A stretch of DNA of 63,524 bases, the filler included, from Deltaproteobacteria bacterium (GTDB lineage: Bacteria; JACQOV01): the NCBI GenBank assembly GCA_016202395.1. It is 5 parts of 5 records of this genome, joined end to end, with 100 filler letters (N's around TTAATTAATTAA, not from the genome) between each part and the next. Parts side by side here need not be neighbours in the genome. Positions count along the whole stretch, not along the records: positions 50,060 to 63,524 come from JACQOV010000081.1; 4 more parts are not named here. The stretch is one strand, 5' to 3'. Each line of letters begins with the position of its first letter. Position 1 is the first letter of the stretch. Shown here one piece after another: positions 1-63,524 of this stretch. Below the pieces are notes generated by a model, which searched no databases, was not told where the DNA came from, and was given only the letters and a program-made list of their open reading frames with translations. A program made the translations under genes and the position numbers.

Positions 1-3
1 ACG

Positions 4-148
4 TCGCAAGATTTTTGGGGTACCCCTCTTGGCGAAGGGAGCGTGCCCAAAGGGCCGATTTCTGCTGTTTGAGGCCGAAGGCCGAGTTCAGAAATCGAGC
101 GACCGAGCCTTAGAGGGGTCAAAAATCTTGCGAGTGAAGCGAGAAAAA
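4..148. repeat. Nested palindromic intergenic element, family A copy 1 (cut by window start)
   Basis: IR TCGCAAGATTTTTG..CAAAAATCTTGCGA and inner stem CGATTTCTG..CAGAAATCG; reverse complement aligns with ~46000-46160 and shares 37 identical nt with 16197-16233. Confidence 0.8.
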
Positions 149-196
149 CCATTCCCATGAACTTTTTCCACCTTTTTCAAGTTTGAGGGAATTAAA

Positions 197-1063
197 ATGG
201 CTTCTAAAGGAGTTCTTTACATTGTGGGAACGCCGATTGGGAATCTGGAGGATATGACGCTTCGAGGGATCCGTATTCTCAAAGAGGTCGATGGTATTGC
301 GGCAGAGGACACTCGGCGGACCCAAAATCTTTTGAGCCATTTTTCTATCCAGACTCCTGTTACCAGCTATCATGAACATAACGCAAAAGAGAAAGGGGGA
401 GAGCTTTTAAAAAAACTTCGTGAAGGGATGTCGATTGCATTGGTCACCGATGCGGGGATGCCAACCCTTTCCGATCCAGGTTTTGAGCTGGTCCAGGAGG
501 CTCTGATAGATTCTATTCCGGTGACGGTCATCCCGGGGGGGAGCGCGCTTACAGCGGCTCTAGCGGTTTCAGGGATGCCGATGGAACGATTTGTCTTCGA
601 AGGCTTTCTCCCTTCCCGTTCCTCGGAGCGTCGTCGAAGACTCCATGAATTGAAAGATGAAAAAAGGGCCCTCATTTTTTTTGAAGCCCCTCACCGGATT
701 CAAGCCTTTTTATCGGATTGCCTTGAAATCTTAGGGGATCGGTCGATGGTTCTTTGCCGGGAACTCACGAAACAGTTTGAAGAGGTATTGCGTGGAAGGA
801 CTCGTGAGGTTGCCGAAAATCTCGCAAAATCTCCTCGAAAAGGAGAGATAACCGTCTTGATGGAGGGGGCTATTGAAGAGGGAAAGGAGCCCACCCTTTT
901 GGAAGTTCATCAAGCGCTTGAAAAAGAAAGGGCCCGCGGGTCCTCTCTAAAAGAGGCCGTCCGCAACGTTTCCCATCAACTGAGAATGAGTCGCAGAAAA
1001 ATTTACCAACAAGCTTTGGATCTTGGGGTTTTCACGTCCATTTCAAACGGCGAGCGAGGATAG
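197..1063 (+). CDS. rsmI: 16S rRNA C1402 2'-O-methyltransferase
   Basis: LYIVGTPIGNLEDMT, AAEDTRRT, DAGMPTLSDPG, RELTK motifs. Confidence 0.95.
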   Translation: MASKGVLYIVGTPIGNLEDMTLRGIRILKEVDGIAAEDTRRTQNLLSHFSIQTPVTSYHEHNAKEKGGELLKKLREGMSIALVTDAGMPTLSDPGFELVQEALIDSIPVTVIPGGSALTAALAVSGMPMERFVFEGFLPSRSSERRRRLHELKDEKRALIFFEAPHRIQAFLSDCLEILGDRSMVLCRELTKQFEEVLRGRTREVAENLAKSPRKGEITVLMEGAIEEGKEPTLLEVHQALEKERARGSSLKEAVRNVSHQLRMSRRKIYQQALDLGVFTSISNGERG

Positions 1064-2114
1064 CCCCCAAAATGCAAAATAAGAGGTGAGTGCTCCATGC
1101 AGAGACAATGGGGGGGAGTATTCCGGATCGTCCCAACGATAGAGAAAACCCCAGACTGAGCCAGTAAAGAAATCCCAAAACAAAACTCAGGCCGATTCCT
1201 GTAAAAATTCCTCCTCGATGGACAAGGAGGAGAACAATGAAGGGAGCCACGAGAGCCAACGCCAGACCGCTCCAGGGGGTCGAAAGACGAGCATGCCAAT
1301 CGACCCGATAAGAAATAGCGTCGAATCCCTCGCTTTCGAGGCGACGGATAAATCTCGAAAGCTCCCGGTGGGTCATCGTTTCTGCTTTTTGAATCACGGT
1401 TTCAAAATCGGCAGGGGTTTGAGGGATCAACCCGGTGGCTTGATTCAGCCGTTGCATGTCAATAATCTTGCCGTTTTCGAAGAAGCGAATCCAGACCTCT
1501 TCGAGCGCCCAGCCCTCTGGGGTGTAATGGGCTGAAGCGGCATCGGTCCGCTTCATCACCTGAAAATCATCGTTCAAAGTCAAGATGGTGATTCCACGCA
1601 GAGAATTTTCTTCGTGAAGGAGAAGTTTAATGTAATAAAAGTTGTTGCCATCGCGATACCAAACACTCTCCGATCGGTAAAGTCCCAGCGGTTTTCTTTG
1701 TTGGATCTGAACCTTCATCGTCCACTCGGATCGGTATTGCGTAAATGGGACGGCCAGTTCTTGGATGAAGAGGGTTCCTAAACTTACGATGAAAGCAAAA
1801 GTGTAAAGAGGAAGGAAAATTCGCAGGGGGTGGACACCGCTCGATTGGAAAATCAGCCACTCTCGATGTCGAAGGAGGTATCCCATCGTTAAGACGATTG
1901 TGATCAAGACGGCTGCAGGGGCGATTTGGGTCATGACAAAGGGCAGTTTGTAGATAAAGTAAAGTAGAAAAAGAGAAAGAGGAGGATGGTGTTGAAGAAG
2001 ACTGTCGACACGCTCGAAGAGATCAATCACCTCAAAGAGCCCAATCCCTGCCAAAAAGGTGATGGCAAAGTTCGAGAAGGAGAGGCGCAGAAGGTAACGA
2101 AACAGAGAATTCAT
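1032..2114 (-). CDS. lptG: LPS export ABC transporter permease LptG
   Basis: YjgP/YjgQ topology (3 TM, periplasmic domain, 3 TM), C-terminal LPPIVSAW; overlaps lptF stop (ATGA). Confidence 0.85.
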   Translation of the reverse strand: MNSLFRYLLRLSFSNFAITFLAGIGLFEVIDLFERVDSLLQHHPPLSLFLLYFIYKLPFVMTQIAPAAVLITIVLTMGYLLRHREWLIFQSSGVHPLRIFLPLYTFAFIVSLGTLFIQELAVPFTQYRSEWTMKVQIQQRKPLGLYRSESVWYRDGNNFYYIKLLLHEENSLRGITILTLNDDFQVMKRTDAASAHYTPEGWALEEVWIRFFENGKIIDMQRLNQATGLIPQTPADFETVIQKAETMTHRELSRFIRRLESEGFDAISYRVDWHARLSTPWSGLALALVAPFIVLLLVHRGGIFTGIGLSFVLGFLYWLSLGFSLSLGRSGILPPIVSAWSTHLLFCILGAILARRLKWT

Positions 2115-3232
2115 CTTTTCCCTCTCACAGAGAAACTCTCTTTTTGAGCTCGATAATAAGAGAGAACGCCAAAGAGCCCCAGAAAGGCATTAGGAAACCA
2201 GATGGCAAGAGCGGGAGAGACCCCTTGTTTAGCAACCCATGTCTCTCCCCCTGTCAACAAGAGATAGTAGGAAATAAAGATAGCCAGGCTCAGAGAAAAT
2301 CCTCGGGTTTTTGCCGACCGAGGAGGAATGTGAGATCCCAGGGCCACTCCGATGATTGCAAAAACGAAACAAGCAAAGGGGAGAGCGAGACGTCGGTGCC
2401 ATTCCGTTTGCAAACGTCTCTTTTGAAGTGGATCTACAGCCGCTTGGATTCCACGAAAAAGCTCTAACGCATTCCACTCTTCAATCTTCTTCACCCCTTT
2501 TTCTTTCCCCTCTTTTTCAAGGGGAGAGATCTCTAGATGGTACTTCGAGAAATGGACAATATGAGACTTTTCTTGTTTCGCGTGCTGAACGAGCATCATC
2601 CCATCTTCGAGCTCGATTCCCATATTAGGAATCTCTTGAGCCTTTCGGAAACGGCCCTTTTTCGCCAGCGTAAAGAAAGGTTTTTCGGAATGGCGTTCAT
2701 CGGAGATTAAAATCCCCTGAAGCTCTCCGTCGGGATCCATTTGATCCGCGTAAAGAACCAAACCTTTGGAGATCTCTGTGAAAACATGGGGGCGAATCCC
2801 TTTTTCCAAGTGAGTGATGGCGGTTTCTCGAAGGAGCTGGCGGAAAGCGGTTTGGGCCTGTGGGGCCACAAAATTTGAGACGAGTAATGTGATTCCAAAA
2901 ACCATGCCGGTAAATTCCCAGAAAGGGGCTGAGAGGGTCGTTAAATTGTAGCCTGAGGATTTTAGCGCGATGGTTTCGTTATCGACCGCGAAACGTCCCC
3001 AAACAAACAAAATCGAAAGGAGAAGCGACATCGGGAACACAAAAATAAGGTAAGAAGGCAGAAGATAAAGAAAAGCAAATAGGGCTTTGGATAGCGGGAT
3101 TCCACGTTCCACCACCCATTCGAGCAGATCCACCATCTTTGCGCTTAATAGTATAAAGGAAAAGCCAAATAGGCCGAGTAAAAAAGGGGGAGTCAGCTCT
3201 TTCCATACCAGTTTTCGCAGCGTTCGATACAT
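2111..3232 (-). CDS. lptF: LPS export ABC transporter permease LptF
   Basis: DNETIALKSSG, EWHRRLALPFAC, AIWFPN; paired with lptG. Confidence 0.85.
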   Translation of the reverse strand: MYRTLRKLVWKELTPPFLLGLFGFSFILLSAKMVDLLEWVVERGIPLSKALFAFLYLLPSYLIFVFPMSLLLSILFVWGRFAVDNETIALKSSGYNLTTLSAPFWEFTGMVFGITLLVSNFVAPQAQTAFRQLLRETAITHLEKGIRPHVFTEISKGLVLYADQMDPDGELQGILISDERHSEKPFFTLAKKGRFRKAQEIPNMGIELEDGMMLVQHAKQEKSHIVHFSKYHLEISPLEKEGKEKGVKKIEEWNALELFRGIQAAVDPLQKRRLQTEWHRRLALPFACFVFAIIGVALGSHIPPRSAKTRGFSLSLAIFISYYLLLTGGETWVAKQGVSPALAIWFPNAFLGLFGVLSYYRAQKESFSVRGKR

Positions 3233-3289
3233 ATTTTACTTTAACGTTTCACTTGAAATTTTCCAAGTCATCGGATATGAGCTCAGAAC

Positions 3290-4642
3290 ATGATCATCCC
3301 TTACGCTTTGATTCAGAAGAAGAAGAGGGGAGAGGCTCTTGCCTCCGAAGAGATGCGGCAGTTTTTCAAAGGGTACCTCGATGGAACGGTGGCCGATTAC
3401 CAGATGTCGGCTTTCCTGATGGCGGTCTGTTTCCAAGGGTTGAACTCTGAGGAAGTCGATCAACTCACCCAGATTATGATGGAGTCTGGGAAACGATTTG
3501 ATTTTTCGGGGGCGCCCAAAACTCCTAGAGTCGACAAACATAGCACGGGGGGCGTTGGAGACAAACTCACACTGATTATTGTTCCCATGGTCATGGCAGG
3601 GGGAATCCAAGTTCCGATGATTTGTGGTCGTGGTTTGGGGCACACCGGCGGGACCATCGACAAGTTGGAATCGATCCCAGGATTTCGGACTGACAAATCG
3701 CTGCGGGAAGCCACCGAACAGGTGAAACGGCTTGGGGCCGTCATCCTGGGGCAAACTCCAGAGCTCGATCCCCTCGATAGCCGTCTCTATCATCTTCGGG
3801 ATGTCACAGCGACCGTCGATTGTCTCCCTCTGATTGCCTCCAGCATTATGAGCAAGAAGATCGCCGAGGGAATTCAGGGTCTTGTTTTGGACGTCAAAGT
3901 GGGAACGGGAGCCTTTCAAAAAACTTTAGGAGAGGCTCAAGATCTAGCTCGGGAACTCATCCGTATCGGCGAGCGGTTTGGCGTTCATACCGTGGCGTTG
4001 TTGACCCGGATGGATGAGCCGTTAGGAGAGAGTGTGGGGAATCGGTTAGAGGTGCTGGAGGCCATGGAGGTTCTAAAAGGGAAGTCCGGGGTTGTTCGAG
4101 ACTTAAGTCTCACCCTTGCCGGTTGGATGTTTTATTTGGGAAAGAAGGCTAGCAGTGCGGAGGAAGGTTTTCAGAGGGCTCAAAAAATTCTCGATTCCGG
4201 ACAGGCCTATTCGCAGTGGGAACGCTTGGTTTCTGCCCAGGGTGGGGATCTTTCTCAACTTTTATTGGCTCAATTTCCATCGGCTCAACTTTCATCTGAA
4301 AAGAGGCCCGTTGAGGTTTGGCGGTCTCCCACCGATGGATTCGTGGAGTCCATGAATGGGGAGGAGATCGGGATTGCTTCTATTGAATTGGGAGCCGGTC
4401 GTCGCTCTCTCGAAGATTCGATCGATCCTGATGCCGGTTTGAGAATCCTGCGCCATACTGGAGACAAGGTTTCTAAAGGGGAACCTCTGGTGGAACTTTA
4501 TGCCTGTGATGAAAAATCGGTTCCAAAAGCGCTGGCTCGATTGACATCGGCCTATCGATTCAGTAACGTACCTCCCCAAACCCAACCCCTCATTTTAGGT
4601 GTAATGGACAAAGATGGAATTCATCCAATATCTGGACGATAA
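3290..4642 (+). CDS. pdp: Thymidine/pyrimidine-nucleoside phosphorylase
   Basis: DKHSTGGVGDK, GRGLGHTGGTIDKLESIPG, RDVTATV, SIMSKKIAEG. Confidence 0.92.
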   Translation: MIIPYALIQKKKRGEALASEEMRQFFKGYLDGTVADYQMSAFLMAVCFQGLNSEEVDQLTQIMMESGKRFDFSGAPKTPRVDKHSTGGVGDKLTLIIVPMVMAGGIQVPMICGRGLGHTGGTIDKLESIPGFRTDKSLREATEQVKRLGAVILGQTPELDPLDSRLYHLRDVTATVDCLPLIASSIMSKKIAEGIQGLVLDVKVGTGAFQKTLGEAQDLARELIRIGERFGVHTVALLTRMDEPLGESVGNRLEVLEAMEVLKGKSGVVRDLSLTLAGWMFYLGKKASSAEEGFQRAQKILDSGQAYSQWERLVSAQGGDLSQLLLAQFPSAQLSSEKRPVEVWRSPTDGFVESMNGEEIGIASIELGAGRRSLEDSIDPDAGLRILRHTGDKVSKGEPLVELYACDEKSVPKALARLTSAYRFSNVPPQTQPLILGVMDKDGIHPISGR

Positions 4643-5558
4643 GGTTTTGAGGTTAAAGCATCCTGTGGTGGCCATTGGCAATTTCGATGGGGTTCATGCA
4701 GGCCACCAAGAGATCTTTCGACGGGTTCGTCGGAGAGCCACGGAGGTTGGAGGAGACGCCGTGGTTCTGTCGTTTGATCCCCACCCCTTGTTTGTTTTGG
4801 CCCCAGAGGAGAAGCCCTCTCTCCTTTCCACTTTGGAAGAAAAAAGAGGGGTGGTGGAATCTCTCGGGATCGATTATTTCGTTTTAGTTCACTTCGATCT
4901 GCCTTTTTCTAAACTCTCGCCAGAAGATTTTGTTCAAAAGATCTTAAGAAAGCAGATTCAGGTCGGAGAGGTTTTTGTTGGGTACGATTTCACCTTTGGC
5001 CATCGCGCGGTTGGGAACCCAAAGTTTTTGACCGAATTGGGGGAAAAATACGGCTTTCAAGTGACGACGGTGGAGCCCATTTCTATGGATCAGGTTCCCA
5101 TTAGCAGTTCCATCATTCGCGAGTTTGTAAGGGAGGGGAAGATTCGGGAGGCCACCCGATTTTTGGGTCGCTATCCCACGTTGCCTGGAAAAGTCGTTCA
5201 TGGTATGGATCGGGGACAAAAGGTCGTGGGTTTTGCCACGGCGAATTTAAATCCTGCCAAGGATCTGATCCCTAAAGATGGCGTTTATGTTTGTTGGGTG
5301 AGGGTGGGGAAGGAATGGTTCCCTGGAGCTGTCAATATTGGGATCAACCCTACCTTCAAGAATAATCCTTTCACGATTGAGGCCCATCTTTTGGACTTCA
5401 AGGGCAATCTCTATGGCGAAGAGATTACCTTAGCGTTTATTGAAAGGCTTCGGGATGAGGAAGTCTTTGCAAGCCCAATAGCTCTTTCCGATCAGATTCG
5501 GAAAGACGTAGAAAAGGCGAAGGAGATTTTAGCAAAATCCTCCAAGCCCAAGGCGTAA
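4614..5558 (+). CDS. ribF: Bifunctional riboflavin kinase/FAD synthetase
   Basis: IGNFDGVHAGHQ, VGYDFTFG, ISSSIIR, GFATAN, IEAHLLDF. Confidence 0.95.
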   Translation: MEFIQYLDDKVLRLKHPVVAIGNFDGVHAGHQEIFRRVRRRATEVGGDAVVLSFDPHPLFVLAPEEKPSLLSTLEEKRGVVESLGIDYFVLVHFDLPFSKLSPEDFVQKILRKQIQVGEVFVGYDFTFGHRAVGNPKFLTELGEKYGFQVTTVEPISMDQVPISSSIIREFVREGKIREATRFLGRYPTLPGKVVHGMDRGQKVVGFATANLNPAKDLIPKDGVYVCWVRVGKEWFPGAVNIGINPTFKNNPFTIEAHLLDFKGNLYGEEITLAFIERLRDEEVFASPIALSDQIRKDVEKAKEILAKSSKPKA

Positions 5559-5565
5559 AACGATT

Positions 5566-6429
5566 ATGATTTCTGGCTCAACAAAACCGGTGGGAATATT
5601 CGGATATCCGATGGAGCATACCCTTTCACCCGCGATGCATAATTTTGCCTTCGAACGGTTAGGGATTCCTGCGATTTATCTCCCTTTTGCGGTGGAGCCC
5701 AAGCATTTAGAGGCGGCTTTAGGTAGCTTAATTCCCCTTGGGTTCTTGGGAGTGAACTTGACCCTTCCCCACAAAGAGGCGGCTCTGAAGTGGGTTCAGA
5801 CGATCTCTCCTGAAGTGGAGCAAATTGGCGCAATCAATACGGTGGTTGTTCGGCAAGGGGAGAGAATGGGATATAACACCGATGTGGAGGGATTTTTAGC
5901 CTCTCTTCAGAATGATCTTGGATGGAAGCCCAAAGGGAAAAAAGCTCTTGTTCTTGGAGCTGGAGGAGCGGCTCGCGCCGTCATTTATGCCTTAGCGGAA
6001 AAAAGAGCCCAATCGATTTTTGTGGGAAATCGAACAGAGGTTCGGGCTCGTCACCTCGTTCAAGAATTTCGTCGGCATTTCCCAGCCGTTGCTATGGAGT
6101 GGTTTGCGCTTTCAGAGGAGTCGATTCAGAGTATGGCGAAACAGGTTGATTTGATCGTTCAGACCACCTCGATAGGAATGAACGGAGGGTCTTTAAAGAT
6201 TTCTTGGAGAGAGATCCCTAAAACAACCTCTGTGATCGATCTGGTTTATCGTCCTCTGGATACCCCCTTCGTAAAAGGGGCTCGTTCCGCAGGGCTTCAG
6301 GCCACGGGGGGGCTCGGAATGCTTCTTTATCAAGGAGCCGCTAGCTTTAAACTCTGGACTGGACGTGAGATGCCGATCACAACCGTTCACAAGCGCCTCC
6401 TTCAGGAACTTTCCCGTTCAACCTCATAA
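5566..6429 (+). CDS. aroE: Shikimate dehydrogenase
   Basis: HTLSPAMHN, GVNLTLPHK, GAINT, GYNTD, LGAGGAARA, GLGMLLYQG. Confidence 0.95.
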   Translation: MISGSTKPVGIFGYPMEHTLSPAMHNFAFERLGIPAIYLPFAVEPKHLEAALGSLIPLGFLGVNLTLPHKEAALKWVQTISPEVEQIGAINTVVVRQGERMGYNTDVEGFLASLQNDLGWKPKGKKALVLGAGGAARAVIYALAEKRAQSIFVGNRTEVRARHLVQEFRRHFPAVAMEWFALSEESIQSMAKQVDLIVQTTSIGMNGGSLKISWREIPKTTSVIDLVYRPLDTPFVKGARSAGLQATGGLGMLLYQGAASFKLWTGREMPITTVHKRLLQELSRSTS

Positions 6430-6484
6430 AATCATAATCTCGTAAAATGTTTTGAAATTTTGGGGCACCTCTGGGGTATTTTTC

Positions 6485-6513
6485 TTGACAAAAAATGTCA
6501 TCAGTGCTAAAAT
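6485..6513 (+). promoter_or_regulatory. Sigma70-type promoter of the pil operon with overlapping palindrome
   Basis: TTGACA-17nt-TAAAAT; TGACA-AAAAA-TGTCA inverted repeat at 6486-6500. Confidence 0.6.
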
Positions 6514-6566
6514 TGTTTTATTTTCGATAGGTTATAGAGGGCTTCGAGAAGAAGGAGATTCCCCCT

Positions 6567-8282
6567 TTGGAAAAGAGCCTCGGTGAGCTTCTTGTGGAGG
6601 AAAAAATCCTTTCTCCGGATCAGGTGGAGAAGGTTTATGCCAAGCAGCGAGCCGACGGAGGGCGCTTTACAAGTCGCCTTCTGGAACTCGGCTTGCTTTC
6701 CGAGAGGCAGCTCTCGGAGTTTCTTGCCAAGCAGTACGGAGCTCCCTTTGTTCAGCTCGATGAATGTGAGGTAGATCCTGAAGTCCTTAAATTAATCCCA
6801 CAAAAGATTGTTCAGACGCACCTCCTTTTCCCATTGAGTCGGGCGGGCTCCACGATGGTGGTTGCCGTTTCCGATCCGACCGATCTTGCAGGGGTGGATG
6901 AGATCAAATTTCTTGCCAACTGCAATGTCGAGATCGTTGTCGCATTGGAGGCCGAGATTCGAAAGGCCATTGCGGAGCACTATAACTCTCCTGGAGAGAT
7001 GGCGGGGGAGATGGGCGATGACTTCCCCAATCTAGATGCCCAGGTGGTAGAGCAGGACTACGATATCGTTCACGAGGAAGAAGAGGTGGATGTCACCGAC
7101 CTCGCAAAGGCCACGGAAGAGGCCCCCATCGTCAAGCTCGTTAACTATATTTTGGCCGATGCCATTCGCAAAAGGGCCAGTGACATTCATCTGGAGGCCT
7201 ACGAAAAGAAACTTCGTGTCCGCTATCGCATTGATGGGCTTTTGCAGGAGGGGATCCATCCCCCTTTAAAGATCAAGAATGCGTTGGTTTCCCGAATCAA
7301 AGTGATGTCCATGATGGATATTGCGGAGCGACGGCTCCCTCAAGATGGACGTTTTAAGCTGAGGGTGGGACCCAAGAAAGAGATCGATTTCCGAGTTTCC
7401 GTTCTCCCTTGTATTCATGGGGAGAAGGTTGTCATGCGTCTTCTCGACAAGGCGAGTTTGCAGTTGGATATGAAAAAGCTCGGTTTTGAAGAGGTCGATC
7501 TCGCAAAGTTTAAAGAGGCCATCGATTCCCCCTATGGGATGATTCTGGTGACGGGGCCTACGGGAAGCGGAAAAACCACAACGCTTTATTCCGCTTTGAG
7601 CGAACTCAATCAAATCGATGTGAATATCTCCACGGCGGAAGACCCTGTGGAGTACAATCTTGAAGGGATCAATCAGGTTCAGGTCCACGAAGAGATCGGT
7701 CTCACTTTTGCAGCCTCTCTTCGGTCTTTTCTCCGCCAGGATCCCGATATCATCATGGTGGGGGAGATCCGAGATCTAGAGACGGCAGAGGTTGCTGTTA
7801 AAGCAGCTTTGACAGGGCACCTCCTTCTCTCCACACTTCATACCAATGACGCTTCAAGCACGATCACGCGACTGGTGAACATGGGGGTTGAACCTTTCCT
7901 TGTCACAGCCTCGCTTCGTTGTGTGGTAGCTCAGCGGTTGGTTCGTCAAATTTGTAAGCACTGTCGGGCACGCGCAGAGGTGTCAGAGAGCCTATTGCAT
8001 CTTTTACAAATGGATCCAACAAAAGCCAAGAAATCCACCTTTTATCAGGGGAAAGGATGTGGAGAGTGTGGTCAAACCGGTTATCGAGGTCGAATCGGTT
8101 TGTACGAGGTGTTGTTGGTCACCGATCCGATTAAAAAGCTGATTATAGGGGGAGGGACTGCCGATGAAATTAATCAACAAGCCATCAGTGAGGGGATGAA
8201 AACATTGAGGGTGGCGGGGCTCGAGAAGTTAGAAGAGGGGAGAACGACGGTTGAAGAGGTGCTTCGAGTGACCGCTTCTTAA
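6567..8282 (+). CDS. pilB: Type IV pilus assembly ATPase PilB
   Basis: ASDIH, ERRLPQDG, GPTGSGKTT, LRQDPD, tetra-Cys zinc motif; TTG start with AAGGAG SD. Confidence 0.95.
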   Translation: MEKSLGELLVEEKILSPDQVEKVYAKQRADGGRFTSRLLELGLLSERQLSEFLAKQYGAPFVQLDECEVDPEVLKLIPQKIVQTHLLFPLSRAGSTMVVAVSDPTDLAGVDEIKFLANCNVEIVVALEAEIRKAIAEHYNSPGEMAGEMGDDFPNLDAQVVEQDYDIVHEEEEVDVTDLAKATEEAPIVKLVNYILADAIRKRASDIHLEAYEKKLRVRYRIDGLLQEGIHPPLKIKNALVSRIKVMSMMDIAERRLPQDGRFKLRVGPKKEIDFRVSVLPCIHGEKVVMRLLDKASLQLDMKKLGFEEVDLAKFKEAIDSPYGMILVTGPTGSGKTTTLYSALSELNQIDVNISTAEDPVEYNLEGINQVQVHEEIGLTFAASLRSFLRQDPDIIMVGEIRDLETAEVAVKAALTGHLLLSTLHTNDASSTITRLVNMGVEPFLVTASLRCVVAQRLVRQICKHCRARAEVSESLLHLLQMDPTKAKKSTFYQGKGCGECGQTGYRGRIGLYEVLLVTDPIKKLIIGGGTADEINQQAISEGMKTLRVAGLEKLEEGRTTVEEVLRVTAS

Positions 8283-8301
8283 ATTAAGGAGGATAATCGC
8301 T

Positions 8302-9381
8302 GTGATCGATCTAAAAAGTATGCTGCGCAGAATGGTGGAAGAGGGGGGATCTGATCTCCACATTACTGCGGGTTCTTCCCCCCAAGCAAGGATCGATGGG
8401 AAGCTGATCCCTTGGGATATCCCGACATTAACCCCGGCGGATACTCAGAACCTTTGTTTGAGTATCCTCAACGAGACTCAAAAGAGACGATTTGAAAAGG
8501 AGAAAGAACTCGACTTTTCATTTGGGATTGAAGGGGTCAGTCGATTTCGGGGAAACCTTTCTTTGCAAAGAGGATCAGTGTCAGGAGCTTTCCGCGCGAT
8601 CCCCCATAAGATTCGCACCCTCGCAGAACTGGGACTGCCCGCCATCCTCGTCACTCTCACGAAGAGGCCCCGAGGGTTGGTGTTGTTAACAGGGCCCACC
8701 GGGAGTGGAAAAACAACCACGCTTGCCGCAATGATCGATCAGGTGAACTCGGAACGGAACGAACACATCATCACGGTCGAAGATCCCATTGAATACCAAT
8801 TTACCCACAAACGCTCTCTGGTGAATCAAAGAGAGGTGGGGGACGATACCGAGTCGTTCTATGAGGCTCTCCGACATGTTTTACGGCAAGATCCCGATGT
8901 GGTGTTAATCGGGGAGATGCGGGATCTTGAGACGATTCAAGCCGCACTGACCATCTCTGAGACAGGGCATCTAGTTTTTGCCACACTTCACACCAACTCT
9001 GCGGTGCAAACCATTAACCGGATCATCGATGTCTTTCCTCCGCATCAGCAGATGCAGGTTCGCACGCAACTCTCGTTTGTGTTGGAGGGGGTCATCTGTC
9101 AAACCTTAATTCCCAGAGCGAATGGAAAAGGGAGGGTGGTTGCGGCAGAGGTGATGCTTCCCAATCCAGCGATCCGGAACCTCATTCGAGAACAAAAGAT
9201 CCATCAGATCTACTCTGCCATGCAGGCGGGGCAAGAGACCCACGGTATGATTACGTTTAATCAGTCCCTTTTGGATCTTTATCGTCGTGGAGAGATTGCG
9301 TGGGAAGAGGCTTTAGGACACAGCTCCGAGCCGGAGGAGCTCAAGCAGATGCAAGCAAATCGTTCTCAAACGAAACGGTAG
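8302..9381 (+). CDS. pilT: Type IV pilus retraction ATPase PilT
   Basis: GSDLH, GPTGSGKTTT, ETGHLVFATLHT, AIRNLIRE signature. Confidence 0.95.
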   Translation: MIDLKSMLRRMVEEGGSDLHITAGSSPQARIDGKLIPWDIPTLTPADTQNLCLSILNETQKRRFEKEKELDFSFGIEGVSRFRGNLSLQRGSVSGAFRAIPHKIRTLAELGLPAILVTLTKRPRGLVLLTGPTGSGKTTTLAAMIDQVNSERNEHIITVEDPIEYQFTHKRSLVNQREVGDDTESFYEALRHVLRQDPDVVLIGEMRDLETIQAALTISETGHLVFATLHTNSAVQTINRIIDVFPPHQQMQVRTQLSFVLEGVICQTLIPRANGKGRVVAAEVMLPNPAIRNLIREQKIHQIYSAMQAGQETHGMITFNQSLLDLYRRGEIAWEEALGHSSEPEELKQMQANRSQTKR

Positions 9382-9389
9382 GAATTAGA

Positions 9390-10499
9390 ATGGTCACTAA
9401 AAACAAGGTTGAGACTCTTCCTGTGAAGGAAAAATGGATTTTAAAACTTCTTTCCTTTCGCAGGGGGGTTGATGTTAAAGAACTGGCTGTCGTGACTCGT
9501 CAACTGGCCACGATGATCGATGCGGGGCTCCCTTTGGTTCAGTCGTTGCAGATTTTAGCGGAACAGCAAAGGAATAAGCGATTTGCAAAGGCCCTCTGGG
9601 ATGTGAAAAACAGGGTTGAAGCTGGATCTACCTTGAATGAAGCCTTAGGGCGGCACAAGGAGATTTTTGAGCCTCTTTACACCAATCTGGTTTCTGCGGG
9701 AGAGAGCGCAGGAGTGCTCGATGTCGTTTTGAATCGGTTGGCCACTTATATGGAGAAGGCCCACGCGTTGAAAAAGAAGGTCAAGGGGGCTCTTTCTTAC
9801 CCCTTGGTGATCTTGGGAGTGACTGTGGGGGTAGTCATCGTGATTTTAACCTTTGTGATACCAAAATTTGAAGCGGTTTATGGAGAGTTCAAGCAAGCCT
9901 TGCCTGCTCCCACGGCATTTTTTGTTCGCGCCAGCGAGATCGTCCGAGGCAATCTTCTTTTGGTCCTTTTAGTAATGACAGGATTTATGGTGGGAGGGCG
10001 CTTCGCCTTAAAGGTGCCCAAGATTCGGTATCAATTCGATCGCTACATTTTAAAACTTCCTGTTTTTGGCCCTCTTTTAGTGAAAGTCAGCATTGCTCGT
10101 TTTTCGAGAACACTCGGAACGTTGATGTCCAGTGGAGTCCCTATTCTGGACGCCTTAGGGATCTGTAGCCGATCGGCCTCTAACAGCTTCTTAGAAAAGA
10201 TTATTATGGAGGCTCGGTCCGACATCAGTCAGGGCAAAACCATTGCGGAGCCTTTTCAGAAGCACAAAGTTTTCCCAGCGATGGTGGTGCAGATGATCTC
10301 GGTGGGAGAATCCACAGGAAAGTTGGATCAGATGTTAAACAAGATTGCGGACTTCTTTGAGGAGGAGGTGGACACCACGGTTGCCACTTTAACCTCTCTT
10401 TTAGAGCCGATCATGATCGTCGTTTTAGGGGGCGTTGTGACAGGAACCTTGATCGCCATGTATCTCCCTATCTTTAAGATCGCAGGAGTCTTGATGTGA
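9390..10499 (+). CDS. pilC: Type IV pilus platform protein PilC
   Basis: TRQLATMIDAGLPL, GESAGVLD, GESTGKLD, LEP..AMYLPIF; start set at ATG 9390 after pilT stop. Confidence 0.92.
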   Translation: MVTKNKVETLPVKEKWILKLLSFRRGVDVKELAVVTRQLATMIDAGLPLVQSLQILAEQQRNKRFAKALWDVKNRVEAGSTLNEALGRHKEIFEPLYTNLVSAGESAGVLDVVLNRLATYMEKAHALKKKVKGALSYPLVILGVTVGVVIVILTFVIPKFEAVYGEFKQALPAPTAFFVRASEIVRGNLLLVLLVMTGFMVGGRFALKVPKIRYQFDRYILKLPVFGPLLVKVSIARFSRTLGTLMSSGVPILDALGICSRSASNSFLEKIIMEARSDISQGKTIAEPFQKHKVFPAMVVQMISVGESTGKLDQMLNKIADFFEEEVDTTVATLTSLLEPIMIVVLGGVVTGTLIAMYLPIFKIAGVLM

Positions 10500-12226
10500 A
10501 GCCTTGGTCTTCTAAAATGGAGGATATCACGCGGGGGTTGCGTCTCTTTTTTGTTTTCCGCTTGGTTGCGGTAACCACGTTGATGGGCCTCGACGTTTTC
10601 TTCCGAACAGAGGGAGGGGAAAGTTTAGTTTCCCCAGGATTGATCACGACCTATGTTCTGATGATCTTGGTTTACCTCTTTACGATTGGCAGTTCGTTGG
10701 TTTTACCCTGGTTGGTCCAATCCAAGATCTTTATTTACACTCAGTTCATCTGGGAGGTGATTTTTGCGACCGTGATGGTTGCCATTACGGGTGGAGTCCG
10801 GTCCCTTTTTATCCTTTTCTATTTTCTGGCGATCTTGAACGCGGCAGCTCACTCCGGGAAAAGAGGAGGGGCTTTGATCGCGGCTCTCTGCTCGATTAGT
10901 TATGGAGCTTTGCTTTTAGTGCAGCAGTACAACGGGACCTTCCTGTTTTTCGGGGATCTCTTTGCGGATGAGGCTATCTACCCGATCAAACACTACATCC
11001 AGAGTTTTTTGGTGCAACTGCTTGCTTTCTCCCTGGTGGCGTGGTTAGGAGGTTATCTTGCCGAAGAACTCCGTAGCAAACGGGAGGCCCTCGAAAAACA
11101 AGAATCCTCTCTTCAGGAGTTGAGAGCCCTTCACCGTCAGATCGTGGAGAACGTGAGCGCAGGGCTTATGACCATCGATCTTTTGGGGAAGATTGTCGAT
11201 TGGAATCGCGCCGCCTCCGAGATCACCGGTTTAGAGGGGAATCGGGTTCGAGGAAAACCGTATGGGGAGTTTCTCCCCGGGTTTAAGACCTACTTGGAGC
11301 CGATTCGGGAAGGGAAGAAGAAGGTGCCTCGGAATGAGGCGCGGATCGCTGTTCCCAAAGGGGAGCGTCATATCGGCTTCTCCATCTCTCCTCTGTACGT
11401 TGATCAGGAGGTCAAGGGGCATGTGGTGGCCTTTCAGGATTTGACCGAGGTTAAGCAGATGGAACAAGAGATGTATCGCAGAGAACAACTCGCGGCGGTG
11501 GGGGAGCTTGCGGCCTCGATTGCTCACGAGATACGGAATCCTTTGACGGCGATAAGCGGATCCATTCAAGTGCTTCGGCAAGGGCTTAAGGTGAAGGGGG
11601 ATCACGCCAAACTCATGGATATCGTTTTGAGGGAATCAGATCGTCTCAATCAGTTAATCACCGATTTTCTCACCTATTCCCGTTCTTCGGAGAGGAAAGA
11701 GAAGGTGTTTAACTTAGGGCTGGTTGCTAAAGAGACCGTTCAGATCTTTCGCACCGGCATCGATAAAGGATCTGCCCCGATCCAGATTGAGACCGATCTC
11801 AATGAAAAACTTCCCCTGAAGGGGGATGAACAACAGATGCGACAGGTGTTGTGGAATCTTTTGGTCAACGCCAAACAGGCCATGTTAACGGGTGGAACAT
11901 TGAGAGTTCAGCTCAGGCCTTATTTAGGAAGAGATTTAGGAAGAGATTTGGGAGGAGATTTAGGAGGAGATTCTAGAGAGAGTTGGAATTCTGAAGAATG
12001 GATAGAACTCTCTATTCAGGATACGGGAAAAGGGATCCCTAAGGAAGCGCTCCCCAAGATTTTCCATCCCTTCTTTACCACGAAGGAGGGGGGAACGGGA
12101 TTAGGACTCTCGATTGTGTATCGAGTGGTGGAATCTCACGGAGGCACGATCCATGTGACGAGCGAGGTTGGAAAAGGAACTCAAGTGACCATTCGTTTAC
12201 CCCGCAGGGAGGTCTCCCATGACTGA
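10496..12226 (+). CDS. pilS: Sensor histidine kinase PilS
   Basis: Multi-TM N-terminus, PAS-like region, AHEIRNPL H-box, PFFTTK..GTGLGL; between pilC and pilR. Confidence 0.88.
   Translation: MKPWSSKMEDITRGLRLFFVFRLVAVTTLMGLDVFFRTEGGESLVSPGLITTYVLMILVYLFTIGSSLVLPWLVQSKIFIYTQFIWEVIFATVMVAITGGVRSLFILFYFLAILNAAAHSGKRGGALIAALCSISYGALLLVQQYNGTFLFFGDLFADEAIYPIKHYIQSFLVQLLAFSLVAWLGGYLAEELRSKREALEKQESSLQELRALHRQIVENVSAGLMTIDLLGKIVDWNRAASEITGLEGNRVRGKPYGEFLPGFKTYLEPIREGKKKVPRNEARIAVPKGERHIGFSISPLYVDQEVKGHVVAFQDLTEVKQMEQEMYRREQLAAVGELAASIAHEIRNPLTAISGSIQVLRQGLKVKGDHAKLMDIVLRESDRLNQLITDFLTYSRSSERKEKVFNLGLVAKETVQIFRTGIDKGSAPIQIETDLNEKLPLKGDEQQMRQVLWNLLVNAKQAMLTGGTLRVQLRPYLGRDLGRDLGGDLGGDSRESWNSEEWIELSIQDTGKGIPKEALPKIFHPFFTTKEGGTGLGLSIVYRVVESHGGTIHVTSEVGKGTQVTIRLPRREVSHD
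11924..11971 (+). repeat. In-frame 12-bp tandem repeat x4 inside pilS
   Basis: TTAGGAAGAGAT TTAGGAAGAGAT TTGGGAGGAGAT TTAGGAGGAGAT = LGRD LGRD LGGD LGGD. Confidence 0.85.
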
Positions 12227-13616
12227 TATTCGAGGGAATATCCTGGTTGTCGATGATGAGATTAGCATGCGAGAATTTCTCTCGGTGATGCTTCAGGGCG
12301 AAGGACATCACCTCGATTTAGCGGCCAATGGAGGAGAAGCCCTCTCTTTCTTAGAAAAGAATTCATACGATTTAGTCCTCTTGGATCTGGTGATGCCCGA
12401 TATTGGAGGACAGGAAGTTTTGGAAAGGGCCAAGCAGATCGATCCTGATCTTTTAGTGGTCGTCGTTACCGCCCATGGTTCTATCGGTTCTGCCATTGAA
12501 GCGATGAAAGCCGGGGCCTATGATTACATGCAGAAGCCGTTCCAAATCGAAGAGATTCGGATGATTCTTGGGCGAGCTCTCGACAAGCGATATCTCGCTC
12601 GAGAGAACATCCAACTCAAACGAGAGCTTCAGCAACGCTATCAATTTAATGGCTTGATCGGCTCCAGCCCCAGCATGTTAGAACTCTATGCTTGGATCAA
12701 TCGAGTTAAAGACGCCAAAACCAACGTTTTGGTTCTGGGGGAAAGTGGCACAGGGAAAGAGCTTGTGGCTCGAGCGATTCATTACAATGGAAATCGAAAA
12801 GATCGCCCTTTCGTCGCGATTAACTGCGCGGCGATTCCGGAGACCCTTTTGGAGAGCGAGCTGTTTGGCCATAAGCGGGGGGCCTTCACGGGGGCCATTG
12901 CCGATCGAATGGGGCTATTAGAATCGGGTCAGAGAGGGACCGTTTTTCTAGATGAGATTGGAGAACTTCCTTTCTCCCTCCAAGTAAAACTGCTTCGTGT
13001 CCTTCAAGAACGGACGGTTCGACGAGTGGGGGGGACCGAGGATATTGAGATCGATGTTCGGGTCATCGCGGCTTCGAATCGGAATTTAGAGAAAGAGGTT
13101 CAAGAGGGAAGATTCAGGGACGACCTCTATTATCGTCTCAATGTCATCCAAGTGCAGATCCCTCCCCTTCGAGAGAGGCGCGAGGATATCCCGATGCTCG
13201 CTCAATATTTCTTGGAGAAGTATGCCAAGGAGTCGTCCAAACCGATCCAGAAGTTTTCTAAAGAAGCGATGGCCTTGCTCCTGAGTTATGGATATCCCGG
13301 AAACGTTCGGGAACTTGAAAACGTCGTTGAGAGGGCGGTGGCGCTGGAATCGGCGAGCACGATCCTTCCTGAGAGTCTTCGCGGACTTCATCGAACCGGT
13401 TTGGGCGCGGTCTCTCCAATGTCCGGTGACATGCCACTCCCTTTGGAAGGCCTGGATTTAGAAACGGCTGTTGGAGAATTTGAGAAGGGATTGCTCGTTC
13501 AGGCCTTGAAACAGACGGAGGGATTCAAGAAGAAGGCCGCAGAGTTGTTGCAGCTGAGCTTTCGTTCGCTACGCTATCGCCTCGTCAAATACGGTTTAGA
13601 TAGTGGCAAGGACTAG
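12219..13616 (+). CDS. pilR: Sigma54-dependent response regulator PilR
   Basis: REC domain, GESGTGKE, GAFTGA, C-terminal HTH with SFRSLRYRL. Confidence 0.9.
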   Translation: MTDIRGNILVVDDEISMREFLSVMLQGEGHHLDLAANGGEALSFLEKNSYDLVLLDLVMPDIGGQEVLERAKQIDPDLLVVVVTAHGSIGSAIEAMKAGAYDYMQKPFQIEEIRMILGRALDKRYLARENIQLKRELQQRYQFNGLIGSSPSMLELYAWINRVKDAKTNVLVLGESGTGKELVARAIHYNGNRKDRPFVAINCAAIPETLLESELFGHKRGAFTGAIADRMGLLESGQRGTVFLDEIGELPFSLQVKLLRVLQERTVRRVGGTEDIEIDVRVIAASNRNLEKEVQEGRFRDDLYYRLNVIQVQIPPLRERREDIPMLAQYFLEKYAKESSKPIQKFSKEAMALLLSYGYPGNVRELENVVERAVALESASTILPESLRGLHRTGLGAVSPMSGDMPLPLEGLDLETAVGEFEKGLLVQALKQTEGFKKKAAELLQLSFRSLRYRLVKYGLDSGKD

Positions 13617-13631
13617 CAGGCTCCGGTTTGC

Positions 13632-13740
13632 CGTCATTTCCCCGATCGCCGTCGGGGACAGGCCCGTGCAAACGGGAATCCCGTCATTCCCATGAAGATG
13701 GGAATCCAGTACTGGATCCCCGCTTCCGCGAGGATGATGG
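13632..13740. repeat. REP-like palindrome cluster (GTCATTCCC..GGGAATCC type)
   Basis: Two CGTCATT[T/C]CC..GGGAATCC units then inverted GGATCCCCGCTTCCGCGAGGATGA. Confidence 0.65.
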
Positions 13741-13922
13741 AGAAAGACGGTGGGGATAACTATCGACTGCGGGCTTTGACGTGACCCTCCTCGGATGTTG
13801 AAATTGTTGATTATCATTCCTAAATTTTTGGAGGTGGAGTATGCGTCATATTCACTTAACTCCCACACGCTGATGCGCGATGTTGACTTCGGGGGGGGGA
13901 ACGATTATTTTGGCTCTTCTGC

Positions 13923-15593
13923 ATGAAAGATTTTCTTTTGAAATCGTTGAAGGAAGCGTTTGAAGAGGCTTGTCAGCAGGGAGATCTTCCAACTCCTCAG
14001 TGGCCTTCCTCCGTGCAATTGGATTCTCCGAAACAGAGGAACCACGGAGATTTTGCCACCAATCTTGCCATCGTTTACGCCAACCAAATCACCCGTGGAG
14101 AGCTTAAATCCCGCTCCGTTGCCGAAAAAATAATCCCTCATCTCTCAACCTTATTGGGGAAAGAGTTTCGTATGGAGATTGCTGGAGCTGGATTCATTAA
14201 TTTTTTTATGGATCACTCTGTCTGGGCAAAGGAGGTTCTCCAAATCTGTCGAGAGGGGAAAGACTATGGCTTGCTCGATCGAGGACAAGGTCAGAAGATT
14301 CAAGTCGAATTTGTGAGCGCGAATCCGACCGGTCCTTTGCATGTGGGGCACGCCCGAAACGCGGTTGTTGGGGATGCCTTGGCGCGAGCGCTTAAAAAGT
14401 CCGGTTATCAGGTAACGCGCACCTTCTACATTAATGATGTTGGGGTTCAGATGCGAGCTTTGGGTCTCTCTCTTTTTCGAGAGCAGCAAGCTCTGGTGGG
14501 GCAGGTCCCTTCCGTTGTAGAGTGGGAATACAAGGGGGAGTACGTCAAAGAGTTAGCCAAAGCGCTTCAGGAAGAGACGAGGAATCCAATCTTTGGGTCA
14601 GCGGAAGAATTGGAAGAGTTGGGGAGAATGGGGGCGGAGCGGATTTTGAAAGAATCGATCCAACCCGACTTGGAAGAGTTTCGCGTTCATTTTGAGGAGT
14701 GGCATAGCGAGAAAAGGCTCTATGAGGAGAAAAAGATCCAGGAAGCGATCGATCGGTTGATTCAGAGCGGCCACACTTACACCCAAGAAGGGGCTCTTTG
14801 GTTTCGCTCCACCGATTTTAAGGATGACAAAGATCGAGTTTTGGTTCGGGCCAATGGGGTTCCGACCTACTTTGCCTCCGATGTGGCCTATCATCTTCAG
14901 AAGTTTGAAGAAGGCTATGACCTCTACATTAATATTTGGGGGGCCGATCACCATGGCTATCCGGCCCGAATTCGTGGAGCGTTGCAAGCATTAGGCCAGG
15001 AGGCCGATCGACTTAAAGTTGTTTTTATCCAACTAGTTCGACTCGTTCGCGGTGAACAAGTGGTTCCGATGTCGAAACGACAGGGGGACTATGTCACTTT
15101 GAGAGATTTAATCGACGAGGTGGGAGTGGATGCGGTCCGGTTTTTTCTTTTGCTTCATCATTCCGATTCGGCTCTCGATTTCGATATCGAGCTTGCAAAG
15201 AAAAAAACGGCGGACAACCCTGTTTTCTATGTTCAATATGCTCATGCTCGAATCTGCTCTGTTTTTCGGAAGGCCCAGGAGGAGGGGATTGTTTGGAATC
15301 CTCAAGAAGCCTTGATGGAACGACTTTCGTTGGAAGAAGAGAACCAGTTAGTTCGGAAGCTAGCGCAATTTCCTGAAAGGATAGAGTTGATTGCCAAAAC
15401 ATTAGAGCCGCATGTGCTGACTTACTATCTTCAGGAATTGGCGGTGGCCTTTCATCGTTACTACACTGAGCATCGGATCGTCACGGAGGATGTTACATTG
15501 AGTCAGGCTCGACTCTCTTTGCTTCGAGCCATCCAAGTGGTGCTACAGAATGGTTTAGAGGTGATTGGAGTTGTAGCGCCAGAAAGGATGTGA
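13923..15593 (+). CDS. argS: Arginine--tRNA ligase
   Basis: VEFVSANPTGPLHVGHAR (HIGH), WGADHHGY, MSKR, YVQYAHAR. Confidence 0.97.
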   Translation: MKDFLLKSLKEAFEEACQQGDLPTPQWPSSVQLDSPKQRNHGDFATNLAIVYANQITRGELKSRSVAEKIIPHLSTLLGKEFRMEIAGAGFINFFMDHSVWAKEVLQICREGKDYGLLDRGQGQKIQVEFVSANPTGPLHVGHARNAVVGDALARALKKSGYQVTRTFYINDVGVQMRALGLSLFREQQALVGQVPSVVEWEYKGEYVKELAKALQEETRNPIFGSAEELEELGRMGAERILKESIQPDLEEFRVHFEEWHSEKRLYEEKKIQEAIDRLIQSGHTYTQEGALWFRSTDFKDDKDRVLVRANGVPTYFASDVAYHLQKFEEGYDLYINIWGADHHGYPARIRGALQALGQEADRLKVVFIQLVRLVRGEQVVPMSKRQGDYVTLRDLIDEVGVDAVRFFLLLHHSDSALDFDIELAKKKTADNPVFYVQYAHARICSVFRKAQEEGIVWNPQEALMERLSLEEENQLVRKLAQFPERIELIAKTLEPHVLTYYLQELAVAFHRYYTEHRIVTEDVTLSQARLSLLRAIQVVLQNGLEVIGVVAPERM

Positions 15594-16150
15594 AGATGAA
15601 CCTTTTGAACGACGAGAAAACACCTAAAGCATTGGGAAAGCGAGAGATCGTTTGGATCGGGATCGGCAATCTCTTCTTGATGATCTTAAGCTTCTCAATC
15701 GGTTTTTGGATGGGGGAGGAGGAGCCGGCGGGTGTCGATAGCGATTCCTCAGAGACCTCGAAAGTTCCAAGTTTTGCCCCCCCGGTCCCTTCCGTAGAGG
15801 AAGATTCCGCCGTCACTTCTTATTCTTTTTATAAAACCTTGGAACAGAAGAGGGAGTCTGTCTCGCCCCTTGAGACGGGAAAGCCCGCCATGGATTCCAT
15901 GGCTCAAGATCTCCTTTTCACGGTTCAAGTGGGGGCCTATCAAGATCAGAGAGCCGCGGAGAATCTCAAGAGCTCCCTTAAATCGAAGGGGTACTCGGTT
16001 TATACGGAGGAGGGCTCTTTTTCGGGAGGAAGCAAGATTTATCGGGTTCGTGTTGGGAAATATAAGGAGAGGGAGAAGGCTCAAATGTTGGCGATTCAGT
16101 TAGAAAAAGAGGAGCGGCTCGCAACCTTTGTAACTCTCGTAAATCCTTGA
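15590..16150 (+). CDS. SPOR-domain membrane protein (FtsN/DedD-like)
   Basis: Single TM, YSFYKTL motif, FTVQVGAY..YRVRVG SPOR domain; usual position after argS. Confidence 0.85.
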   Translation: MKMNLLNDEKTPKALGKREIVWIGIGNLFLMILSFSIGFWMGEEEPAGVDSDSSETSKVPSFAPPVPSVEEDSAVTSYSFYKTLEQKRESVSPLETGKPAMDSMAQDLLFTVQVGAYQDQRAAENLKSSLKSKGYSVYTEEGSFSGGSKIYRVRVGKYKEREKAQMLAIQLEKEERLATFVTLVNP

Positions 16151-16176
16151 TATTATCAAAAATGTCCTTTTCGCTG

Positions 16177-16510
16177 GAAAAAGTTCACTAAAATGTTTTT
16201 TCTCGCTTCACTCGCAAGATTTTTGACCCCTCTCAGGGAGGTAGGTCTTTGAACTCGCTCAGCATTTCTCGCCTAGCCACTGTAGGCTTCGCAAAGCAGC
16301 TACGTTCCCCGATTTCACTCTGGAGGAACACCCACGAGAAGGATAGGCTTTACGGATCGACACCGATTGTGGGCCATCCGCTTCGCTGCTTTGCGGAGCC
16401 AACAGTGGCACGGCTCGAAATGAACCGCTCGTTCAGAGACCTACCTCCCCTAACGAGTACCCCAAAAATCTTGCGAAGTTTGCTCAGAAAATATTCCAGA
16501 AAACTTTTTC
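16177..16510. repeat. Nested palindromic element, family A copy 2 (different interior)
   Basis: GAAAAAGTT..AACTTTTTC; CGCAAGATTTTTG..CAAAAATCTTGCG; GGGAGGTAGGTCT..AGACCTACCTCCC; GCCACTGT..ACAGTGGC. Confidence 0.8.
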
Positions 16511-16535
16511 TATCTCCAGTAACAGCTTTTCTTGC

Positions 16536-16670
16536 TTGGCCCCGCGGGTGGCATGGGGTGGGGGACCCCCAGGCGCGCCCGCCAGCAACGCTTGCAGCGT
16601 AGCTGCTGCGGGCTGGCGGACTGTGGAGCACGCCTGGGGGAAACCCCATGACAGGACCCGCGGGGCCAAG
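16536..16670. repeat. GC-rich palindromic element at contig end
   Basis: CTTGGCCCCGCGGGT..ACCCGCGGGGCCAAG; partial reverse-complement copy at 20499-20525. Confidence 0.75.
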
Positions 16671-16673
16671 TGG

Positions 16674-16773
16674 NNNNNNNNNNNNNNNNNNNNNNNNNNN
16701 NNNNNNNNNNNNNNNNNTTAATTAATTAANNNNNNNNNNNNNNNNNNNNNNNNNNNNNNNNNNNNNNNNNNNN
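16674..16773. other. Artificial contig spacer
   Basis: 44 N + TTAATTAATTAA (stops in all six frames) + 44 N. Confidence 0.98.
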
Positions 16774-17822
16774 AAATAATAAAGATAAAGAGCGTTCAGC
16801 ATTTGACCATAGATGTCGTTTTGTTGAGTTTGGGAAGCCCTATTGCCGATGCGTACCGGTCTGGAATTGCGATACCCTTTCAAGTGAGGAAGTTCCTTTT
16901 CTTTCAGGTCCGTTCTTCCATCAATTCCATACGCAATTTGAGTTTGTGATTGCCTACTTTCAAAAATTCTTAGCAGAAAATGGATGAAGGCCTTGGCTTC
17001 CTCAAAATGTCCAATGCTTTTTAAAGCTTCGAGCATCATGGAGGCATCTCGGAGCCAGCAATATCGATAATCCCAATTGCGCCCCTCATCCAAAGATTCG
17101 GGAAGTGAGGTGGTTGGAGCAGCAATGATGGCCCCGGTGTCTTGAAACGTCATCAATTTAAGGGTCAGAGCGGATCGCAAGACCGCTTCTGGAGCTACCG
17201 ATGGAAGACGGCAATGAACAGCCCAGCCTTCCCAATACTCTTTGGTTTTATCCAACATCTCATGAGTGTAGCCTAGGTTGGGTGGAACAATTTTTTCATG
17301 ATAAGTGAGCAACAAGTATTTATCCCCATCAATCAGGACAGGTTTTTCTTCTAAGATGTCCACCAGCGGAAGATTGGAGTAGAGATAAACATCTTCGACT
17401 TCATCGTGGGCCAAAAGAAAGGGAGGACTGAGATGGATTTCTGTTTGTCCGGCCGCATAGTTTAAGTTGGGGTGGAAAGATACTTTAGCGGAAGGGTGTC
17501 CTTTTCGAGGTCGAATCAACCGATGGATTTCCGTAGGACACCGATAAATAGAACCCTCGCGATACCGGGGCATGAAATCAATGACACTAAAGGTGTTATT
17601 TCCATCGTCAAAGGTGGTTTCCAAAATGTTGGTCTGAGGAAGATAGGTTTGATGAGTCGTTCCACCCGCCACAGAACTCACACGGAAATGCCCGCCTTGA
17701 GGGTCCAAGATCGCGGCAAAGGCAGACGGACTATCAAAATTGGGAAGACAACACCAATCAATGCTCCCACTTTCATGGACTAGCGCGGCGGTTTTGCAGT
17801 TTCCTATGATGCCGTATCTCAT
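16774..17822 (-). CDS. Glycoside hydrolase family 15 protein (glucoamylase/trehalase-like), 3'-truncated by contig end
   Basis: YGIIGNCKTAAL, IDWCCLPNFDSPS, AAPTTSLPE, NWDYRYCWLRDA; start moved to MRYG past the repeat. Confidence 0.88.
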
Positions 17823-17834
17823 ATAAAACCTGGG

Positions 17835-17891
17835 CCCCTCACCCAGGCCCTCTCCCCCGCCGGGGCGGGGGAGAGGGTTAAGGGTGAGGGG
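17835..17891. repeat. REP-like hairpin, CCCTCACC..CCTCTCCC..GGGAGAGG..GGTGAGGG family
   Basis: Near-perfect palindrome; relatives at 24432, 54565 and 61628. Confidence 0.8.
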
Positions 17892-17905
17892 ATAATCTCG
17901 ATATT

Positions 17906-18613
17906 TCAAGAACGACTATCGACGATGTCAATGACGCTTTCGATTAGACGCATGAACCGTTCCATCCATGGCTCGGGATCTTCTTTGAGAGATTTTTTAT
18001 CTCCAAGTTTCAACCTCTCAATGTAGTTAAATACTTCGGAATCCAAAGAGAACCGCTGGGATAAGGATTGAGGAGTGGCTTTTTTTGAAGGCAAAGGAGA
18101 GACTCCTTGGAGTCTTAGAGCATTTCGAAACAAGATCAAAAATGTGTTACTCACTTTTATCAAAAGCTTTTGTACTTGAGCAGGTGTGTCTGCGGTAAGA
18201 AGGAAATTCTCTCGCAATTTAATCGAGTTGCTTTTGAGCTCTCTCTCGAGTTCCAGACGCAAATTATTTGTATGAATCTCCAAATTTTTTAAGGGATCTT
18301 CTCCGTAGAGCACGCGATGGTACTCTTTCATCTCAAGAAGTTCAATAGGAAAAACATCTTGGGAGCGTTCCAATCGATCCCATGTAAAAAGTAGGGGAGG
18401 AGGATTTCCTGCTTTTGTCCAAGATCGAATGATCTTTGCCGTTTTTTTGAATGAGGAAAGATCAAAACTGGCGAGGATGACCAAGATGTTGTAATCCGAA
18501 TATTTTTGTTCGTATTCTCCTGAAGCCGCGGAACCGTAAAGAACCACCGATTTCAGATTGGAACCGTAGACTTCTGCTAGTTCTTGAGTAAACTTTTCAG
18601 GTAAAGATTTCAT
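17906..18613 (-). CDS. Nucleotidyltransferase-fold protein of the TPM-associated type
   Basis: VVLYGSAASGEY..SDYNIL; DVFPIELLEM..LYGEDP. Confidence 0.7.
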   Translation of the reverse strand: MKSLPEKFTQELAEVYGSNLKSVVLYGSAASGEYEQKYSDYNILVILASFDLSSFKKTAKIIRSWTKAGNPPPLLFTWDRLERSQDVFPIELLEMKEYHRVLYGEDPLKNLEIHTNNLRLELERELKSNSIKLRENFLLTADTPAQVQKLLIKVSNTFLILFRNALRLQGVSPLPSKKATPQSLSQRFSLDSEVFNYIERLKLGDKKSLKEDPEPWMERFMRLIESVIDIVDSRS

Positions 18614-18658
18614 TCCTCTATTTTATACCACTCTCATTTCGATTGCCAAATCTCGAAA

Positions 18659-19483
18659 TCACCATCTTCCGGTGGCGCCGCCACCGCCGGAGAGGCCGCC
18701 ACCAAATCCTCCAAAACCCCCTCCACCACCAAACCCGCCCCCTCCCCACGTCCATCCCCCGTACATTCCTCTTCGGCGAGAAAAAGAGCGTGGGCGAAGA
18801 AAAATATTAAAGATAACAAAACCCAATAAAGCGATTAAAATAAGAATAATCTGTAGAGGGGGAGGATAAAATGGATCGGAGGATTCTATGGGTTGAGGCG
18901 GATTTAGCGAAACTCCTACATCTTGAGCAATTGTTTGGCCCATCACAGAAACCGCTCGAGAAATTCCTCCAGCATAGTCCCCTTGGCGGAAGAAAGGGAC
19001 CATTTGATTGCGGATGATCTCTCCGACAACACCATCTGGAATAATTTTTTCTAGACCATAGCCTACTTCAATCCGGACCTCCCGTTCTTCGAGAGCCAGC
19101 AGGATCAAAGCCCCATTGTCTTTCCCTTTTTGCCCAATTCCCCAATGTTCAAAGAGAGCGACGGCGAATCGCTCGATGCTATCCCCTTCGAGATTTTTGA
19201 GAGTGGCTACCGCAATCTCGGTGCCGGTTTGATTTTTGAGCTCTTGGAGGTAGGTGTTGAGTTGCGCCTCTGAAGAAGGATCGATCACCTCCGCGAAATC
19301 GCTCACCCACGCTTGGGGTTGAGGGAGTTGGGTGGGCTCGAGAGCTTGTACTGTTGTTACATAAACCAGTTTCAGAAGGATTGTCATTGCGAGGAGCCGA
19401 AGGCGACGAAGCAATCTCCAGGGGATTGCTTCGCTTCGCTCGCAATGACAGAAGGACTCGCAATGACAAAGAAGAATGTTCAT
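18659..19483 (-). CDS. TPM (DUF477/YgcG-like) domain protein with a palindromic repeat inside its signal peptide
   Basis: VSDFAEVI, WGIGQKGKDNG, RIEVGYGLE, Gly-rich tail ending GGGATGRW; ATG 19483 overlaps upstream TAA (TAATG). Confidence 0.85.
   Translation of the reverse strand: MNILLCHCESFCHCERSEAIPWRLLRRLRLLAMTILLKLVYVTTVQALEPTQLPQPQAWVSDFAEVIDPSSEAQLNTYLQELKNQTGTEIAVATLKNLEGDSIERFAVALFEHWGIGQKGKDNGALILLALEEREVRIEVGYGLEKIIPDGVVGEIIRNQMVPFFRQGDYAGGISRAVSVMGQTIAQDVGVSLNPPQPIESSDPFYPPPLQIILILIALLGFVIFNIFLRPRSFSRRRGMYGGWTWGGGGFGGGGGFGGFGGGLSGGGGATGRW
19382..19468. repeat. TGTCATTGCGAG..CTCGCAATGACA palindromic element inside a CDS, with duplicated end
   Basis: 12-bp terminal IR 19382-19450, inner GAAGCAATC..GATTGCTTC, extra CTCGCAATGACA at 19457-19468; intergenic copy at 43594-43680. 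Confidence 0.88.
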
Positions 19484-20475
19484 TACACCCCTTCCTCTTC
19501 CCATCGCGGATAGAAATTGCGGGGCCAGGCATGATTCTTGAGCTCTTCCAAAACTTCCGATGGGAGTGGAGAGAGGTCTGAGACTCGGGTGTTGGGGCGC
19601 ACATGCTCGGGTCTTCGCATTCCAGGAATGACCGTGGAGACGGCGGGGTGTGAAAGACAAAATTTAAGGGCGAGATCTGGAATGGTTCGAGTCTCTTCAT
19701 TGAGAAAGTCTTTGAGTCTCTCGGCTCTTTCGCAGGTTTCGCGAAGTCGATCCCCTTTGAAGTAGAATCGCCGCCAATCGTTTTTAGCAAATTTTGTTTC
19801 TGGAGTGAGCTTTCCTGAAAGTCCTCCTTCGTCCAACGGCACACGAACGATCACTCCAACTCCGTGTTCTTTACAGAGATGGAGCAGATTCTTCTCAGGT
19901 GTTTGATCGAATATGTTATAGATCACTTGAACCGAATCAATTTCTCCCGATTTCACAACATCCAGCGCCGTATCCGGTTCATGGTCATTGATCGAGATTC
20001 CGAACCAACGAACTTTCCCCTCTTTTTGAAGTTTTTTCAACTCTTGGAGCCAGTCCCCTTGACCCAGCCAATCTTTCCCCCAAACATGGAGTTGTTGGAT
20101 GTCGATGTAGTCGGATTTTAAGTTTTTCAAGCTTGTTTCCGTCATCTCTCGGATATGGGCGCTAGGAAAAATATCTTTGGCGTGGCTCGAATGTTTCGCG
20201 GGCCAATGATGATCTTTAGGGGGAATTTTTGTAGCGACATAAATTTTATCTCGGTACTTTCTTTCTTTGAGAACTTTTCCAATCAGCTCTTCGCTGTGTC
20301 CTTCGCCGTAAGCGTAGGCGGTATCCCAGAAGTTTATTCCGGAATCGATGGCCTCGTTAAGAGTTTTGAGAGCTTGAGCGTCATCCCGATCTCCCCATAG
20401 ACTCCCCATCGACCAGGTTCCAATTCCTATTTCGGAAACTTTTATTCCTGTCTTTCCAAACCCACGATATTTCAT
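19483..20475 (-). CDS. Aldo/keto reductase
   Basis: GKTGIKVSEIGIGTW, DTAYAYGEGHSE, YIDIQQLH, QVIYN, VIPG. Confidence 0.92.
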   Translation of the reverse strand: MKYRGFGKTGIKVSEIGIGTWSMGSLWGDRDDAQALKTLNEAIDSGINFWDTAYAYGEGHSEELIGKVLKERKYRDKIYVATKIPPKDHHWPAKHSSHAKDIFPSAHIREMTETSLKNLKSDYIDIQQLHVWGKDWLGQGDWLQELKKLQKEGKVRWFGISINDHEPDTALDVVKSGEIDSVQVIYNIFDQTPEKNLLHLCKEHGVGVIVRVPLDEGGLSGKLTPETKFAKNDWRRFYFKGDRLRETCERAERLKDFLNEETRTIPDLALKFCLSHPAVSTVIPGMRRPEHVRPNTRVSDLSPLPSEVLEELKNHAWPRNFYPRWEEEGV

Positions 20476-20533
20476 AAGGCCTCCGTTTTATCGATCTACG
20501 GGTCCTGTCATGGGGTTTCCCCCAGATAAAACT

Positions 20534-21310
20534 TTAATCTAATTTAGCATGCAGATTCAACGGACCAAAACCATGGCCTAGTTTTGGATTTGTTGCTATC
20601 GCTTTGGTGACAAACTTTTTGGCAATGTTGATGGCATCCCAAATTTTCTTCCCTTGAGCCAACTCCGCCGTAATGGCTGCCGACAAAGTGCACCCTGTTC
20701 CGTGCGTATGTTTCGTTCGAATCCATCGAGCTTGAAATCGATGAAACTGTCCCTCATTGTAGAACAGATCGATGGATTGATCCCTTTCCTGAATTCCTGT
20801 AATCAGAACGGCTTTAGGCCCCAGATCTGCAATCGCTTTGGCAATGTCTGTTAAAGAAGATCTTTTTTCCCGCTTTGCTAAAATCATCGCTTCCAACAGA
20901 TTCGGAGTAATCAATGTGGCATAGGGGAAAAGTTTTCTGATTAACGCTCGTTGGCCTTGAACGCTGAGTAACCGAGCCCCATGTTTGCTCACGATCACAG
21001 GATCGACAACCAGAGGGAATTCCATTTTTTTGGCATGCTTTGCAATCACTTCCACGATCGGTTTGGAGCCTAACGCCCCTGTCTTGGCCGCCTGAGGAAG
21101 AATGTCTTTAATAACGCTCTCTAATTGAGCTAGGACGAAGTCTGGTTTTAAAACCTGCACTTTCTTCACACTCTGAGTATTCTGAATCGTGAGGAGCGTA
21201 ATCACACTCATTCCATACACCCCCAATTGATGGAAGGTTTTAAGATCGGCTTGAATTCCCGCTCCTCCCGACGGATCTGATCCTGCAATGGTTAACGCTA
21301 CCGTTTTCAT
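20534..21310 (-). CDS. thiD: Hydroxymethylpyrimidine/phosphomethylpyrimidine kinase
   Basis: LTIAGSDPSGGAGIQADLKTF, VVDPV, THGTGCTLSAAI. Confidence 0.95.
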   Translation of the reverse strand: MKTVALTIAGSDPSGGAGIQADLKTFHQLGVYGMSVITLLTIQNTQSVKKVQVLKPDFVLAQLESVIKDILPQAAKTGALGSKPIVEVIAKHAKKMEFPLVVDPVIVSKHGARLLSVQGQRALIRKLFPYATLITPNLLEAMILAKREKRSSLTDIAKAIADLGPKAVLITGIQERDQSIDLFYNEGQFHRFQARWIRTKHTHGTGCTLSAAITAELAQGKKIWDAINIAKKFVTKAIATNPKLGHGFGPLNLHAKLD

Positions 21311-21361
21311 TCGGAGGATAGGCTAACAAATTGGGAGGCAAGGAACAAATCTAGAGGTGCC

Positions 21362-21580
21362 CTAAAGAATTTCAATCTGTTTTTTGCAGGAGGCAGCTCC
21401 TCGAAGAATTTTAATGGAGGACGGTGGAACATCAAAGAAATTGGCCAGCGCGCGAATCACAGCATCGTTGGCCTTTCCATCTTCAGGGGGAGCCGTCACC
21501 GAAACGCGATATTCCGTCTCAGAAATTTTATCGATCTTTTCTTTAGAAGCGCGCGGTTTAACCGTAATAAAGATTTTCAC
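21362..21580 (-). CDS. DUF167 (YggU) family protein
   Basis: VKPRAS..VTAPPEDGKAN..I..G...K; GTG start overlaps upstream TGA. Confidence 0.85.
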   Translation of the reverse strand: MKIFITVKPRASKEKIDKISETEYRVSVTAPPEDGKANDAVIRALANFFDVPPSSIKILRGAASCKKQIEIL

Positions 21581-21918
21581 TGGGGCTCTTTCCCAAGTTC
21601 CTGTTTCCAAGAGAGCATCCGGGCTTTGGCTTGCCATTCCTCGGCCTCTTTAATCATCCCTTTTTCTTGAAAAAACATCGAGAGGCTAGAGTAGGCCATG
21701 ACTTCGTTAGGATTGATTTCAACGGCTCTTTGAGTCACCTCAATGGCCTTATCGAGCAGCCCTTTGTGATGGCAGGCCATGCCTAAAGCTAATAAAGCGT
21801 CAACATAGCTGGGATCGATGAGGAGGGCTTTCTGGTATTCTTCGATGGCTTGATCAAAACGATCCTCGCCGAAATGATCGATTCCGGCGAGGTAATGTCG
21901 CTCTTTTTCATCCATCAA
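21577..21918 (-). CDS. Small tetratricopeptide-repeat protein
   Basis: AIEEYQKALLIDP, AIEVTQRAVEINP TPR pattern. Confidence 0.8.
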   Translation of the reverse strand: MMDEKERHYLAGIDHFGEDRFDQAIEEYQKALLIDPSYVDALLALGMACHHKGLLDKAIEVTQRAVEINPNEVMAYSSLSMFFQEKGMIKEAEEWQAKARMLSWKQELGKEPQ

Positions 21919-23846
21919 GTGCCGACTTTTTTCCTCTGTTGGACAGATTGGTGAGCCAACAGCTCCTTTTCCAGCTCCACCGCATCCAGGATTCCACGCT
22001 CCAACCAGCCATATTCTCCTTCCAGGAATTTTAGAGCGGTTTTGTATTCGAGTCGATCCTGATTCTTCCAGAGATTTTTAAATTCAGCCTGGATTCGTTG
22101 CGTCGCCAGCAGGCAAAAGAGATCGGCGAGTTCTTCCGGAGTCCTATCTTTAGGATTCTTTTCCAGCAGTGTGATGGCTCGAGCCGTAGCCGCCGACATG
22201 GCAAAGAGTTCCATGCCAACGTTGACCAATCGATTTAACGTCTGCTCCCGTTTTTCCAGACCCAGCTGATGTTGCCCCATCTTATGGAAAACGTTTCGGG
22301 CCAATCGGTGGCTCGATCTTCGGATGAAACGGAGATGTTTTCCGAGCTTTCCATATTGGTTGTAGAGAGGCCAGTAACTCCAGTGGAGCCATTGCTTGGG
22401 GTACCAGCCCGCGTAGAACGCTCCCGTTTTGAGCGCCGCCGCCGCTTTTTCCCCAGCAGAGGTTCTAGGATCAAAGATCGGCATCGCCCCTTTCATGTGA
22501 GGATCGAGGGCCTCTCGCGCCAGGAAGAGACGCAGAATCTCGCTGCTCCCTTCAAGAATCAAATTGACCCTGAAATCTCGGGCCCCTCTCTCCATGCTAC
22601 ACCCCATCTCTCCTCGGGCTCGCAATGAATCCCCTCGCTCGTAGCCGCGACCTCCTTGAACCTGAATGGTTTCGTGGATCGTATTCCAACACGTTTCAGA
22701 GCCGTACACTTTGCATGCCGCAGCTTCAAGTCGGATATCGGCTCCGCCTCGATCGACACTTTGAGTGGTGTAATAAACCATCGATTCGATGGCAAAGGTG
22801 TCCGCAGCCATTTTTGCAAGCTTCAATGCGATCGTCTCGTGCCGTCCAATCGGTTGTCCCCATTGAACACGTTTATTAGCCCAGTCACGACCGATGTTGA
22901 GGCATTGTTTCATTGTTCCCGCTGCAGCGGCCGGGAGTGAAAGGCGCCCTGTGTTCAAGGTAATGAGCGCAAGTTTCAAACCGTTTCCAAGCCCCCAGAT
23001 GATGTTTTCTTTGGGGACTTTTACATTGTTGAAACGGAGCAGGCCATTTTGGATTCCGTTCAATCCCATGAAGCGACAACGATGAACCGTCTCGAAACCA
23101 GGAGCGTTTCCTTCCACAATGAACGCCGTAATCTGAGTTTTCTCTTTTCCATGGACCATCTTTGGAGGCGTTTTGGCCATGACCACCATAATATTAGCCA
23201 CGGGGCCGTTGGTGCACCAAAGCTTCTCGCCATTAATGATGTAATGATTCCCGTCTTCCGTTGGAACGGCTGTAGTGGACATCTTGGCGGGATCCGATCC
23301 CACAGCAGGTTCTGTCAACGCGAATGCAGAGATCTCTCCTTTGGCAAGGCGTGGCAAAAACTTTTTCTTTTGTTCCTCTGTTCCAAACATCTTGAGCGGT
23401 GTGGGCACACCAATGCTTTGGTGAGCCGAAAGCCACGCGCATGTGGTGCCGCAGTAGCTTCCAACGAGCATCAGCGCTCGGCAATAGTTGGTCACCGAAA
23501 GTCCTAGGCCTCCATATTCTTTGGGAATCTTCATCCCCCAGGCCCCCAGTTTTGCAAGTCCATCTATCACATGCTTGGGAAATTCCCCTGTTCGGTCAAT
23601 TTCATCGGGGTCGACATTTTTTTTGAGAAAATCTTCGAGTTTTTCGCAGAACTCGTCCCCAATCTTTTTATCTTCGGGATCTTGCTCGGGATAGGGGAGC
23701 ACGAGATTGGTGTTGAAACGCCCCATAAAAATCTCTCCCATAAAGCTGGGGGCGGTCCATTCCTTTTCACGAGCCTCTTCGGCCACGTCCATGGCCGCTT
23801 CTTTTTCTTTGTTAAGATCGACACTTTTAAGATTTGGATTTGCCAT
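21915..23846 (-). CDS. Acyl-CoA dehydrogenase (long, VLCAD-like)
   Basis: AFALTEPAVGSDP, NGEKLWCTNG, QVQGGRGY, ILEGSSEI; start MANPN after GGGAGG SD. Confidence 0.92.
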   Translation of the reverse strand: MANPNLKSVDLNKEKEAAMDVAEEAREKEWTAPSFMGEIFMGRFNTNLVLPYPEQDPEDKKIGDEFCEKLEDFLKKNVDPDEIDRTGEFPKHVIDGLAKLGAWGMKIPKEYGGLGLSVTNYCRALMLVGSYCGTTCAWLSAHQSIGVPTPLKMFGTEEQKKKFLPRLAKGEISAFALTEPAVGSDPAKMSTTAVPTEDGNHYIINGEKLWCTNGPVANIMVVMAKTPPKMVHGKEKTQITAFIVEGNAPGFETVHRCRFMGLNGIQNGLLRFNNVKVPKENIIWGLGNGLKLALITLNTGRLSLPAAAAGTMKQCLNIGRDWANKRVQWGQPIGRHETIALKLAKMAADTFAIESMVYYTTQSVDRGGADIRLEAAACKVYGSETCWNTIHETIQVQGGRGYERGDSLRARGEMGCSMERGARDFRVNLILEGSSEILRLFLAREALDPHMKGAMPIFDPRTSAGEKAAAALKTGAFYAGWYPKQWLHWSYWPLYNQYGKLGKHLRFIRRSSHRLARNVFHKMGQHQLGLEKREQTLNRLVNVGMELFAMSAATARAITLLEKNPKDRTPEELADLFCLLATQRIQAEFKNLWKNQDRLEYKTALKFLEGEYGWLERGILDAVELEKELLAHQSVQQRKKVGT

Positions 23847-23929
23847 TTGAGTTTTCCTCCCTATAGTTAACATATATTCGATTTTTTCGCCGATTGCAAG
23901 CATTTTCTGAATGGTGATTCATTTTTTTC

Positions 23930-24081
23930 GGAGGGAGGGCTCGTTGCGGTTCGGAGCCTCCGGTCGCACCCTTCCGCGGCTCGTCCTGCGGGAAACCTTC
24001 CGGTATAACCGGCTTTCCTCGCCGTCTCGCCGCGGTGGGTCCCGCTCCCTCTCGGCACGAATCGCAACGAGCCCTCCCTCC
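23930..24081. repeat. Long branched palindromic element between divergent genes
   Basis: 19-bp perfect IR GGAGGGAGGGCTCGTTGCG..CGCAACGAGCCCTCCCTCC; inner CCGCGGC..GCCGCGG and CCGGT-ATA-ACCGG. Confidence 0.75.
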
Positions 24082-24182
24082 TCGGCTAGGCGTGGGGTAG
24101 GTTTCCCCCTAAGCTCCTTCCTAAACCTGTCCCAATCTCCGTCCCATTGACATGAGATGAGGGAAGGGGTAGTAATTTTGGC

Positions 24183-24470
24183 GTGAAATCGGAAGAGATT
24201 CAAAAAATGTTGGGGGCTGCCTTTCCAGGAGCAGAGATTACGGTGGAGGATACTACGGGCACGGGGAATCATTTTCAACTTATTGTAATTGCATCGGAAT
24301 TTGGTGGAAAAAGCCGTGTAGAGAGACATCAGATGGTTTATCGCGCTTTGGGAGAGGCCATGCAAGGGCCGATTCATGCGCTTTCGTTAAAAACCTATGC
24401 CCCTCGGGAAGTGGAAGAGGGAGTTAAATCCCCCCTCACCTCTTTCCTCTCCCCTTTGGGGAGAGGATGA
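24183..24470 (+). CDS. bolA: BolA/IbaG family protein, C-terminus extended by a REP hairpin
   Basis: HFQLIVIASEFGGKSRVERHQMVY..IHALSLKT; adjacent to grxD. Confidence 0.9.
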   Translation: MKSEEIQKMLGAAFPGAEITVEDTTGTGNHFQLIVIASEFGGKSRVERHQMVYRALGEAMQGPIHALSLKTYAPREVEEGVKSPLTSFLSPLGRG

Positions 24471-24480
24471 AGGTGAGGGG
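24432..24480. repeat. REP-like hairpin overlapping the bolA stop
   Basis: CCCCTCACC-TCTTT-CCTCTCCCC..GGGGAGAGG-ATGAA-GGTGAGGGG. Confidence 0.8.
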
Positions 24481-24494
24481 CTTAAGGAGGTACC

Positions 24495-24803
24495 ATGGCA
24501 GAAGATATCCTAAACAAGATTGACCAAGATGTGAAATCCCACAGAATTCTTGTTTATATGAAAGGGACGCCGGAAGAGCCGATGTGCGGCTTTTCGGCAC
24601 AAACCGTTGAGATCCTAAAAAAACTCGGGGTTTCTTTTGAGGCCCGAAACGTTTTAGCCGACGAAGATCTCCGCCAGGCGATCAAGACCTATTCTAATTG
24701 GCCCACCATCCCTCAAGTTTATATCAACGGGAAGTTCATCGGGGGTTGTGATATTTTGACGGAGCTCTATGAGGTAGGGGAACTCCAGAAACTGGTGGGG
24801 TGA
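24495..24803 (+). CDS. grxD: Monothiol glutaredoxin Grx4
   Basis: MKGTP..PMCGFS, WPTIPQVY..GGCD. Confidence 0.95.
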   Translation: MAEDILNKIDQDVKSHRILVYMKGTPEEPMCGFSAQTVEILKKLGVSFEARNVLADEDLRQAIKTYSNWPTIPQVYINGKFIGGCDILTELYEVGELQKLVG

Positions 24804-24852
24804 AAAGCCTCCTGCCCTTCAATCAAAATTACTTTTAAAATTAGAGAGTTAG

Positions 24853-24912
24853 GCTTTTTGGGTGTGTAGGTTTGTTTACAGTGGGGTGTAATTTTTTTTA
24901 ACACCCAAAAGC
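24853..24912. promoter_or_regulatory. Candidate enhancer-binding-protein upstream activating sequences
   Basis: TGT-N10-ACA (24865-24880) and TGT-N11-ACA (24887-24903) inside IR TTTTGGGTGT..ACACCCAAAA, about 160-200 nt upstream of the sigma54 site. Confidence 0.5.
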
Positions 24913-25058
24913 TCTGTAAGATCATTAAGATACGGCTTCTTTAAAAGAAAGTTGTTAAATTTTGTTAACGGTTGGAATGTAGGCTCGCGGGGGGGTCTTT
25001 TTAAAATTATCTTTTAAAAACATAAAGTTATAAGTTTTATCTCGAAAAAAGTGGTGAT

Positions 25059-25074
25059 TGGCATGGGGTTTGCA
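25059..25074 (+). promoter_or_regulatory. Sigma54 (-24/-12) promoter
   Basis: TGGCAT-GGGGT-TTGCA with exact GG-N10-GC spacing, 55 nt before the ATG. Confidence 0.75.
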
Positions 25075-25129
25075 AGTAACATTGAGGTGAAGAAGTCGGT
25101 CCATGGTTTGAAAAGTTTGGGGGAATTCG

Positions 25130-28100
25130 ATGTTTAAAAGGTTTTCATTTATCATCCTTTTTTTAGGAGCAGGCCTTTATGTTTCCGGTTGCGCTCGGGA
25201 AGGGCGCTTTTCACTTCCTGAAGAGACGGAAGCTGCGCCGGGCGAGCCTCCTCAACCAGAAGAGCCTTCAGAACCCCAAGCCCCGCCGCAAGACACCGAT
25301 CAAGATGGGGTTCCTGATAGTCAGGATAACTGTCCTTTTATCTCCAACAACGATCAAACCGATTCCGATGAAGATGGTTTGGGTGATGCCTGCGATGCCT
25401 GTCCCGATGATCCTGAAAATGATCTGGATCAAGATGGAGTTTGTGGGGATTCCGATGTTTGCCCCGATGGCGATGATACTTTAGATACCGATGAAGATGG
25501 AATCCCGAATGGTTGCGATGTTTGTGAAGTGGATGATTTAGATGATTCCGATAAGGATGGTATCTGCGATAGCGCCGATATCTGCCCCGATGGCGATGAC
25601 ACCGTGGACACCGATGGGGATGGAGATCCCGATGATTGTGATCCTTGTCCTTTCGATGAGAACAATGATTCCGATGGGGATGGTGTTTGCGATACCGATG
25701 ATATTTGCGAGTTGGGGGACGATGGTGTGGACGTCGATGGAGATGGCATCCCCAACGCTTGTGATGTTTGCATCGTGGATGACCGAGATGATTCCGATGG
25801 GGATGGAATGTGTGATAGCGTTGATATCTGTCCCGGAGGGGATGACGCTGTAGATGCTGATGAAGATGGGATCCCTGATTTTTGCGATCTTTGTCCCATC
25901 GATCCTAACAATGATCTCGATAGCGATGGGATCTGCGATAGCCAGGATCCCTGTCCTTTAGATAATCCCAACGATGCGGATGGGGATGGTGTTTGCGATA
26001 CCGATGATATTTGTCCTGATGGAGATGATGCTATCGATGGCGACGGGGATGGTGTTCCTGATGCCTGCGATAGTTGCATGGGTCAACCGAATCCCGATCA
26101 GGCCGATTCCGATCAAGACGGTTTAGGCGACCTTTGCGATAACTGTCCTTGGGTTTCGAATTGGAGCAAACCGGATCCTCAAAGAGATACCGACGGCGAT
26201 GGTGTGGGGGATGCCTGTGATTTGTGTTCAGGCAACGATGCCTCCGGAGATTCCGATGGGGATGGCATTTGTGATGATTCCGATAATTGCCCCTTTGTCT
26301 CCAATTGGAGCAAGCCCGATCCTCAAAGGGATAGTGATGGCGACGGAGCGGGCAACGCCTGTGATCCATGCCCAGACGATCCGACCGACACATGCAATGA
26401 GCCGGCAGAAGAGGGTTGTAAATCCGATGGAAAGGGGACAAACCTGGGAGCTGCGGCAAGCGTCAAAATCATCGGAGAATCTCCTTCGGATAACGCAGGT
26501 CACTCTGCCTCTATCGTTGGCGATGTGAACGGCGATGGGTACGACGACATCCTTGTCGGCGCTCCTTTCAATGATAATGCGGGAGGGACCGACAGTGGAG
26601 CTGCCTATCTTGTCTTTGGCCCTGCCAGTAATCTCGTTGATTTATCCTCTCACCCGAAAGGGGTTGTGAAGTTCATCGGTGATGCAGATGAAGTCCATGC
26701 CGGTGGGTCTGTGACTGCTGTCGGAGATGTCAACGACGATGGAATCGACGACCTTTTAGTTGGCGTTCCTGAAAATGAGGGCCGAAAAGGTTCGGTTTAC
26801 CTATTTTTTGGGCGTTACTTCTCTCGAAATAGCGATTTTGTGGAGGTTTCTCTTGCGGAAAAGGCCGACGTTCAATTTGTGGGTGAGTACGAGCAGAATC
26901 ACGATGGCGATGGCCTCGATGGGGATCAAGCGGGGACCTCTATTGCGGGGGTGGGAGATCTCAACAACGATGGCTTCGATGACTTTGTGATTGGCGCTCC
27001 TGGCTATGACTTCGATCGGGAGACTTTCCCGGGAAGATATCCTAACACCGGCCGAGCTTACCTCATTCTTGGAAGAGAAGCCGACGAGGCATGGCCTACC
27101 GACCTTGCCGGCGCGGACGAGATATTTACGGGGGGTAGCGGTGTTCCAGAGAGTGAAATCGGTTCTGCTGTTGCCGCGACAAAAGATCTCTTCGGCGATG
27201 GAGGGAGTGGTTTGATTCTTGGAACGCAAGACCGATTGAGGGCGCATTTGCAATTTGGTTTTAGTGGTGGCGAATTTTTTGCTTCCGATGATCCCAACGT
27301 TTCTCAAACGGATGTGACCCTGATGGCGGACATGGAGGAGGGTTCCTCGTTTGCGTTATCGGTGGCGGGGGTAGGGGATTTCAATGGAAATGCACTGGGG
27401 GCCATTCTTTTTGGGATCCCGGAGCTCTCCATGAGTGAAGAGGCGGCTAGTGAATCCGGCATTGTCCTTTTACTCGAAGACGTTGCGGAGAATCTGGACC
27501 CCAGCGATTATCCTCAATTCTTGAATTATGAGACCGCGGGGCTCGATGTGATTTTTCTGGGAGAGGAGGAGAGCAAGAATTATCCCAGTTACGGTCGATT
27601 AGGGCATTCCTTAACCGGTGTGGGAGATGTCAATGGCGACACCTACAACGATATCTTAATCGGGGCTCCGTGTAGCGATGAGGAGGTCGGCTCCTGTGAA
27701 GGGGCGGCATACCTGGTCTTTGGGCGCAACCGTTCCGACTCTTGGTGGGGCGCCTTTCAAAAATGTGTCAATGAGGCCGATGTAAAGTACATCGGAGAAA
27801 ACCCCGGAGACCGAGCGGGTTGGGTTGTGGCGGGAGAGGGAGATGTCAATCAGGGTGGAATCCCGGATCTTTTAATTGCAGCCCCCAATTATGCTTTGGG
27901 GAAAGGGGCTGTTTATCTTATTGCAGACGATACTTGTCCCGATGTGGATCACGATGAAATTTGCGATGGGGATGATGGAGGTCCCGCTTGCCCGGAGGGG
28001 ACTATTCCCGTGGATAGCGATCAAGATGGCAACCCCGATGCTTGCTGCGCGGATGCCAACTCCAACGGGATTTGTGATTCTGAGGAGCCTTTTCATCCTC

Positions 28101-29881
28101 GATGGATCTGCCCGGATGGTTCCCCGGCGGAGATCAACGATCTTGGAATCCCTTCCTGTGGCGAGTGCGAGAATCCGATAGGTAACATTTGTATTCCTTG
28201 TCTTGAGATCGAAGGGGGGATCGATCTCTGCCCTGAAGATTGCAAAGATGAAAACAACGATGGCGTTTGCGATTGGAACTGGAGATGCCTTGACGGCTCT
28301 CCGGCTCCAATGGATGAGCATGGTCTTCCGGTTTGTAAAGATAATTGTTTGAAAGCGGAGAGCAATTTTGTCCCAGAGCCTGCCGGACGGATAGAGCCTA
28401 AACCTAATTTGGGTGATTTTTTCTGCCCCGTCGGTTCGTGTCCCGACACCGATCTGGACACCGTTTGTGATACCGATGACAATTGTGTCTCTGATTCCAA
28501 CGAAGATCAAAGCGATCGAGATGGCGATGGGATCGGGGATGTGTGCGATCATTGTCCGAATGCGTACGATCCGGATGAGAACGACAGCGATGGCGATGGA
28601 ATTTACGATGCCTGTGACGCTTGCCCGAATGATCCTAATAATGACTCCGACGGTGATGGAGTTTGTGATCCCGCGGACAATTGTGTGCTAGACCCAAACC
28701 CGGATCAGGCTGATGGTGACGCGGATGGAAGAGGAGATGCCTGCGATCGTTGTCCCGCTGATTATAATCCTGATGAGGAGGATTCGGATGGCGATGGAGT
28801 CCCAGATGCCTGTGATGATTGTCCCACTACACCCAATTCCGATCAGGCGGACACGGATGGAGATGGCGTAGGAGATGTTTGCGAGATAGGTCTTCCATGT
28901 CCTGATAGTGACGGGGATGGGGTATGTGATGAAGATGATATTTGCTCGGGTGGGGATGATCATGCGGATCGCGATGGTGATGGAACACCCGATTTCTGTG
29001 ATATCTGTCCAGGGACGGTGGGTGATCACTGCTATATTCAGGTAGATGTGGGTTATTATCACAGTTGTGCGATTCGAGCCCCCGATTATAAGGTGGAGTG
29101 TTTTGGTGCTGAGCTCTATAACGAAACCTTTCCTCCATCCGATGAATTTTCCCAAGTGAGCGCGGGTTGGTATTTCACCTGTGGTGTTCGGCGCGAAGAT
29201 CAGCAAGTTGTTTGTTGGGGGAATAATGACAGCGGACAACTTAATGCCCCTGCAGGCACATATCTTCAGGTCAGTTCAGGCGGAAGACCTCCCTCTCAAG
29301 GAGCGCACAGTTGTGCGATAAGAACCAATGACACGGTGGTTTGTTGGGGGAGTAACGGCTATGGCCAAGCGACGCCCCCCAGTGGAAGATTTAAACAAGT
29401 GAGTGCGGGGGAGACCAATACCTGTGGTCTACGCACCAATGGCACCATTGCCTGTTGGGGCGATAATAGTGATGGTCGGTCGACCCCCCCCTCCGGCACT
29501 TTTGAAAAGATTGGCATAGGACGGGATCATGGATGTGGTTTAATGGAGGAGGACGGGCATATAGAATGTTGGGGAGATGATGATAATCCTTCTCGGCTAC
29601 ACGATTTTTCCAGACCCATGATCGATATTGCCGAGGGTTCTGATCTCACCTGTGCCATTTACGACGAATATTCGCCTTATCCGGCATGGACCAATGTCAT
29701 TGTTTGTTGGGATGATCCGGGGCAAGTAGTATGCGACATGGAGGATTACGAAAATATTCCAGATGGGACCTTTAGCCAAGTTTCGGTCGGCACTAATCTG
29801 GCTTGCGCGATCGATACCACCGGGGCCTTGTATTGTTGGGGATGTGGCTACGATCTTCCCCGGCAGAAATACCCGGAGTGA
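25130..29881 (+). CDS. Giant lipoprotein with thrombospondin type 3, FG-GAP and RCC1-like repeats (putative adhesin)
   Basis: Lipobox VSGC; many DxDxDGxxDxCDxCP repeats; GDVNGDGYDDILVGAP repeats; VSAG..TCG..CWG repeats. Confidence 0.85.
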   Translation: MFKRFSFIILFLGAGLYVSGCAREGRFSLPEETEAAPGEPPQPEEPSEPQAPPQDTDQDGVPDSQDNCPFISNNDQTDSDEDGLGDACDACPDDPENDLDQDGVCGDSDVCPDGDDTLDTDEDGIPNGCDVCEVDDLDDSDKDGICDSADICPDGDDTVDTDGDGDPDDCDPCPFDENNDSDGDGVCDTDDICELGDDGVDVDGDGIPNACDVCIVDDRDDSDGDGMCDSVDICPGGDDAVDADEDGIPDFCDLCPIDPNNDLDSDGICDSQDPCPLDNPNDADGDGVCDTDDICPDGDDAIDGDGDGVPDACDSCMGQPNPDQADSDQDGLGDLCDNCPWVSNWSKPDPQRDTDGDGVGDACDLCSGNDASGDSDGDGICDDSDNCPFVSNWSKPDPQRDSDGDGAGNACDPCPDDPTDTCNEPAEEGCKSDGKGTNLGAAASVKIIGESPSDNAGHSASIVGDVNGDGYDDILVGAPFNDNAGGTDSGAAYLVFGPASNLVDLSSHPKGVVKFIGDADEVHAGGSVTAVGDVNDDGIDDLLVGVPENEGRKGSVYLFFGRYFSRNSDFVEVSLAEKADVQFVGEYEQNHDGDGLDGDQAGTSIAGVGDLNNDGFDDFVIGAPGYDFDRETFPGRYPNTGRAYLILGREADEAWPTDLAGADEIFTGGSGVPESEIGSAVAATKDLFGDGGSGLILGTQDRLRAHLQFGFSGGEFFASDDPNVSQTDVTLMADMEEGSSFALSVAGVGDFNGNALGAILFGIPELSMSEEAASESGIVLLLEDVAENLDPSDYPQFLNYETAGLDVIFLGEEESKNYPSYGRLGHSLTGVGDVNGDTYNDILIGAPCSDEEVGSCEGAAYLVFGRNRSDSWWGAFQKCVNEADVKYIGENPGDRAGWVVAGEGDVNQGGIPDLLIAAPNYALGKGAVYLIADDTCPDVDHDEICDGDDGGPACPEGTIPVDSDQDGNPDACCADANSNGICDSEEPFHPRWICPDGSPAEINDLGIPSCGECENPIGNICIPCLEIEGGIDLCPEDCKDENNDGVCDWNWRCLDGSPAPMDEHGLPVCKDNCLKAESNFVPEPAGRIEPKPNLGDFFCPVGSCPDTDLDTVCDTDDNCVSDSNEDQSDRDGDGIGDVCDHCPNAYDPDENDSDGDGIYDACDACPNDPNNDSDGDGVCDPADNCVLDPNPDQADGDADGRGDACDRCPADYNPDEEDSDGDGVPDACDDCPTTPNSDQADTDGDGVGDVCEIGLPCPDSDGDGVCDEDDICSGGDDHADRDGDGTPDFCDICPGTVGDHCYIQVDVGYYHSCAIRAPDYKVECFGAELYNETFPPSDEFSQVSAGWYFTCGVRREDQQVVCWGNNDSGQLNAPAGTYLQVSSGGRPPSQGAHSCAIRTNDTVVCWGSNGYGQATPPSGRFKQVSAGETNTCGLRTNGTIACWGDNSDGRSTPPSGTFEKIGIGRDHGCGLMEEDGHIECWGDDDNPSRLHDFSRPMIDIAEGSDLTCAIYDEYSPYPAWTNVIVCWDDPGQVVCDMEDYENIPDGTFSQVSVGTNLACAIDTTGALYCWGCGYDLPRQKYPE

Positions 29882-29982
29882 AGTCGGGGTCAGACCCAAC
29901 TATCTAACTACTTTTCTTTATATAATAAGTATTGACAAATTATATAATAAGAGTATCCTTATTATTCAGGAGGATGTTTTTT

Positions 29983-30240
29983 ATGGCCAAGGTGATGATT
30001 TCGCTCCCCGGAGCGATGCTAAGAATCGTTGATCGCATTGCCAAACAGGAAGGACGTAATCGCAGCGAGCTTATTCGCGAGGCCCTTCGTTCGCAGTATT
30101 TTGAGCGAGATCGAAGTTCTGTGCGGCCTGAAAGAGCCCGGAAGGCATACCAATGGATTGTGGCTAATCCTATACCTCGTGGCAAAATGAGCTCTGTTGA
30201 TTTAATTCGGAAGATGAGGGATGAACGTTGGGCGAAATAA
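29983..30240 (+). CDS. Ribbon-helix-helix (CopG-like) antitoxin
   Basis: KVMISLP..VDRIAKQEGRNRSELIREALR; overlaps PIN gene; upstream TTGACA and duplicated TATATAATAAG. Confidence 0.85.
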   Translation: MAKVMISLPGAMLRIVDRIAKQEGRNRSELIREALRSQYFERDRSSVRPERARKAYQWIVANPIPRGKMSSVDLIRKMRDERWAK

Positions 30241-30656
30241 ATTATGTTGTGGACACTTCGGTTATTGTAAAGTGGTTTGTTGATGAAGAGGGGAGGGAAG
30301 AAGCTCTCCAGTTATTGAACCGATTTTTCCAAAGAGACATCGATCTCGTTATTCCCATTCTGGCTTTTTATGAGTTAGGAAATGTTTTGAAATTACGCAC
30401 GGATGTGTCGTTGGGGAGTAAAACTTCCTTATTAAGAGAATTTTTTGAGTTGGGAGTTGCAGTAGCCCCCTTTGGTGAAGAGATCGCCACAAGGACTTTG
30501 GAGAGAGCGATTGAATACAATCTTAGTTATTATGATGCAACATTCCTCGTGGCCGCTGAAGAAGTGGGAGCCACCCTCATTACCGCAGATAAGCGTTTTT
30601 ACAATAAAGTCCAACGATGTCCTCAAATTCGATTTTTAGGAGAATTAGAATTTTAA
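30228..30656 (+). CDS. vapC: PIN-domain VapC-family toxin
   Basis: VVDTSVIVKWF, YELGNVL, LSYYDATFL, LITADKRF. Confidence 0.88.
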   Translation: MGEINYVVDTSVIVKWFVDEEGREEALQLLNRFFQRDIDLVIPILAFYELGNVLKLRTDVSLGSKTSLLREFFELGVAVAPFGEEIATRTLERAIEYNLSYYDATFLVAAEEVGATLITADKRFYNKVQRCPQIRFLGELEF

Positions 30657-30692
30657 TTGACAGTTAACTTTGGGGTCGGTACTATCCCTCCG

Positions 30693-30792
30693 NNNNNNNN
30701 NNNNNNNNNNNNNNNNNNNNNNNNNNNNNNNNNNNNTTAATTAATTAANNNNNNNNNNNNNNNNNNNNNNNNNNNNNNNNNNNNNNNNNNNN
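30693..30792. other. Artificial contig spacer
   Basis: N44-TTAATTAATTAA-N44. Confidence 0.98.
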
Positions 30793-30794
30793 AT

Positions 30795-31319
30795 TCCGAT
30801 CCGAAAACCGTCAGCGGATATTACGACATATTGGAAGATACTCTGCTTGGAATTCGACTTCCCGCTTATCATACGTCCATTCGGAAGCAGCAAAAAAAGT
30901 CTTCAAAATTTTATCTCTTTGACACAGGCATTGCACGAGCTTTGGCCGGACAGGTCGATTACGATTTGGTTCCGCGGAGCTTTGAATATGGGCAATTGTT
31001 TGAGGCGTTTGTTGTCAATGAGCTTTATCGCCAGCTAACCTACCAGGGCAGGCAATTTAAATTTTCTTACTTGCGGGTCAAGGAAGATCTGGAGATCGAT
31101 TTGATTATAGAGCGCGGAAAACTCGCTCCGACACTGGTAGAGATCAAATCCGCAAATAAGGTAGACGAGCGTCACGCCAAGGGGCTCATGACACTGGGCG
31201 ATGATTTTAAATCATCCAAACAATATTTAATTTCAAACGATCAGGATATAAAGCGTTTTTCAAATGTTTTGGCCTGTCCATGGGCTGAAGCGACAGGTCG
31301 TATTTTAAATGACGCTTGA
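30795..31319 (+). CDS. C-terminal part of an AAA_14/DUF4143 ATPase, 5'-truncated by contig start
   Basis: KTVSGYYDILEDT, KFYLFDTG, GQLFE, EIDLII..VEIKS. Confidence 0.85.
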   Translation, partial: SDPKTVSGYYDILEDTLLGIRLPAYHTSIRKQQKKSSKFYLFDTGIARALAGQVDYDLVPRSFEYGQLFEAFVVNELYRQLTYQGRQFKFSYLRVKEDLEIDLIIERGKLAPTLVEIKSANKVDERHAKGLMTLGDDFKSSKQYLISNDQDIKRFSNVLACPWAEATGRILNDA

Positions 31320-31422
31320 GGACCCGATCGGTATGGCCAATTTAGAGTATCATAGAAAATAGTCTCGACTTTTTTGCAGGTAGGTGTAAAATAGTCGCCA
31401 ACTTCTGTGGGAGGGTTTACCT

Positions 31423-33381
31423 GTGAAGAACCGGACAATATCCTTAGAAACTTTGCTTCAAGAAGGGCGGAAATTTCCGCCGTCGGATCCATTTCGCAGA
31501 CAGGCCAATATTCAGGATCCTGATATTTACCAAAAGGCGGCGGCGGATCCGGAAGGATACTGGGCGAGGTGGGCTCGAGAGCTCGATTGGATGAAGCCAT
31601 GGGATCAGGTGCTCGAATGGAATCCACCCTTTGCCAAATGGTTTGTGGGGGGAAAGATCAATGCCTCGGTGAATTGCGTCGATCGACATCTCTCCCAACG
31701 TCAAAATAAAGTGGCGATCCTTTGGGAAGGAGAGACCGGAGACACCCGCAGATTTACCTATGGCGAGCTCTCAGAGCAGGTGAATCGATTCGCCAACGTT
31801 CTGAAAAAACGAGGGATCCAACGAGGAGATCGGGTGGCGATTTATCTTCCGATGATCCCTGAAATTGTCATCGCTTGTTTAGCCTGTTCCAGGATTGGAG
31901 CGGTGCACAGCGTCGTTTTCGGAGGTTTTAGCGCCGATTCGCTTCGGGATCGGATTCTCGATGCTCACGCCGAACTTTTGGTTACCGCCGATTTCGGTTG
32001 GCGTCGCGGGAAAAGGCTTTTTCTAAAACAGTCGGCCGACGGGGCTTTAACTCAAACCCCTTCGATCGAGAATGTGGTGGTTGTGGCTCGGGAAGGCACC
32101 CCTTCCAAAGAGTGTCCTATGAAGGGGGGGCGTGATCACTGGTGGCACGATGAGATGGGAAAGGTTGAGGCTTCGTGCCCGCCCGAAGCGATCGATGCGG
32201 AGGAGATGCTTTTCACCCTTTACACCTCTGGCACCACGGGAAAGCCGAAAGGGATTGTTCACACCACCGGTGGCTATCTCACAGGTGTTTATGCCACGAC
32301 GAAATGGGTTTTTGATCTGAAAGAAAACGACGTCTTTTGGTGCACGGCCGACATCGGTTGGGTCACAGGGCATAGTTACGTGATCTACGGTCCTCTTGCC
32401 AATGGGGCCACGGTTGTCATTTACGAAGGAGCCCCCGATTGGCCTGAAAAAGATCGATTCTGGAAGATCATCGAAAAATACAAAGTCACGATTTTCTATA
32501 CCGCTCCGACCGCCATTCGGGCCTTTATGAAATGGGGAGCGCAGTGGGTGGATCGGGCCGATCTCTCGTCGCTTCGACTCTTGGGGTCGGTCGGTGAGCC
32601 GATCAACCCCGAGGCTTGGATCTGGTATCATCATTATATTGGCAAAGAAAAATGTCCTATTGTGGACACCTGGTGGCAAACCGAAACGGGTTGCATTCTA
32701 ATGACTCCTCTTCCAGGAATTACCACGACAAAGCCGGGCTCCGCGACAAAACCGTTTCCGGGAATTGCTGCGGAGGTCTTGAATGATTCCGGAGAACGAG
32801 TGGAGGTGGGTGGAGGCTACGTTGCTATTACGAAGCCTTGGCCCTCCATGCTTCGAACCCTATTCAACGATGACGAACGGTATGTGAAGCAGTATTGGTC
32901 GAAGTGGAAAGGGATCTATTTTGCCGGAGATGGCGTAAAACGAGATGAGGATGGCGATTTTTGGTTCTTAGGCCGTGTCGATGATGTTCTGAAACTCGCG
33001 GGGCATCGGATTGGGACCATGGAGGTTGAAAGCGCGTTTGTCGATCATCCTGCTGTGGCCGAAAGCGCTGTTGTCGGAAGGCCGCACGATATCAAAGGAG
33101 AGGCAATCGTTGCCTTTGTCACTCTGAGAGAGCCCGCAAAGCCTTCCCCGGAGCTTATCGAAGAGCTCAAAGAGCATGTTGTTAAAAAGATTGGCTCGAT
33201 TGCAAGGCCTGAGGAGATCCTCTTTACCGTCGATCTTCCGAAGACTCGCTCTGGGAAGATTATGCGAAGGTTGCTTCGGGATATCGCCGTGGGGAAAGCC
33301 CTTGGCGACACCACCACTCTTGCCGATCCCTCTGTTGTCGAGGGATTGAAGAGACAATACGAATCGATTGAAGCCGGATAA
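31423..33381 (+). CDS. acs: Acetyl-CoA synthetase
   Basis: [43 protein letters not shown]. Confidence 0.97.
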
Positions 33382-33424
33382 CGCAATTTTTTGTTGATTT
33401 ATTCGGAGAATCTGAATAAAATCC

Positions 33425-33604
33425 AGAACTGGTCTCATAAAGGGTGACGAAAGCGAAATTTTGGATTTTGAGGCGAGACAAGGAGGATGAGCAAAAAGCC
33501 CGGAAACGTACTTGGAAAGTACGTTGAGGACTTTTTGCGAAGTCCGACAAAGTCGCAGCCCAAAAGCCAAAATTGCAGCCGGGAACATTTATGAGACCAG
33601 TTCT
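33425..33604. repeat. 180-bp MITE-like element with 17-bp perfect terminal IRs
   Basis: AGAACTGGTCTCATAAA..TTTATGAGACCAGTTCT; inner GCAAAAAG..CTTTTTGC and AACGTACTT..AAGTACGTT. Confidence 0.8.
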
Positions 33605-33637
33605 AGTCATCATCTCATCATGATGAAGGGAGGCGCA

Positions 33638-34603
33638 ATGTCCATCCGCGAATTCATGAAAGAAAATTATCGACATTTCAATGCAGCCACCACCTTGGAT
33701 GCCTCGGAGGCATGGGTGCGACACCTCGATAAAGGGGGAAAGATGCTGTTGGCGATGGCGGGGGCGATGAGCACGGGTGAAATCGGGATCTCCCTTGCGG
33801 AGATGATTCGGCAAGAAAAGATTCACGCGGTATCAACGACGGGAGCGAATTTAGAGGAGGATGTTTTTAATCTCGTGGCGCACGATCATTATCGACGGAT
33901 CCCTCGGTATCGGGATCTGAGCCCCAAAGAGGAGTTGGATCTGTGCAAAAAAGGGCTCAATCGCGTGACCGATACCTGTATCCCTGAAGAGGAGGCGATG
34001 CGTCGGATTGAGAAAAAGCTGCTTCGTGTGTGGAAGAAGGCGGCCGAAGAGAACAAGAGTTATTTTCCTTACGAATACTTTTATCAACTTCTTCAGAACG
34101 GCGATTTGAAGGAGTTTTATCAGATCGACCCAAAACACTCCTGGGTTCTGGCAGCCTCAGAAAAAGGAATTCCGATTTATACGCCCGGATGGGAAGATTC
34201 CACCTTAGGAAATGTTTTTGTTTCGAATGTCATTAAAGGGAACGTTAAAAATTATCATGCGGTGAAAAGCGGTTTGGAGCAGATGGCTCATCTCGTGGGC
34301 TGGTATCGCGAGCATGTAAAGAAAAGCTCCATCGGTTTTTTCCAGATCGGCGGAGGGATCGCTGGAGATTTTCCGATTTGTGTGGTGCCACTCATCATGC
34401 AAGATCTACGGCAAGAGTGTCCTCTGTGGGGTTATTTTGCTCAGATCAGCGACAGCACCACTTCTTATGGATCGTATAGCGGCGCCGTCCCCAACGAAAA
34501 AATTACCTGGTGCAAAATCGACATCGATACCCCGAGCTTTGTGATTGAGTCGGATGCCTCCCTGGTGGCCCCGCTCATTTTCAATTACGTGCTCGGGAAT
34601 TAA
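33638..34603 (+). CDS. Deoxyhypusine synthase-like protein
   Basis: AGAMST, STTGANLEED, GGGIAGDF, GSYSGAVPNEKITWCK; GGGAGG SD before ATG 33638. Confidence 0.88.
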   Translation: MSIREFMKENYRHFNAATTLDASEAWVRHLDKGGKMLLAMAGAMSTGEIGISLAEMIRQEKIHAVSTTGANLEEDVFNLVAHDHYRRIPRYRDLSPKEELDLCKKGLNRVTDTCIPEEEAMRRIEKKLLRVWKKAAEENKSYFPYEYFYQLLQNGDLKEFYQIDPKHSWVLAASEKGIPIYTPGWEDSTLGNVFVSNVIKGNVKNYHAVKSGLEQMAHLVGWYREHVKKSSIGFFQIGGGIAGDFPICVVPLIMQDLRQECPLWGYFAQISDSTTSYGSYSGAVPNEKITWCKIDIDTPSFVIESDASLVAPLIFNYVLGN

Positions 34604-34666
34604 GCGGGCCCTTGTAATTCTTGGGGCGTTGATGTATTTCAAGGACAAGGAGACGAGGAGGATTTT

Positions 34667-35296
34667 ATGGGATTTTCGCTGATTCCCAGAGAGAAGGTTT
34701 TTTTTGATCTTTTTGAGAGAGCTTCCCACACCTTGACCGAGGCTTCCGCTCTGCTGGTTCAAACCATGGAGAATTTTAATCAGGTGGCCGAAAGCGCTCG
34801 GCGAATGGAGCGGTTAGAGCACAATGCTGATCAGATCACTCACGAGATCATGGCCCGCCTCAACCGAACCTTTATTACCCCTTTTGATCGTGAAGATATC
34901 CATCGCCTGGCCTCCGCTTTGGATGATGTGGTCGATTTCATCGAAGCAACGACGGAGCGGTTCATCTTATTTAAGGTGGACTCCATCACCCCTCACGCTC
35001 AAGAACTTTCCAAAGTGATTCATCAACAGGCCCAAGAAATTGATCGGGTGATGCCGAAGCTTCGCCGTCTCGATCACGGCAATGTCATGCCCCATTGCAT
35101 CGAGATCAATCGTTTGGAGAATGTGGCAGATCGCATTGTTCGAGCGGCTCTTGCGGAGCTATTTCAGAATAAGAATGGGGCGAATTCGATCGAGGTCATC
35201 AAATGGAAAGAGCTTTACGATCTGCTCGAGTCGGCGACAGACAAGGGAGAGGAAGTGGCGGTGGTCATTGAATCGATCGTCCTCAAGAACGCCTAA
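34667..35296 (+). CDS. DUF47/PhoU-like phosphate transport regulator
   Basis: LEHNAD..TFITPFDREDI..LENVAD..IKWKELY; paired with pit. Confidence 0.9.
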   Translation: MGFSLIPREKVFFDLFERASHTLTEASALLVQTMENFNQVAESARRMERLEHNADQITHEIMARLNRTFITPFDREDIHRLASALDDVVDFIEATTERFILFKVDSITPHAQELSKVIHQQAQEIDRVMPKLRRLDHGNVMPHCIEINRLENVADRIVRAALAELFQNKNGANSIEVIKWKELYDLLESATDKGEEVAVVIESIVLKNA

Positions 35297-35299
35297 CTC

Positions 35300-36289
35300 A
35301 TGGAAATTAGTTTATCCCTGTTAATCGTTTTAATCCTCATTTTGGCGGCGGAGTTCGTCAATGGCTGGAACGATTCCGCCAATGCCATTGCCACCGTGGT
35401 TTCCACGCGAGTTCTCTCTCCCCTTGTCGCTGTGGGGATGGCTTGCCTTTTTAACATCCTTGGCGCGTTGTCGGGGACGGCGGTTGCCGCCACGATTGGA
35501 AAAGGGATTATCAATCCTGAGATCGTGAATCTCTCCACAGTCGCGGCAGGGGTGCTATCGGTCGTTCTTTGGGGGGGATTCGCCTCCTGGATTGGTCTCC
35601 CGATTAGTATCAGCCATTCCCTGATCGGAGGGCTTGCGGGGGCTGCTTTAGGGACCGGTGGGATCGATGCTTTGCAATGGTCAGGGTTCAGAAAGGTCTT
35701 TTTAGGGATTGGGTTTTCCACGTTTTTGGGATTTTTGGGAGGGTTGGTATTGATGGCTTTGATCTATCGTCTCTTTGCGGCATTCTTGCCCGGAACCATT
35801 CGTCGTGTTTTTGGAAAACTCCAGCTTCTCTCGGCGGCGTTTATGGCCTTTAGCCATGGCTCCAATGACGGGCAAAAATTTATTGGTGTTTTTTCTCTTG
35901 CTCTACTTTTGGGAGGTGTGTATTCAGAGTTCCAGGTGCCCCTCTGGGTGATTCTTCTGTGCGCCGTAACGATGGGGGCCGGCACCTCTATCGGTGGAAT
36001 GCGGGTGATCAAAACGATGGGACTTGGCCTTACCAAACTGGAGCCGGTTCATGGATTTGCGGCAGAAACCGGAGCGGCTCTCACCATTGAGGTGGCTTCT
36101 CGTCTGGGGATTCCACTCAGCACCACTCATACGATTGCAACATCGATTATGGGGGTTGGAGCGACAAAACGTTTCTCCGCGGTGCGTTGGGGAGTAACCC
36201 GCGATATTGTCACGGCCTGGTTTCTAACCTTTCCCTTGTGTGCCATCATCGGTTGGCTTGTCATCCAACTCCTGCAACTCTTTTCATAG
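35300..36289 (+). CDS. pit: Inorganic phosphate transporter, PiT family
   Basis: NGWNDSANAIAT, HGSNDGQK, GIPLSTTH. Confidence 0.93.
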   Translation: MEISLSLLIVLILILAAEFVNGWNDSANAIATVVSTRVLSPLVAVGMACLFNILGALSGTAVAATIGKGIINPEIVNLSTVAAGVLSVVLWGGFASWIGLPISISHSLIGGLAGAALGTGGIDALQWSGFRKVFLGIGFSTFLGFLGGLVLMALIYRLFAAFLPGTIRRVFGKLQLLSAAFMAFSHGSNDGQKFIGVFSLALLLGGVYSEFQVPLWVILLCAVTMGAGTSIGGMRVIKTMGLGLTKLEPVHGFAAETGAALTIEVASRLGIPLSTTHTIATSIMGVGATKRFSAVRWGVTRDIVTAWFLTFPLCAIIGWLVIQLLQLFS

Positions 36290-36291
36290 AG

Positions 36292-36358
36292 TTTAAGTAT
36301 CTGCTTAAATACACTTGACAAGGCTGTTTCTAAGTTTTATACTTAAGTCGTTGCTTAA
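36292..36358 (+). promoter_or_regulatory. Sigma70 promoter with two palindromic ArsR-type operators
   Basis: TTGACA(36315)-17nt-TATACT(36338); TTAAGTATCTGCTTAA upstream of -35 and TTAAGTCGTTGCTTAA downstream of -10. Confidence 0.75.
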
Positions 36359-36376
36359 ATGAGGAGTCTTAAGCCT

Positions 36377-36727
36377 ATGGAATGCGTGCGGCCGAAAGAC
36401 GGGAGTAAGCTCCTGATTCGTAAGGTAAAAAAGGAGTTTGAGTTTACACCCAACCTTGACGAACTCAGCGATTTAATGGAGGTTTCCGGAAATCCCAGTC
36501 GCTTAAAGATTCTAGCCCTGCTCTACCGTTACCAAGAGGCCTGTGTCTGTGACATTGCCGATGTTTTGGAGCTGACCGTTCCTGCTATCTCCCAGCATCT
36601 AGGGAAACTCAAGTCCCACAGCTTGATCGATTCTCGCCGCGAGGCCCAAACCATTTATTACTTTTTAACAAACCATCCTTTCAACAAGCGGCTAACGACC
36701 GTCTTTGCCGGTTTGGGAGAGTGGTGA
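36377..36727 (+). CDS. ArsR/SmtB family metal-sensing repressor
   Basis: SRLKILALL..ACVCDIA..PAISQHLGKLK..RREAQTIYY; alternative start 36359. Confidence 0.9.
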   Translation: MECVRPKDGSKLLIRKVKKEFEFTPNLDELSDLMEVSGNPSRLKILALLYRYQEACVCDIADVLELTVPAISQHLGKLKSHSLIDSRREAQTIYYFLTNHPFNKRLTTVFAGLGEW

Positions 36728-36738
36728 GGAGGTATGCC

Positions 36739-37080
36739 ATGAGTCAACGTTTCTCGAAGATCGCAGCCGGCCTTGCTACCTTCACAGCATTTTTTGGTTC
36801 TTGCTGTGCTTTGCCCCTGCTGTTGGTGAGCTTAGGAGTAGGAGGCATGGCCTTTGCGAACACCTTGGCCCTTTACCGGCCCTATTTTGTCGGCGCGACG
36901 ATTTTGCTTTTAGCCGTTGCGTTTTATCTGGTGTACGGTCGGCGACAGGAGTGTAGCGATGACAAAGCCTGCGAACCCAAGGCAATTCGTCGGACCAAGA
37001 TCCTGCTTTGGATCACAACGGGGCTCGCGTTTTTATTTTTCATAGGGCCTGGATTAATCGCGCGATTATTTTTATCTTAG
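36739..37080 (+). CDS. MerT-like membrane transporter
   Basis: SCCALPLLL in TM1, YRPYF, loop ECSDDKAC, three TM segments. Confidence 0.8.
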   Translation: MSQRFSKIAAGLATFTAFFGSCCALPLLLVSLGVGGMAFANTLALYRPYFVGATILLLAVAFYLVYGRRQECSDDKACEPKAIRRTKILLWITTGLAFLFFIGPGLIARLFLS

Positions 37081-37104
37081 GATATAACATAGGAGGAATC
37101 GATC

Positions 37105-37392
37105 ATGAAAATAGGAATCATCAGCTTCGGTGTTTTTTTAATGACGTGGGGGTTCTTGCAAGCAGAGCCTCAGACGATCGAGATGGATATTGAGGGGATG
37201 ACTTGTAGCGCCTGCTCAGCGATCATCAAAAAGAAACTTTCTCCGCTGTGCTCCGAAGTTTCCGTGGATCACAAAAGCGGCCATGGGAGTTGCACCTATG
37301 AATCTGAGAAAGTGACCCAGGATCAAATTCTGGATGTTGTCAGCAGCGCTGGTTACAAAGCGACTCTTGAGGAGCCGGAGCCTGCCCAATAA
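37105..37392 (+). CDS. Exported HMA-domain (MerP-like) protein
   Basis: Signal peptide then IEGMTCSAC. Confidence 0.85.
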   Translation: MKIGIISFGVFLMTWGFLQAEPQTIEMDIEGMTCSACSAIIKKKLSPLCSEVSVDHKSGHGSCTYESEKVTQDQILDVVSSAGYKATLEEPEPAQ

Positions 37393-37415
37393 GGGTTCTA
37401 GCCGGGGAGGAAAAT

Positions 37416-37964
37416 TTGAAGATACCATACCTCAAACTCTGGATTCAGGTCGTGAGGGGGCTTATTGCTTTAGCGCTCGGGATGGCCCCGATGGTAAATG
37501 CTGCGGAACCCCTGGCTCAGAAGACCGTCCTTATTCATCTCAAGACAGGGTTAGATTTGGATGATGCGCAGCTCTGTGTGGCTTACAACCAGATCTGGGC
37601 TGCCGCTGAAACGGGCCAGCGTGTCCAGGTTTTGGTGGATGCCAGTGCGGTGAAGACTTACAAAAAAGGATGGTTGGGTGGAAACGAGTTGGAAGACTAT
37701 GAGATCCCCGAGGATTTGAGAAGGATCTTGTCGAAGGAGTTTCATCTGCCTCTCGAGAAGATCCCAAGGACTTACGGCGAGTACCTTCGGATGCTTCATG
37801 CTGAGGGGGTTGAGTTTTTCATCAACTCGGAGATGCTCGTGACCTATGGCATCGAGAAAGAATATGGCAAGGTTGAGAACCTGGCCGTCGATTTCTTTAA
37901 GCCGGTTGGGATCCAGGAGGCCTTGAGGTTAGTCACCAACGCCGATATCTATTTGGTTTATTGA
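37416..37964 (+). CDS. Exported DsrE-like protein
   Basis: Signal peptide (VNA-AEP), VLIHL..VQVLVDASAV..GVEFFIN..ADIYLVY pattern; one Cys. Confidence 0.5.
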   Translation: MKIPYLKLWIQVVRGLIALALGMAPMVNAAEPLAQKTVLIHLKTGLDLDDAQLCVAYNQIWAAAETGQRVQVLVDASAVKTYKKGWLGGNELEDYEIPEDLRRILSKEFHLPLEKIPRTYGEYLRMLHAEGVEFFINSEMLVTYGIEKEYGKVENLAVDFFKPVGIQEALRLVTNADIYLVY

Positions 37965-37988
37965 TCTCTCCGAGGAAGGAGAAAGAAC

Positions 37989-38333
37989 GTGAAAGATTGG
38001 ATCTGGGTTATTTTGGCTGCCGCGGTTCTTCTCATTTGTTGCCTTGTGCCTTTCTTGAAAGCCGCTGAGCCACCGCAGGTGCCACCCTCGTTGCCCCAAG
38101 CGGCAGGGGAGAAGATCACGGTTCATATCGAGGGGTTGAGTTGTCCCCTTTGTGTTTTTGGCGTTAGTAAGCATCTGAAAAAGATCGAAGGGGTTGAGGG
38201 GGTCGATGTTTCCTTAAAAGAGGGGACTGCGGTGCTCCAGATGGATCCTTCGGCGGAGATCACCGATGAAGAGATCCAACGTGCTGTCGAGAAGGCCGGC
38301 TTTCGGGTTTCAAAGATTGAAAGAGGCCCATGA
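37989..38333 (+). CDS. Exported HMA-domain protein
   Basis: Signal peptide, IEGLSCPLC, AVEKAGF. Confidence 0.85.
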   Translation: MKDWIWVILAAAVLLICCLVPFLKAAEPPQVPPSLPQAAGEKITVHIEGLSCPLCVFGVSKHLKKIEGVEGVDVSLKEGTAVLQMDPSAEITDEEIQRAVEKAGFRVSKIERGP

Positions 38334-39217
38334 GGCTTTTGTTTCGACAGCTCCTTTTTCTTGGGTTTGCAGCTTCTTTTCTGCACGCAGGGCCGATCAG
38401 TTTCAACACCGCCATGCCAGTCCATGAAGGAGGAATTGTTGTTCGGCAACAAGCCGTTTGGGTCCAGATGCATCAGGACCCCTCCTCACTCGATCGAGAG
38501 ATGGATGTTTTCCTCTTCCCCTTCACCCTCGTTTACGGAGCCACCTCCAACCTGGCCGTGATGGGGAACTTTCCCTATCTCGACAAAGAGCTGGGGATGG
38601 GCTCCGGCGGTGTGGTTCGTGAAAACTCCGGTTGGGGGGATCTTACCACTGTGGCTCGCTACGAGATCTTTGAAAGAAACCGCCTAGGTCAAACTGTGCG
38701 AGGAGCGCTGTTTGCAGGGCTCGAGTGGCCCACTGGAAAAGACGATGAAATCGATTCCCTCGGCTTGCTGCCGCCTGATCTTCAGGTCGGCTCTGGCTCC
38801 TTCGATCTCATTGTGGGGACCGTCTGGACGGCACAGTGGCTCTCATTTCAGATCGACGCCGACCTCCTTTACACAAGAAACAACGAGGCCAACAATTTTA
38901 AATTCGGTGATGTTGTTCGGGAAGATCTTTCTTTCCAGTATCGACTGTGGCCTCGAGGGCTGAGTCCTCATGGCGTTCCCTCGTATGTGTATGGTGTTTT
39001 AGAAGCGAATAGCCTCTATCAATTTCAAAACGAAATCAGTGATGTTGGTGATGAGGATTCTGGAGGGTATCAGCTCTTTTTAACGCCTGGAGTACAGTGG
39101 GTCTCCCGGAGAACGGTTTTAGACCTTGCGGTCCAGTTGCCTACTATTCAAAACCTCCATGGCGACGCCTTAAAAACGGATTTTCAACTCGTTGCTGGAT
39201 TCCAAATCTTATTTTGA
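38330..39217 (+). CDS. Putative outer-membrane beta-barrel channel (COG4313-like)
   Basis: Signal peptide, GWGDL, PTG..QVGSGSFD, LFLTPGVQ, terminal Phe. Confidence 0.65.
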   Translation: MRLLFRQLLFLGFAASFLHAGPISFNTAMPVHEGGIVVRQQAVWVQMHQDPSSLDREMDVFLFPFTLVYGATSNLAVMGNFPYLDKELGMGSGGVVRENSGWGDLTTVARYEIFERNRLGQTVRGALFAGLEWPTGKDDEIDSLGLLPPDLQVGSGSFDLIVGTVWTAQWLSFQIDADLLYTRNNEANNFKFGDVVREDLSFQYRLWPRGLSPHGVPSYVYGVLEANSLYQFQNEISDVGDEDSGGYQLFLTPGVQWVSRRTVLDLAVQLPTIQNLHGDALKTDFQLVAGFQILF

Positions 39218-39300
39218 GATGACGGGGACATCTCGTATTATAACGGGGACTCTATAATGGGGTCCGCTCCAAGTAGTAAATGCTTGAACGGGACCCCGAG

Positions 39301-39737
39301 TCATTTTTTCTCGTTGAGGCTCCAGTTGTACGGGATGAAGGAGAGACGATAACCCTCTTTCTCCAACAGTTCCCGTTCTTCTTTCGGCAGATACGGCTCG
39401 ATGAAATTTTCCAAACTCCCAGATTTTCTTACAAAATCCTCTGGATGACAGCGGCGTTGTAGGCGTTAGTCCAGAAGACCATTTTTTGCTCACCGGACCA
39501 ACTCGCGTAATCGGGAGTTGTTACCTTCTCCAACTCCTGAATGAATTCCCTCAACTTTCCAGAGGTTACCTGAAGCGCGCGATAGTCGACAATCTCCGCA
39601 GTGACCACAGGGGAGAGGGCCTCCTTCCAAAGGCGGTACTGGTGATCGAATGCCAGCACCGCCGGGGCGCGTAAGGTCAGCAGGGAAAAAATAACAACAG
39701 CAAGCCGCCGAGACTTCATAGGGTTCATGTTTTTCAC
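39301..39737 (-). pseudogene. DUF547-family gene with internal deletion and frameshift
   Basis: N-part FDH..VDYRAL..FWTNAYNA..QRIL stops at 39429; another frame gives EDFVRKSGSLENFIEPYL..YNWSLNEKK* ending 39301. Confidence 0.8.
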
Positions 39738-39886
39738 TTAAGCTGCGCAGGACCTACAGCTACTATTTGCAGAGGCGGAATAAACAAGCCCCACCACAAT
39801 GACGACCATGAAAAGAGGATTGTTAGCCTTATGGGCACCCTTGTCTTTTGCATTGACATTTCAAAAATAGATGCTAAAATTGCAGT

Positions 39887-41146
39887 ATGATTGCAAGGGA
39901 AATCGAGAGTTGGCTTAGAGAGGTTGCCGAGCGACCCCAGGTTATTCACCTTTTTGGCCTTCGGCAAACCGGTAAAACCACCCTTATGGAGGCCTTTCGA
40001 AGCCAGGACTACCCTGATTCTCTTTATTACCCTCTCTATGACCTTGTGACTTTGAGGCGGTATGAAGGTCAACCGGATCGGTGGGTTTTGGAGTTAGAGG
40101 AGGCATTGAAGCAAAAATCGGGGGAGCGGCTTCAGGTTTTTGTGGACGAGGTGCAAAAAATCCCTGCCTTTTTTCAGGCCATCCAGGGGCTTTACGAGCG
40201 GTACAAAGGGAAGATCAAATTTTGGATCTGGGGGTCTTCTGCCAGGCCTCTGAAACGTCAGAGGGCTGAAACATTGGCGGGGCGAAGTTTATCGAAGGTT
40301 TTGTGGCCCCTCTCTCAATCAGAGATCTTGCAGAAGCAGAGTCGTCTTCCGTGTCTCTTCGATCCCCATCAGTTGAAACGAGAATTACAACTCGAAGAGC
40401 CCAGAGATTACAACCGCTTTTTATCTCGCGTGCTACAACAAACGATGCTTCCAGAACCTCATCTTTTGGAGAGACTCTCGGAGGCTCAAGACCTCCTTCA
40501 GGCCTATCAAGCCACTTATCTCGAAAACGAGATCCGTCGAGAGAATCTGGTCGGGGATATTGGGGTATTCGAGCAATTCTTGGCGTTGGCGGCTAGTGAG
40601 GATACCTCGGTCGTGAACTATTCCTCTAAAGCCAAGGTTTTAGGGATCAGCCCTCATACCGTCAGAACTTATTATGGGATCTTGGAAGACACCTTTGTTT
40701 GTACTCCGATTCCGGCATATAGCCGGTCGCTGCGTGTGCAAATCAGTAAAAGCCCCAAAATTTACTTTATCGATACTGGTTTCGCCCGATTTATATCTGG
40801 GGAAAGAGGGTCGCCTCCTGAGGGCAGTCCCTCTTTCGGCAGTCTTGTGGAAGGGTTTGTCATGAATGAAATCATCAAACAAGTTGAATACAACAGTTTG
40901 CCATGGAGGTTGTCGTATTTGAGAACCAAAACGGGATTGGAGGTCGATGTGATTCTCTCGCAAGGTTCCCAAAAGGTTGCCGCTGAGATCAAATCCACTC
41001 ATCGCGTGACGCCCCAAGATTGGAAGCCAATCCAGATGCTGATGGATCTCGATCCCGATATCCAGCATGGGATTATTTTTTCGCGACAATCGGCTCCTTT
41101 GGAGTTAGCTCCAAGAATCTATAACTTTCCGATCTGGAATCTATAG
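39887..41146 (+). CDS. AAA_14 ATPase with DUF4143 C-terminal domain
   Basis: GLRQTGKTT, FVDEVQK, GSS, LAGR, PKIYFIDTG, EVDVIL..AEIKS. Confidence 0.88.
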   Translation: MIAREIESWLREVAERPQVIHLFGLRQTGKTTLMEAFRSQDYPDSLYYPLYDLVTLRRYEGQPDRWVLELEEALKQKSGERLQVFVDEVQKIPAFFQAIQGLYERYKGKIKFWIWGSSARPLKRQRAETLAGRSLSKVLWPLSQSEILQKQSRLPCLFDPHQLKRELQLEEPRDYNRFLSRVLQQTMLPEPHLLERLSEAQDLLQAYQATYLENEIRRENLVGDIGVFEQFLALAASEDTSVVNYSSKAKVLGISPHTVRTYYGILEDTFVCTPIPAYSRSLRVQISKSPKIYFIDTGFARFISGERGSPPEGSPSFGSLVEGFVMNEIIKQVEYNSLPWRLSYLRTKTGLEVDVILSQGSQKVAAEIKSTHRVTPQDWKPIQMLMDLDPDIQHGIIFSRQSAPLELAPRIYNFPIWNL

Positions 41147-41151
41147 GCCCT

Positions 41152-42330
41152 TTAATTCTGACTTAGCTGATAAACCTTCAATCGCAGATTAGAATCGGTT
41201 GCCCCCTGGCCATCCGTCTCCCCTTCGCCGTAAACGACATAGATTTTATCCCCGACAATGACCAGTGAGGGATGCTTCCCCTCTGTCTCTCCGCTGTTGA
41301 TCTCGACTTCTGCAAGCTCTTCGAGATCGGAATCGAACACTTTCAGATGGAGGATGCCTCCCCCCTCTTGAGGAGCCTCACTCTGATCGCCGATCTGGGG
41401 ATCGTTGGTGACATTGTAGGCCACATAGAATTTTCCATCCGCGTATTTAAAACCGGTGGGATAGAACTCCACATTGGGATCATCGGTAATGATCTTTTCA
41501 AACTCAGTGGAAGTCCAATCCGCATTGTACTTTAGAACTACGAGATCGTTGTTAGTGTCGTCATTCGCAGCAGGACCCACAGGGGGTCCGGAGATGTGCA
41601 CCGTTGTGACAAAATAAAAGAGATTGTCCAAAAAGAGGGCGCTATTCACATTTCCAAGCCCGACGTCGAGCCCTGTCGAGATTTCAAAAGTATTTCCGGT
41701 GGCATTGAGATCCAGATCAAACTCTCGCGCGCGGTATTGAGGCACGTCCACTTCGTGACCGGTTTTTGTGATGACATAGATGAGATCATCGACAACAACA
41801 ATCTCGGGGTCGTCGAGCGCCTCAATCCCTTTGGCCGGCTCTCCCGCCGTCGCTACCAGCGTGGTCGCCAGTGTTTCAAACGACGCGTCGTATTTTGAGA
41901 GGAAGAGATTTCGTCCGTCGCTGAAAGCCTTTTCGTAGGCGGCGTAGACGAACGTTCCGTCATCGTCAACTCGAATGTCGGTGACCCCGCCGTCGTCATC
42001 GAGGGTCACGAGAGTTTTTTCAATTCCTGTAGAATTTAAGGAGCTATCCAGAACCTTCAAGCGAAAACTTCCGTTGGTGACAGAGGTGTCGCGGTAAATA
42101 ATCGGGAATTGATCATTAAAGTAGAGAATTTCAGGGCGCGCCCCTCCTTCTTCTTCAGAGGTGGTGATGTTCTCTAAGGATTGAATGAGGGAGAGGCTCC
42201 AGCTGCTGCTCGATCCTCCGTCTGTGGGATTCCCAGGATCCGCCGTAGAAGGTGAATCTGACGACCCTCCACATCCCGCTAATTCAAGAAGAACGCACAG
42301 GAGCACAAAATATCTCATTGGGGTATCCAT
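41152..42330 (-). CDS. Acidic lipoprotein of unknown function, probably beta-propeller-like
   Basis: Lipobox LAGC, Ser/Gly linker, repeated P-x-I-V..(I/F)YVxY blades; alternative start 42318. Confidence 0.6.
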   Translation of the reverse strand: MDTPMRYFVLLCVLLELAGCGGSSDSPSTADPGNPTDGGSSSSWSLSLIQSLENITTSEEEGGARPEILYFNDQFPIIYRDTSVTNGSFRLKVLDSSLNSTGIEKTLVTLDDDGGVTDIRVDDDGTFVYAAYEKAFSDGRNLFLSKYDASFETLATTLVATAGEPAKGIEALDDPEIVVVDDLIYVITKTGHEVDVPQYRAREFDLDLNATGNTFEISTGLDVGLGNVNSALFLDNLFYFVTTVHISGPPVGPAANDDTNNDLVVLKYNADWTSTEFEKIITDDPNVEFYPTGFKYADGKFYVAYNVTNDPQIGDQSEAPQEGGGILHLKVFDSDLEELAEVEINSGETEGKHPSLVIVGDKIYVVYGEGETDGQGATDSNLRLKVYQLSQN

Positions 42331-42374
42331 GGCCCTCTTAAAAATAACACTTCCCTTGAAGAAGGCAAAGGTAT

Positions 42375-42479
42375 TGTACTGGACGGGTACATCGGTAACA
42401 CTTTATGATGTTGGTAATGGAAGGCGATGGGGGTTTGATATCCCAGGGCCTGATGGGGTCGATGGAAGTTATATTCAAT
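42375..42479 (-). mobile_element. Right end of an IS481-like element (transposase C-terminus and terminal IR)
   Basis: Minus frame IEYNFHRPHQALGYQTP (integrase-core C-terminal motif, not in the ORF track); IR TGTACTGGACGGGTACATCGGTAACA at 42375-42400. Confidence 0.8.
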
Positions 42480-42579
42480 NNNNNNNNNNNNNNNNNNNNN
42501 NNNNNNNNNNNNNNNNNNNNNNNTTAATTAATTAANNNNNNNNNNNNNNNNNNNNNNNNNNNNNNNNNNNNNNNNNNNN
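42480..42579. other. Artificial contig spacer
   Basis: N44-TTAATTAATTAA-N44. Confidence 0.98.
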
Positions 42580-42581
42580 GC

Positions 42582-42655
<74 letters not shown>

Positions 42656-42676
42656 TATTTAAACCCGTATTTAAAT

Positions 42677-43588
42677 ATGTACAATGTTCTTGTTATTGAT
42701 GATTCTCAACTTCTTCGGAGTAATCTTGTAAGGATCCTTTCCGACACAGGTCTCCTCCATCAAGTTTATGAGGCCCAGGATGGGGAAGAGGGGCTTCGAT
42801 ATCTTCGAACGCAAAAAATCGATTTAGTTCTGACAGATTTGGCTATGCCCAAAGCCAATGGTTTTGTTTTTTTAGAATCCAAGGAGAAAGACCCGAAGAT
42901 TCGAAATATTCCTGTCATCATCATTACGGGAAGCGTTGAGATCGAAACCAAGGTTCTAGGGTTTGAGTCGGGGGCGGTGGACTATATCACGAAGCCGTTC
43001 GAGCCGGCAGAGCTGATTGGTCGGGTGAAGGCTCAACTCAAAATCAAAAGTTTACAGGACGAGCTGCGGGAGGCCAATCAGCGTTTAGAGATACTTTCAA
43101 CGATTGATGAACTCACGCAAGTTTATAATCGCCGGCATTTCATAGCCCTCTTTGACAAGGAGCTTAAAAGGGCTCAACGGTACCTGCTTCCCCTCTGTTG
43201 CATTATGGGGGATATCGATTACTTTAAAAAGGTTAACGATCAATACGGTCATATTGCGGGAGATCAGGTGCTAGTCTCCATAACGCAAACCCTTAAGAGC
43301 ACGTTGCGAGAGGTCGATATTTTGGGGCGTTATGGCGGGGAGGAGATGATTTTTTTGCTTCCCGAGACCGACCTGAAACAGGGTTTGGAGGTTGCAGAGA
43401 GGATACGCCAAAGCGTGGAGGCCACTTCCGTACCGATCCGCCCTGACAAAGAGGTAAAGATCACTTTGAGTTTGGGAGTGGCTGCGTTTCCGAATGCCGA
43501 GATCAAAGGCATTGATGATTTTATTCGCCGAGCGGATGAGGCGCTGTATCGAGCGAAGGAGAAGGGCCGCAACCGCGTCGAAAGTTAA
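42677..43588 (+). CDS. REC-GGDEF diguanylate cyclase
   Basis: REC domain, coiled coil, DELT..NRR, DIDYFKKVND, RxxD I-site, RYGGEEM. Confidence 0.92.
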   Translation: MYNVLVIDDSQLLRSNLVRILSDTGLLHQVYEAQDGEEGLRYLRTQKIDLVLTDLAMPKANGFVFLESKEKDPKIRNIPVIIITGSVEIETKVLGFESGAVDYITKPFEPAELIGRVKAQLKIKSLQDELREANQRLEILSTIDELTQVYNRRHFIALFDKELKRAQRYLLPLCCIMGDIDYFKKVNDQYGHIAGDQVLVSITQTLKSTLREVDILGRYGGEEMIFLLPETDLKQGLEVAERIRQSVEATSVPIRPDKEVKITLSLGVAAFPNAEIKGIDDFIRRADEALYRAKEKGRNRVES

Positions 43589-43593
43589 CCTCC

Positions 43594-43680
43594 TGTCATT
43601 GCGAGCGACCCCGCTTTGGCGGGGGAGCGAAGCAATCTCCTTGCAAGGGGATTGCTTCGCCCTTCGGGCTCGCAATGACA
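43594..43680. repeat. TGTCATTGCGAG..CTCGCAATGACA palindromic element between convergent genes
   Basis: Same family as 19382-19450, with different inner hairpins (CCCCGC-TTTG-GCGGGG; GCCC-TTC-GGGC). Confidence 0.88.
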
Positions 43681-43688
43681 GATCCAAC

Positions 43689-45014
43689 TTAGCTCCTCCC
43701 TTTTTGCCTTAGCTTCGTAAGTCGCTCCGCCATCGTTTTTTCGTATCCTTGCTCCGAAAGAGGGTAATATCTCCTGTCCGCTAACGCTTCTGGAAGATAA
43801 TTCTCTTCAACATAATGCTCGGAATGGTCATGGGGATATTGATATCCTTTTCCGTAACCGATCTCTTTCATGAGAGTGGTGACAGGGTTTCGGAGCTTGA
43901 GCGGTGTGGGCAAAGCCCCTTTCTCTGTAACATCTTTTTTGGCCTCTTTGTAGGCGGCATACGAGGCATTACTCTTGGGAGCCAGCGCCAGATAGGTGGC
44001 CGTTTGAGCCAAAGGGATCCATCCTTCCGCTTGTCCCACAAAATCGTAAGCTTGCATTCCAGCCACCGCTACTTGAAGCGCTTGGGGATCCGCATTGCCG
44101 ACATCTTCGGAGGCAAAAATCACCATCCGACGCGCAATAAACAAGGGGTCTTCCCCCGCCTCGTACATCCGGGCCAAATAATAGATTGTGGCGTCGGGAT
44201 CGCTCCCTCTCATACTTTTTATAAAAGCGGAGATCACATTGTAATGCTCTTCCCCTTTCTTGTCGTAGAGGAGGTTGGGCTGTTGGACCGCCTCTTCGGC
44301 TTGCTGAATCCCAATCTTTACGGTTCCCACTTTTTTAGAAGCCGCTGAGACGGCCACCTCTAAAGCATTTAGGGCAACACGGGCGTCTCCATGAGCCCAG
44401 AGACTCAAATGATCTAAGGCCTCCTTGGAGATCTCGATTTTGATCCGACCCAACCCTCGCTCGGGATCTTCAACGGCTCTCCTCAGCAAGGACTGAATTT
44501 CCTCCTCAGAAAGAGGGTGGAAGGTGAGAACTTTACATCGAGAGAGAAGCGCCGAGATCACCTCAAAGGAAGGATTTTCGGTTGTGGCTCCGATGAGTGT
44601 GATCGTCCCGTTTTCAATATGAGGGAGAAAGGCATCTTGCTGAGCTTTGTTGAACCGGAGGATTTCGTCGACAAAAAGAAGAGTCGCGCGACCGTAGAGC
44701 CGAAATTGATTCTTGGCTTCGTCAATCACTTCTCGAATCTCTTTCACACCAGAGAGAACCGCCGAGAAACTCATGAGGTGAGCTTTTTTCGATTGCGAAA
44801 GGATGCGAGCCAAAGTCGTTTTTCCGCAACCGGGGGGGCCCCAAAGGATAAGAGAGGGGAGCTTTTCTGTTTTAAAAAGGGTGTGAAGAAAGTGACCCGG
44901 AGCGGTGAGATGCGTTTGCCCCACAAATTCCTCTAGGGTTCGTGGTCGCATCCGGTCGGCCAGCGGCGCCTGCCTTTCGCGTCTCTTTTCCCCTTGTGCC
45001 TCAAAAAGCTCCAT
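43689..45014 (-). CDS. rarA: Replication-associated recombination protein A
   Basis: PLADRMRP, WGPPGCGKTT, GATTENPSF, SAFIKSMRGSDPDA, ASEDVG. Confidence 0.95.
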   Translation of the reverse strand: MELFEAQGEKRRERQAPLADRMRPRTLEEFVGQTHLTAPGHFLHTLFKTEKLPSLILWGPPGCGKTTLARILSQSKKAHLMSFSAVLSGVKEIREVIDEAKNQFRLYGRATLLFVDEILRFNKAQQDAFLPHIENGTITLIGATTENPSFEVISALLSRCKVLTFHPLSEEEIQSLLRRAVEDPERGLGRIKIEISKEALDHLSLWAHGDARVALNALEVAVSAASKKVGTVKIGIQQAEEAVQQPNLLYDKKGEEHYNVISAFIKSMRGSDPDATIYYLARMYEAGEDPLFIARRMVIFASEDVGNADPQALQVAVAGMQAYDFVGQAEGWIPLAQTATYLALAPKSNASYAAYKEAKKDVTEKGALPTPLKLRNPVTTLMKEIGYGKGYQYPHDHSEHYVEENYLPEALADRRYYPLSEQGYEKTMAERLTKLRQKGRS

Positions 45015-45107
45015 CCTGCAAAAAGCATAACACTCCGATTGAATGGAGTCTATAAGAGAACCTCTGTTTGCGAGGAACGGGAAGTTATGTTAGGATTTCC
45101 CCTACTT

Positions 45108-45965
45108 ATGAAGCGGATTGGACTGATTCTTAAGAGGGAAAAGAAAGAGGCTGTGGCTTTGGCTCGAACCGTTTTGGATTGGGCCCAAAAGAACAGAATT
45201 GAGGTTTTCTTGGAGCCGGAGGGGGCTCAAACCGCAGGAGTCCCAAAACTTGCCACTCCCCCCGACGAGCTCAAAAAGAGGATCGATCTGATGGTGGTTT
45301 TGGGAGGAGATGGGACCTTACTCGCGGCAGTCCGAATGCTTTTGGGTTCCAGTGTCCCTATTCTGGGTGTGAACCTTGGCGGGTTGGGTTTTCTAACGGC
45401 GGTTTCGACCGATGGCTTTCTAAATTGTTTGGAGCTGACTTTGCAAGGGAAGTCTAAGATCGAAAATCGGATGATGCTCACTGCCGTTGTGTTCAGGGGA
45501 GGAAAAAAGATCGCCGAGAATTATGCGCTGAACGATGCGGTGATCCACACGGGGCAACTGGCTCGAATGATTGAACTAGAGGTTCGTATCCAATCCGATA
45601 AAGTGACTCACCTCATGGCCGATGGTCTGATCTTTGCGACCCCCACCGGTTCAACGGCCTACAATCTCTCTGCGGGAGGGCCAATTGTTTATCCGACGGA
45701 AGAGGTCATCGTGATGACCCCGATTTGTCCTCATATCCTGTCGAACCGTCCCATTATTTTCCCTGCAGATACGGAAATTGAGGTGAAGATAGGGGAGATG
45801 GGGGAGAGAAGGCTTTTAACGCTGGATGGCCAAACAGGGGTTTCTTTAGAGCCGGGGGATCTTGTTCAAGTGAAGAAGTCTGTTCATCGAACGCGACTGA
45901 TCATGCCTCCAGATAAAACTTATTACGAGATTTTAAGGACAAAACTCAGCTGGGCCGAACGGTGA
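45108..45965 (+). CDS. nadK: NAD kinase
   Basis: LGGDGTLL, GVNLGGLGFL, ALND, DGLIFATPTGSTAY; start set at MKRIG. Confidence 0.95.
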   Translation: MKRIGLILKREKKEAVALARTVLDWAQKNRIEVFLEPEGAQTAGVPKLATPPDELKKRIDLMVVLGGDGTLLAAVRMLLGSSVPILGVNLGGLGFLTAVSTDGFLNCLELTLQGKSKIENRMMLTAVVFRGGKKIAENYALNDAVIHTGQLARMIELEVRIQSDKVTHLMADGLIFATPTGSTAYNLSAGGPIVYPTEEVIVMTPICPHILSNRPIIFPADTEIEVKIGEMGERRLLTLDGQTGVSLEPGDLVQVKKSVHRTRLIMPPDKTYYEILRTKLSWAER

Positions 45966-45971
45966 ATTTAC

Positions 45972-46188
45972 CTGGAAAATATCCTTTTCGTTCGCGCACA
46001 AAATTTTGGACCCCTCTAAGCTCGGCTCGCTCGATTTCTGAACTCGCCCCTTTGGGGCTCAAACAGCAGAAATCGGCCCTTTCCCGCCTTTGGCGGGACC
46101 CCGCCAAAGGCGGTTGGCGGGCTCGCTCACTCTCGCTAAGAGGGGTGCCCCAAAATTTTGTGAAGCTCTCTCAAAGGATATTTTCCAG
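45972..46188. repeat. Nested palindromic element, family A copy 3
   Basis: 16-bp perfect IR CTGGAAAATATCCTTT..AAAGGATATTTTCCAG; interior matches reverse complement of 4-148 plus an extra CCGCCTTTGGCGG hairpin module. Confidence 0.85.
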
Positions 46189-46203
46189 ATTCATTTCGCA
46201 ACC

Positions 46204-47853
46204 ATGCTAAAAAAACTGCGTGTTCGGAATTTGGCGATTATTGAGGATGTGACGCTCGATCTTGAAGAGGGATTTACCGTCTTTACGGGAGAGACCGGAG
46301 CAGGAAAATCCATTCTTCTCAATGCCTTACTCTTGCTTCGAGGGGCTCGAGCCGACAGCGATCTCATTCGTAAAGGGGCGACTGAAGCCACAGCGGAGGG
46401 GATTTTTCAACTTCCTTCAAGTCATCCTATCCTTAAAACTCTTCTAGAAAAAGGGATTCCTCTAGAATCGGAGCTCCTTCTTAAGAGAACCCTCAACACC
46501 TCGGGTCGAAGTCAGGCATGGATCAACGGTGAGATCGCTACCCTGTCGATGCTCCAAGAGGTCGGTGGCCAACTGATTGAGATCTGCGGTCAACAAGAAC
46601 ATCAGACCCTCCTTCAGGAATCAAATCATCTAGAACTTTTGGATCTCTACGGAGGATTGGAGCGCGATCGGGAGCTTTTTGAGAAGATCTTTCAAGAATG
46701 GCAAGAGGCGCTGCGGACATTGGAGGTAGGGCAGGGGAAAGAAAAAGAGCTCCAGGAGCATCTGGAGCTTTACCGGTTTCAGCTTTTGGAGATCGAGCGG
46801 CTTGGGGTTCAGCGCGGTGAGGATGAAAGGTTGGAAGAGGAGAGGAACCGTCTTCGTCACGGAGCGGCATTGCGAGAGGCGGTGGCCTCCTCGGAGGGGG
46901 TCCTCTACTCCAACACAGGATCTGTGATTGAGCAGGTGGGGCAAGTCCTTCGGTGGCTCGAATCTGCCAGTCGAATCGATCTGAAACTCGCGGAATCCTT
47001 GGAGATGGTGAAGGCGGCTCGGATCTCCGTGGAAGAGGCCGCGCGTGAACTTGAGCGTTACCTGGAAACAATCGATATGGACCCCGAACGCCTCGACAAA
47101 GTAGAATCGCGTCTCTATGACCTGGAGCAGGCCAAGAGAAAATATGGAGGAACGCTGGATGCAGTTTTGGACCATCAGTCTCGGCTTCAGTCGGAACTCC
47201 AGGCCTGGGAAAGTAGAGGGGAACGTCTCGAGGCTCTTAAAGAAAAGGTCGTCGAGTTAGAGGTCGGCGCTCAGGGGCAAGCGGAGGTCCTTTCAATCCG
47301 GCGTCGGAAGGCTGCCTCTGAACTGGCCAAAGGGGTTGGGAAGGAGCTCCAAGAACTTGCCATGTCCTCTGCGGAGTTTTCTGTAGCTCAGGAAAGAGGG
47401 GATCTTCGAGCCAAGGGGTGGGATCGGGTCACCTTTTATTTGGCGGCCAATCGTGGAGAAAACGCAAGACCTTTGGCCAAAGTAGCCTCTGGCGGAGAGC
47501 TTTCCAGGATCATGCTGGCCTTGAAAACCGTTTTCCTTAAAAATCCAGCGGTGACAACCGTTGTTTTTGATGAGATTGATAGCGGCATTGGAGGGGCTGT
47601 GGCGGAGGGGGTTGGGAAGAAGCTCTCTCGTCTGGCGCGCTATCAGCAGGTTCTTTGCATCACCCATCAGGCTCAGATCGCAAGTCAAGCAATGTCCCAT
47701 TTCGTTATTAAAAAGAAAGAGATGCAACATCGTACCCAGGTTCAGGTGGAGTCACTTTCGGAGGGGGAAAGAGTGGGAGAAATCTCTCGCATGCTCGGTG
47801 GAGTTCAGATTACCTCGAAGGTGCGCGCTCACGCACGCGAGCTCCTTGGTTAA
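46204..47853 (+). CDS. recN: DNA repair protein RecN
   Basis: FTGETGAGKS, coiled coil, ASGGELSR, FDEIDSGIGG, ITH; follows nadK. Confidence 0.96.
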   Translation: MLKKLRVRNLAIIEDVTLDLEEGFTVFTGETGAGKSILLNALLLLRGARADSDLIRKGATEATAEGIFQLPSSHPILKTLLEKGIPLESELLLKRTLNTSGRSQAWINGEIATLSMLQEVGGQLIEICGQQEHQTLLQESNHLELLDLYGGLERDRELFEKIFQEWQEALRTLEVGQGKEKELQEHLELYRFQLLEIERLGVQRGEDERLEEERNRLRHGAALREAVASSEGVLYSNTGSVIEQVGQVLRWLESASRIDLKLAESLEMVKAARISVEEAARELERYLETIDMDPERLDKVESRLYDLEQAKRKYGGTLDAVLDHQSRLQSELQAWESRGERLEALKEKVVELEVGAQGQAEVLSIRRRKAASELAKGVGKELQELAMSSAEFSVAQERGDLRAKGWDRVTFYLAANRGENARPLAKVASGGELSRIMLALKTVFLKNPAVTTVVFDEIDSGIGGAVAEGVGKKLSRLARYQQVLCITHQAQIASQAMSHFVIKKKEMQHRTQVQVESLSEGERVGEISRMLGGVQITSKVRAHARELLG

Positions 47854-47960
47854 AGTTCTGTTTTACCCCTTCAAATCTTTTTTGTTGACATCGTTTCCCA
47901 AGTTTGCTTTAATGACCCCGCGTCGAGATTTGAGCACTCTTCAAGTGGGAGAATTTAGAA

Positions 47961-48860
47961 GTGGCACGGCGGCTTTTTACGATTTTTGTCCTTAATGAAA
48001 AGGGGTCGAAGTTTTGGCGGTTTGCCATCACGCGTCCTCTCTTCCTTGGCTCCGTTTTTCTGGGAGGCCTCGCTCTGGGGGCTTTCCTTTACCTCAACTA
48101 TTCTTACCTCCACGATAAAACTGAGCTCATTGCGTTAAAAAAGATTCATGCCGATTCATTGGTCGCTTTGAGCGAGATGAAGAATGTCTATAACCGTGTC
48201 GATCTTTTGGAGAAAGGTTTAGGACAGGTGCGGCAACTGGAGAGTCGGCTTCGGACGTTGGCTCGATTGGAGAAGATTCAGGAGACTTCCCCACTCTCCG
48301 GCGTTGGAGGTCCTGCTCCGTATGAGGATTTTGATCTCGAGGGGAGTCCCAAAGAGGTTGTGGATTCTCTCAACGGTTGGATGCGGGAGATGGACACCGA
48401 ATTGGCGCGACAGAAGGGGAGCTTGGAGGATCTTCAGGAAAAGTTCAACGACAAGGTTTTTCTTCTTTCAGCGACCCCTCGAAGATGGCCCACACGAGGG
48501 TGGGTCACCTCCGGCTTTGGTTATCGCGTCTCTCCCTTTACAGGATCTCCGCAGATGCATGAAGGGGTCGATATCTCGGCTCGTATGGGGGCCCCTGTTT
48601 ATGCTCCGGCTCCAGGTTATGTCGTTTCTGCCGGTTTCCATGGTAGCCTCGGTCGCTCCGTCACCATTGACCATGGTTACGGTTACGTGACTCGTTATGG
48701 TCATCTTTCTTCAACCTCTGTCAAGACAGGCGATCGTGTCGAGAGGGGACAGCCGATTGGCACTGTTGGGAATACCGGTCGCAGCACCGGCCCCCATCTT
48801 CACTACGAGGTCCTTCTCCACAGCGTCCCTGTCAACCCCGCCACCTTCGCTCTGAATTGA
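47961..48860 (+). CDS. M23 family peptidase
   Basis: TM + coiled coil, HEGVD, YGHL, GRSTGPHLHYEV. Confidence 0.92.
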   Translation: MARRLFTIFVLNEKGSKFWRFAITRPLFLGSVFLGGLALGAFLYLNYSYLHDKTELIALKKIHADSLVALSEMKNVYNRVDLLEKGLGQVRQLESRLRTLARLEKIQETSPLSGVGGPAPYEDFDLEGSPKEVVDSLNGWMREMDTELARQKGSLEDLQEKFNDKVFLLSATPRRWPTRGWVTSGFGYRVSPFTGSPQMHEGVDISARMGAPVYAPAPGYVVSAGFHGSLGRSVTIDHGYGYVTRYGHLSSTSVKTGDRVERGQPIGTVGNTGRSTGPHLHYEVLLHSVPVNPATFALN

Positions 48861-48945
48861 GGCGCCCTTAGGCCCACAGCGACGCCATCCTCACTTTGTA
48901 TAATTGTGTTTCTACGATAGAATTGGTACACTCACTCCTAATTTT

Positions 48946-49959
48946 ATGTTGGGTTTAGGGGCATTAGCGAAAAAAATCTTTGGGAGCCGAAATGAGCGAT
49001 ATTTAAAAGAGCTCCAGCCGGTGGTCGCTCAGATTCATTCGTTCGAACCTTCCCTCTCCGCTCTTACCGACGATCAGCTCCGTTCAAAAACTGGGGAATT
49101 GAAGAGTTGCCTCGAAAAAGGGGAAACTCTCGAGCAACTCCTTCCTGAAGCTTTTGCCGTCGTTCGAGAGGCGGGAAAACGAGCGATAGGGCTGCGCCAT
49201 TTCGATGCCCAACTCCTGGGTGGCATGGTCCTTCATCAGGGAAAAATCGCCGAGATGAAGACCGGTGAAGGAAAAACGCTGGTTGCCACATTGCCCGCTT
49301 ATCTGAATGCCCTCACTGGGAAGGGAGTTCATATCGTCACGGTCAATGACTATCTTGCTCGCCGGGATGCGGAGTGGATGGGGAAGATCTACGAAGCTCT
49401 GGGGCTTTCTGTCGGTGTAGTGGTGCATGGACTCACCGATGTTCAGCGAAAAGCGGCTTACAATGCCGATATCACCTATGGTCAGAACAACGAATTCGGC
49501 TTTGATTATCTGCGCGACAACATGAAATATCGCGCTGAAGATTTTGTTCAGCGGGATCTTCATTACGCGATTGTCGACGAGGTCGACAGCATCTTAATCG
49601 ATGAGGCCCGCACCCCGTTGATCATCTCAGGTCCTGCGGAGGAGTCCACCGACAAGTACTATCGGATCAACCAGATTATTCCTCGGCTCGACAAAGACAA
49701 AGATTACACCGTCGATGAGAAGGCCCGGACCGTGATCCTTTCAGAAGAAGGGACTCCGCATTTAGAACAACTCCTGGGGGTGGACAATCTCTACGATCCT
49801 CGCAATATTGAGGTTCTCCACCATGTGAATCAGGCGCTGCGTGCTCACAGTCTCTTCAAAGTCGACGTGGACTACGTGGTGAAGGATGGGCAAGTGATTA
49901 TTGTTGATGAGTTCACAGGGCGCCTGATGCCAGGGCGGCGTTGGAGTGATGGATTGCAC
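48946..49959 (+). CDS. secA: Preprotein translocase ATPase SecA, 3'-truncated by contig end
   Basis: [45 protein letters not shown]. Confidence 0.97.
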
Positions 49960-50059
49960 NNNNNNNNNNNNNNNNNNNNNNNNNNNNNNNNNNNNNNNNN
50001 NNNTTAATTAATTAANNNNNNNNNNNNNNNNNNNNNNNNNNNNNNNNNNNNNNNNNNNN
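49960..50059. other. Artificial contig spacer
   Basis: N44-TTAATTAATTAA-N44. Confidence 0.98.
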
Positions 50060-50520
50060 ACTCGATGGATCTTCCATAACGAGATCTCCTGTCGATAAAT
50101 CTGTCGGTAGAGAACCTGGAGCTTCTTCTTTCCATACCGAAGATGCTCCTTACGTAAAGCCACCACCCGAGATTCCTCTACTAAAGTCACGGCCCACCGA
50201 CGAACCCTTCGGGGCCTTCGAGATCTCGAATCTAAAGACTCCAGATGCCAACGATCGTAACGATTCTTCCACTGGTAGAAAGTCTTGCGCGAGATCCCAA
50301 AGTACCGACAGGTCTGGCTCGCCGTGTGCCCTCGCTCGTAATAATCCATCCACCTTAACCGCTGTCGGGCTCCTAAAGATAACTCAACGGGAACCGAGAC
50401 CAGCTTCCCAGCCTTTGCAGGCATGACATAAGTGAGGCTCATCATAGCCCCACTATACCTCCCTCTACCCCATCTTCCCATCGATACTCCCACTGTTACC
50501 GATGTATCTCAACCTCTTCA
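50060..50520 (-). mobile_element. Left end of an IS481-like element (transposase N-terminus, start about 50445, and terminal IR)
   Basis: HTH TCRYFGISRKTFYQWKNRY..SRRP..YGKKKL; minus-strand IR TGAAGAGGTTGAGATACATCGGTAACA at 50520-50494. Confidence 0.82.
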
Positions 50521-50536
50521 GGGCCTCTCCCCGAGC

Positions 50537-52324
50537 CTATCCATTGTTCTTTCGCAGGCGGATGCTGCGTGGGGTGATTTCCACTTGCTCATCCTCTTTG
50601 ATGAATTCAATGGCCCGCTCGAGGGTTATCGGAAAAGCGGGGGTCAGAATAATATTTTCGTCTTTTGCGGCAGCGCGCATGTTGCTGAGCTTCTTTTCTT
50701 TGCAAGGATTCACATCTAGATCGCGCTCCCGATTGTGTTCCCCAATAATCATCCCTTTGTAAACGGGGCATCCGGGCTCAATAAAAAGTCTTCCGCGCGG
50801 CTCCAGGTGGTAAAGGGCGTAAGCCACAGCCTCCCCTTGCCGATCGGAAACGAGCGCCCCACTCTTGCGTCCTGTGAAGGCGCCGCGGCAAGGTTCATAG
50901 CCCATCAGGTAAGAATTCATGAGCCCCATCCCTTTGGTATCGGTCAAAAATTGATTCCGATAACCGATGAGCCCGCGGCTTGGGATCGAAAACTCCAGAC
51001 GAATGCGGCCAGAACCATGGTTGATCATGTTGATCATTCTTCCTTGACGCAGAGCCAGTTTTTCAGTGATGATTCCCATGAACTCTTCATGGCAATCGAT
51101 AAAAAGATGCTCGATCGGCTCTAGCGTTACGCCATCTTTTTCTTTGAGAATCACCTGAGGACGGCCGATCGCAACCTCAAACCCCTCGCGGCGCATAGTT
51201 TCTACCAGAATCGCCATTTGAAATTCTCCGCGCCCTTTCACAATAAAACTCTCTCCATTTTTTTCCGCCTCCAAAGAAAGAGAGACGTTATGAAGGATTT
51301 CCTTTTCCAGTCGCTCCAGAATTTTTCGCGATTGAACGATCTTTCCCTCGCGGCCAGAAAGAGGGGAGGTGTTGGCCATAAATCGCATCGAGAGGGTCGC
51401 TTCATCCACCGTGATTCTCTGGAGCGCTTTCGGAGCTGCCACGGTGCAAATGGTATCCCCAATCTCCACATTCTCAATCCCTGAGAGAAGAATGATATCC
51501 CCCGGCGAAACCTCTTCCACCTCTTTCAATCGAATGCCGTCATAAACCTGAAGGCTGGAGACTCGAAGGGGCCTTTGGCTTCCATCCTTGTGGATGCAGA
51601 CGAGGTTGTCGCTCTTTCTAGCGCTCCCATTAAAGATGCGTCCGATAGCTAATCTTCCAACGTAATCGGAGTAAGAAAGATTGATCACCAACATCTGAAA
51701 CGGTTCATTGGGATTAAAAGTGGGTGGAGGGATCTCCTCTAAAATGGCCTCAAAAAGAGGGGTCAAGCTGCTCCCTTTCTCTTCTAAAGTTTTTTGTGCG
51801 ATCCCCTCACGGCCGATGGCATAGAGGATCGGGAAATCGATCTGCGAATCCTCCGCATCGAGATCCATGAAAAGAGCGTAGATTTCATCAATCACCTCCC
51901 GAGGACGCGCATCCTTGCGATCGATTTTGTTAACCACGACGATGATTTTGAGATGAGCTTCGAGAGCTTTTTTAAGCACAAAGCGGGTTTGAGGAAGAGG
52001 CCCTTCGCAGGCATCGACCAAAAGGATGGCGCCATCGACCATCTTGAGCCCGCGCTCCACCTCCCCGCCAAAATCGGAGTGGCCAGGGGTGTCGATGATG
52101 TTGATTTTAACCCCTTTCCAGTAGACGGAGCAGTTTTTCGAGGCGATCGTGATCCCACGCTCCCGCTCCAAATCGAGGTTATCCATCACCCGTTCATCCA
52201 CCACCTGCTGTTCGCGAAACGTCCCGCTCTGGCGGAGGATAAAATCGACCAGAGTCGTTTTTCCATGATCGACATGGGCGATAATGGCAATATTGCGAAT
52301 CTTCTTGTTGGCTTCGTCTTTCAT
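50537..52324 (-). CDS. typA: Translational GTPase TypA/BipA
   Basis: [47 protein letters not shown]. Confidence 0.96.
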
Positions 52325-52435
52325 TTTTATGAGAATTGTCTAGGGTAACCGATAACAGGCCGATCGGCAAGCAACCGCTTGACATTCGAACTAGGGCTTC
52401 TTATGGTTGCAGGGTTACAGATGAGGAGCTCTATT

Positions 52436-52996
52436 ATGATTGAAACCTCTCAATTTAGGATTGGAACGAAGTTGGAAGTAGAGGGGAAACTCTACGAGAT
52501 TGTCGATTTCCAGCACGCTCGAACGGCGCAGCGACGGGCCAATGTCTGGACCAAGATGAAAAATTTGGAGACGGGGCAGGTTTTAGAGCGGAGTTTTTCG
52601 GCAGGACAACAGTTTGACGAACCCGATTTTGAAGAAAAGCCGATGCAATTTTTGTACATCGACGCCGGAGATTACGTTTTCATGGATTCCAAAAACTACG
52701 ACCAAGTTCATATCCCTGGCGAGGCTCACAAAGATGTCACCCGTTTCTTGACCGAAAACATGGACGTGAAGGTTCAGTTCTATAAAGGGAAGGCGATCAC
52801 GATCACTCTCCCTTCCTCGGTGGAGTTAAGAATTGTCGATACCCAGCCAGGAGTTCGAGGAGACACCGTTACTAGCGCCATGAAGCCGGCTAAACTTGAA
52901 AGTGGCGCTACTGTGGATGTCCCTCTTTTTGTGAATGCGGGGGACAAGATTAAGGTGGATACTAGGACGGGTAAATACATCGAACGCGCCAAGTAA
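52436..52996 (+). CDS. efp: Elongation factor P with non-canonical loop
   Basis: MQFLY..FMD..YDQ, PGVRGDT, KPAKLESG, VPLFV, DTRTGKY; GAGGAG SD. Confidence 0.93.
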   Translation: MIETSQFRIGTKLEVEGKLYEIVDFQHARTAQRRANVWTKMKNLETGQVLERSFSAGQQFDEPDFEEKPMQFLYIDAGDYVFMDSKNYDQVHIPGEAHKDVTRFLTENMDVKVQFYKGKAITITLPSSVELRIVDTQPGVRGDTVTSAMKPAKLESGATVDVPLFVNAGDKIKVDTRTGKYIERAK

Positions 52997-53123
52997 GGCA
53001 AATGCAATAAATGTTGTTATACTTCGTTGGCCTCCTTCAGCACTCGCTCAGCGTACACCGCAAAGTACGCTTCGCTCGGCTTCAGTCAGCCGCCTCGTCT
53101 AACAAACATTTCTTGCATTTGCC
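52997..53123. repeat. Palindromic element filling the efp-radA spacer
   Basis: GGCAAATGCAA..TTGCATTTGCC, central GCGTAC..GTACGC. Confidence 0.75.
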
Positions 53124-53143
53124 GATCGAAAACGAGAAATTCT

Positions 53144-54604
53144 TTGGCTAAATCGAAAACAATCTTTGCTTGCCAGCAGTGTGGTCATCAATCTCCGAAG
53201 TGGTTAGGGCGTTGCCCGGACTGCGGAGGATGGAATACCCTTTCCGAAGAGATTCAAGAACGCTCTCCGATCAACGAGTTCACCGGGGCTTGGGGAATTA
53301 GTGAAGGGGTGTCTCCGCGTCCCTTAGTGGAGTTGCAAGGGGAGGAAGGGGAGCGGCACGCCACAGGGATTGGCGAGTTGGATCGAATCTTAGGAGGGGG
53401 GCTTGTTCCCGGCTCTCTGATTCTGATCGGTGGAGATCCTGGGATTGGGAAGTCGACCCTCTTACTTCAAGCGATGGATCGGATTGCGGCCCAAGGGGTT
53501 CCGGTTCTCTACGTCACCGGGGAGGAATCCTCTCGGCAGGTAAAACTTCGGGCCGATCGTTTGGATGTCTCCTCTCCTCATCTCTTTATCGTCTCCGAAA
53601 CGGCCCTTGACCGAGTTTTGGAAGCCATTCGCAAGATTCAGCCGAAGGTGGTTGTGGTGGATTCCGTTCAGACCCTCTTTGTTCCCGACCTCAGCTCGGC
53701 TCCGGGGAGTGTGAGTCAGGTGCGAGAATCGGCGGGGAGGCTGATGGCTTTGGCCAAGACGGAAGGGACGACGATTTTTCTTGTGGGGCATGTCACCAAA
53801 GATGGGAGCATTGCGGGGCCTCGGGTTTTGGAGCACATGGTGGACACCGTCCTTTATTTTGAAGGAGGGGGAGGGCATGCCTATCGGATTATTCGCGCGG
53901 TAAAGAATCGTTTTGGCTCCAGCAATGAGATCGGGGTTTTTGAGATGCGTGACCGAGGGCTCGTGGAGGTGGCCAATCCTTCGGAGCTCTTTTTGGCCGA
54001 GCGTTCCTCAGGGGTTTCGGGCTCCACCGTGGTGGCCACCCTCGAAGGGACGCGCCCTTTGCTGGTGGAGATCCAAGCGCTCGTGGGGACCACCGTTTTT
54101 GGAACCCCTCGACGAACCACACTCGGTGTGGATCACAACAAGGTGTCATTGCTGGTGGCGGTTTTGGAGAAGCGGGCCGGCCTGCAACTGATGGGGCACG
54201 ATGTTTTTGTCAATGTGGTTGGAGGGGTGGAGTTGAATGAGCCTGCGATCGATCTGGCCATTACGTTGGCGGTGGCTTCGAGTTTTCTCGATCGGCCAAT
54301 CGATTCGAACACGATCATTTTGGGAGAGGTGGGATTAGGAGGCGAGGTGCGCGCGATTCAGCAGATCTCTATTCGGCTGAAAGAGGCCGAGCGGTTGGGA
54401 TTCAAGCGATGCCTCCTTCCGGAAAGCAACCGAAAGAAACTCGATGTTTCAACCTCGATGACTTTGGAAGGGATCTCTAGTGTGGATCAGGCTCTTCGCC
54501 TGGCCTTAGAAACTAAGAAAGCCGTTGGACGAAACACCTCCAAGGTGGTATCCGAGAAGGGGCTCCCCTCACCCATTCCCTCTCCCCAAAGGGGAGAGGG
54601 TTAG
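53144..54604 (+). CDS. radA: DNA repair protein RadA/Sms
   Basis: CQQCG..CPDC zinc finger, GDPGIGKST, KNRFG, GEVGLGGE; TTG start. Confidence 0.96.
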   Translation: MAKSKTIFACQQCGHQSPKWLGRCPDCGGWNTLSEEIQERSPINEFTGAWGISEGVSPRPLVELQGEEGERHATGIGELDRILGGGLVPGSLILIGGDPGIGKSTLLLQAMDRIAAQGVPVLYVTGEESSRQVKLRADRLDVSSPHLFIVSETALDRVLEAIRKIQPKVVVVDSVQTLFVPDLSSAPGSVSQVRESAGRLMALAKTEGTTIFLVGHVTKDGSIAGPRVLEHMVDTVLYFEGGGGHAYRIIRAVKNRFGSSNEIGVFEMRDRGLVEVANPSELFLAERSSGVSGSTVVATLEGTRPLLVEIQALVGTTVFGTPRRTTLGVDHNKVSLLVAVLEKRAGLQLMGHDVFVNVVGGVELNEPAIDLAITLAVASSFLDRPIDSNTIILGEVGLGGEVRAIQQISIRLKEAERLGFKRCLLPESNRKKLDVSTSMTLEGISSVDQALRLALETKKAVGRNTSKVVSEKGLPSPIPSPQRGEG

Positions 54605-54613
54605 GGTGAGGGG
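54565..54613. repeat. REP-like hairpin overlapping the radA stop
   Basis: CCCCTCACCC-ATT-CCCTCTCCCC-AAA-GGGGAGAGGG-TTA-GGGTGAGGGG. Confidence 0.85.
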
Positions 54614-54622
54614 CAATTCTTC

Positions 54623-55297
54623 ATGAATAAAAAAATCTTACCATCGATATTGGCAGGAGACCTTTCGAGACTCTCGGAAGAAGTGAAGGCCATTGAAGCC
54701 GCAGGAGTGGATGGAGTCCATCTCGACGTAATGGATGGGCATTTTGTTCCGAACCTCACGTTTGGGCCGGAGGTGATTGCAGCTCTTCGTGGAAAAACAA
54801 AACTCTTTTTTGATGTTCACCTCATGATCTCTAATGCTGAGAAATATTTGGATCTTTATCGAAAAGCGGGGGCCGATTCGATCACTGTCCATGGGGAGGC
54901 CTGCACTCATCTGCACAAGGCGGTTCAAGAGATTAAAAAGTTGGGAGCTCAGGCCGGCGTGGCGTTAAATCCTGCGACCCCTCTTTCGGTCGTGGAGCCG
55001 ATTTTGCCGGAGATCGATCTTTTGTTGGTGATGACGGTGAATCCCGGTTTTGCGGGGCAGTCTTTTATCGAAACGACACTCCCCAAGATCCAAGCGGCCC
55101 GGCAGATGATCGATCGAGCGGGATTGAAAACGATTTTGGAGGTCGATGGCGGCATCAAGTTGAATAACATTGGAAAGATCGCCGCTTTAGGTCCCGATTG
55201 GTTTGTCTCTGGCAGCGGAATCTTTGCCACCCCCGATTACAAAACCACCGTCGCCGCCCTGCGCCACTCCATCCATCCGCGAAACTTTCCCCATTAA
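54623..55297 (+). CDS. rpe: Ribulose-phosphate 3-epimerase
   Basis: HLDVMDGHFVPNLTFG, DVHLM, MTVNPGF, EVDGG, VSGS. Confidence 0.97.
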   Translation: MNKKILPSILAGDLSRLSEEVKAIEAAGVDGVHLDVMDGHFVPNLTFGPEVIAALRGKTKLFFDVHLMISNAEKYLDLYRKAGADSITVHGEACTHLHKAVQEIKKLGAQAGVALNPATPLSVVEPILPEIDLLLVMTVNPGFAGQSFIETTLPKIQAARQMIDRAGLKTILEVDGGIKLNNIGKIAALGPDWFVSGSGIFATPDYKTTVAALRHSIHPRNFPH

Positions 55298-55335
55298 GTG
55301 TTTGATCTTGTGCATTTTTATGGTATATTTGTTGC

Positions 55336-55557
55336 ATGTATATTGCAAAAAAAATCTATCAAGACATTCGAGAGTTATCGGAATCAGCCCAGGCTGAAGT
55401 TCTCGACTTTATCGAGTTTCTAAGGTCCAAAAAAACAAGTCGGAATGCTGCTTCTAATTCAGAGTGGAGTTCTCTATCCTTGACTTCTGCGATGCGAGGC
55501 ATGGAAAAGGAGAAATCTCCCCAATATAATCTTAAAGATCTCAAAGAAAAATTTTAA
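55336..55557 (+). CDS. DUF2281-like putative antitoxin
   Basis: LSESAQAEVLDFIEFL..WSSLSLTSAMRGME..Y..DLKE; TAATG overlap with next gene. Confidence 0.7.
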   Translation: MYIAKKIYQDIRELSESAQAEVLDFIEFLRSKKTSRNAASNSEWSSLSLTSAMRGMEKEKSPQYNLKDLKEKF

Positions 55558-56336
55558 TGAAAAGCCACGGCCAAGTTGTTCTTTTTTCTTTCCTTCAAAC
55601 GGATCTAGAAATAAACTATCCTTCTTTCTTTCTGTATCTTAGATTTTGCTTTGCTGGATTTTTAATTTATTGCCTAACCGGGTGCACTATTTTTCATGTT
55701 TCTGTTGATTCACTTGCAAATTCCTCTATACATAAGGAGACATACGTTTTACTTCCTGGCATGGAAAAAGTAGGACTTAACGATCTTGAATATGCCGAAT
55801 ATTCAAATTATGTTCGACGGGCTTTGATTAGTTCAGGGTATGTTCCTTCTGAGAAATTTGATGAAATAGAAATATTCATTTTCATGAGTTATGGAATTGG
55901 TGACCCAATCACGGCCTATAAAACGTATTCAGTTCCTCAATACGGTAAGATAAGTGGTGGCACAAGTAGTTTCTCTGCCCTCACCGCAGGAACAGGTGGA
56001 ACAAGCTCGACAATTGGGACTATAACCGAACCCACCCAATATGGGGTCGTTGGTTCAAGAACCCAGGTAAGAAGTGAAACAACCTATTTCCGTTATCTTG
56101 TATTGGAAGCTATTGATGCAGGAGCTTTTAAAAAAGATAAAAAAATTATTCCTGTTTGGAAAACTACAGTTACAAGTCGAGGCAGTAGCGATGATCTTAG
56201 AAGAGTCTTTCCTATATTGGTGGCTGCAGCTAGGCCTTATATTGGAACAAATACCGAACACAAAATTAAAGTGAGACTGAAAGAAAAGAATCCCGAAGTT
56301 TTGTTTATAAAAGGGATAGATGCTTCTTCTAAATGA
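55557..56336 (+). CDS. Lipoprotein of unknown function fused in frame to an N-terminal PemK/MazF-like relic
   Basis: First 18 aa MKSHGQVVLFSFLQTDLE resemble PemK N-termini; then hydrophobic stretch and lipobox LTGC; AT-rich. Confidence 0.6.
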   Translation: MKSHGQVVLFSFLQTDLEINYPSFFLYLRFCFAGFLIYCLTGCTIFHVSVDSLANSSIHKETYVLLPGMEKVGLNDLEYAEYSNYVRRALISSGYVPSEKFDEIEIFIFMSYGIGDPITAYKTYSVPQYGKISGGTSSFSALTAGTGGTSSTIGTITEPTQYGVVGSRTQVRSETTYFRYLVLEAIDAGAFKKDKKIIPVWKTTVTSRGSSDDLRRVFPILVAAARPYIGTNTEHKIKVRLKEKNPEVLFIKGIDASSK

Positions 56337-57370
56337 AATCTGAATTCCAATTGGGGAATATTGTAGTAGTCGTTGGTAATGGATTGTCTATAGATTTAAT
56401 AGAGAAGTGTTTTCATGACAAGTTCGAAGTTGATCTAACAAACTTTTTTAAACATGGTTCATCCATTTCGGTCCCTCCTAAAAGGGATAAGGAATCATTT
56501 CTTTCAGATAAATATCTTCCTTTCCTTTGGAGCTATGGTGCCAGATCAGATTTGACAAAGGAGAAATCCGATGAGATTTTTGAAACTTTAATCACACTGG
56601 TTTCCATCTGGTTTGGTAGGAGACGGGAGATAAGCGAGCCAATACCAGACTTCATCTATGCTTATCAGGAACTGTTGTATTTTATTCGTTATAAAATGAT
56701 CTATTATTATGAGATGGCGAAAGAAAAAATTAATTATGGTATTTGGCCATGGGTGAATTTTCTTAAACATGTGAGTAAAGAAACTCAAGTGACAATTGTT
56801 ACCTATAATTATGACATTTGGTTAGAAGAAGCTTTGGAACATACAGGGATTCCTTTCTATAGAACGAGTTTAAAAGAAGATAATAATAAAAACCATATGC
56901 CAATCATCAAGCCTCATGGCTCAATTGATTTAAGGCAAGATGTTCGGATTAGTAAACGTGAATTTCCTTTAGGGAAACAACTTATTATCGCAAACGCATC
57001 TAATAAAACTCTTGAGATTCCCAAACATGATCTACACGAGGTTTTTCCACAGGTCGATCTTATTCCACCCAGTGCTTCTGCTATGGATGTGTATCAGTCA
57101 CCGATGATGTTTACCTGGTGGTGTAATGAACATGATAAAGTGATAAAAGCATGTAGTTCGGCAACCCATGTCATTTTTCTAGGGTTGTCTTACAACTATT
57201 GGGATAGATCGGAGTTGAATAGTGTTATTAGTGCCCTTTCTAGTACTGCCAAAATTCATTTAGTCAATCCAAGTCCTCCAAAAGTTATGCAGAATATTCT
57301 GGCTTCCCTTTTTCCAAATTCCGAATTATCGAGCACCGTTGAGGATTTTGTTTCTAAGTGGAAATTATAA
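56333..57370 (+). CDS. SIR2-like (SIR2_2/AbiH-type) domain protein
   Basis: VVVVGNGLS, IVTYNYD, IIKPHGS, IFLGLSY, IHLVNP in sirtuin-fold order; ATGA-coupled to upstream gene; AT-rich. Confidence 0.75.
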   Translation: MKSEFQLGNIVVVVGNGLSIDLIEKCFHDKFEVDLTNFFKHGSSISVPPKRDKESFLSDKYLPFLWSYGARSDLTKEKSDEIFETLITLVSIWFGRRREISEPIPDFIYAYQELLYFIRYKMIYYYEMAKEKINYGIWPWVNFLKHVSKETQVTIVTYNYDIWLEEALEHTGIPFYRTSLKEDNNKNHMPIIKPHGSIDLRQDVRISKREFPLGKQLIIANASNKTLEIPKHDLHEVFPQVDLIPPSASAMDVYQSPMMFTWWCNEHDKVIKACSSATHVIFLGLSYNYWDRSELNSVISALSSTAKIHLVNPSPPKVMQNILASLFPNSELSSTVEDFVSKWKL

Positions 57371-57380
57371 TGAAAATAAT

Positions 57381-57447
57381 AGGGGTCAAATCGCGTGTTG
57401 AACAGTTCTTGCATTCCAAGTACTAGTCAACAAACGACTTGACCCCT
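57381..57447. repeat. 67-bp imperfect hairpin, left boundary of TA block
   Basis: AGGGGTCAA..TGTTGA..TCAACA..TTGACCCCT; inverted homologue at 58899-58964. Confidence 0.8.
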
Positions 57448-57515
57448 TTCTTCTACGTAACTTAATCACCCAAGCCTTGCCGATTTTAATAGTATAGTGT
57501 ATTATAGTGTCGTAC

Positions 57516-57869
57516 ATGGCCCAGTTTCAATTCATTCTGTGGCTTGCTTATTGGTATCTTCAAACTGCGACCTTTGAATTTCAATGGGACAAAGGCAATT
57601 CAACCAAAAGTATTGCCAAACATGGTGTATCTATCGAAGAAGTGGAGTCCATTTTTTCTCTCAAACTGGCTGTTCCTATTGGCAGGCAGATTTCGCCTAC
57701 AGTGAGTGAAGAGAGATTGTGCGTTGTCGGTCCTTCACAGGGAGGACGAATCCTATCTGTAGTTTTTAGTTTGCGTGAAGGTCGTGTTCGGCCGATTAGT
57801 TCACGCATCGCGAGTCGCAAAGAAAGGAGTCTTTATGAAAAAGTACGCAAGACGATTGAAGAGCTATGA
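57516..57869 (+). CDS. brnT: BrnT-family toxin
   Basis: FQWDKGN..KHGVSIEEVESIF..EERL..VRPISSRIASRKER..YE; alternative GTG start 57507. Confidence 0.85.
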   Translation: MAQFQFILWLAYWYLQTATFEFQWDKGNSTKSIAKHGVSIEEVESIFSLKLAVPIGRQISPTVSEERLCVVGPSQGGRILSVVFSLREGRVRPISSRIASRKERSLYEKVRKTIEEL

Positions 57870-58068
57870 CAAAATCGATTTTGACCCCGAAGAAATCATT
57901 GCCGGTATGAGCCGTTTGAAAGGTGGCCGGCGCAAACCCACCAGTGTGGCTCTTGAGGAAGATTTGCTTGAAGAACTCAAATCTTTCGCTAATAAGCGTG
58001 GAATACCTTATCAAGTTCTAATGCGACTTTTGATTGCGGACGGTATTACGAAGTTAAAGGCCGCTTAA
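57835..58068 (+). CDS. BrnA/CopG-like antitoxin
   Basis: TSVALEEDLLEELK..GIPYQVLMR; AAGGAG SD; overlaps brnT. Confidence 0.8.
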   Translation: MKKYARRLKSYDKIDFDPEEIIAGMSRLKGGRRKPTSVALEEDLLEELKSFANKRGIPYQVLMRLLIADGITKLKAA

Positions 58069-58070
58069 GA

Positions 58071-58148
58071 GAAGAACGTTACTTTTGTTTAGGGAAAGTG
58101 AATCGGAAAATATTAACCGTGCGGTTCGTTTACAGAGAGAATGAAATT
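58071..58148 (+). pseudogene. Internal fragment of a second BrnT-like toxin
   Basis: EERYFCLGKVNRKILTVRFVYRENEI; no start codon, no C-terminus. Confidence 0.7.
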
Positions 58149-58247
58149 TCAACTTGTTGTTCCAGAGGAAACTTTAAAGGTTACCATTGCTTTGACAAAA
58201 ACGAGTTTGGAGTTTTTCAAAAGGGAAGCAAAAAAACACCACTCTTT

Positions 58248-58514
58248 CTAGGCCGCTTTCCTCTCTTTTATGACTTGGTCCAGATCGTAGGTTGCCTGGA
58301 GGTTCATCCAAAGTTTCGGCGATGTTCTCAATACCTTTGCAAGGTCAAGGGCTGAGTTTGCCGTCATGCCTCGTTTCCCCTTGATTAGTTCATTGAGATG
58401 GGTCCGAGTCCAGCTGAGCTTTTCAGCGAGTTCAGCTTGAGTTATGCCAGCCGGCTCGATAAACTCCTCTAATAAAATTTGTCCGGGATGAAAAGGATTT
58501 TTAGGTAATCTCAC
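58248..58514 (-). CDS. higA: HigA-family antitoxin
   Basis: HPGQILLEEF, LNELIKGKRG, LWMNLQ..YDL. Confidence 0.92.
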   Translation of the reverse strand: MRLPKNPFHPGQILLEEFIEPAGITQAELAEKLSWTRTHLNELIKGKRGMTANSALDLAKVLRTSPKLWMNLQATYDLDQVIKERKAA

Positions 58515-58533
58515 GATCTCCTCCTTACGGGTG

Positions 58534-58824
58534 TTAATGATAGTCTAGAATTCTGACATCCCATGCGTTCCCCTTTTCCCATCGAAACACTACCCTCCAC
58601 TGGTCGTTGATTCGTATCGAGTAAAAACCCCTCCACCCGCCTTTTAATGCCTCGAGCCTATTGCCAGGAGGGGCTTTTAAATCGTTCAGTTCCGCTGCGT
58701 CATGCAAGTAGAGAAGCTTTCTCCGAGCTACTCGCCATAGCTCGGCTGGAAACCGCCTCACCGCTTTGGAAACTCTGTCATCAAATAAGTCCTCTGCAAG
58801 GTGGTTCCCAAAGCCTTCGATCAT
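58534..58824 (-). CDS. higB: HigB-family toxin
   Basis: ARRKL..DLKAPPGNRLEALKG..YSIRINDQWRVVFRW..DYH. Confidence 0.92.
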   Translation of the reverse strand: MIEGFGNHLAEDLFDDRVSKAVRRFPAELWRVARRKLLYLHDAAELNDLKAPPGNRLEALKGGWRGFYSIRINDQWRVVFRWEKGNAWDVRILDYH

Positions 58825-58830
58825 GTTTAG

Positions 58831-58859
58831 AGGTTATCGTAACTCGATAATTTTGTCAA
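58831..58859 (-). promoter_or_regulatory. higBA promoter and operator
   Basis: TTGACA-17nt-TAACCT on minus strand; palindrome TTATCG-N5-CGATAA at 58834-58850. Confidence 0.7.
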
Positions 58860-58898
58860 GGCTCAATGATGAAAGGTGAAAGGGAAGAAAGGAAAAAA

Positions 58899-58964
58899 GA
58901 GGTCCGGTCGCGTGTTGACTAGTGCTTGGAATCTGGAAACCATTCAACATGCGACCGAACCCCT
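58899..58964. repeat. 66-bp imperfect hairpin, right boundary of TA block
   Basis: CGGTCGCGTGTTGA..TCAACATGCGACCG; reverse complement shares TCGCrTGTTGAA and ATTCCAAGyACTAGTCAACA with 57381-57447. Confidence 0.8.
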
Positions 58965-59065
58965 TTCCTTCTTTATTCCGCTAGTTTCAAATATTTTTTT
59001 AAACCGAAGCAACAAATAGCCTTCTGGGATCGATAAAGAATGGAAAGGATTTTGAGGTAAGTTTC

Positions 59066-59368
59066 ATGAGGAAAGTATTAACTTTGCAGAAAGTTCTAAA
59101 GGAGGAATTCAAAGATCCTGAGTTCCGTTTTTATTTTGAGCGGGCCCGAGCCGTTCAAGAGATCGGTTGGATGGTTCGAAAAGCTCGCAAGAAGGTCAAA
59201 CTGACTCAAATGGAGTTGGCTCACCATGCAAAGACAACGCAGGAAGTAATTTCTCGCATGGAATCAGGAGAGGATATTCGGATTCCATCTTTAGAGCTTT
59301 TGGAAAGGGTTGCTCATGCTCTTGGAGCCAAACTTTTGATCTCTTTTGAATACGATGTTGCGGCCTAA
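59066..59368 (+). CDS. XRE-family HTH protein (orphan antitoxin-like)
   Basis: KDPEF, ARKKVKLTQMELA..TTQEVISRMESG..PSLELLERVAHALG. Confidence 0.85.
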   Translation: MRKVLTLQKVLKEEFKDPEFRFYFERARAVQEIGWMVRKARKKVKLTQMELAHHAKTTQEVISRMESGEDIRIPSLELLERVAHALGAKLLISFEYDVAA

Positions 59369-59464
59369 TTTGCGATACGGTAGCGCTTTTTTCCGAAGGG
59401 CATGAAAAAGATACGCCTTCACTTTAACTCGAAGGCGCTGCCAACGGGTGGCGCTTGGCATCGT

Positions 59465-60382
59465 TCAATGTCCTCCTGGAATCATCTGAAAAGGGTTGGG
59501 GATGAAAGTCAAAATGAAAAGGAGAATGCTCACCCAGCCTGTGATTTTTTGGCGTCGATTTAAGGGGAGGATGGGGTCTAACGGAGGAGGATGTCCAATC
59601 CCTAACAACATGGCAAGTAATCCCCACATCAACCATCCTTGCCAGGTGAAAAGCCCTAGAGCCACAAGAATTAGGACCATCCCTTTCGAGACCGAGCGAT
59701 GCCTTTCCCCAAAGATCGCATAGGAGATATGCCCTCCATCGAGCTGCCCGATCGGCAACAGGTTCAAACAGGTGACCAAAAAACCGATCCAAGCAGCGAA
59801 GGCAATGGGGTGCAAAATGAGATCGGAATTCTTTGCTATCGGGCCTAATGTCATCCATTCCAGTCCTTGAGTGATTAACGAAGGGCCGAGTCGAATCCCC
59901 TCGGCAGGGACTTCGGAAAGAGGGATGACTTGAGAGAGTTTAAGTCCGATGATGTACATCGGAATAGCAATCACAGCGCCGGCAATCGGCCCTGCGGCTC
60001 CGACATCCAAAAGATCTCCTTTATTAGTGACGGGGGATCTCATTTTGATAAAAGCTCCAAAGGTCCCCAAAAAAGTGGGGGCCGGGATGAAATAAGGGAG
60101 AGAGACGTCGACCCCTCGAGAGCGTCCCGTCAGGTAATGGCCGAATTCGTGGGTTCCTAAGATGAAAAGCAAGGTCAGCGCAAAAGGGGCCCCTTCGATG
60201 ATACGGTTCGGCTCTTTAAAAATATTGATTCCCTGTTGGAGAGCCCCTGCGGCAAAGGTTGTGGCTAGCGTTAAAAGGAATAAAATGAGATGGATTCGAA
60301 TCGATCGCTTCGGCTTTTGGAATCCATAAACTCCCGGTTGATTGGGATCTTCTTTGAGGGTGATCTCTGAGGGATTTGTCAT
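59465..60382 (-). CDS. Site-2 protease (M50) family membrane protein
   Basis: HEFGH, AAGP, NLLPIGQLDGGH. Confidence 0.92.
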   Translation of the reverse strand: MTNPSEITLKEDPNQPGVYGFQKPKRSIRIHLILFLLTLATTFAAGALQQGINIFKEPNRIIEGAPFALTLLFILGTHEFGHYLTGRSRGVDVSLPYFIPAPTFLGTFGAFIKMRSPVTNKGDLLDVGAAGPIAGAVIAIPMYIIGLKLSQVIPLSEVPAEGIRLGPSLITQGLEWMTLGPIAKNSDLILHPIAFAAWIGFLVTCLNLLPIGQLDGGHISYAIFGERHRSVSKGMVLILVALGLFTWQGWLMWGLLAMLLGIGHPPPLDPILPLNRRQKITGWVSILLFILTFIPNPFQMIPGGH

Positions 60383-60505
60383 GATTTCACTTCTAGCAAC
60401 CCTCACTCTTGGGGTCAAGAAGCGATCCACCGCTTTGCTTGACATTTGGGCGCGATTTCGATCTACTACACCTTGCTCGCATTAACCGAAAGAAAGGGGA
60501 CTTCT

Positions 60506-61489
60506 ATGTTATCCAAAGCGACCGCAGTTGTTTTCTTAATTACTACCTTAGTTTTAGGCTATCTCTATTGGGATGTTAAAAATAGTGGGACCCATCCTGG
60601 AGCGCAAAACATAGCCCAGGTGGAGGGATCTGCTCCTTTTACAGGGAGCCCGGAGGAGCAGAAGCAGAGAATCTCGAATTACCTTCGCGAAACCCTCAAC
60701 ATGCCAAGCTCTGTTCAGATTGAGGTGGGGGAGATCCAAACCTCTGATATTCCGGGGCTTCAAGAAGGGGAGCTGAATTACCAACGAGGGGAACAAGCCC
60801 AAAAAGGGAACTTCTACCTCACCTCCGATGGGAATTATCTCATTCTAGGTCGAGTGATGAATCTGGCGGTCGATCCTCGGCAAGCGGTCGTCTCCAAGAT
60901 CTCCATGAAAGACGCTGTGATCCAGGGGGCCAAAGACGCTCCAGTGACACTCGTCGAATACTCCGATCTTCAGTGTCCTTTTTGTGGTCGAGCTCACAAA
61001 ACCGTTGAAGAATTGGTCAAAGCGAATGAAGGAAAACTGAAGTGGGTGTGGAAACATTTCCCTCTTTCTACGATTCACAAATGGGCTGAAGATGGGGCGG
61101 TGGCTGCGGAGTGTGTGCGGCAGCAGAATGAAGAGGCTTTCTGGAAATTTGCCGATTACGTTTTTGAGAATCAAAAGAGCATCAACAACAGCAATCTGGA
61201 GCAGAAAGTTGGGGAGTTTGCTCAACAGAATGGATTGAAAGACAAGAAGATTAAATCTTGCATGAAAGATAAGAACGTGCGAGAGAAGGTTCAGGCCGAT
61301 GCGAAAGAGGGGGGAGAGGTTGGTGTCAGTTCCACTCCTACCTTCTTTGTGAATGGTCGGAAGGTGTCTGGGGCCAAGCCTTTGGCGGAATTCCAATCGA
61401 TTGTGGATGAGGAGTTAGGAATTAAGAAACCCGAAGAGGCGGCTCCAACCACAGAGAGCGGAGCTCCCAAAGCCCCGCCGCAGGGTTAG
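60506..61489 (+). CDS. Membrane-anchored DsbA-family thioredoxin-fold protein
   Basis: EYSDLQCPFC, KHFPL, GVSSTPTFFVNG; extra N-terminal DsbC/G-like domain. Confidence 0.88.
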   Translation: MLSKATAVVFLITTLVLGYLYWDVKNSGTHPGAQNIAQVEGSAPFTGSPEEQKQRISNYLRETLNMPSSVQIEVGEIQTSDIPGLQEGELNYQRGEQAQKGNFYLTSDGNYLILGRVMNLAVDPRQAVVSKISMKDAVIQGAKDAPVTLVEYSDLQCPFCGRAHKTVEELVKANEGKLKWVWKHFPLSTIHKWAEDGAVAAECVRQQNEEAFWKFADYVFENQKSINNSNLEQKVGEFAQQNGLKDKKIKSCMKDKNVREKVQADAKEGGEVGVSSTPTFFVNGRKVSGAKPLAEFQSIVDEELGIKKPEEAAPTTESGAPKAPPQG

Positions 61490-61512
61490 TTTTTAGGGAT
61501 TAGGGATTATAG

Positions 61513-61546
61513 AGGGCGTAGGGGTTTCTCTACGCCCTATTTTTTT
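61513..61546 (+). terminator. Rho-independent terminator
   Basis: AGGGCGTAGGG..TCTACGCCCT stem followed by a T-run. Confidence 0.75.
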
Positions 61547-61547
61547 A

Positions 61548-61621
61548 CGGGGCGTGGCTCAGCCTGGTAGAGCGCTTGGTTCGGGACCAAGAAGTCCGCG
61601 GTTCAAATCCGCGCGCCCCGA
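61548..61621 (+). tRNA. tRNA-Pro(CGG)
   Basis: Acceptor CGGGGCG/CGCCCCG, anticodon arm CTTGG-TTCGGGA-CCAAG, T-loop GTTCAAATC; CCA not encoded. Confidence 0.95.
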
Positions 61622-61627
61622 ATTTTG

Positions 61628-61675
61628 ACCCCCTCTTTGTTCTCCCCCTTAGGATAAGGGGGAGATAGAGGGGGT
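61628..61675. repeat. REP-like hairpin between tRNA-Pro and the nadE stop
   Basis: ACCCCCTCT..TCTCCCCCTTA-GGA-TAAGGGGGAGA..AGAGGGGGT. Confidence 0.7.
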
Positions 61676-63369
61676 TAAACTGTTGGTTTGTAGGCATTCG
61701 TGATCGGCATGCGCCGATCCTTCCCGTAAGCTTTGGGGGTAATTTTGATTCCTGGAGCGGCTTGTCGTCGTTTGTACTCACTTCGATCGATCATTTCAAT
61801 CACCTGTTGCACTATTTTGGCGTCAAACCCTTTTGCGGCAATCTCTTCACAACTTTTATCCTCTTCAACATAAGCTTGAATAATAGGGTCGAGAATTTCG
61901 TAAGGCGGGAGCGTGTCTTGATCTGTTTGGTTTGCTTTGAGCTCTGCGGTGGGAGGTTTAGTCAAGATCGATTCTGGAATCATCGGCGAAGAGGCTAGAG
62001 AGTTTCGGTATCGAGAGAGTTCATAGACGAGCATTTTGGGGACATCTTTTAGAATCGCAAAGCCTCCGGCCATGTCTCCGTAGAGGGTTGCGTACCCTAC
62101 ACTCATCTCGCTTTTATTCCCTGTGGTCAACACTAACCAGCCGAATTTATTGGAAAGGGCCATGAGAAGATTTCCCCGAATGCGGGCTTGAAGATTCTCT
62201 TCCGCAATGTTGGGCCCCCTATTTTTGAAATGGGGCTTAAGCTCTTGGAGATAGGTCTCAAACGGAGGTTCGATGGAGATCTCCAGAAGAGCGATACTTA
62301 AGTTTTTGGCTATAGCCTCCGCGTCTCGACGGCTCTCTTGTGAAGTGTATCGCGAAGGAAGCATGACACCCGTCACATTCTCTTTTCCCAGGGCGTCCGC
62401 CGCAATCACAGCCGTCAGAGCGGAGTCGATTCCACCACTTAAACCCAGCGCCGCTTTTTCGAAACGGTTCTTTCGGAAATAATCTTTCAATCCTAGAACC
62501 AAAGCTCGATAGATCTCCTCGAGGCGATCCGGCTCATCCACATGACGTGGAGGGAGTGGTTTTTTTCTTTTTATGGTTTTTGGAACAGGGAGCTCCAGAA
62601 ATTCCACTGGAGTTTTGACACTTGTCTTTTTCGAGACCGGAATTTCAAGGTCGACAACCAAGAACTCCTCTTTCAAGGCCTCCCCTCGAGCCACCACGTT
62701 GCCGTTCGGATCAATGACGAGACTATGTCCATCAAAAACAAGCTCGTCTTGCCCTCCCACTAAGTTATTGTAAGCGATGAAGGTCTTATTTTGAAGAGCT
62801 CGCTCACAGAGCATCCGCTGACGCTCCGCCCATTTTCCTGCATGATAAGGGGACGAATTGATGTTGAGAATCAATTGGGCGCCTCCCACAGAACATTGAG
62901 AGCGGGCCGGGCCTTGCGCAATCCAGATGTCTTCGCAGATGTTCACACCCCATCGAATGTCGCCATAGAGGTAAACCGGGCATCGTTTTCCCGATTCGAA
63001 ATATCGTTTTTCATCGAACACACCGTAGTTGGGGAGATGAGTTTTATGATAGATGTCGGCCATTTTCCCGTTGTGTAAAATGGCGGCGGCGTTATAAAGA
63101 GGGCCCTTCCCATCCACGAAACCCACAACGGCCGTAATCCCTTCTGTTTCTGGAACAATTTTCTGAAGCGCTTTCTGATTGTCTCTCACAAATCGGAGTT
63201 TTAAGAGGAGATCCTCCGGTGGATAGCCCGTAATGGCCAGTTCGGGGAAAAGAACGATGTCCACCTCTTTCTCTTTGGCCTTTTGGAGGTCATGGATAAT
63301 TTTATCGACGTTTCCTTGAAGGTCTCCTACCGTTAAATTGATTTGAGCCAGCCCAAGCCGAATTAGCAT
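61675..63369 (-). CDS. nadE: Glutamine-dependent NAD+ synthetase
   Basis: Nitrilase domain (FPEL, K, ICED) plus GLSGGIDS, ENLQARIRG, GNKSE, PTAEL; start MLIRLG. Confidence 0.96.
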   Translation of the reverse strand: MLIRLGLAQINLTVGDLQGNVDKIIHDLQKAKEKEVDIVLFPELAITGYPPEDLLLKLRFVRDNQKALQKIVPETEGITAVVGFVDGKGPLYNAAAILHNGKMADIYHKTHLPNYGVFDEKRYFESGKRCPVYLYGDIRWGVNICEDIWIAQGPARSQCSVGGAQLILNINSSPYHAGKWAERQRMLCERALQNKTFIAYNNLVGGQDELVFDGHSLVIDPNGNVVARGEALKEEFLVVDLEIPVSKKTSVKTPVEFLELPVPKTIKRKKPLPPRHVDEPDRLEEIYRALVLGLKDYFRKNRFEKAALGLSGGIDSALTAVIAADALGKENVTGVMLPSRYTSQESRRDAEAIAKNLSIALLEISIEPPFETYLQELKPHFKNRGPNIAEENLQARIRGNLLMALSNKFGWLVLTTGNKSEMSVGYATLYGDMAGGFAILKDVPKMLVYELSRYRNSLASSPMIPESILTKPPTAELKANQTDQDTLPPYEILDPIIQAYVEEDKSCEEIAAKGFDAKIVQQVIEMIDRSEYKRRQAAPGIKITPKAYGKDRRMPITNAYKPTV

Positions 63370-63524
63370 AAAATGGACACAACTATCCCTTTCCTCATTT
63401 CTTTTGTCAAGTTTCATGAAAATCAAAGGAGAGAATTGCCTAAAAAATAGGCATAGATGCCTCATTTTTAATCAGGTTTGGATTTTTTTGAGGCCTTCCT
63501 TTGGCGAGGAAATTATCTTAACAC

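Follow-up and report, generated by a model that had tools for sequence, protein, structure and literature searches.

Inverted hairpins around a toxin-antitoxin block in a deltaproteobacterial genome are probably REPIN-like dimers of transposase ends

Two convergent toxin-antitoxin pairs, BrnT/BrnA and HigB/HigA, are flanked in a deltaproteobacterial metagenome-assembled genome by two similar hairpins (A and B), which raises the question of whether these hairpins are the recombination sites of a system that collects defence cassettes or genomic repeats of a more ordinary kind. The window, by which we mean the whole stretch of 63,524 nucleotides that was analysed, consists of five contigs of this genome with runs of N between them, and the hairpin locus is contig C51 (window positions 50060-63524). 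An earlier note, made from the sequence alone, had placed the hairpins at 57381-57447 and 58899-58964, which we confirm, and the order of the genes is also as it claimed, with a SIR2_2 gene ahead of the convergent pairs and a lone XRE-type HTH gene beyond hairpin B. The features are as follows.

56333-57370, plus strand: SIR2_2-domain gene, with its stop codon 10 nt ahead of hairpin A
57381-57447, plus strand: hairpin A, probable REPIN-like dimer (covariance model, 92.1 bits), about 60 nt ahead of brnT
57382-57400: left arm core of hairpin A, GGGGTCAAATCGCGTGTTG
57428-57446, minus strand: right arm core of hairpin A
57477-57505: sigma-70-like site, downstream of hairpin A and ahead of brnT
57507-57869, plus strand: brnT-like toxin gene (PF04365, E 8.7e-18), a neighbour outside the repeat
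57835-58068, plus strand: brnA-like CopG/RHH antitoxin gene (PF12441, E 6.5e-8)
58248-58514, minus strand: higA-like HTH antitoxin gene (PF01381, E 8e-9)
58534-58824, minus strand: higB-like toxin gene (PF05015, E 2.3e-17)
58899-58964, minus strand: hairpin B, second dimer of the hairpin A family, its centre inverted with respect to A (covariance model, 87.2 bits), with higB and the XRE gene diverging on its two sides
58899-58917, plus strand, and 58945-58963, minus strand: arm cores of hairpin B
59066-59368, plus strand: lone XRE-type HTH gene, about 100 nt past hairpin B
29887-29910, plus strand: lone arm from a sister family of repeats, GGGTCAGACCCAACTATCTAACTA, the type present at the ends of the transposase gene on contig C28

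A repeat search aligned 57381-57453 with 58892-58964 as inverted homologues (73 nt, 74% complementary) and detected a 31-nt self-palindrome within 57381-57447. Each hairpin has a folding energy of -32 to -42 kcal/mol on either strand (z -6.0 to -8.3), and none of 200 shuffles folded as well. The aligned copies have in common a central ATTCC-AAG(T/C)ACTAGTC, and their stems show compensatory changes, an AU pair being replaced by CG (columns 14/67) or by GC (columns 15/66). The diverged inverted homology, the stem changes that preserve pairing and the conserved loop, all three claimed in the earlier note, are therefore real properties of these elements. Over the six full copies present in the genome, 89.7% of the cells are paired and two-sided changes occur in 5 of 21 pairs, a count matched by 8 of 500 shuffles. 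For pairing to persist through two-sided changes, the hairpin must have been under selection in the past, which the explanation by transposase ends takes as an assumption. The internal stem of the arms is at most 5 bp long (GTCAA/TTGAC), and the outer ends are GGGGTCA and TGACCCC in all six copies.

These six full hairpins (76.8 to 92.1 bits) are spread over five contigs of the 1.9-Mb genome and form one family together with about eight single arms that have 0 to 3 mismatches to the arm, so the two hairpins of the locus are not unique. The arm common to the family is GGGGTCAAGTCGCGTGTTG, with starts of the form GGGGTCAA, GGGGTCAG or GGGGTCC, and the dimers have a mean pairwise identity of 67% (range, 51 to 87%). 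Canonical toxin-antitoxin operons are the neighbours of four of the six full copies, a Fic gene of one and a lone HTH gene of another; the four are above the prediction of a simple tolerance model, on small numbers. No target-site duplication was seen by eye at the six full copies, and no empty site was seen for the GGGGTCAAGTCGCGTGTTG family. A transposase gene flanked by GGGGTCAAGTCGCGTGTTG arms was not found in this assembly, which is 89% complete. An abundant repeat, GGGTCAAAAATCTTGCGAGTGAAGCG, had first been clustered with the GGGTCA arms and was set apart as a different and larger repeat because its conservation extends to either side of the GGGTCA word.

The same genome codes for two proteins, of 323 and 322 amino acids, that contain both Y1_Tnp and Bac_DnaA_C (DnaA-C-like) domains and that reach the cut-off of 80 bits on NCBIfam REP_Tyr_transpos, with 83.5 bits. 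Both genes are enclosed by inverted repeats (29 nt, perfect, and 25 nt, 96% matching) that start with GGGGTCAG, and the arms flanking them fit the sequence GGGGWSAS at 8 of 8 positions; a third, weak Y1_Tnp match in the genome (contig C66, 18.6 bits) has no adjoining arms. Dispersed arms of the two sister repeat types number 9 and 19, with six hairpin dimers among them, and the single arm at 29887-29910 lies directly upstream of an RHH-PIN toxin-antitoxin pair. Altogether, four repeat families reside in this genome with a common outer tag, GGGGTCA, and a differing inner arm, which in three of the families consists of an 8-mer repeated in tandem (TTTTAAGT, CTAACTAT and TTCGGTAT, each present twice). 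This arrangement suggests, at the level of sequence, a two-part recognition in which a common cutting tag would be combined with family-specific boxes readable by the DnaA-C-like domain. The role of this C-terminal domain is left open in the excerpts of PMC6006769 that bear on it. The dimers of the sister family with a resident transposase gene have a mean identity of 93%, versus 67% for the orphan GGGGTCAAGTCGCGTGTTG family, which provides a natural contrast between an active and a relic family within a single genome.

The link between the GGGGTCAAGTCGCGTGTTG arm itself and a transposase comes from an unrelated genome of 8.6 Mb (G061). It has 40 matches to the 19-nt arm pattern (38 exact and 2 with one or two mismatches, with no match to a control pattern), including at least 8 complete dimers in the form of perfect palindromes that lack extrahelical bases. 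One gene of 329 amino acids with a Pfam Y1_Tnp domain (E 7e-6) lies between single arms in inverted orientation, at L084:36 (plus strand) and L084:1073 (minus strand), and the genome has one exact copy of this gene against the 40 arms. The protein scores 61.5 bits on NCBIfam REP_Tyr_transpos (cut-off, 80), and a DnaA-C domain was not detected in it. A second G061 transposase gene is accompanied by a repeat with the outer 12 nt of the GGGGTCAAGTCGCGTGTTG family and another inner part, which likewise suggests a two-part recognition. That two unrelated genomes have the identical 19-nt arm, while just one of 200 relatives of G061 has it (a single arm with one mismatch), points at the sequence level to horizontal transfer. 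Because no cognate gene is assembled in the genome of the window, the transposase link of the GGGGTCAAGTCGCGTGTTG arm rests on G061 as the one other genome. The copy beside a HUH/RAYT gene that the earlier note had suggested looking for was found for this arm in G061 and not in the assembly of the genome of the window.

TIRYT genes are flanked by terminal inverted repeats (TIRs) with the consensus GGGGWSAS, and the TIR repeats occur as singles, dimers or clusters, according to excerpts of Di Nocera, De Gregorio and Rocco 2013 (PMC3733652). TIRtrons or TIRYT elements correspond to subclass 2.1 of TnpA-REP, in which the C-terminal domain is Bac_DnaA_C or HTH and the flanks are GGGG[AT][CG]A[CG] repeats, in excerpts of Quentin et al. 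2018 (PMC6006769), and to RAYT group 1 in those of Bertels et al. 2017 (PMC5581495). Given the match to this published class, we consider it very probable that the hairpins are REPIN-like dimers of transposase ends, non-autonomous and of the TIRYT/TIRtron class. The REP/RAYT-type alternative in the earlier note is accordingly the one that gained support, as a RAYT-like Y1/HUH gene in G061 has the hairpin arm for its terminal inverted repeat and sister families enclose two Y1/HUH genes in the genome of the window. The class is known, and the GGGGTCAAGTCGCGTGTTG family is a new member of it that a full-text literature search with four words from the arm did not find in print. No experiments on the class were found reported in the excerpts of PMC3733652, PMC6006769 and PMC5581495.

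Several other functions have been weighed for the hairpins. They could act mainly at the level of RNA and transcription, as bidirectional terminators or insulators of toxin-antitoxin operons whose family resemblance would be secondary, which would suit the beginning of hairpin A 10 nt past the SIR2_2 stop, the CCCCTTTCTTCT that follows it and the location of four of the six copies directly 3' of a gene; hairpin A is a loose fit to an intrinsic terminator, understood as a G+C-rich hairpin with a T run immediately after it at a gene's 3' end, and REPs are also described as mostly downstream of coding regions, and possibly as RNA elements, in excerpts of PMC3733652. Hairpin B, however, stands between divergent genes, where there is nothing to terminate, a T-rich tail is absent in three of the six copies, a simple terminator scan flagged neither hairpin, and the identical 19-nt arm around a transposase gene in an unrelated genome is left unexplained, so that we regard this function as unlikely. 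Integron attC sites, or those of some other cassette system with a tyrosine recombinase, have some appeal in that toxin-antitoxin genes are common integron cassettes, that the copies are imperfect palindromes of attC-like length (60 to 80 nt) adjoining such genes and that GTTGAAC in the left arm fits GTTRRRY. Yet this GTTRRRY-like word is in the inner 5' arm and not at the 3' end, and the GGGGTCA/TGACCCC ends have no R'' (RYYYAAC) or R' (GTTRRRY) core sites in any copy, an absence of core sites that the earlier note had already pointed out. Furthermore, the copies are mutually inverted and scattered over five contigs with no co-oriented array, the only two tyrosine recombinase genes (PF00589) are on other contigs than the copies (C62 and C63), and the G061 dimers do not have the asymmetry of extrahelical bases. 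The integron-like alternative of the earlier note is thus not supported; it is already largely refuted, and we give it almost no credence. As for double-stranded operators bound by nearby HTH proteins (HigA, XRE), the hairpins are indeed palindromic DNA upstream of two toxin-antitoxin operons and beside HTH genes on contigs C51, C4 and C106. This function is nevertheless highly improbable, since copies also lie 3' of genes and adjoin Yip1, ArsA and carbonic anhydrase genes, the same arm adjoins unrelated genes in G061, and brnTA has a sigma-70-like site with its own direct repeats downstream of hairpin A.

The two dimers could also delimit a composite mobile unit with the 1.4-kb block and its two modules as cargo, the arms being in general the borders of toxin cassettes shuffled by Y1 enzymes. 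In this sense, the dimers enclose the block in inverted orientation, canonical operons abut four of the six full copies, sister-family arms abut three more toxin-antitoxin operons, and single arms of three families lie 20 to 45 nt before the start codons of 7 to 9 of 25 RHS-core-like genes. We consider such a unit distinctly unlikely: there is no second copy of the block in the genome, the repeat at other toxin-antitoxin operons is confined to one side, and several of the junctions between arms and RHS-like genes are paralogous duplicates rather than independent events. Toxin-antitoxin families had no match at any of the 21 G061 loci with the same arm, where the neighbours are ordinary metabolic and signalling genes, and in the genome of the window all such repeats together show a weak enrichment near PIN toxin genes (4 of 37 versus an intergenic background of 3.6%, P 0.04). 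Both results also leave without support the cassette-accretion system building defence islands that the earlier note had put forward. The locus was matched by six DNA sequencing runs from two groundwater studies, with no RNA run listed, and the contigs of four of these runs, compared over 54600-61500 at a depth of 3 to 8, had no changed letters, indels or joints of skipping, excision or inversion at the hairpins or the block, so that the inversion or circle junctions that the note had suggested looking for were not seen in these low-depth contigs. One contig each of runs X1 and X4 has an "opposite strands" joint at 58451/59142, with a 31-nt side, which is taken as likeness between the two HTH genes. 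A related and very doubtful idea is that in this toxin-rich genome the GGGGTCA-tagged arms are not passive repeats but joints used by resident, domesticated Y1 enzymes to insert or swap toxin genes; it would explain why four families have arms that adjoin toxin-antitoxin operons and that precede RHS-core-like orphan toxin genes in tandem arrays and, if true, it would amount to a Y1/HUH-based integron analogue for toxin cassettes.

Taking the hairpins as dimers of transposase ends, each would be made up of a transposase terminal repeat, a short spacer and a second, inverted copy of that repeat. By analogy with the IS200/IS605 and RAYT families, the two arms would pair into a hairpin in single-stranded DNA, and the cognate Y1 enzyme would recognise it and cut near the conserved GGGGTCA end, after which the element could be copied or moved. 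The inner part of the arm, different between families, probably sets which enzyme acts. In the genome of the window, the GGGGTCAAGTCGCGTGTTG family looks old and orphaned, given its diverged copies and the lack of a matching transposase gene in the assembly. The position beside toxin-antitoxin genes most likely reflects tolerance of insertion in a compact genome, in which the intergenic share is 6%, and not a shared function.

Wider searches returned few relatives of the repeat. Rfam had no match in 55000-61000 at E values up to 1, a plasmid collection searched with blastn in distant mode had no match to the repeat, and viral contigs had no exact arm. Genome contigs scanned with GGGGTCNNRTCGCGTGTTGA gave 14 loci, of which the covariance model supports two from one genome (L035 and L040), the rest being chance-like, and metagenome contigs gave 17 loci with a sole, weak match at L057 (17.5 bits); as GGGGTCNNRTCGCGTGTTGA demanded TGTTGA, the TGTTGT variant that is commoner in G061 was missed in these scans. 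Weak hairpins with only the outer stem in common were present in 2 of 60 relatives of the genome of the window, none of the 60 being closer than domain level.

We conclude that the hairpins are an ordinary kind of genomic repeat, not recombination sites of a cassette-collecting system. They reveal no new system of cassette capture for defence genes, which closes off a tempting reading; as dimers of transposase ends, left over or evolving slowly, they belong to a class that was described in 2013. For those working on REPINs and HUH enzymes, points of possible interest are the shared tag with family-specific inner arms, the apparent horizontal transfer and the active-versus-relic contrast.

MITEs such as Correia and ERIC are short, non-coding intergenic elements with terminal inverted repeats, and the hairpins resemble them by description in each of these traits; they differ in that no target-site duplication is visible at the six copies and that the associated enzyme is of the Y1/HUH type and not a DDE transposase. 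REPINs and RAYTs have been described in Pseudomonas and Enterobacteria (Bertels and Rainey 2011, PMC3116915 and PMC3337134). As in those accounts, two inverted repeats and a spacer form a long hairpin whose pairing is preserved, and many non-autonomous copies exist per transposase gene flanked by the same repeats (40 arms for one gene in G061). In contrast to classical REPINs, there is no GTAG abutting the 12 arms of the six copies, nor do the arms have the form of the short palindromes of classical REPs. The copy number is also low, with six dimers where classical REPINs have hundreds of copies, and the transposase differs from classical RAYTs in its extra C-terminal HTH domain. With respect to TIRtrons, GGGGTCAA fits the GGGGWSAS consensus at 7 of 8 positions, the last base of the tag being A where the consensus has S, and the GGGGTCAAGTCGCGTGTTG family in the genome of the window differs in being diverged and without an assembled cognate gene. 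The remaining traits are those of TIRtrons: a RAYT-like Y1/HUH gene of about 320 to 330 amino acids is tightly enclosed by inverted repeats of 25 to 29 nt with a GGGGTCA(G/A) start, which are GGGGTCAAGTCGCGTGTTG arms in G061 and sister-family arms in the genome of the window; both genes of the latter genome have the DnaA-C-like HTH domain; and the repeats are scattered singly, in dimers and in clusters, with several families of different repeats per genome.

The window consists of five contigs, linked by N runs, from a metagenome-assembled genome of 1.9 Mb (108 contigs, 49% G+C, 89% complete). The hairpins lie on one of them, C51, in the following arrangement.

50060-63524: contig C51, carrying both hairpins
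ending 10 nt ahead of hairpin A (stop codon): SIR2_2-domain gene
57381-57447: hairpin A
between the hairpins: BrnT toxin and CopG-type antitoxin pair, convergent with the HigB pair
between the hairpins: HigB toxin and HTH antitoxin pair, convergent with the BrnT pair
58899-58964: hairpin B
starting about 100 nt past hairpin B: lone XRE HTH gene

The earlier note had described hairpins A and B as inverted homologues, and a repeat search bears this out, with arms at 57381-57453 and 58892-58964 that are 73 nt long and 74% complementary. Each hairpin is also palindromic, hairpin A having self-complementary arms of 31 nt, and both fold into long structures on either strand (-32 to -42 kcal/mol; z of -6.0 to -8.3), whereas none of 200 shuffles folded as well. 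Gene annotation agrees that the hairpins bracket two convergent toxin-antitoxin (TA) pairs, with the SIR2_2 and XRE HTH genes outside, and Rfam gave no match in the hairpin region. The SIR2_2 gene (345 aa; weak matches to PADLOC SIR2 models, E 1.8e-5) overlaps end to end with a DUF2281 gene (73 aa) and a DUF4136-like gene (259 aa; its match falls short of the Pfam cut-off) at window 55336-57370, and these three genes may form a small operon of the defence type.

A profile search and a covariance model made from the copies identified six full-length copies in the genome, not just these two, at 76.8 to 92.1 bits on five contigs (two on C51 and one each on C4, C37, C86, and C103). A fuzzy search added single arms of the type GGGGTC...TCGCGTGTTG with 0 to 3 mismatches, one each on C5, C34, C95, and C106 and two each on C30 and C104 (one of the C104 pair being a full copy that is truncated); at the 4-mismatch level the search returned 145 matches versus 133 to 145 in shuffled sequence, so only low-mismatch matches are meaningful. 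Across the six copies the stem changes do keep pairing, as had been claimed for the first two: 89.7% of stem cells are paired, and 5 of 21 pairs are changed on both sides with pairing kept, a number reached in 8 of 500 column shuffles. Shifting partner columns by 1 to 3 lowers pairing to 29 to 42%. The centre of the element is conserved and asymmetric, so orientation can be assigned and copies A and B are counted as inverted.

A different, larger repeat, GGGTCAAAAATCTTGCGAGTGAAGCG, occurs at 30 places in the genome, including window positions 116 (+) and 16229 (-), with conserved sequence on either side and two alternative upstream flanks. Most copies are close to a contig end (about 200 nt or less), and it therefore breaks the assembly.

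The same arm was found in G061, a second, unrelated genome of 8.6 Mb. A pattern scan of species-representative genomes gave 14 loci, of which the covariance model accepted only two as true members, both in G061; the metagenome pattern scan gave 17 loci and one weak member. A 19-nt arm pattern matches G061 40 times (38 exact, two with one or two mismatches), the control pattern never, and at least eight complete, almost perfect palindromic dimers (two inverted arms and a spacer) are present, with three others cut by contig ends. At locus L084, inverted single arms at positions 36 and 1073 surround a 329-aa ORF with a Pfam Y1_Tnp match ("transposase IS200 like"; E 7e-6), whose product scores 61.5 bits on the NCBIfam REP-associated tyrosine transposase model, below its 80-bit cut-off. 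The gene has one exact copy, and four more distant paralogues were matched at 29 to 45% identity. At L129, on G061 contig C62, a second, partial paralogue (43% identical) has the perfect 25-nt repeat AGGGGTCAAGTCGAGACTTGCGACA on both sides, duplicated on the right; this repeat has the same outer 12 nt as our family and a different inner part. Another unrelated genome, G017, contains hairpins GGGGGTCAGGCC...GGCCTGACCCCC (L018, L021) that have the outer stem alone in common with our family and are probably another GGGGTCAG-tagged repeat family.

The window's genome codes for two Y1 proteins (323 and 322 aa) that are 51% identical to each other and 33 to 37% to the G061 protein, contain Y1_Tnp and Bac_DnaA_C-like domains, and score 83.5 bits on the same NCBIfam model. 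A different inverted repeat surrounds each gene, GGGGTCAGACCTAACTATCTAACTATTTG (29 nt, perfect) and GGGGTCAGTTTTAAGTTTTTAAGTA (25 nt, 96%), and both types are dispersed, with 9 and 19 arms, respectively; the second forms six hairpin dimers. A further family, GGGTCAGGCTTCGGTATTTCGGTATT, has five arms. The outer GGGGTCA is common to the families and the inner arms differ, being a tandem 8-mer pair in three of them (TTTTAAGT, CTAACTAT, and TTCGGTAT, each twice) and a looser GTCG/GTTG/GTT(C/G) periodicity in ours. Dimers of the TTTTAAG sister family (C2, C11, C24, C36, C71, and C93) have a third, internal GGGGTCAG immediately before the right arm, which bounds the right half by GGGGTCAG...CTGACCCC and may be the trace of an insertion target. 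A sister-family single arm, GGGTCAGACCCAACTATCTAACTA, the end type of the C28 transposase gene, is at window 29887-29910 (+), with a 1583-aa gene (25130-29881) on one side and an RHH-PIN TA pair (29932-30240, 30228-30656) on the other.

No Y1 gene flanked by our arm type was found in the assembled genome (89% complete), and no arms adjoin a third, weak Y1_Tnp match (C66). The six dimers of our family are 51 to 87% identical pairwise (mean, 67%), and six dimers of the family with a resident transposase gene 88 to 97% (mean, 93%). The simplest reading is that our family is an old one whose copying has ceased in this genome; alternatively, the cognate gene sits in the unassembled 11%.

Gene neighbours of the six dimers.
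Dimer 1: brnT
Dimer 2: higB
Dimer 3: Phd/PIN_3 operon
Dimer 4: Phd/PIN operon; Yip1 gene on the other side
Dimer 5: DUF4172-Fic gene; ArsA on the other side
Dimer 6: 85-aa XRE HTH gene; carbonic anhydrase on the other side

Some single arms adjoin Fic fragments with an HTH gene or a DUF433 gene, one is close to a PIN_3 gene, and others sit within RHS-core-like gene arrays. In the TTTTAAG family, 2 of 11 sites adjoin Phd/PIN operons, one is beside a formyltransferase gene and one gene away from MazF, and at least 5 are between housekeeping genes (isocitrate dehydrogenase; aconitase; MoaE/MobA; cytochrome c with Fe-S assembly; an outer-membrane efflux gene), while one of seven ACCTAAC sites, that at window 29887, adjoins an RHH/PIN operon. 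The genome has 24 PIN matches and 6.1% intergenic DNA (greedy ORF cover); counting PIN genes only, 4 of 37 repeat sites are within 400 nt of a PIN match versus 3.6% of intergenic positions (binomial P 0.04).

Outside the window, 25 genes carry an RHS-core-like motif ([YFH][FYVI]H.D[HR]LGS, preceded by a signal-like N-terminus), and many of these genes form tandem arrays (C5, C30, C95, C104, C28, and others). In seven to nine cases, a GGGGTC-type single arm of one of three families lies 20 to 45 nt ahead of the start codon; some of the arm/gene junctions are paralogous copies, and the seven arm-preceded ORFs scanned had no Pfam match. A segment, CCGCTTTCGCGGGAATGAC(G), recurs beside single arms upstream of these genes (C95, C104, C5, and C30), and ORFs crossing it read ...SFPRKRES... 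or ...FRGNDG..., translated repeats of a kind that occurs in many environmental genomes.

The earlier note had interpreted the hairpins as recombination or cleavage sites of an integron-like or REP/RAYT-type system that builds defence islands. The REP/RAYT-type half is supported, as inverted arms of the same type bracket the Y1_Tnp gene in G061 and sister repeats bracket two Y1 genes here. The integron-like half is not supported, failing on core sites, array structure, and integrase alike. Nor is island building supported: PIN proximity is weak, and the 134 ORFs at 21 G061 arm loci (up to the 8 longest per locus, at least 70 aa, within 900 nt of the arms) had no toxin or antitoxin family match, although small genes may be crowded out in this G+C-rich DNA. 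Matched neighbours there included aminotransferase, cytochrome bd, GGDEF, radical SAM, histidine kinase, AcrB/TetR, xanthine dehydrogenase, and similar genes. Overall, the TA association in the window's genome is suggestive but weak, and it is no general trait of the repeat family; we attribute it to the sites at which a compact, toxin-rich genome tolerates insertions and leave a small probability for a real cassette role.

A role as terminators is possible for hairpin A, which is 10 nt past a stop codon and is followed by a T-rich tail, but not for hairpin B, which sits between divergent genes, and a terminator scan flagged neither. Contigs of four groundwater sequencing runs (depth 3 to 8) reproduce the hairpin/TA arrangement, and neither excision nor inversion joints are present at the hairpins, a negative of little weight given this depth and the loss of rare variants from contigs. 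An "opposite strands" joint at 58451/59142 (31-nt side; one contig each in two runs) connects the higA-like and XRE HTH genes and is probably paralogy or an assembly-graph artefact.

The REP/RAYT-type reading can be placed within a described class. RAYT-like genes with long terminal inverted repeats were described by Di Nocera et al. 2013 (PMC3733652), who named the genes TIRYT and the units TIRtrons. According to Quentin et al. 2018 (PMC6006769), 20 of those 26 genes belong to TnpA-REP subclass 2.1, with Bac_DnaA_C, HTH_23, or HTH_28 as C-terminal domains and a terminal inverted repeat consensus of GGGG[AT][CG]A[CG], and group 1 of the RAYT groups defined by Bertels et al. 2017 (PMC5581495) maps to this subclass. 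Quentin et al. (PMC6006769) also state that IS200/IS605 TnpA and the E. coli RAYT process single-stranded DNA and recognise hairpins. By analogy with these enzymes, the two arms would pair once the DNA is single-stranded, and a Y1 enzyme would cut close to the conserved tag. The family-specific inner boxes could perhaps be read by the DnaA-C-like domain alongside the common tag, a combination that would allow several families to exist side by side without cross-talk. The genes and repeats of the window's genome and G061 match the description of the TIRYT/TIRtron class feature by feature, and therefore hairpins A and B are dimers of TIRYT-type ends and, judged by sequence, the REPIN analogue for this transposase class. 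In full-text searches, the terms TIRYT and TIRtron occur in just three papers and words of the arm sequence in none; we class the element as a new sequence family within a kind that is known but little studied.
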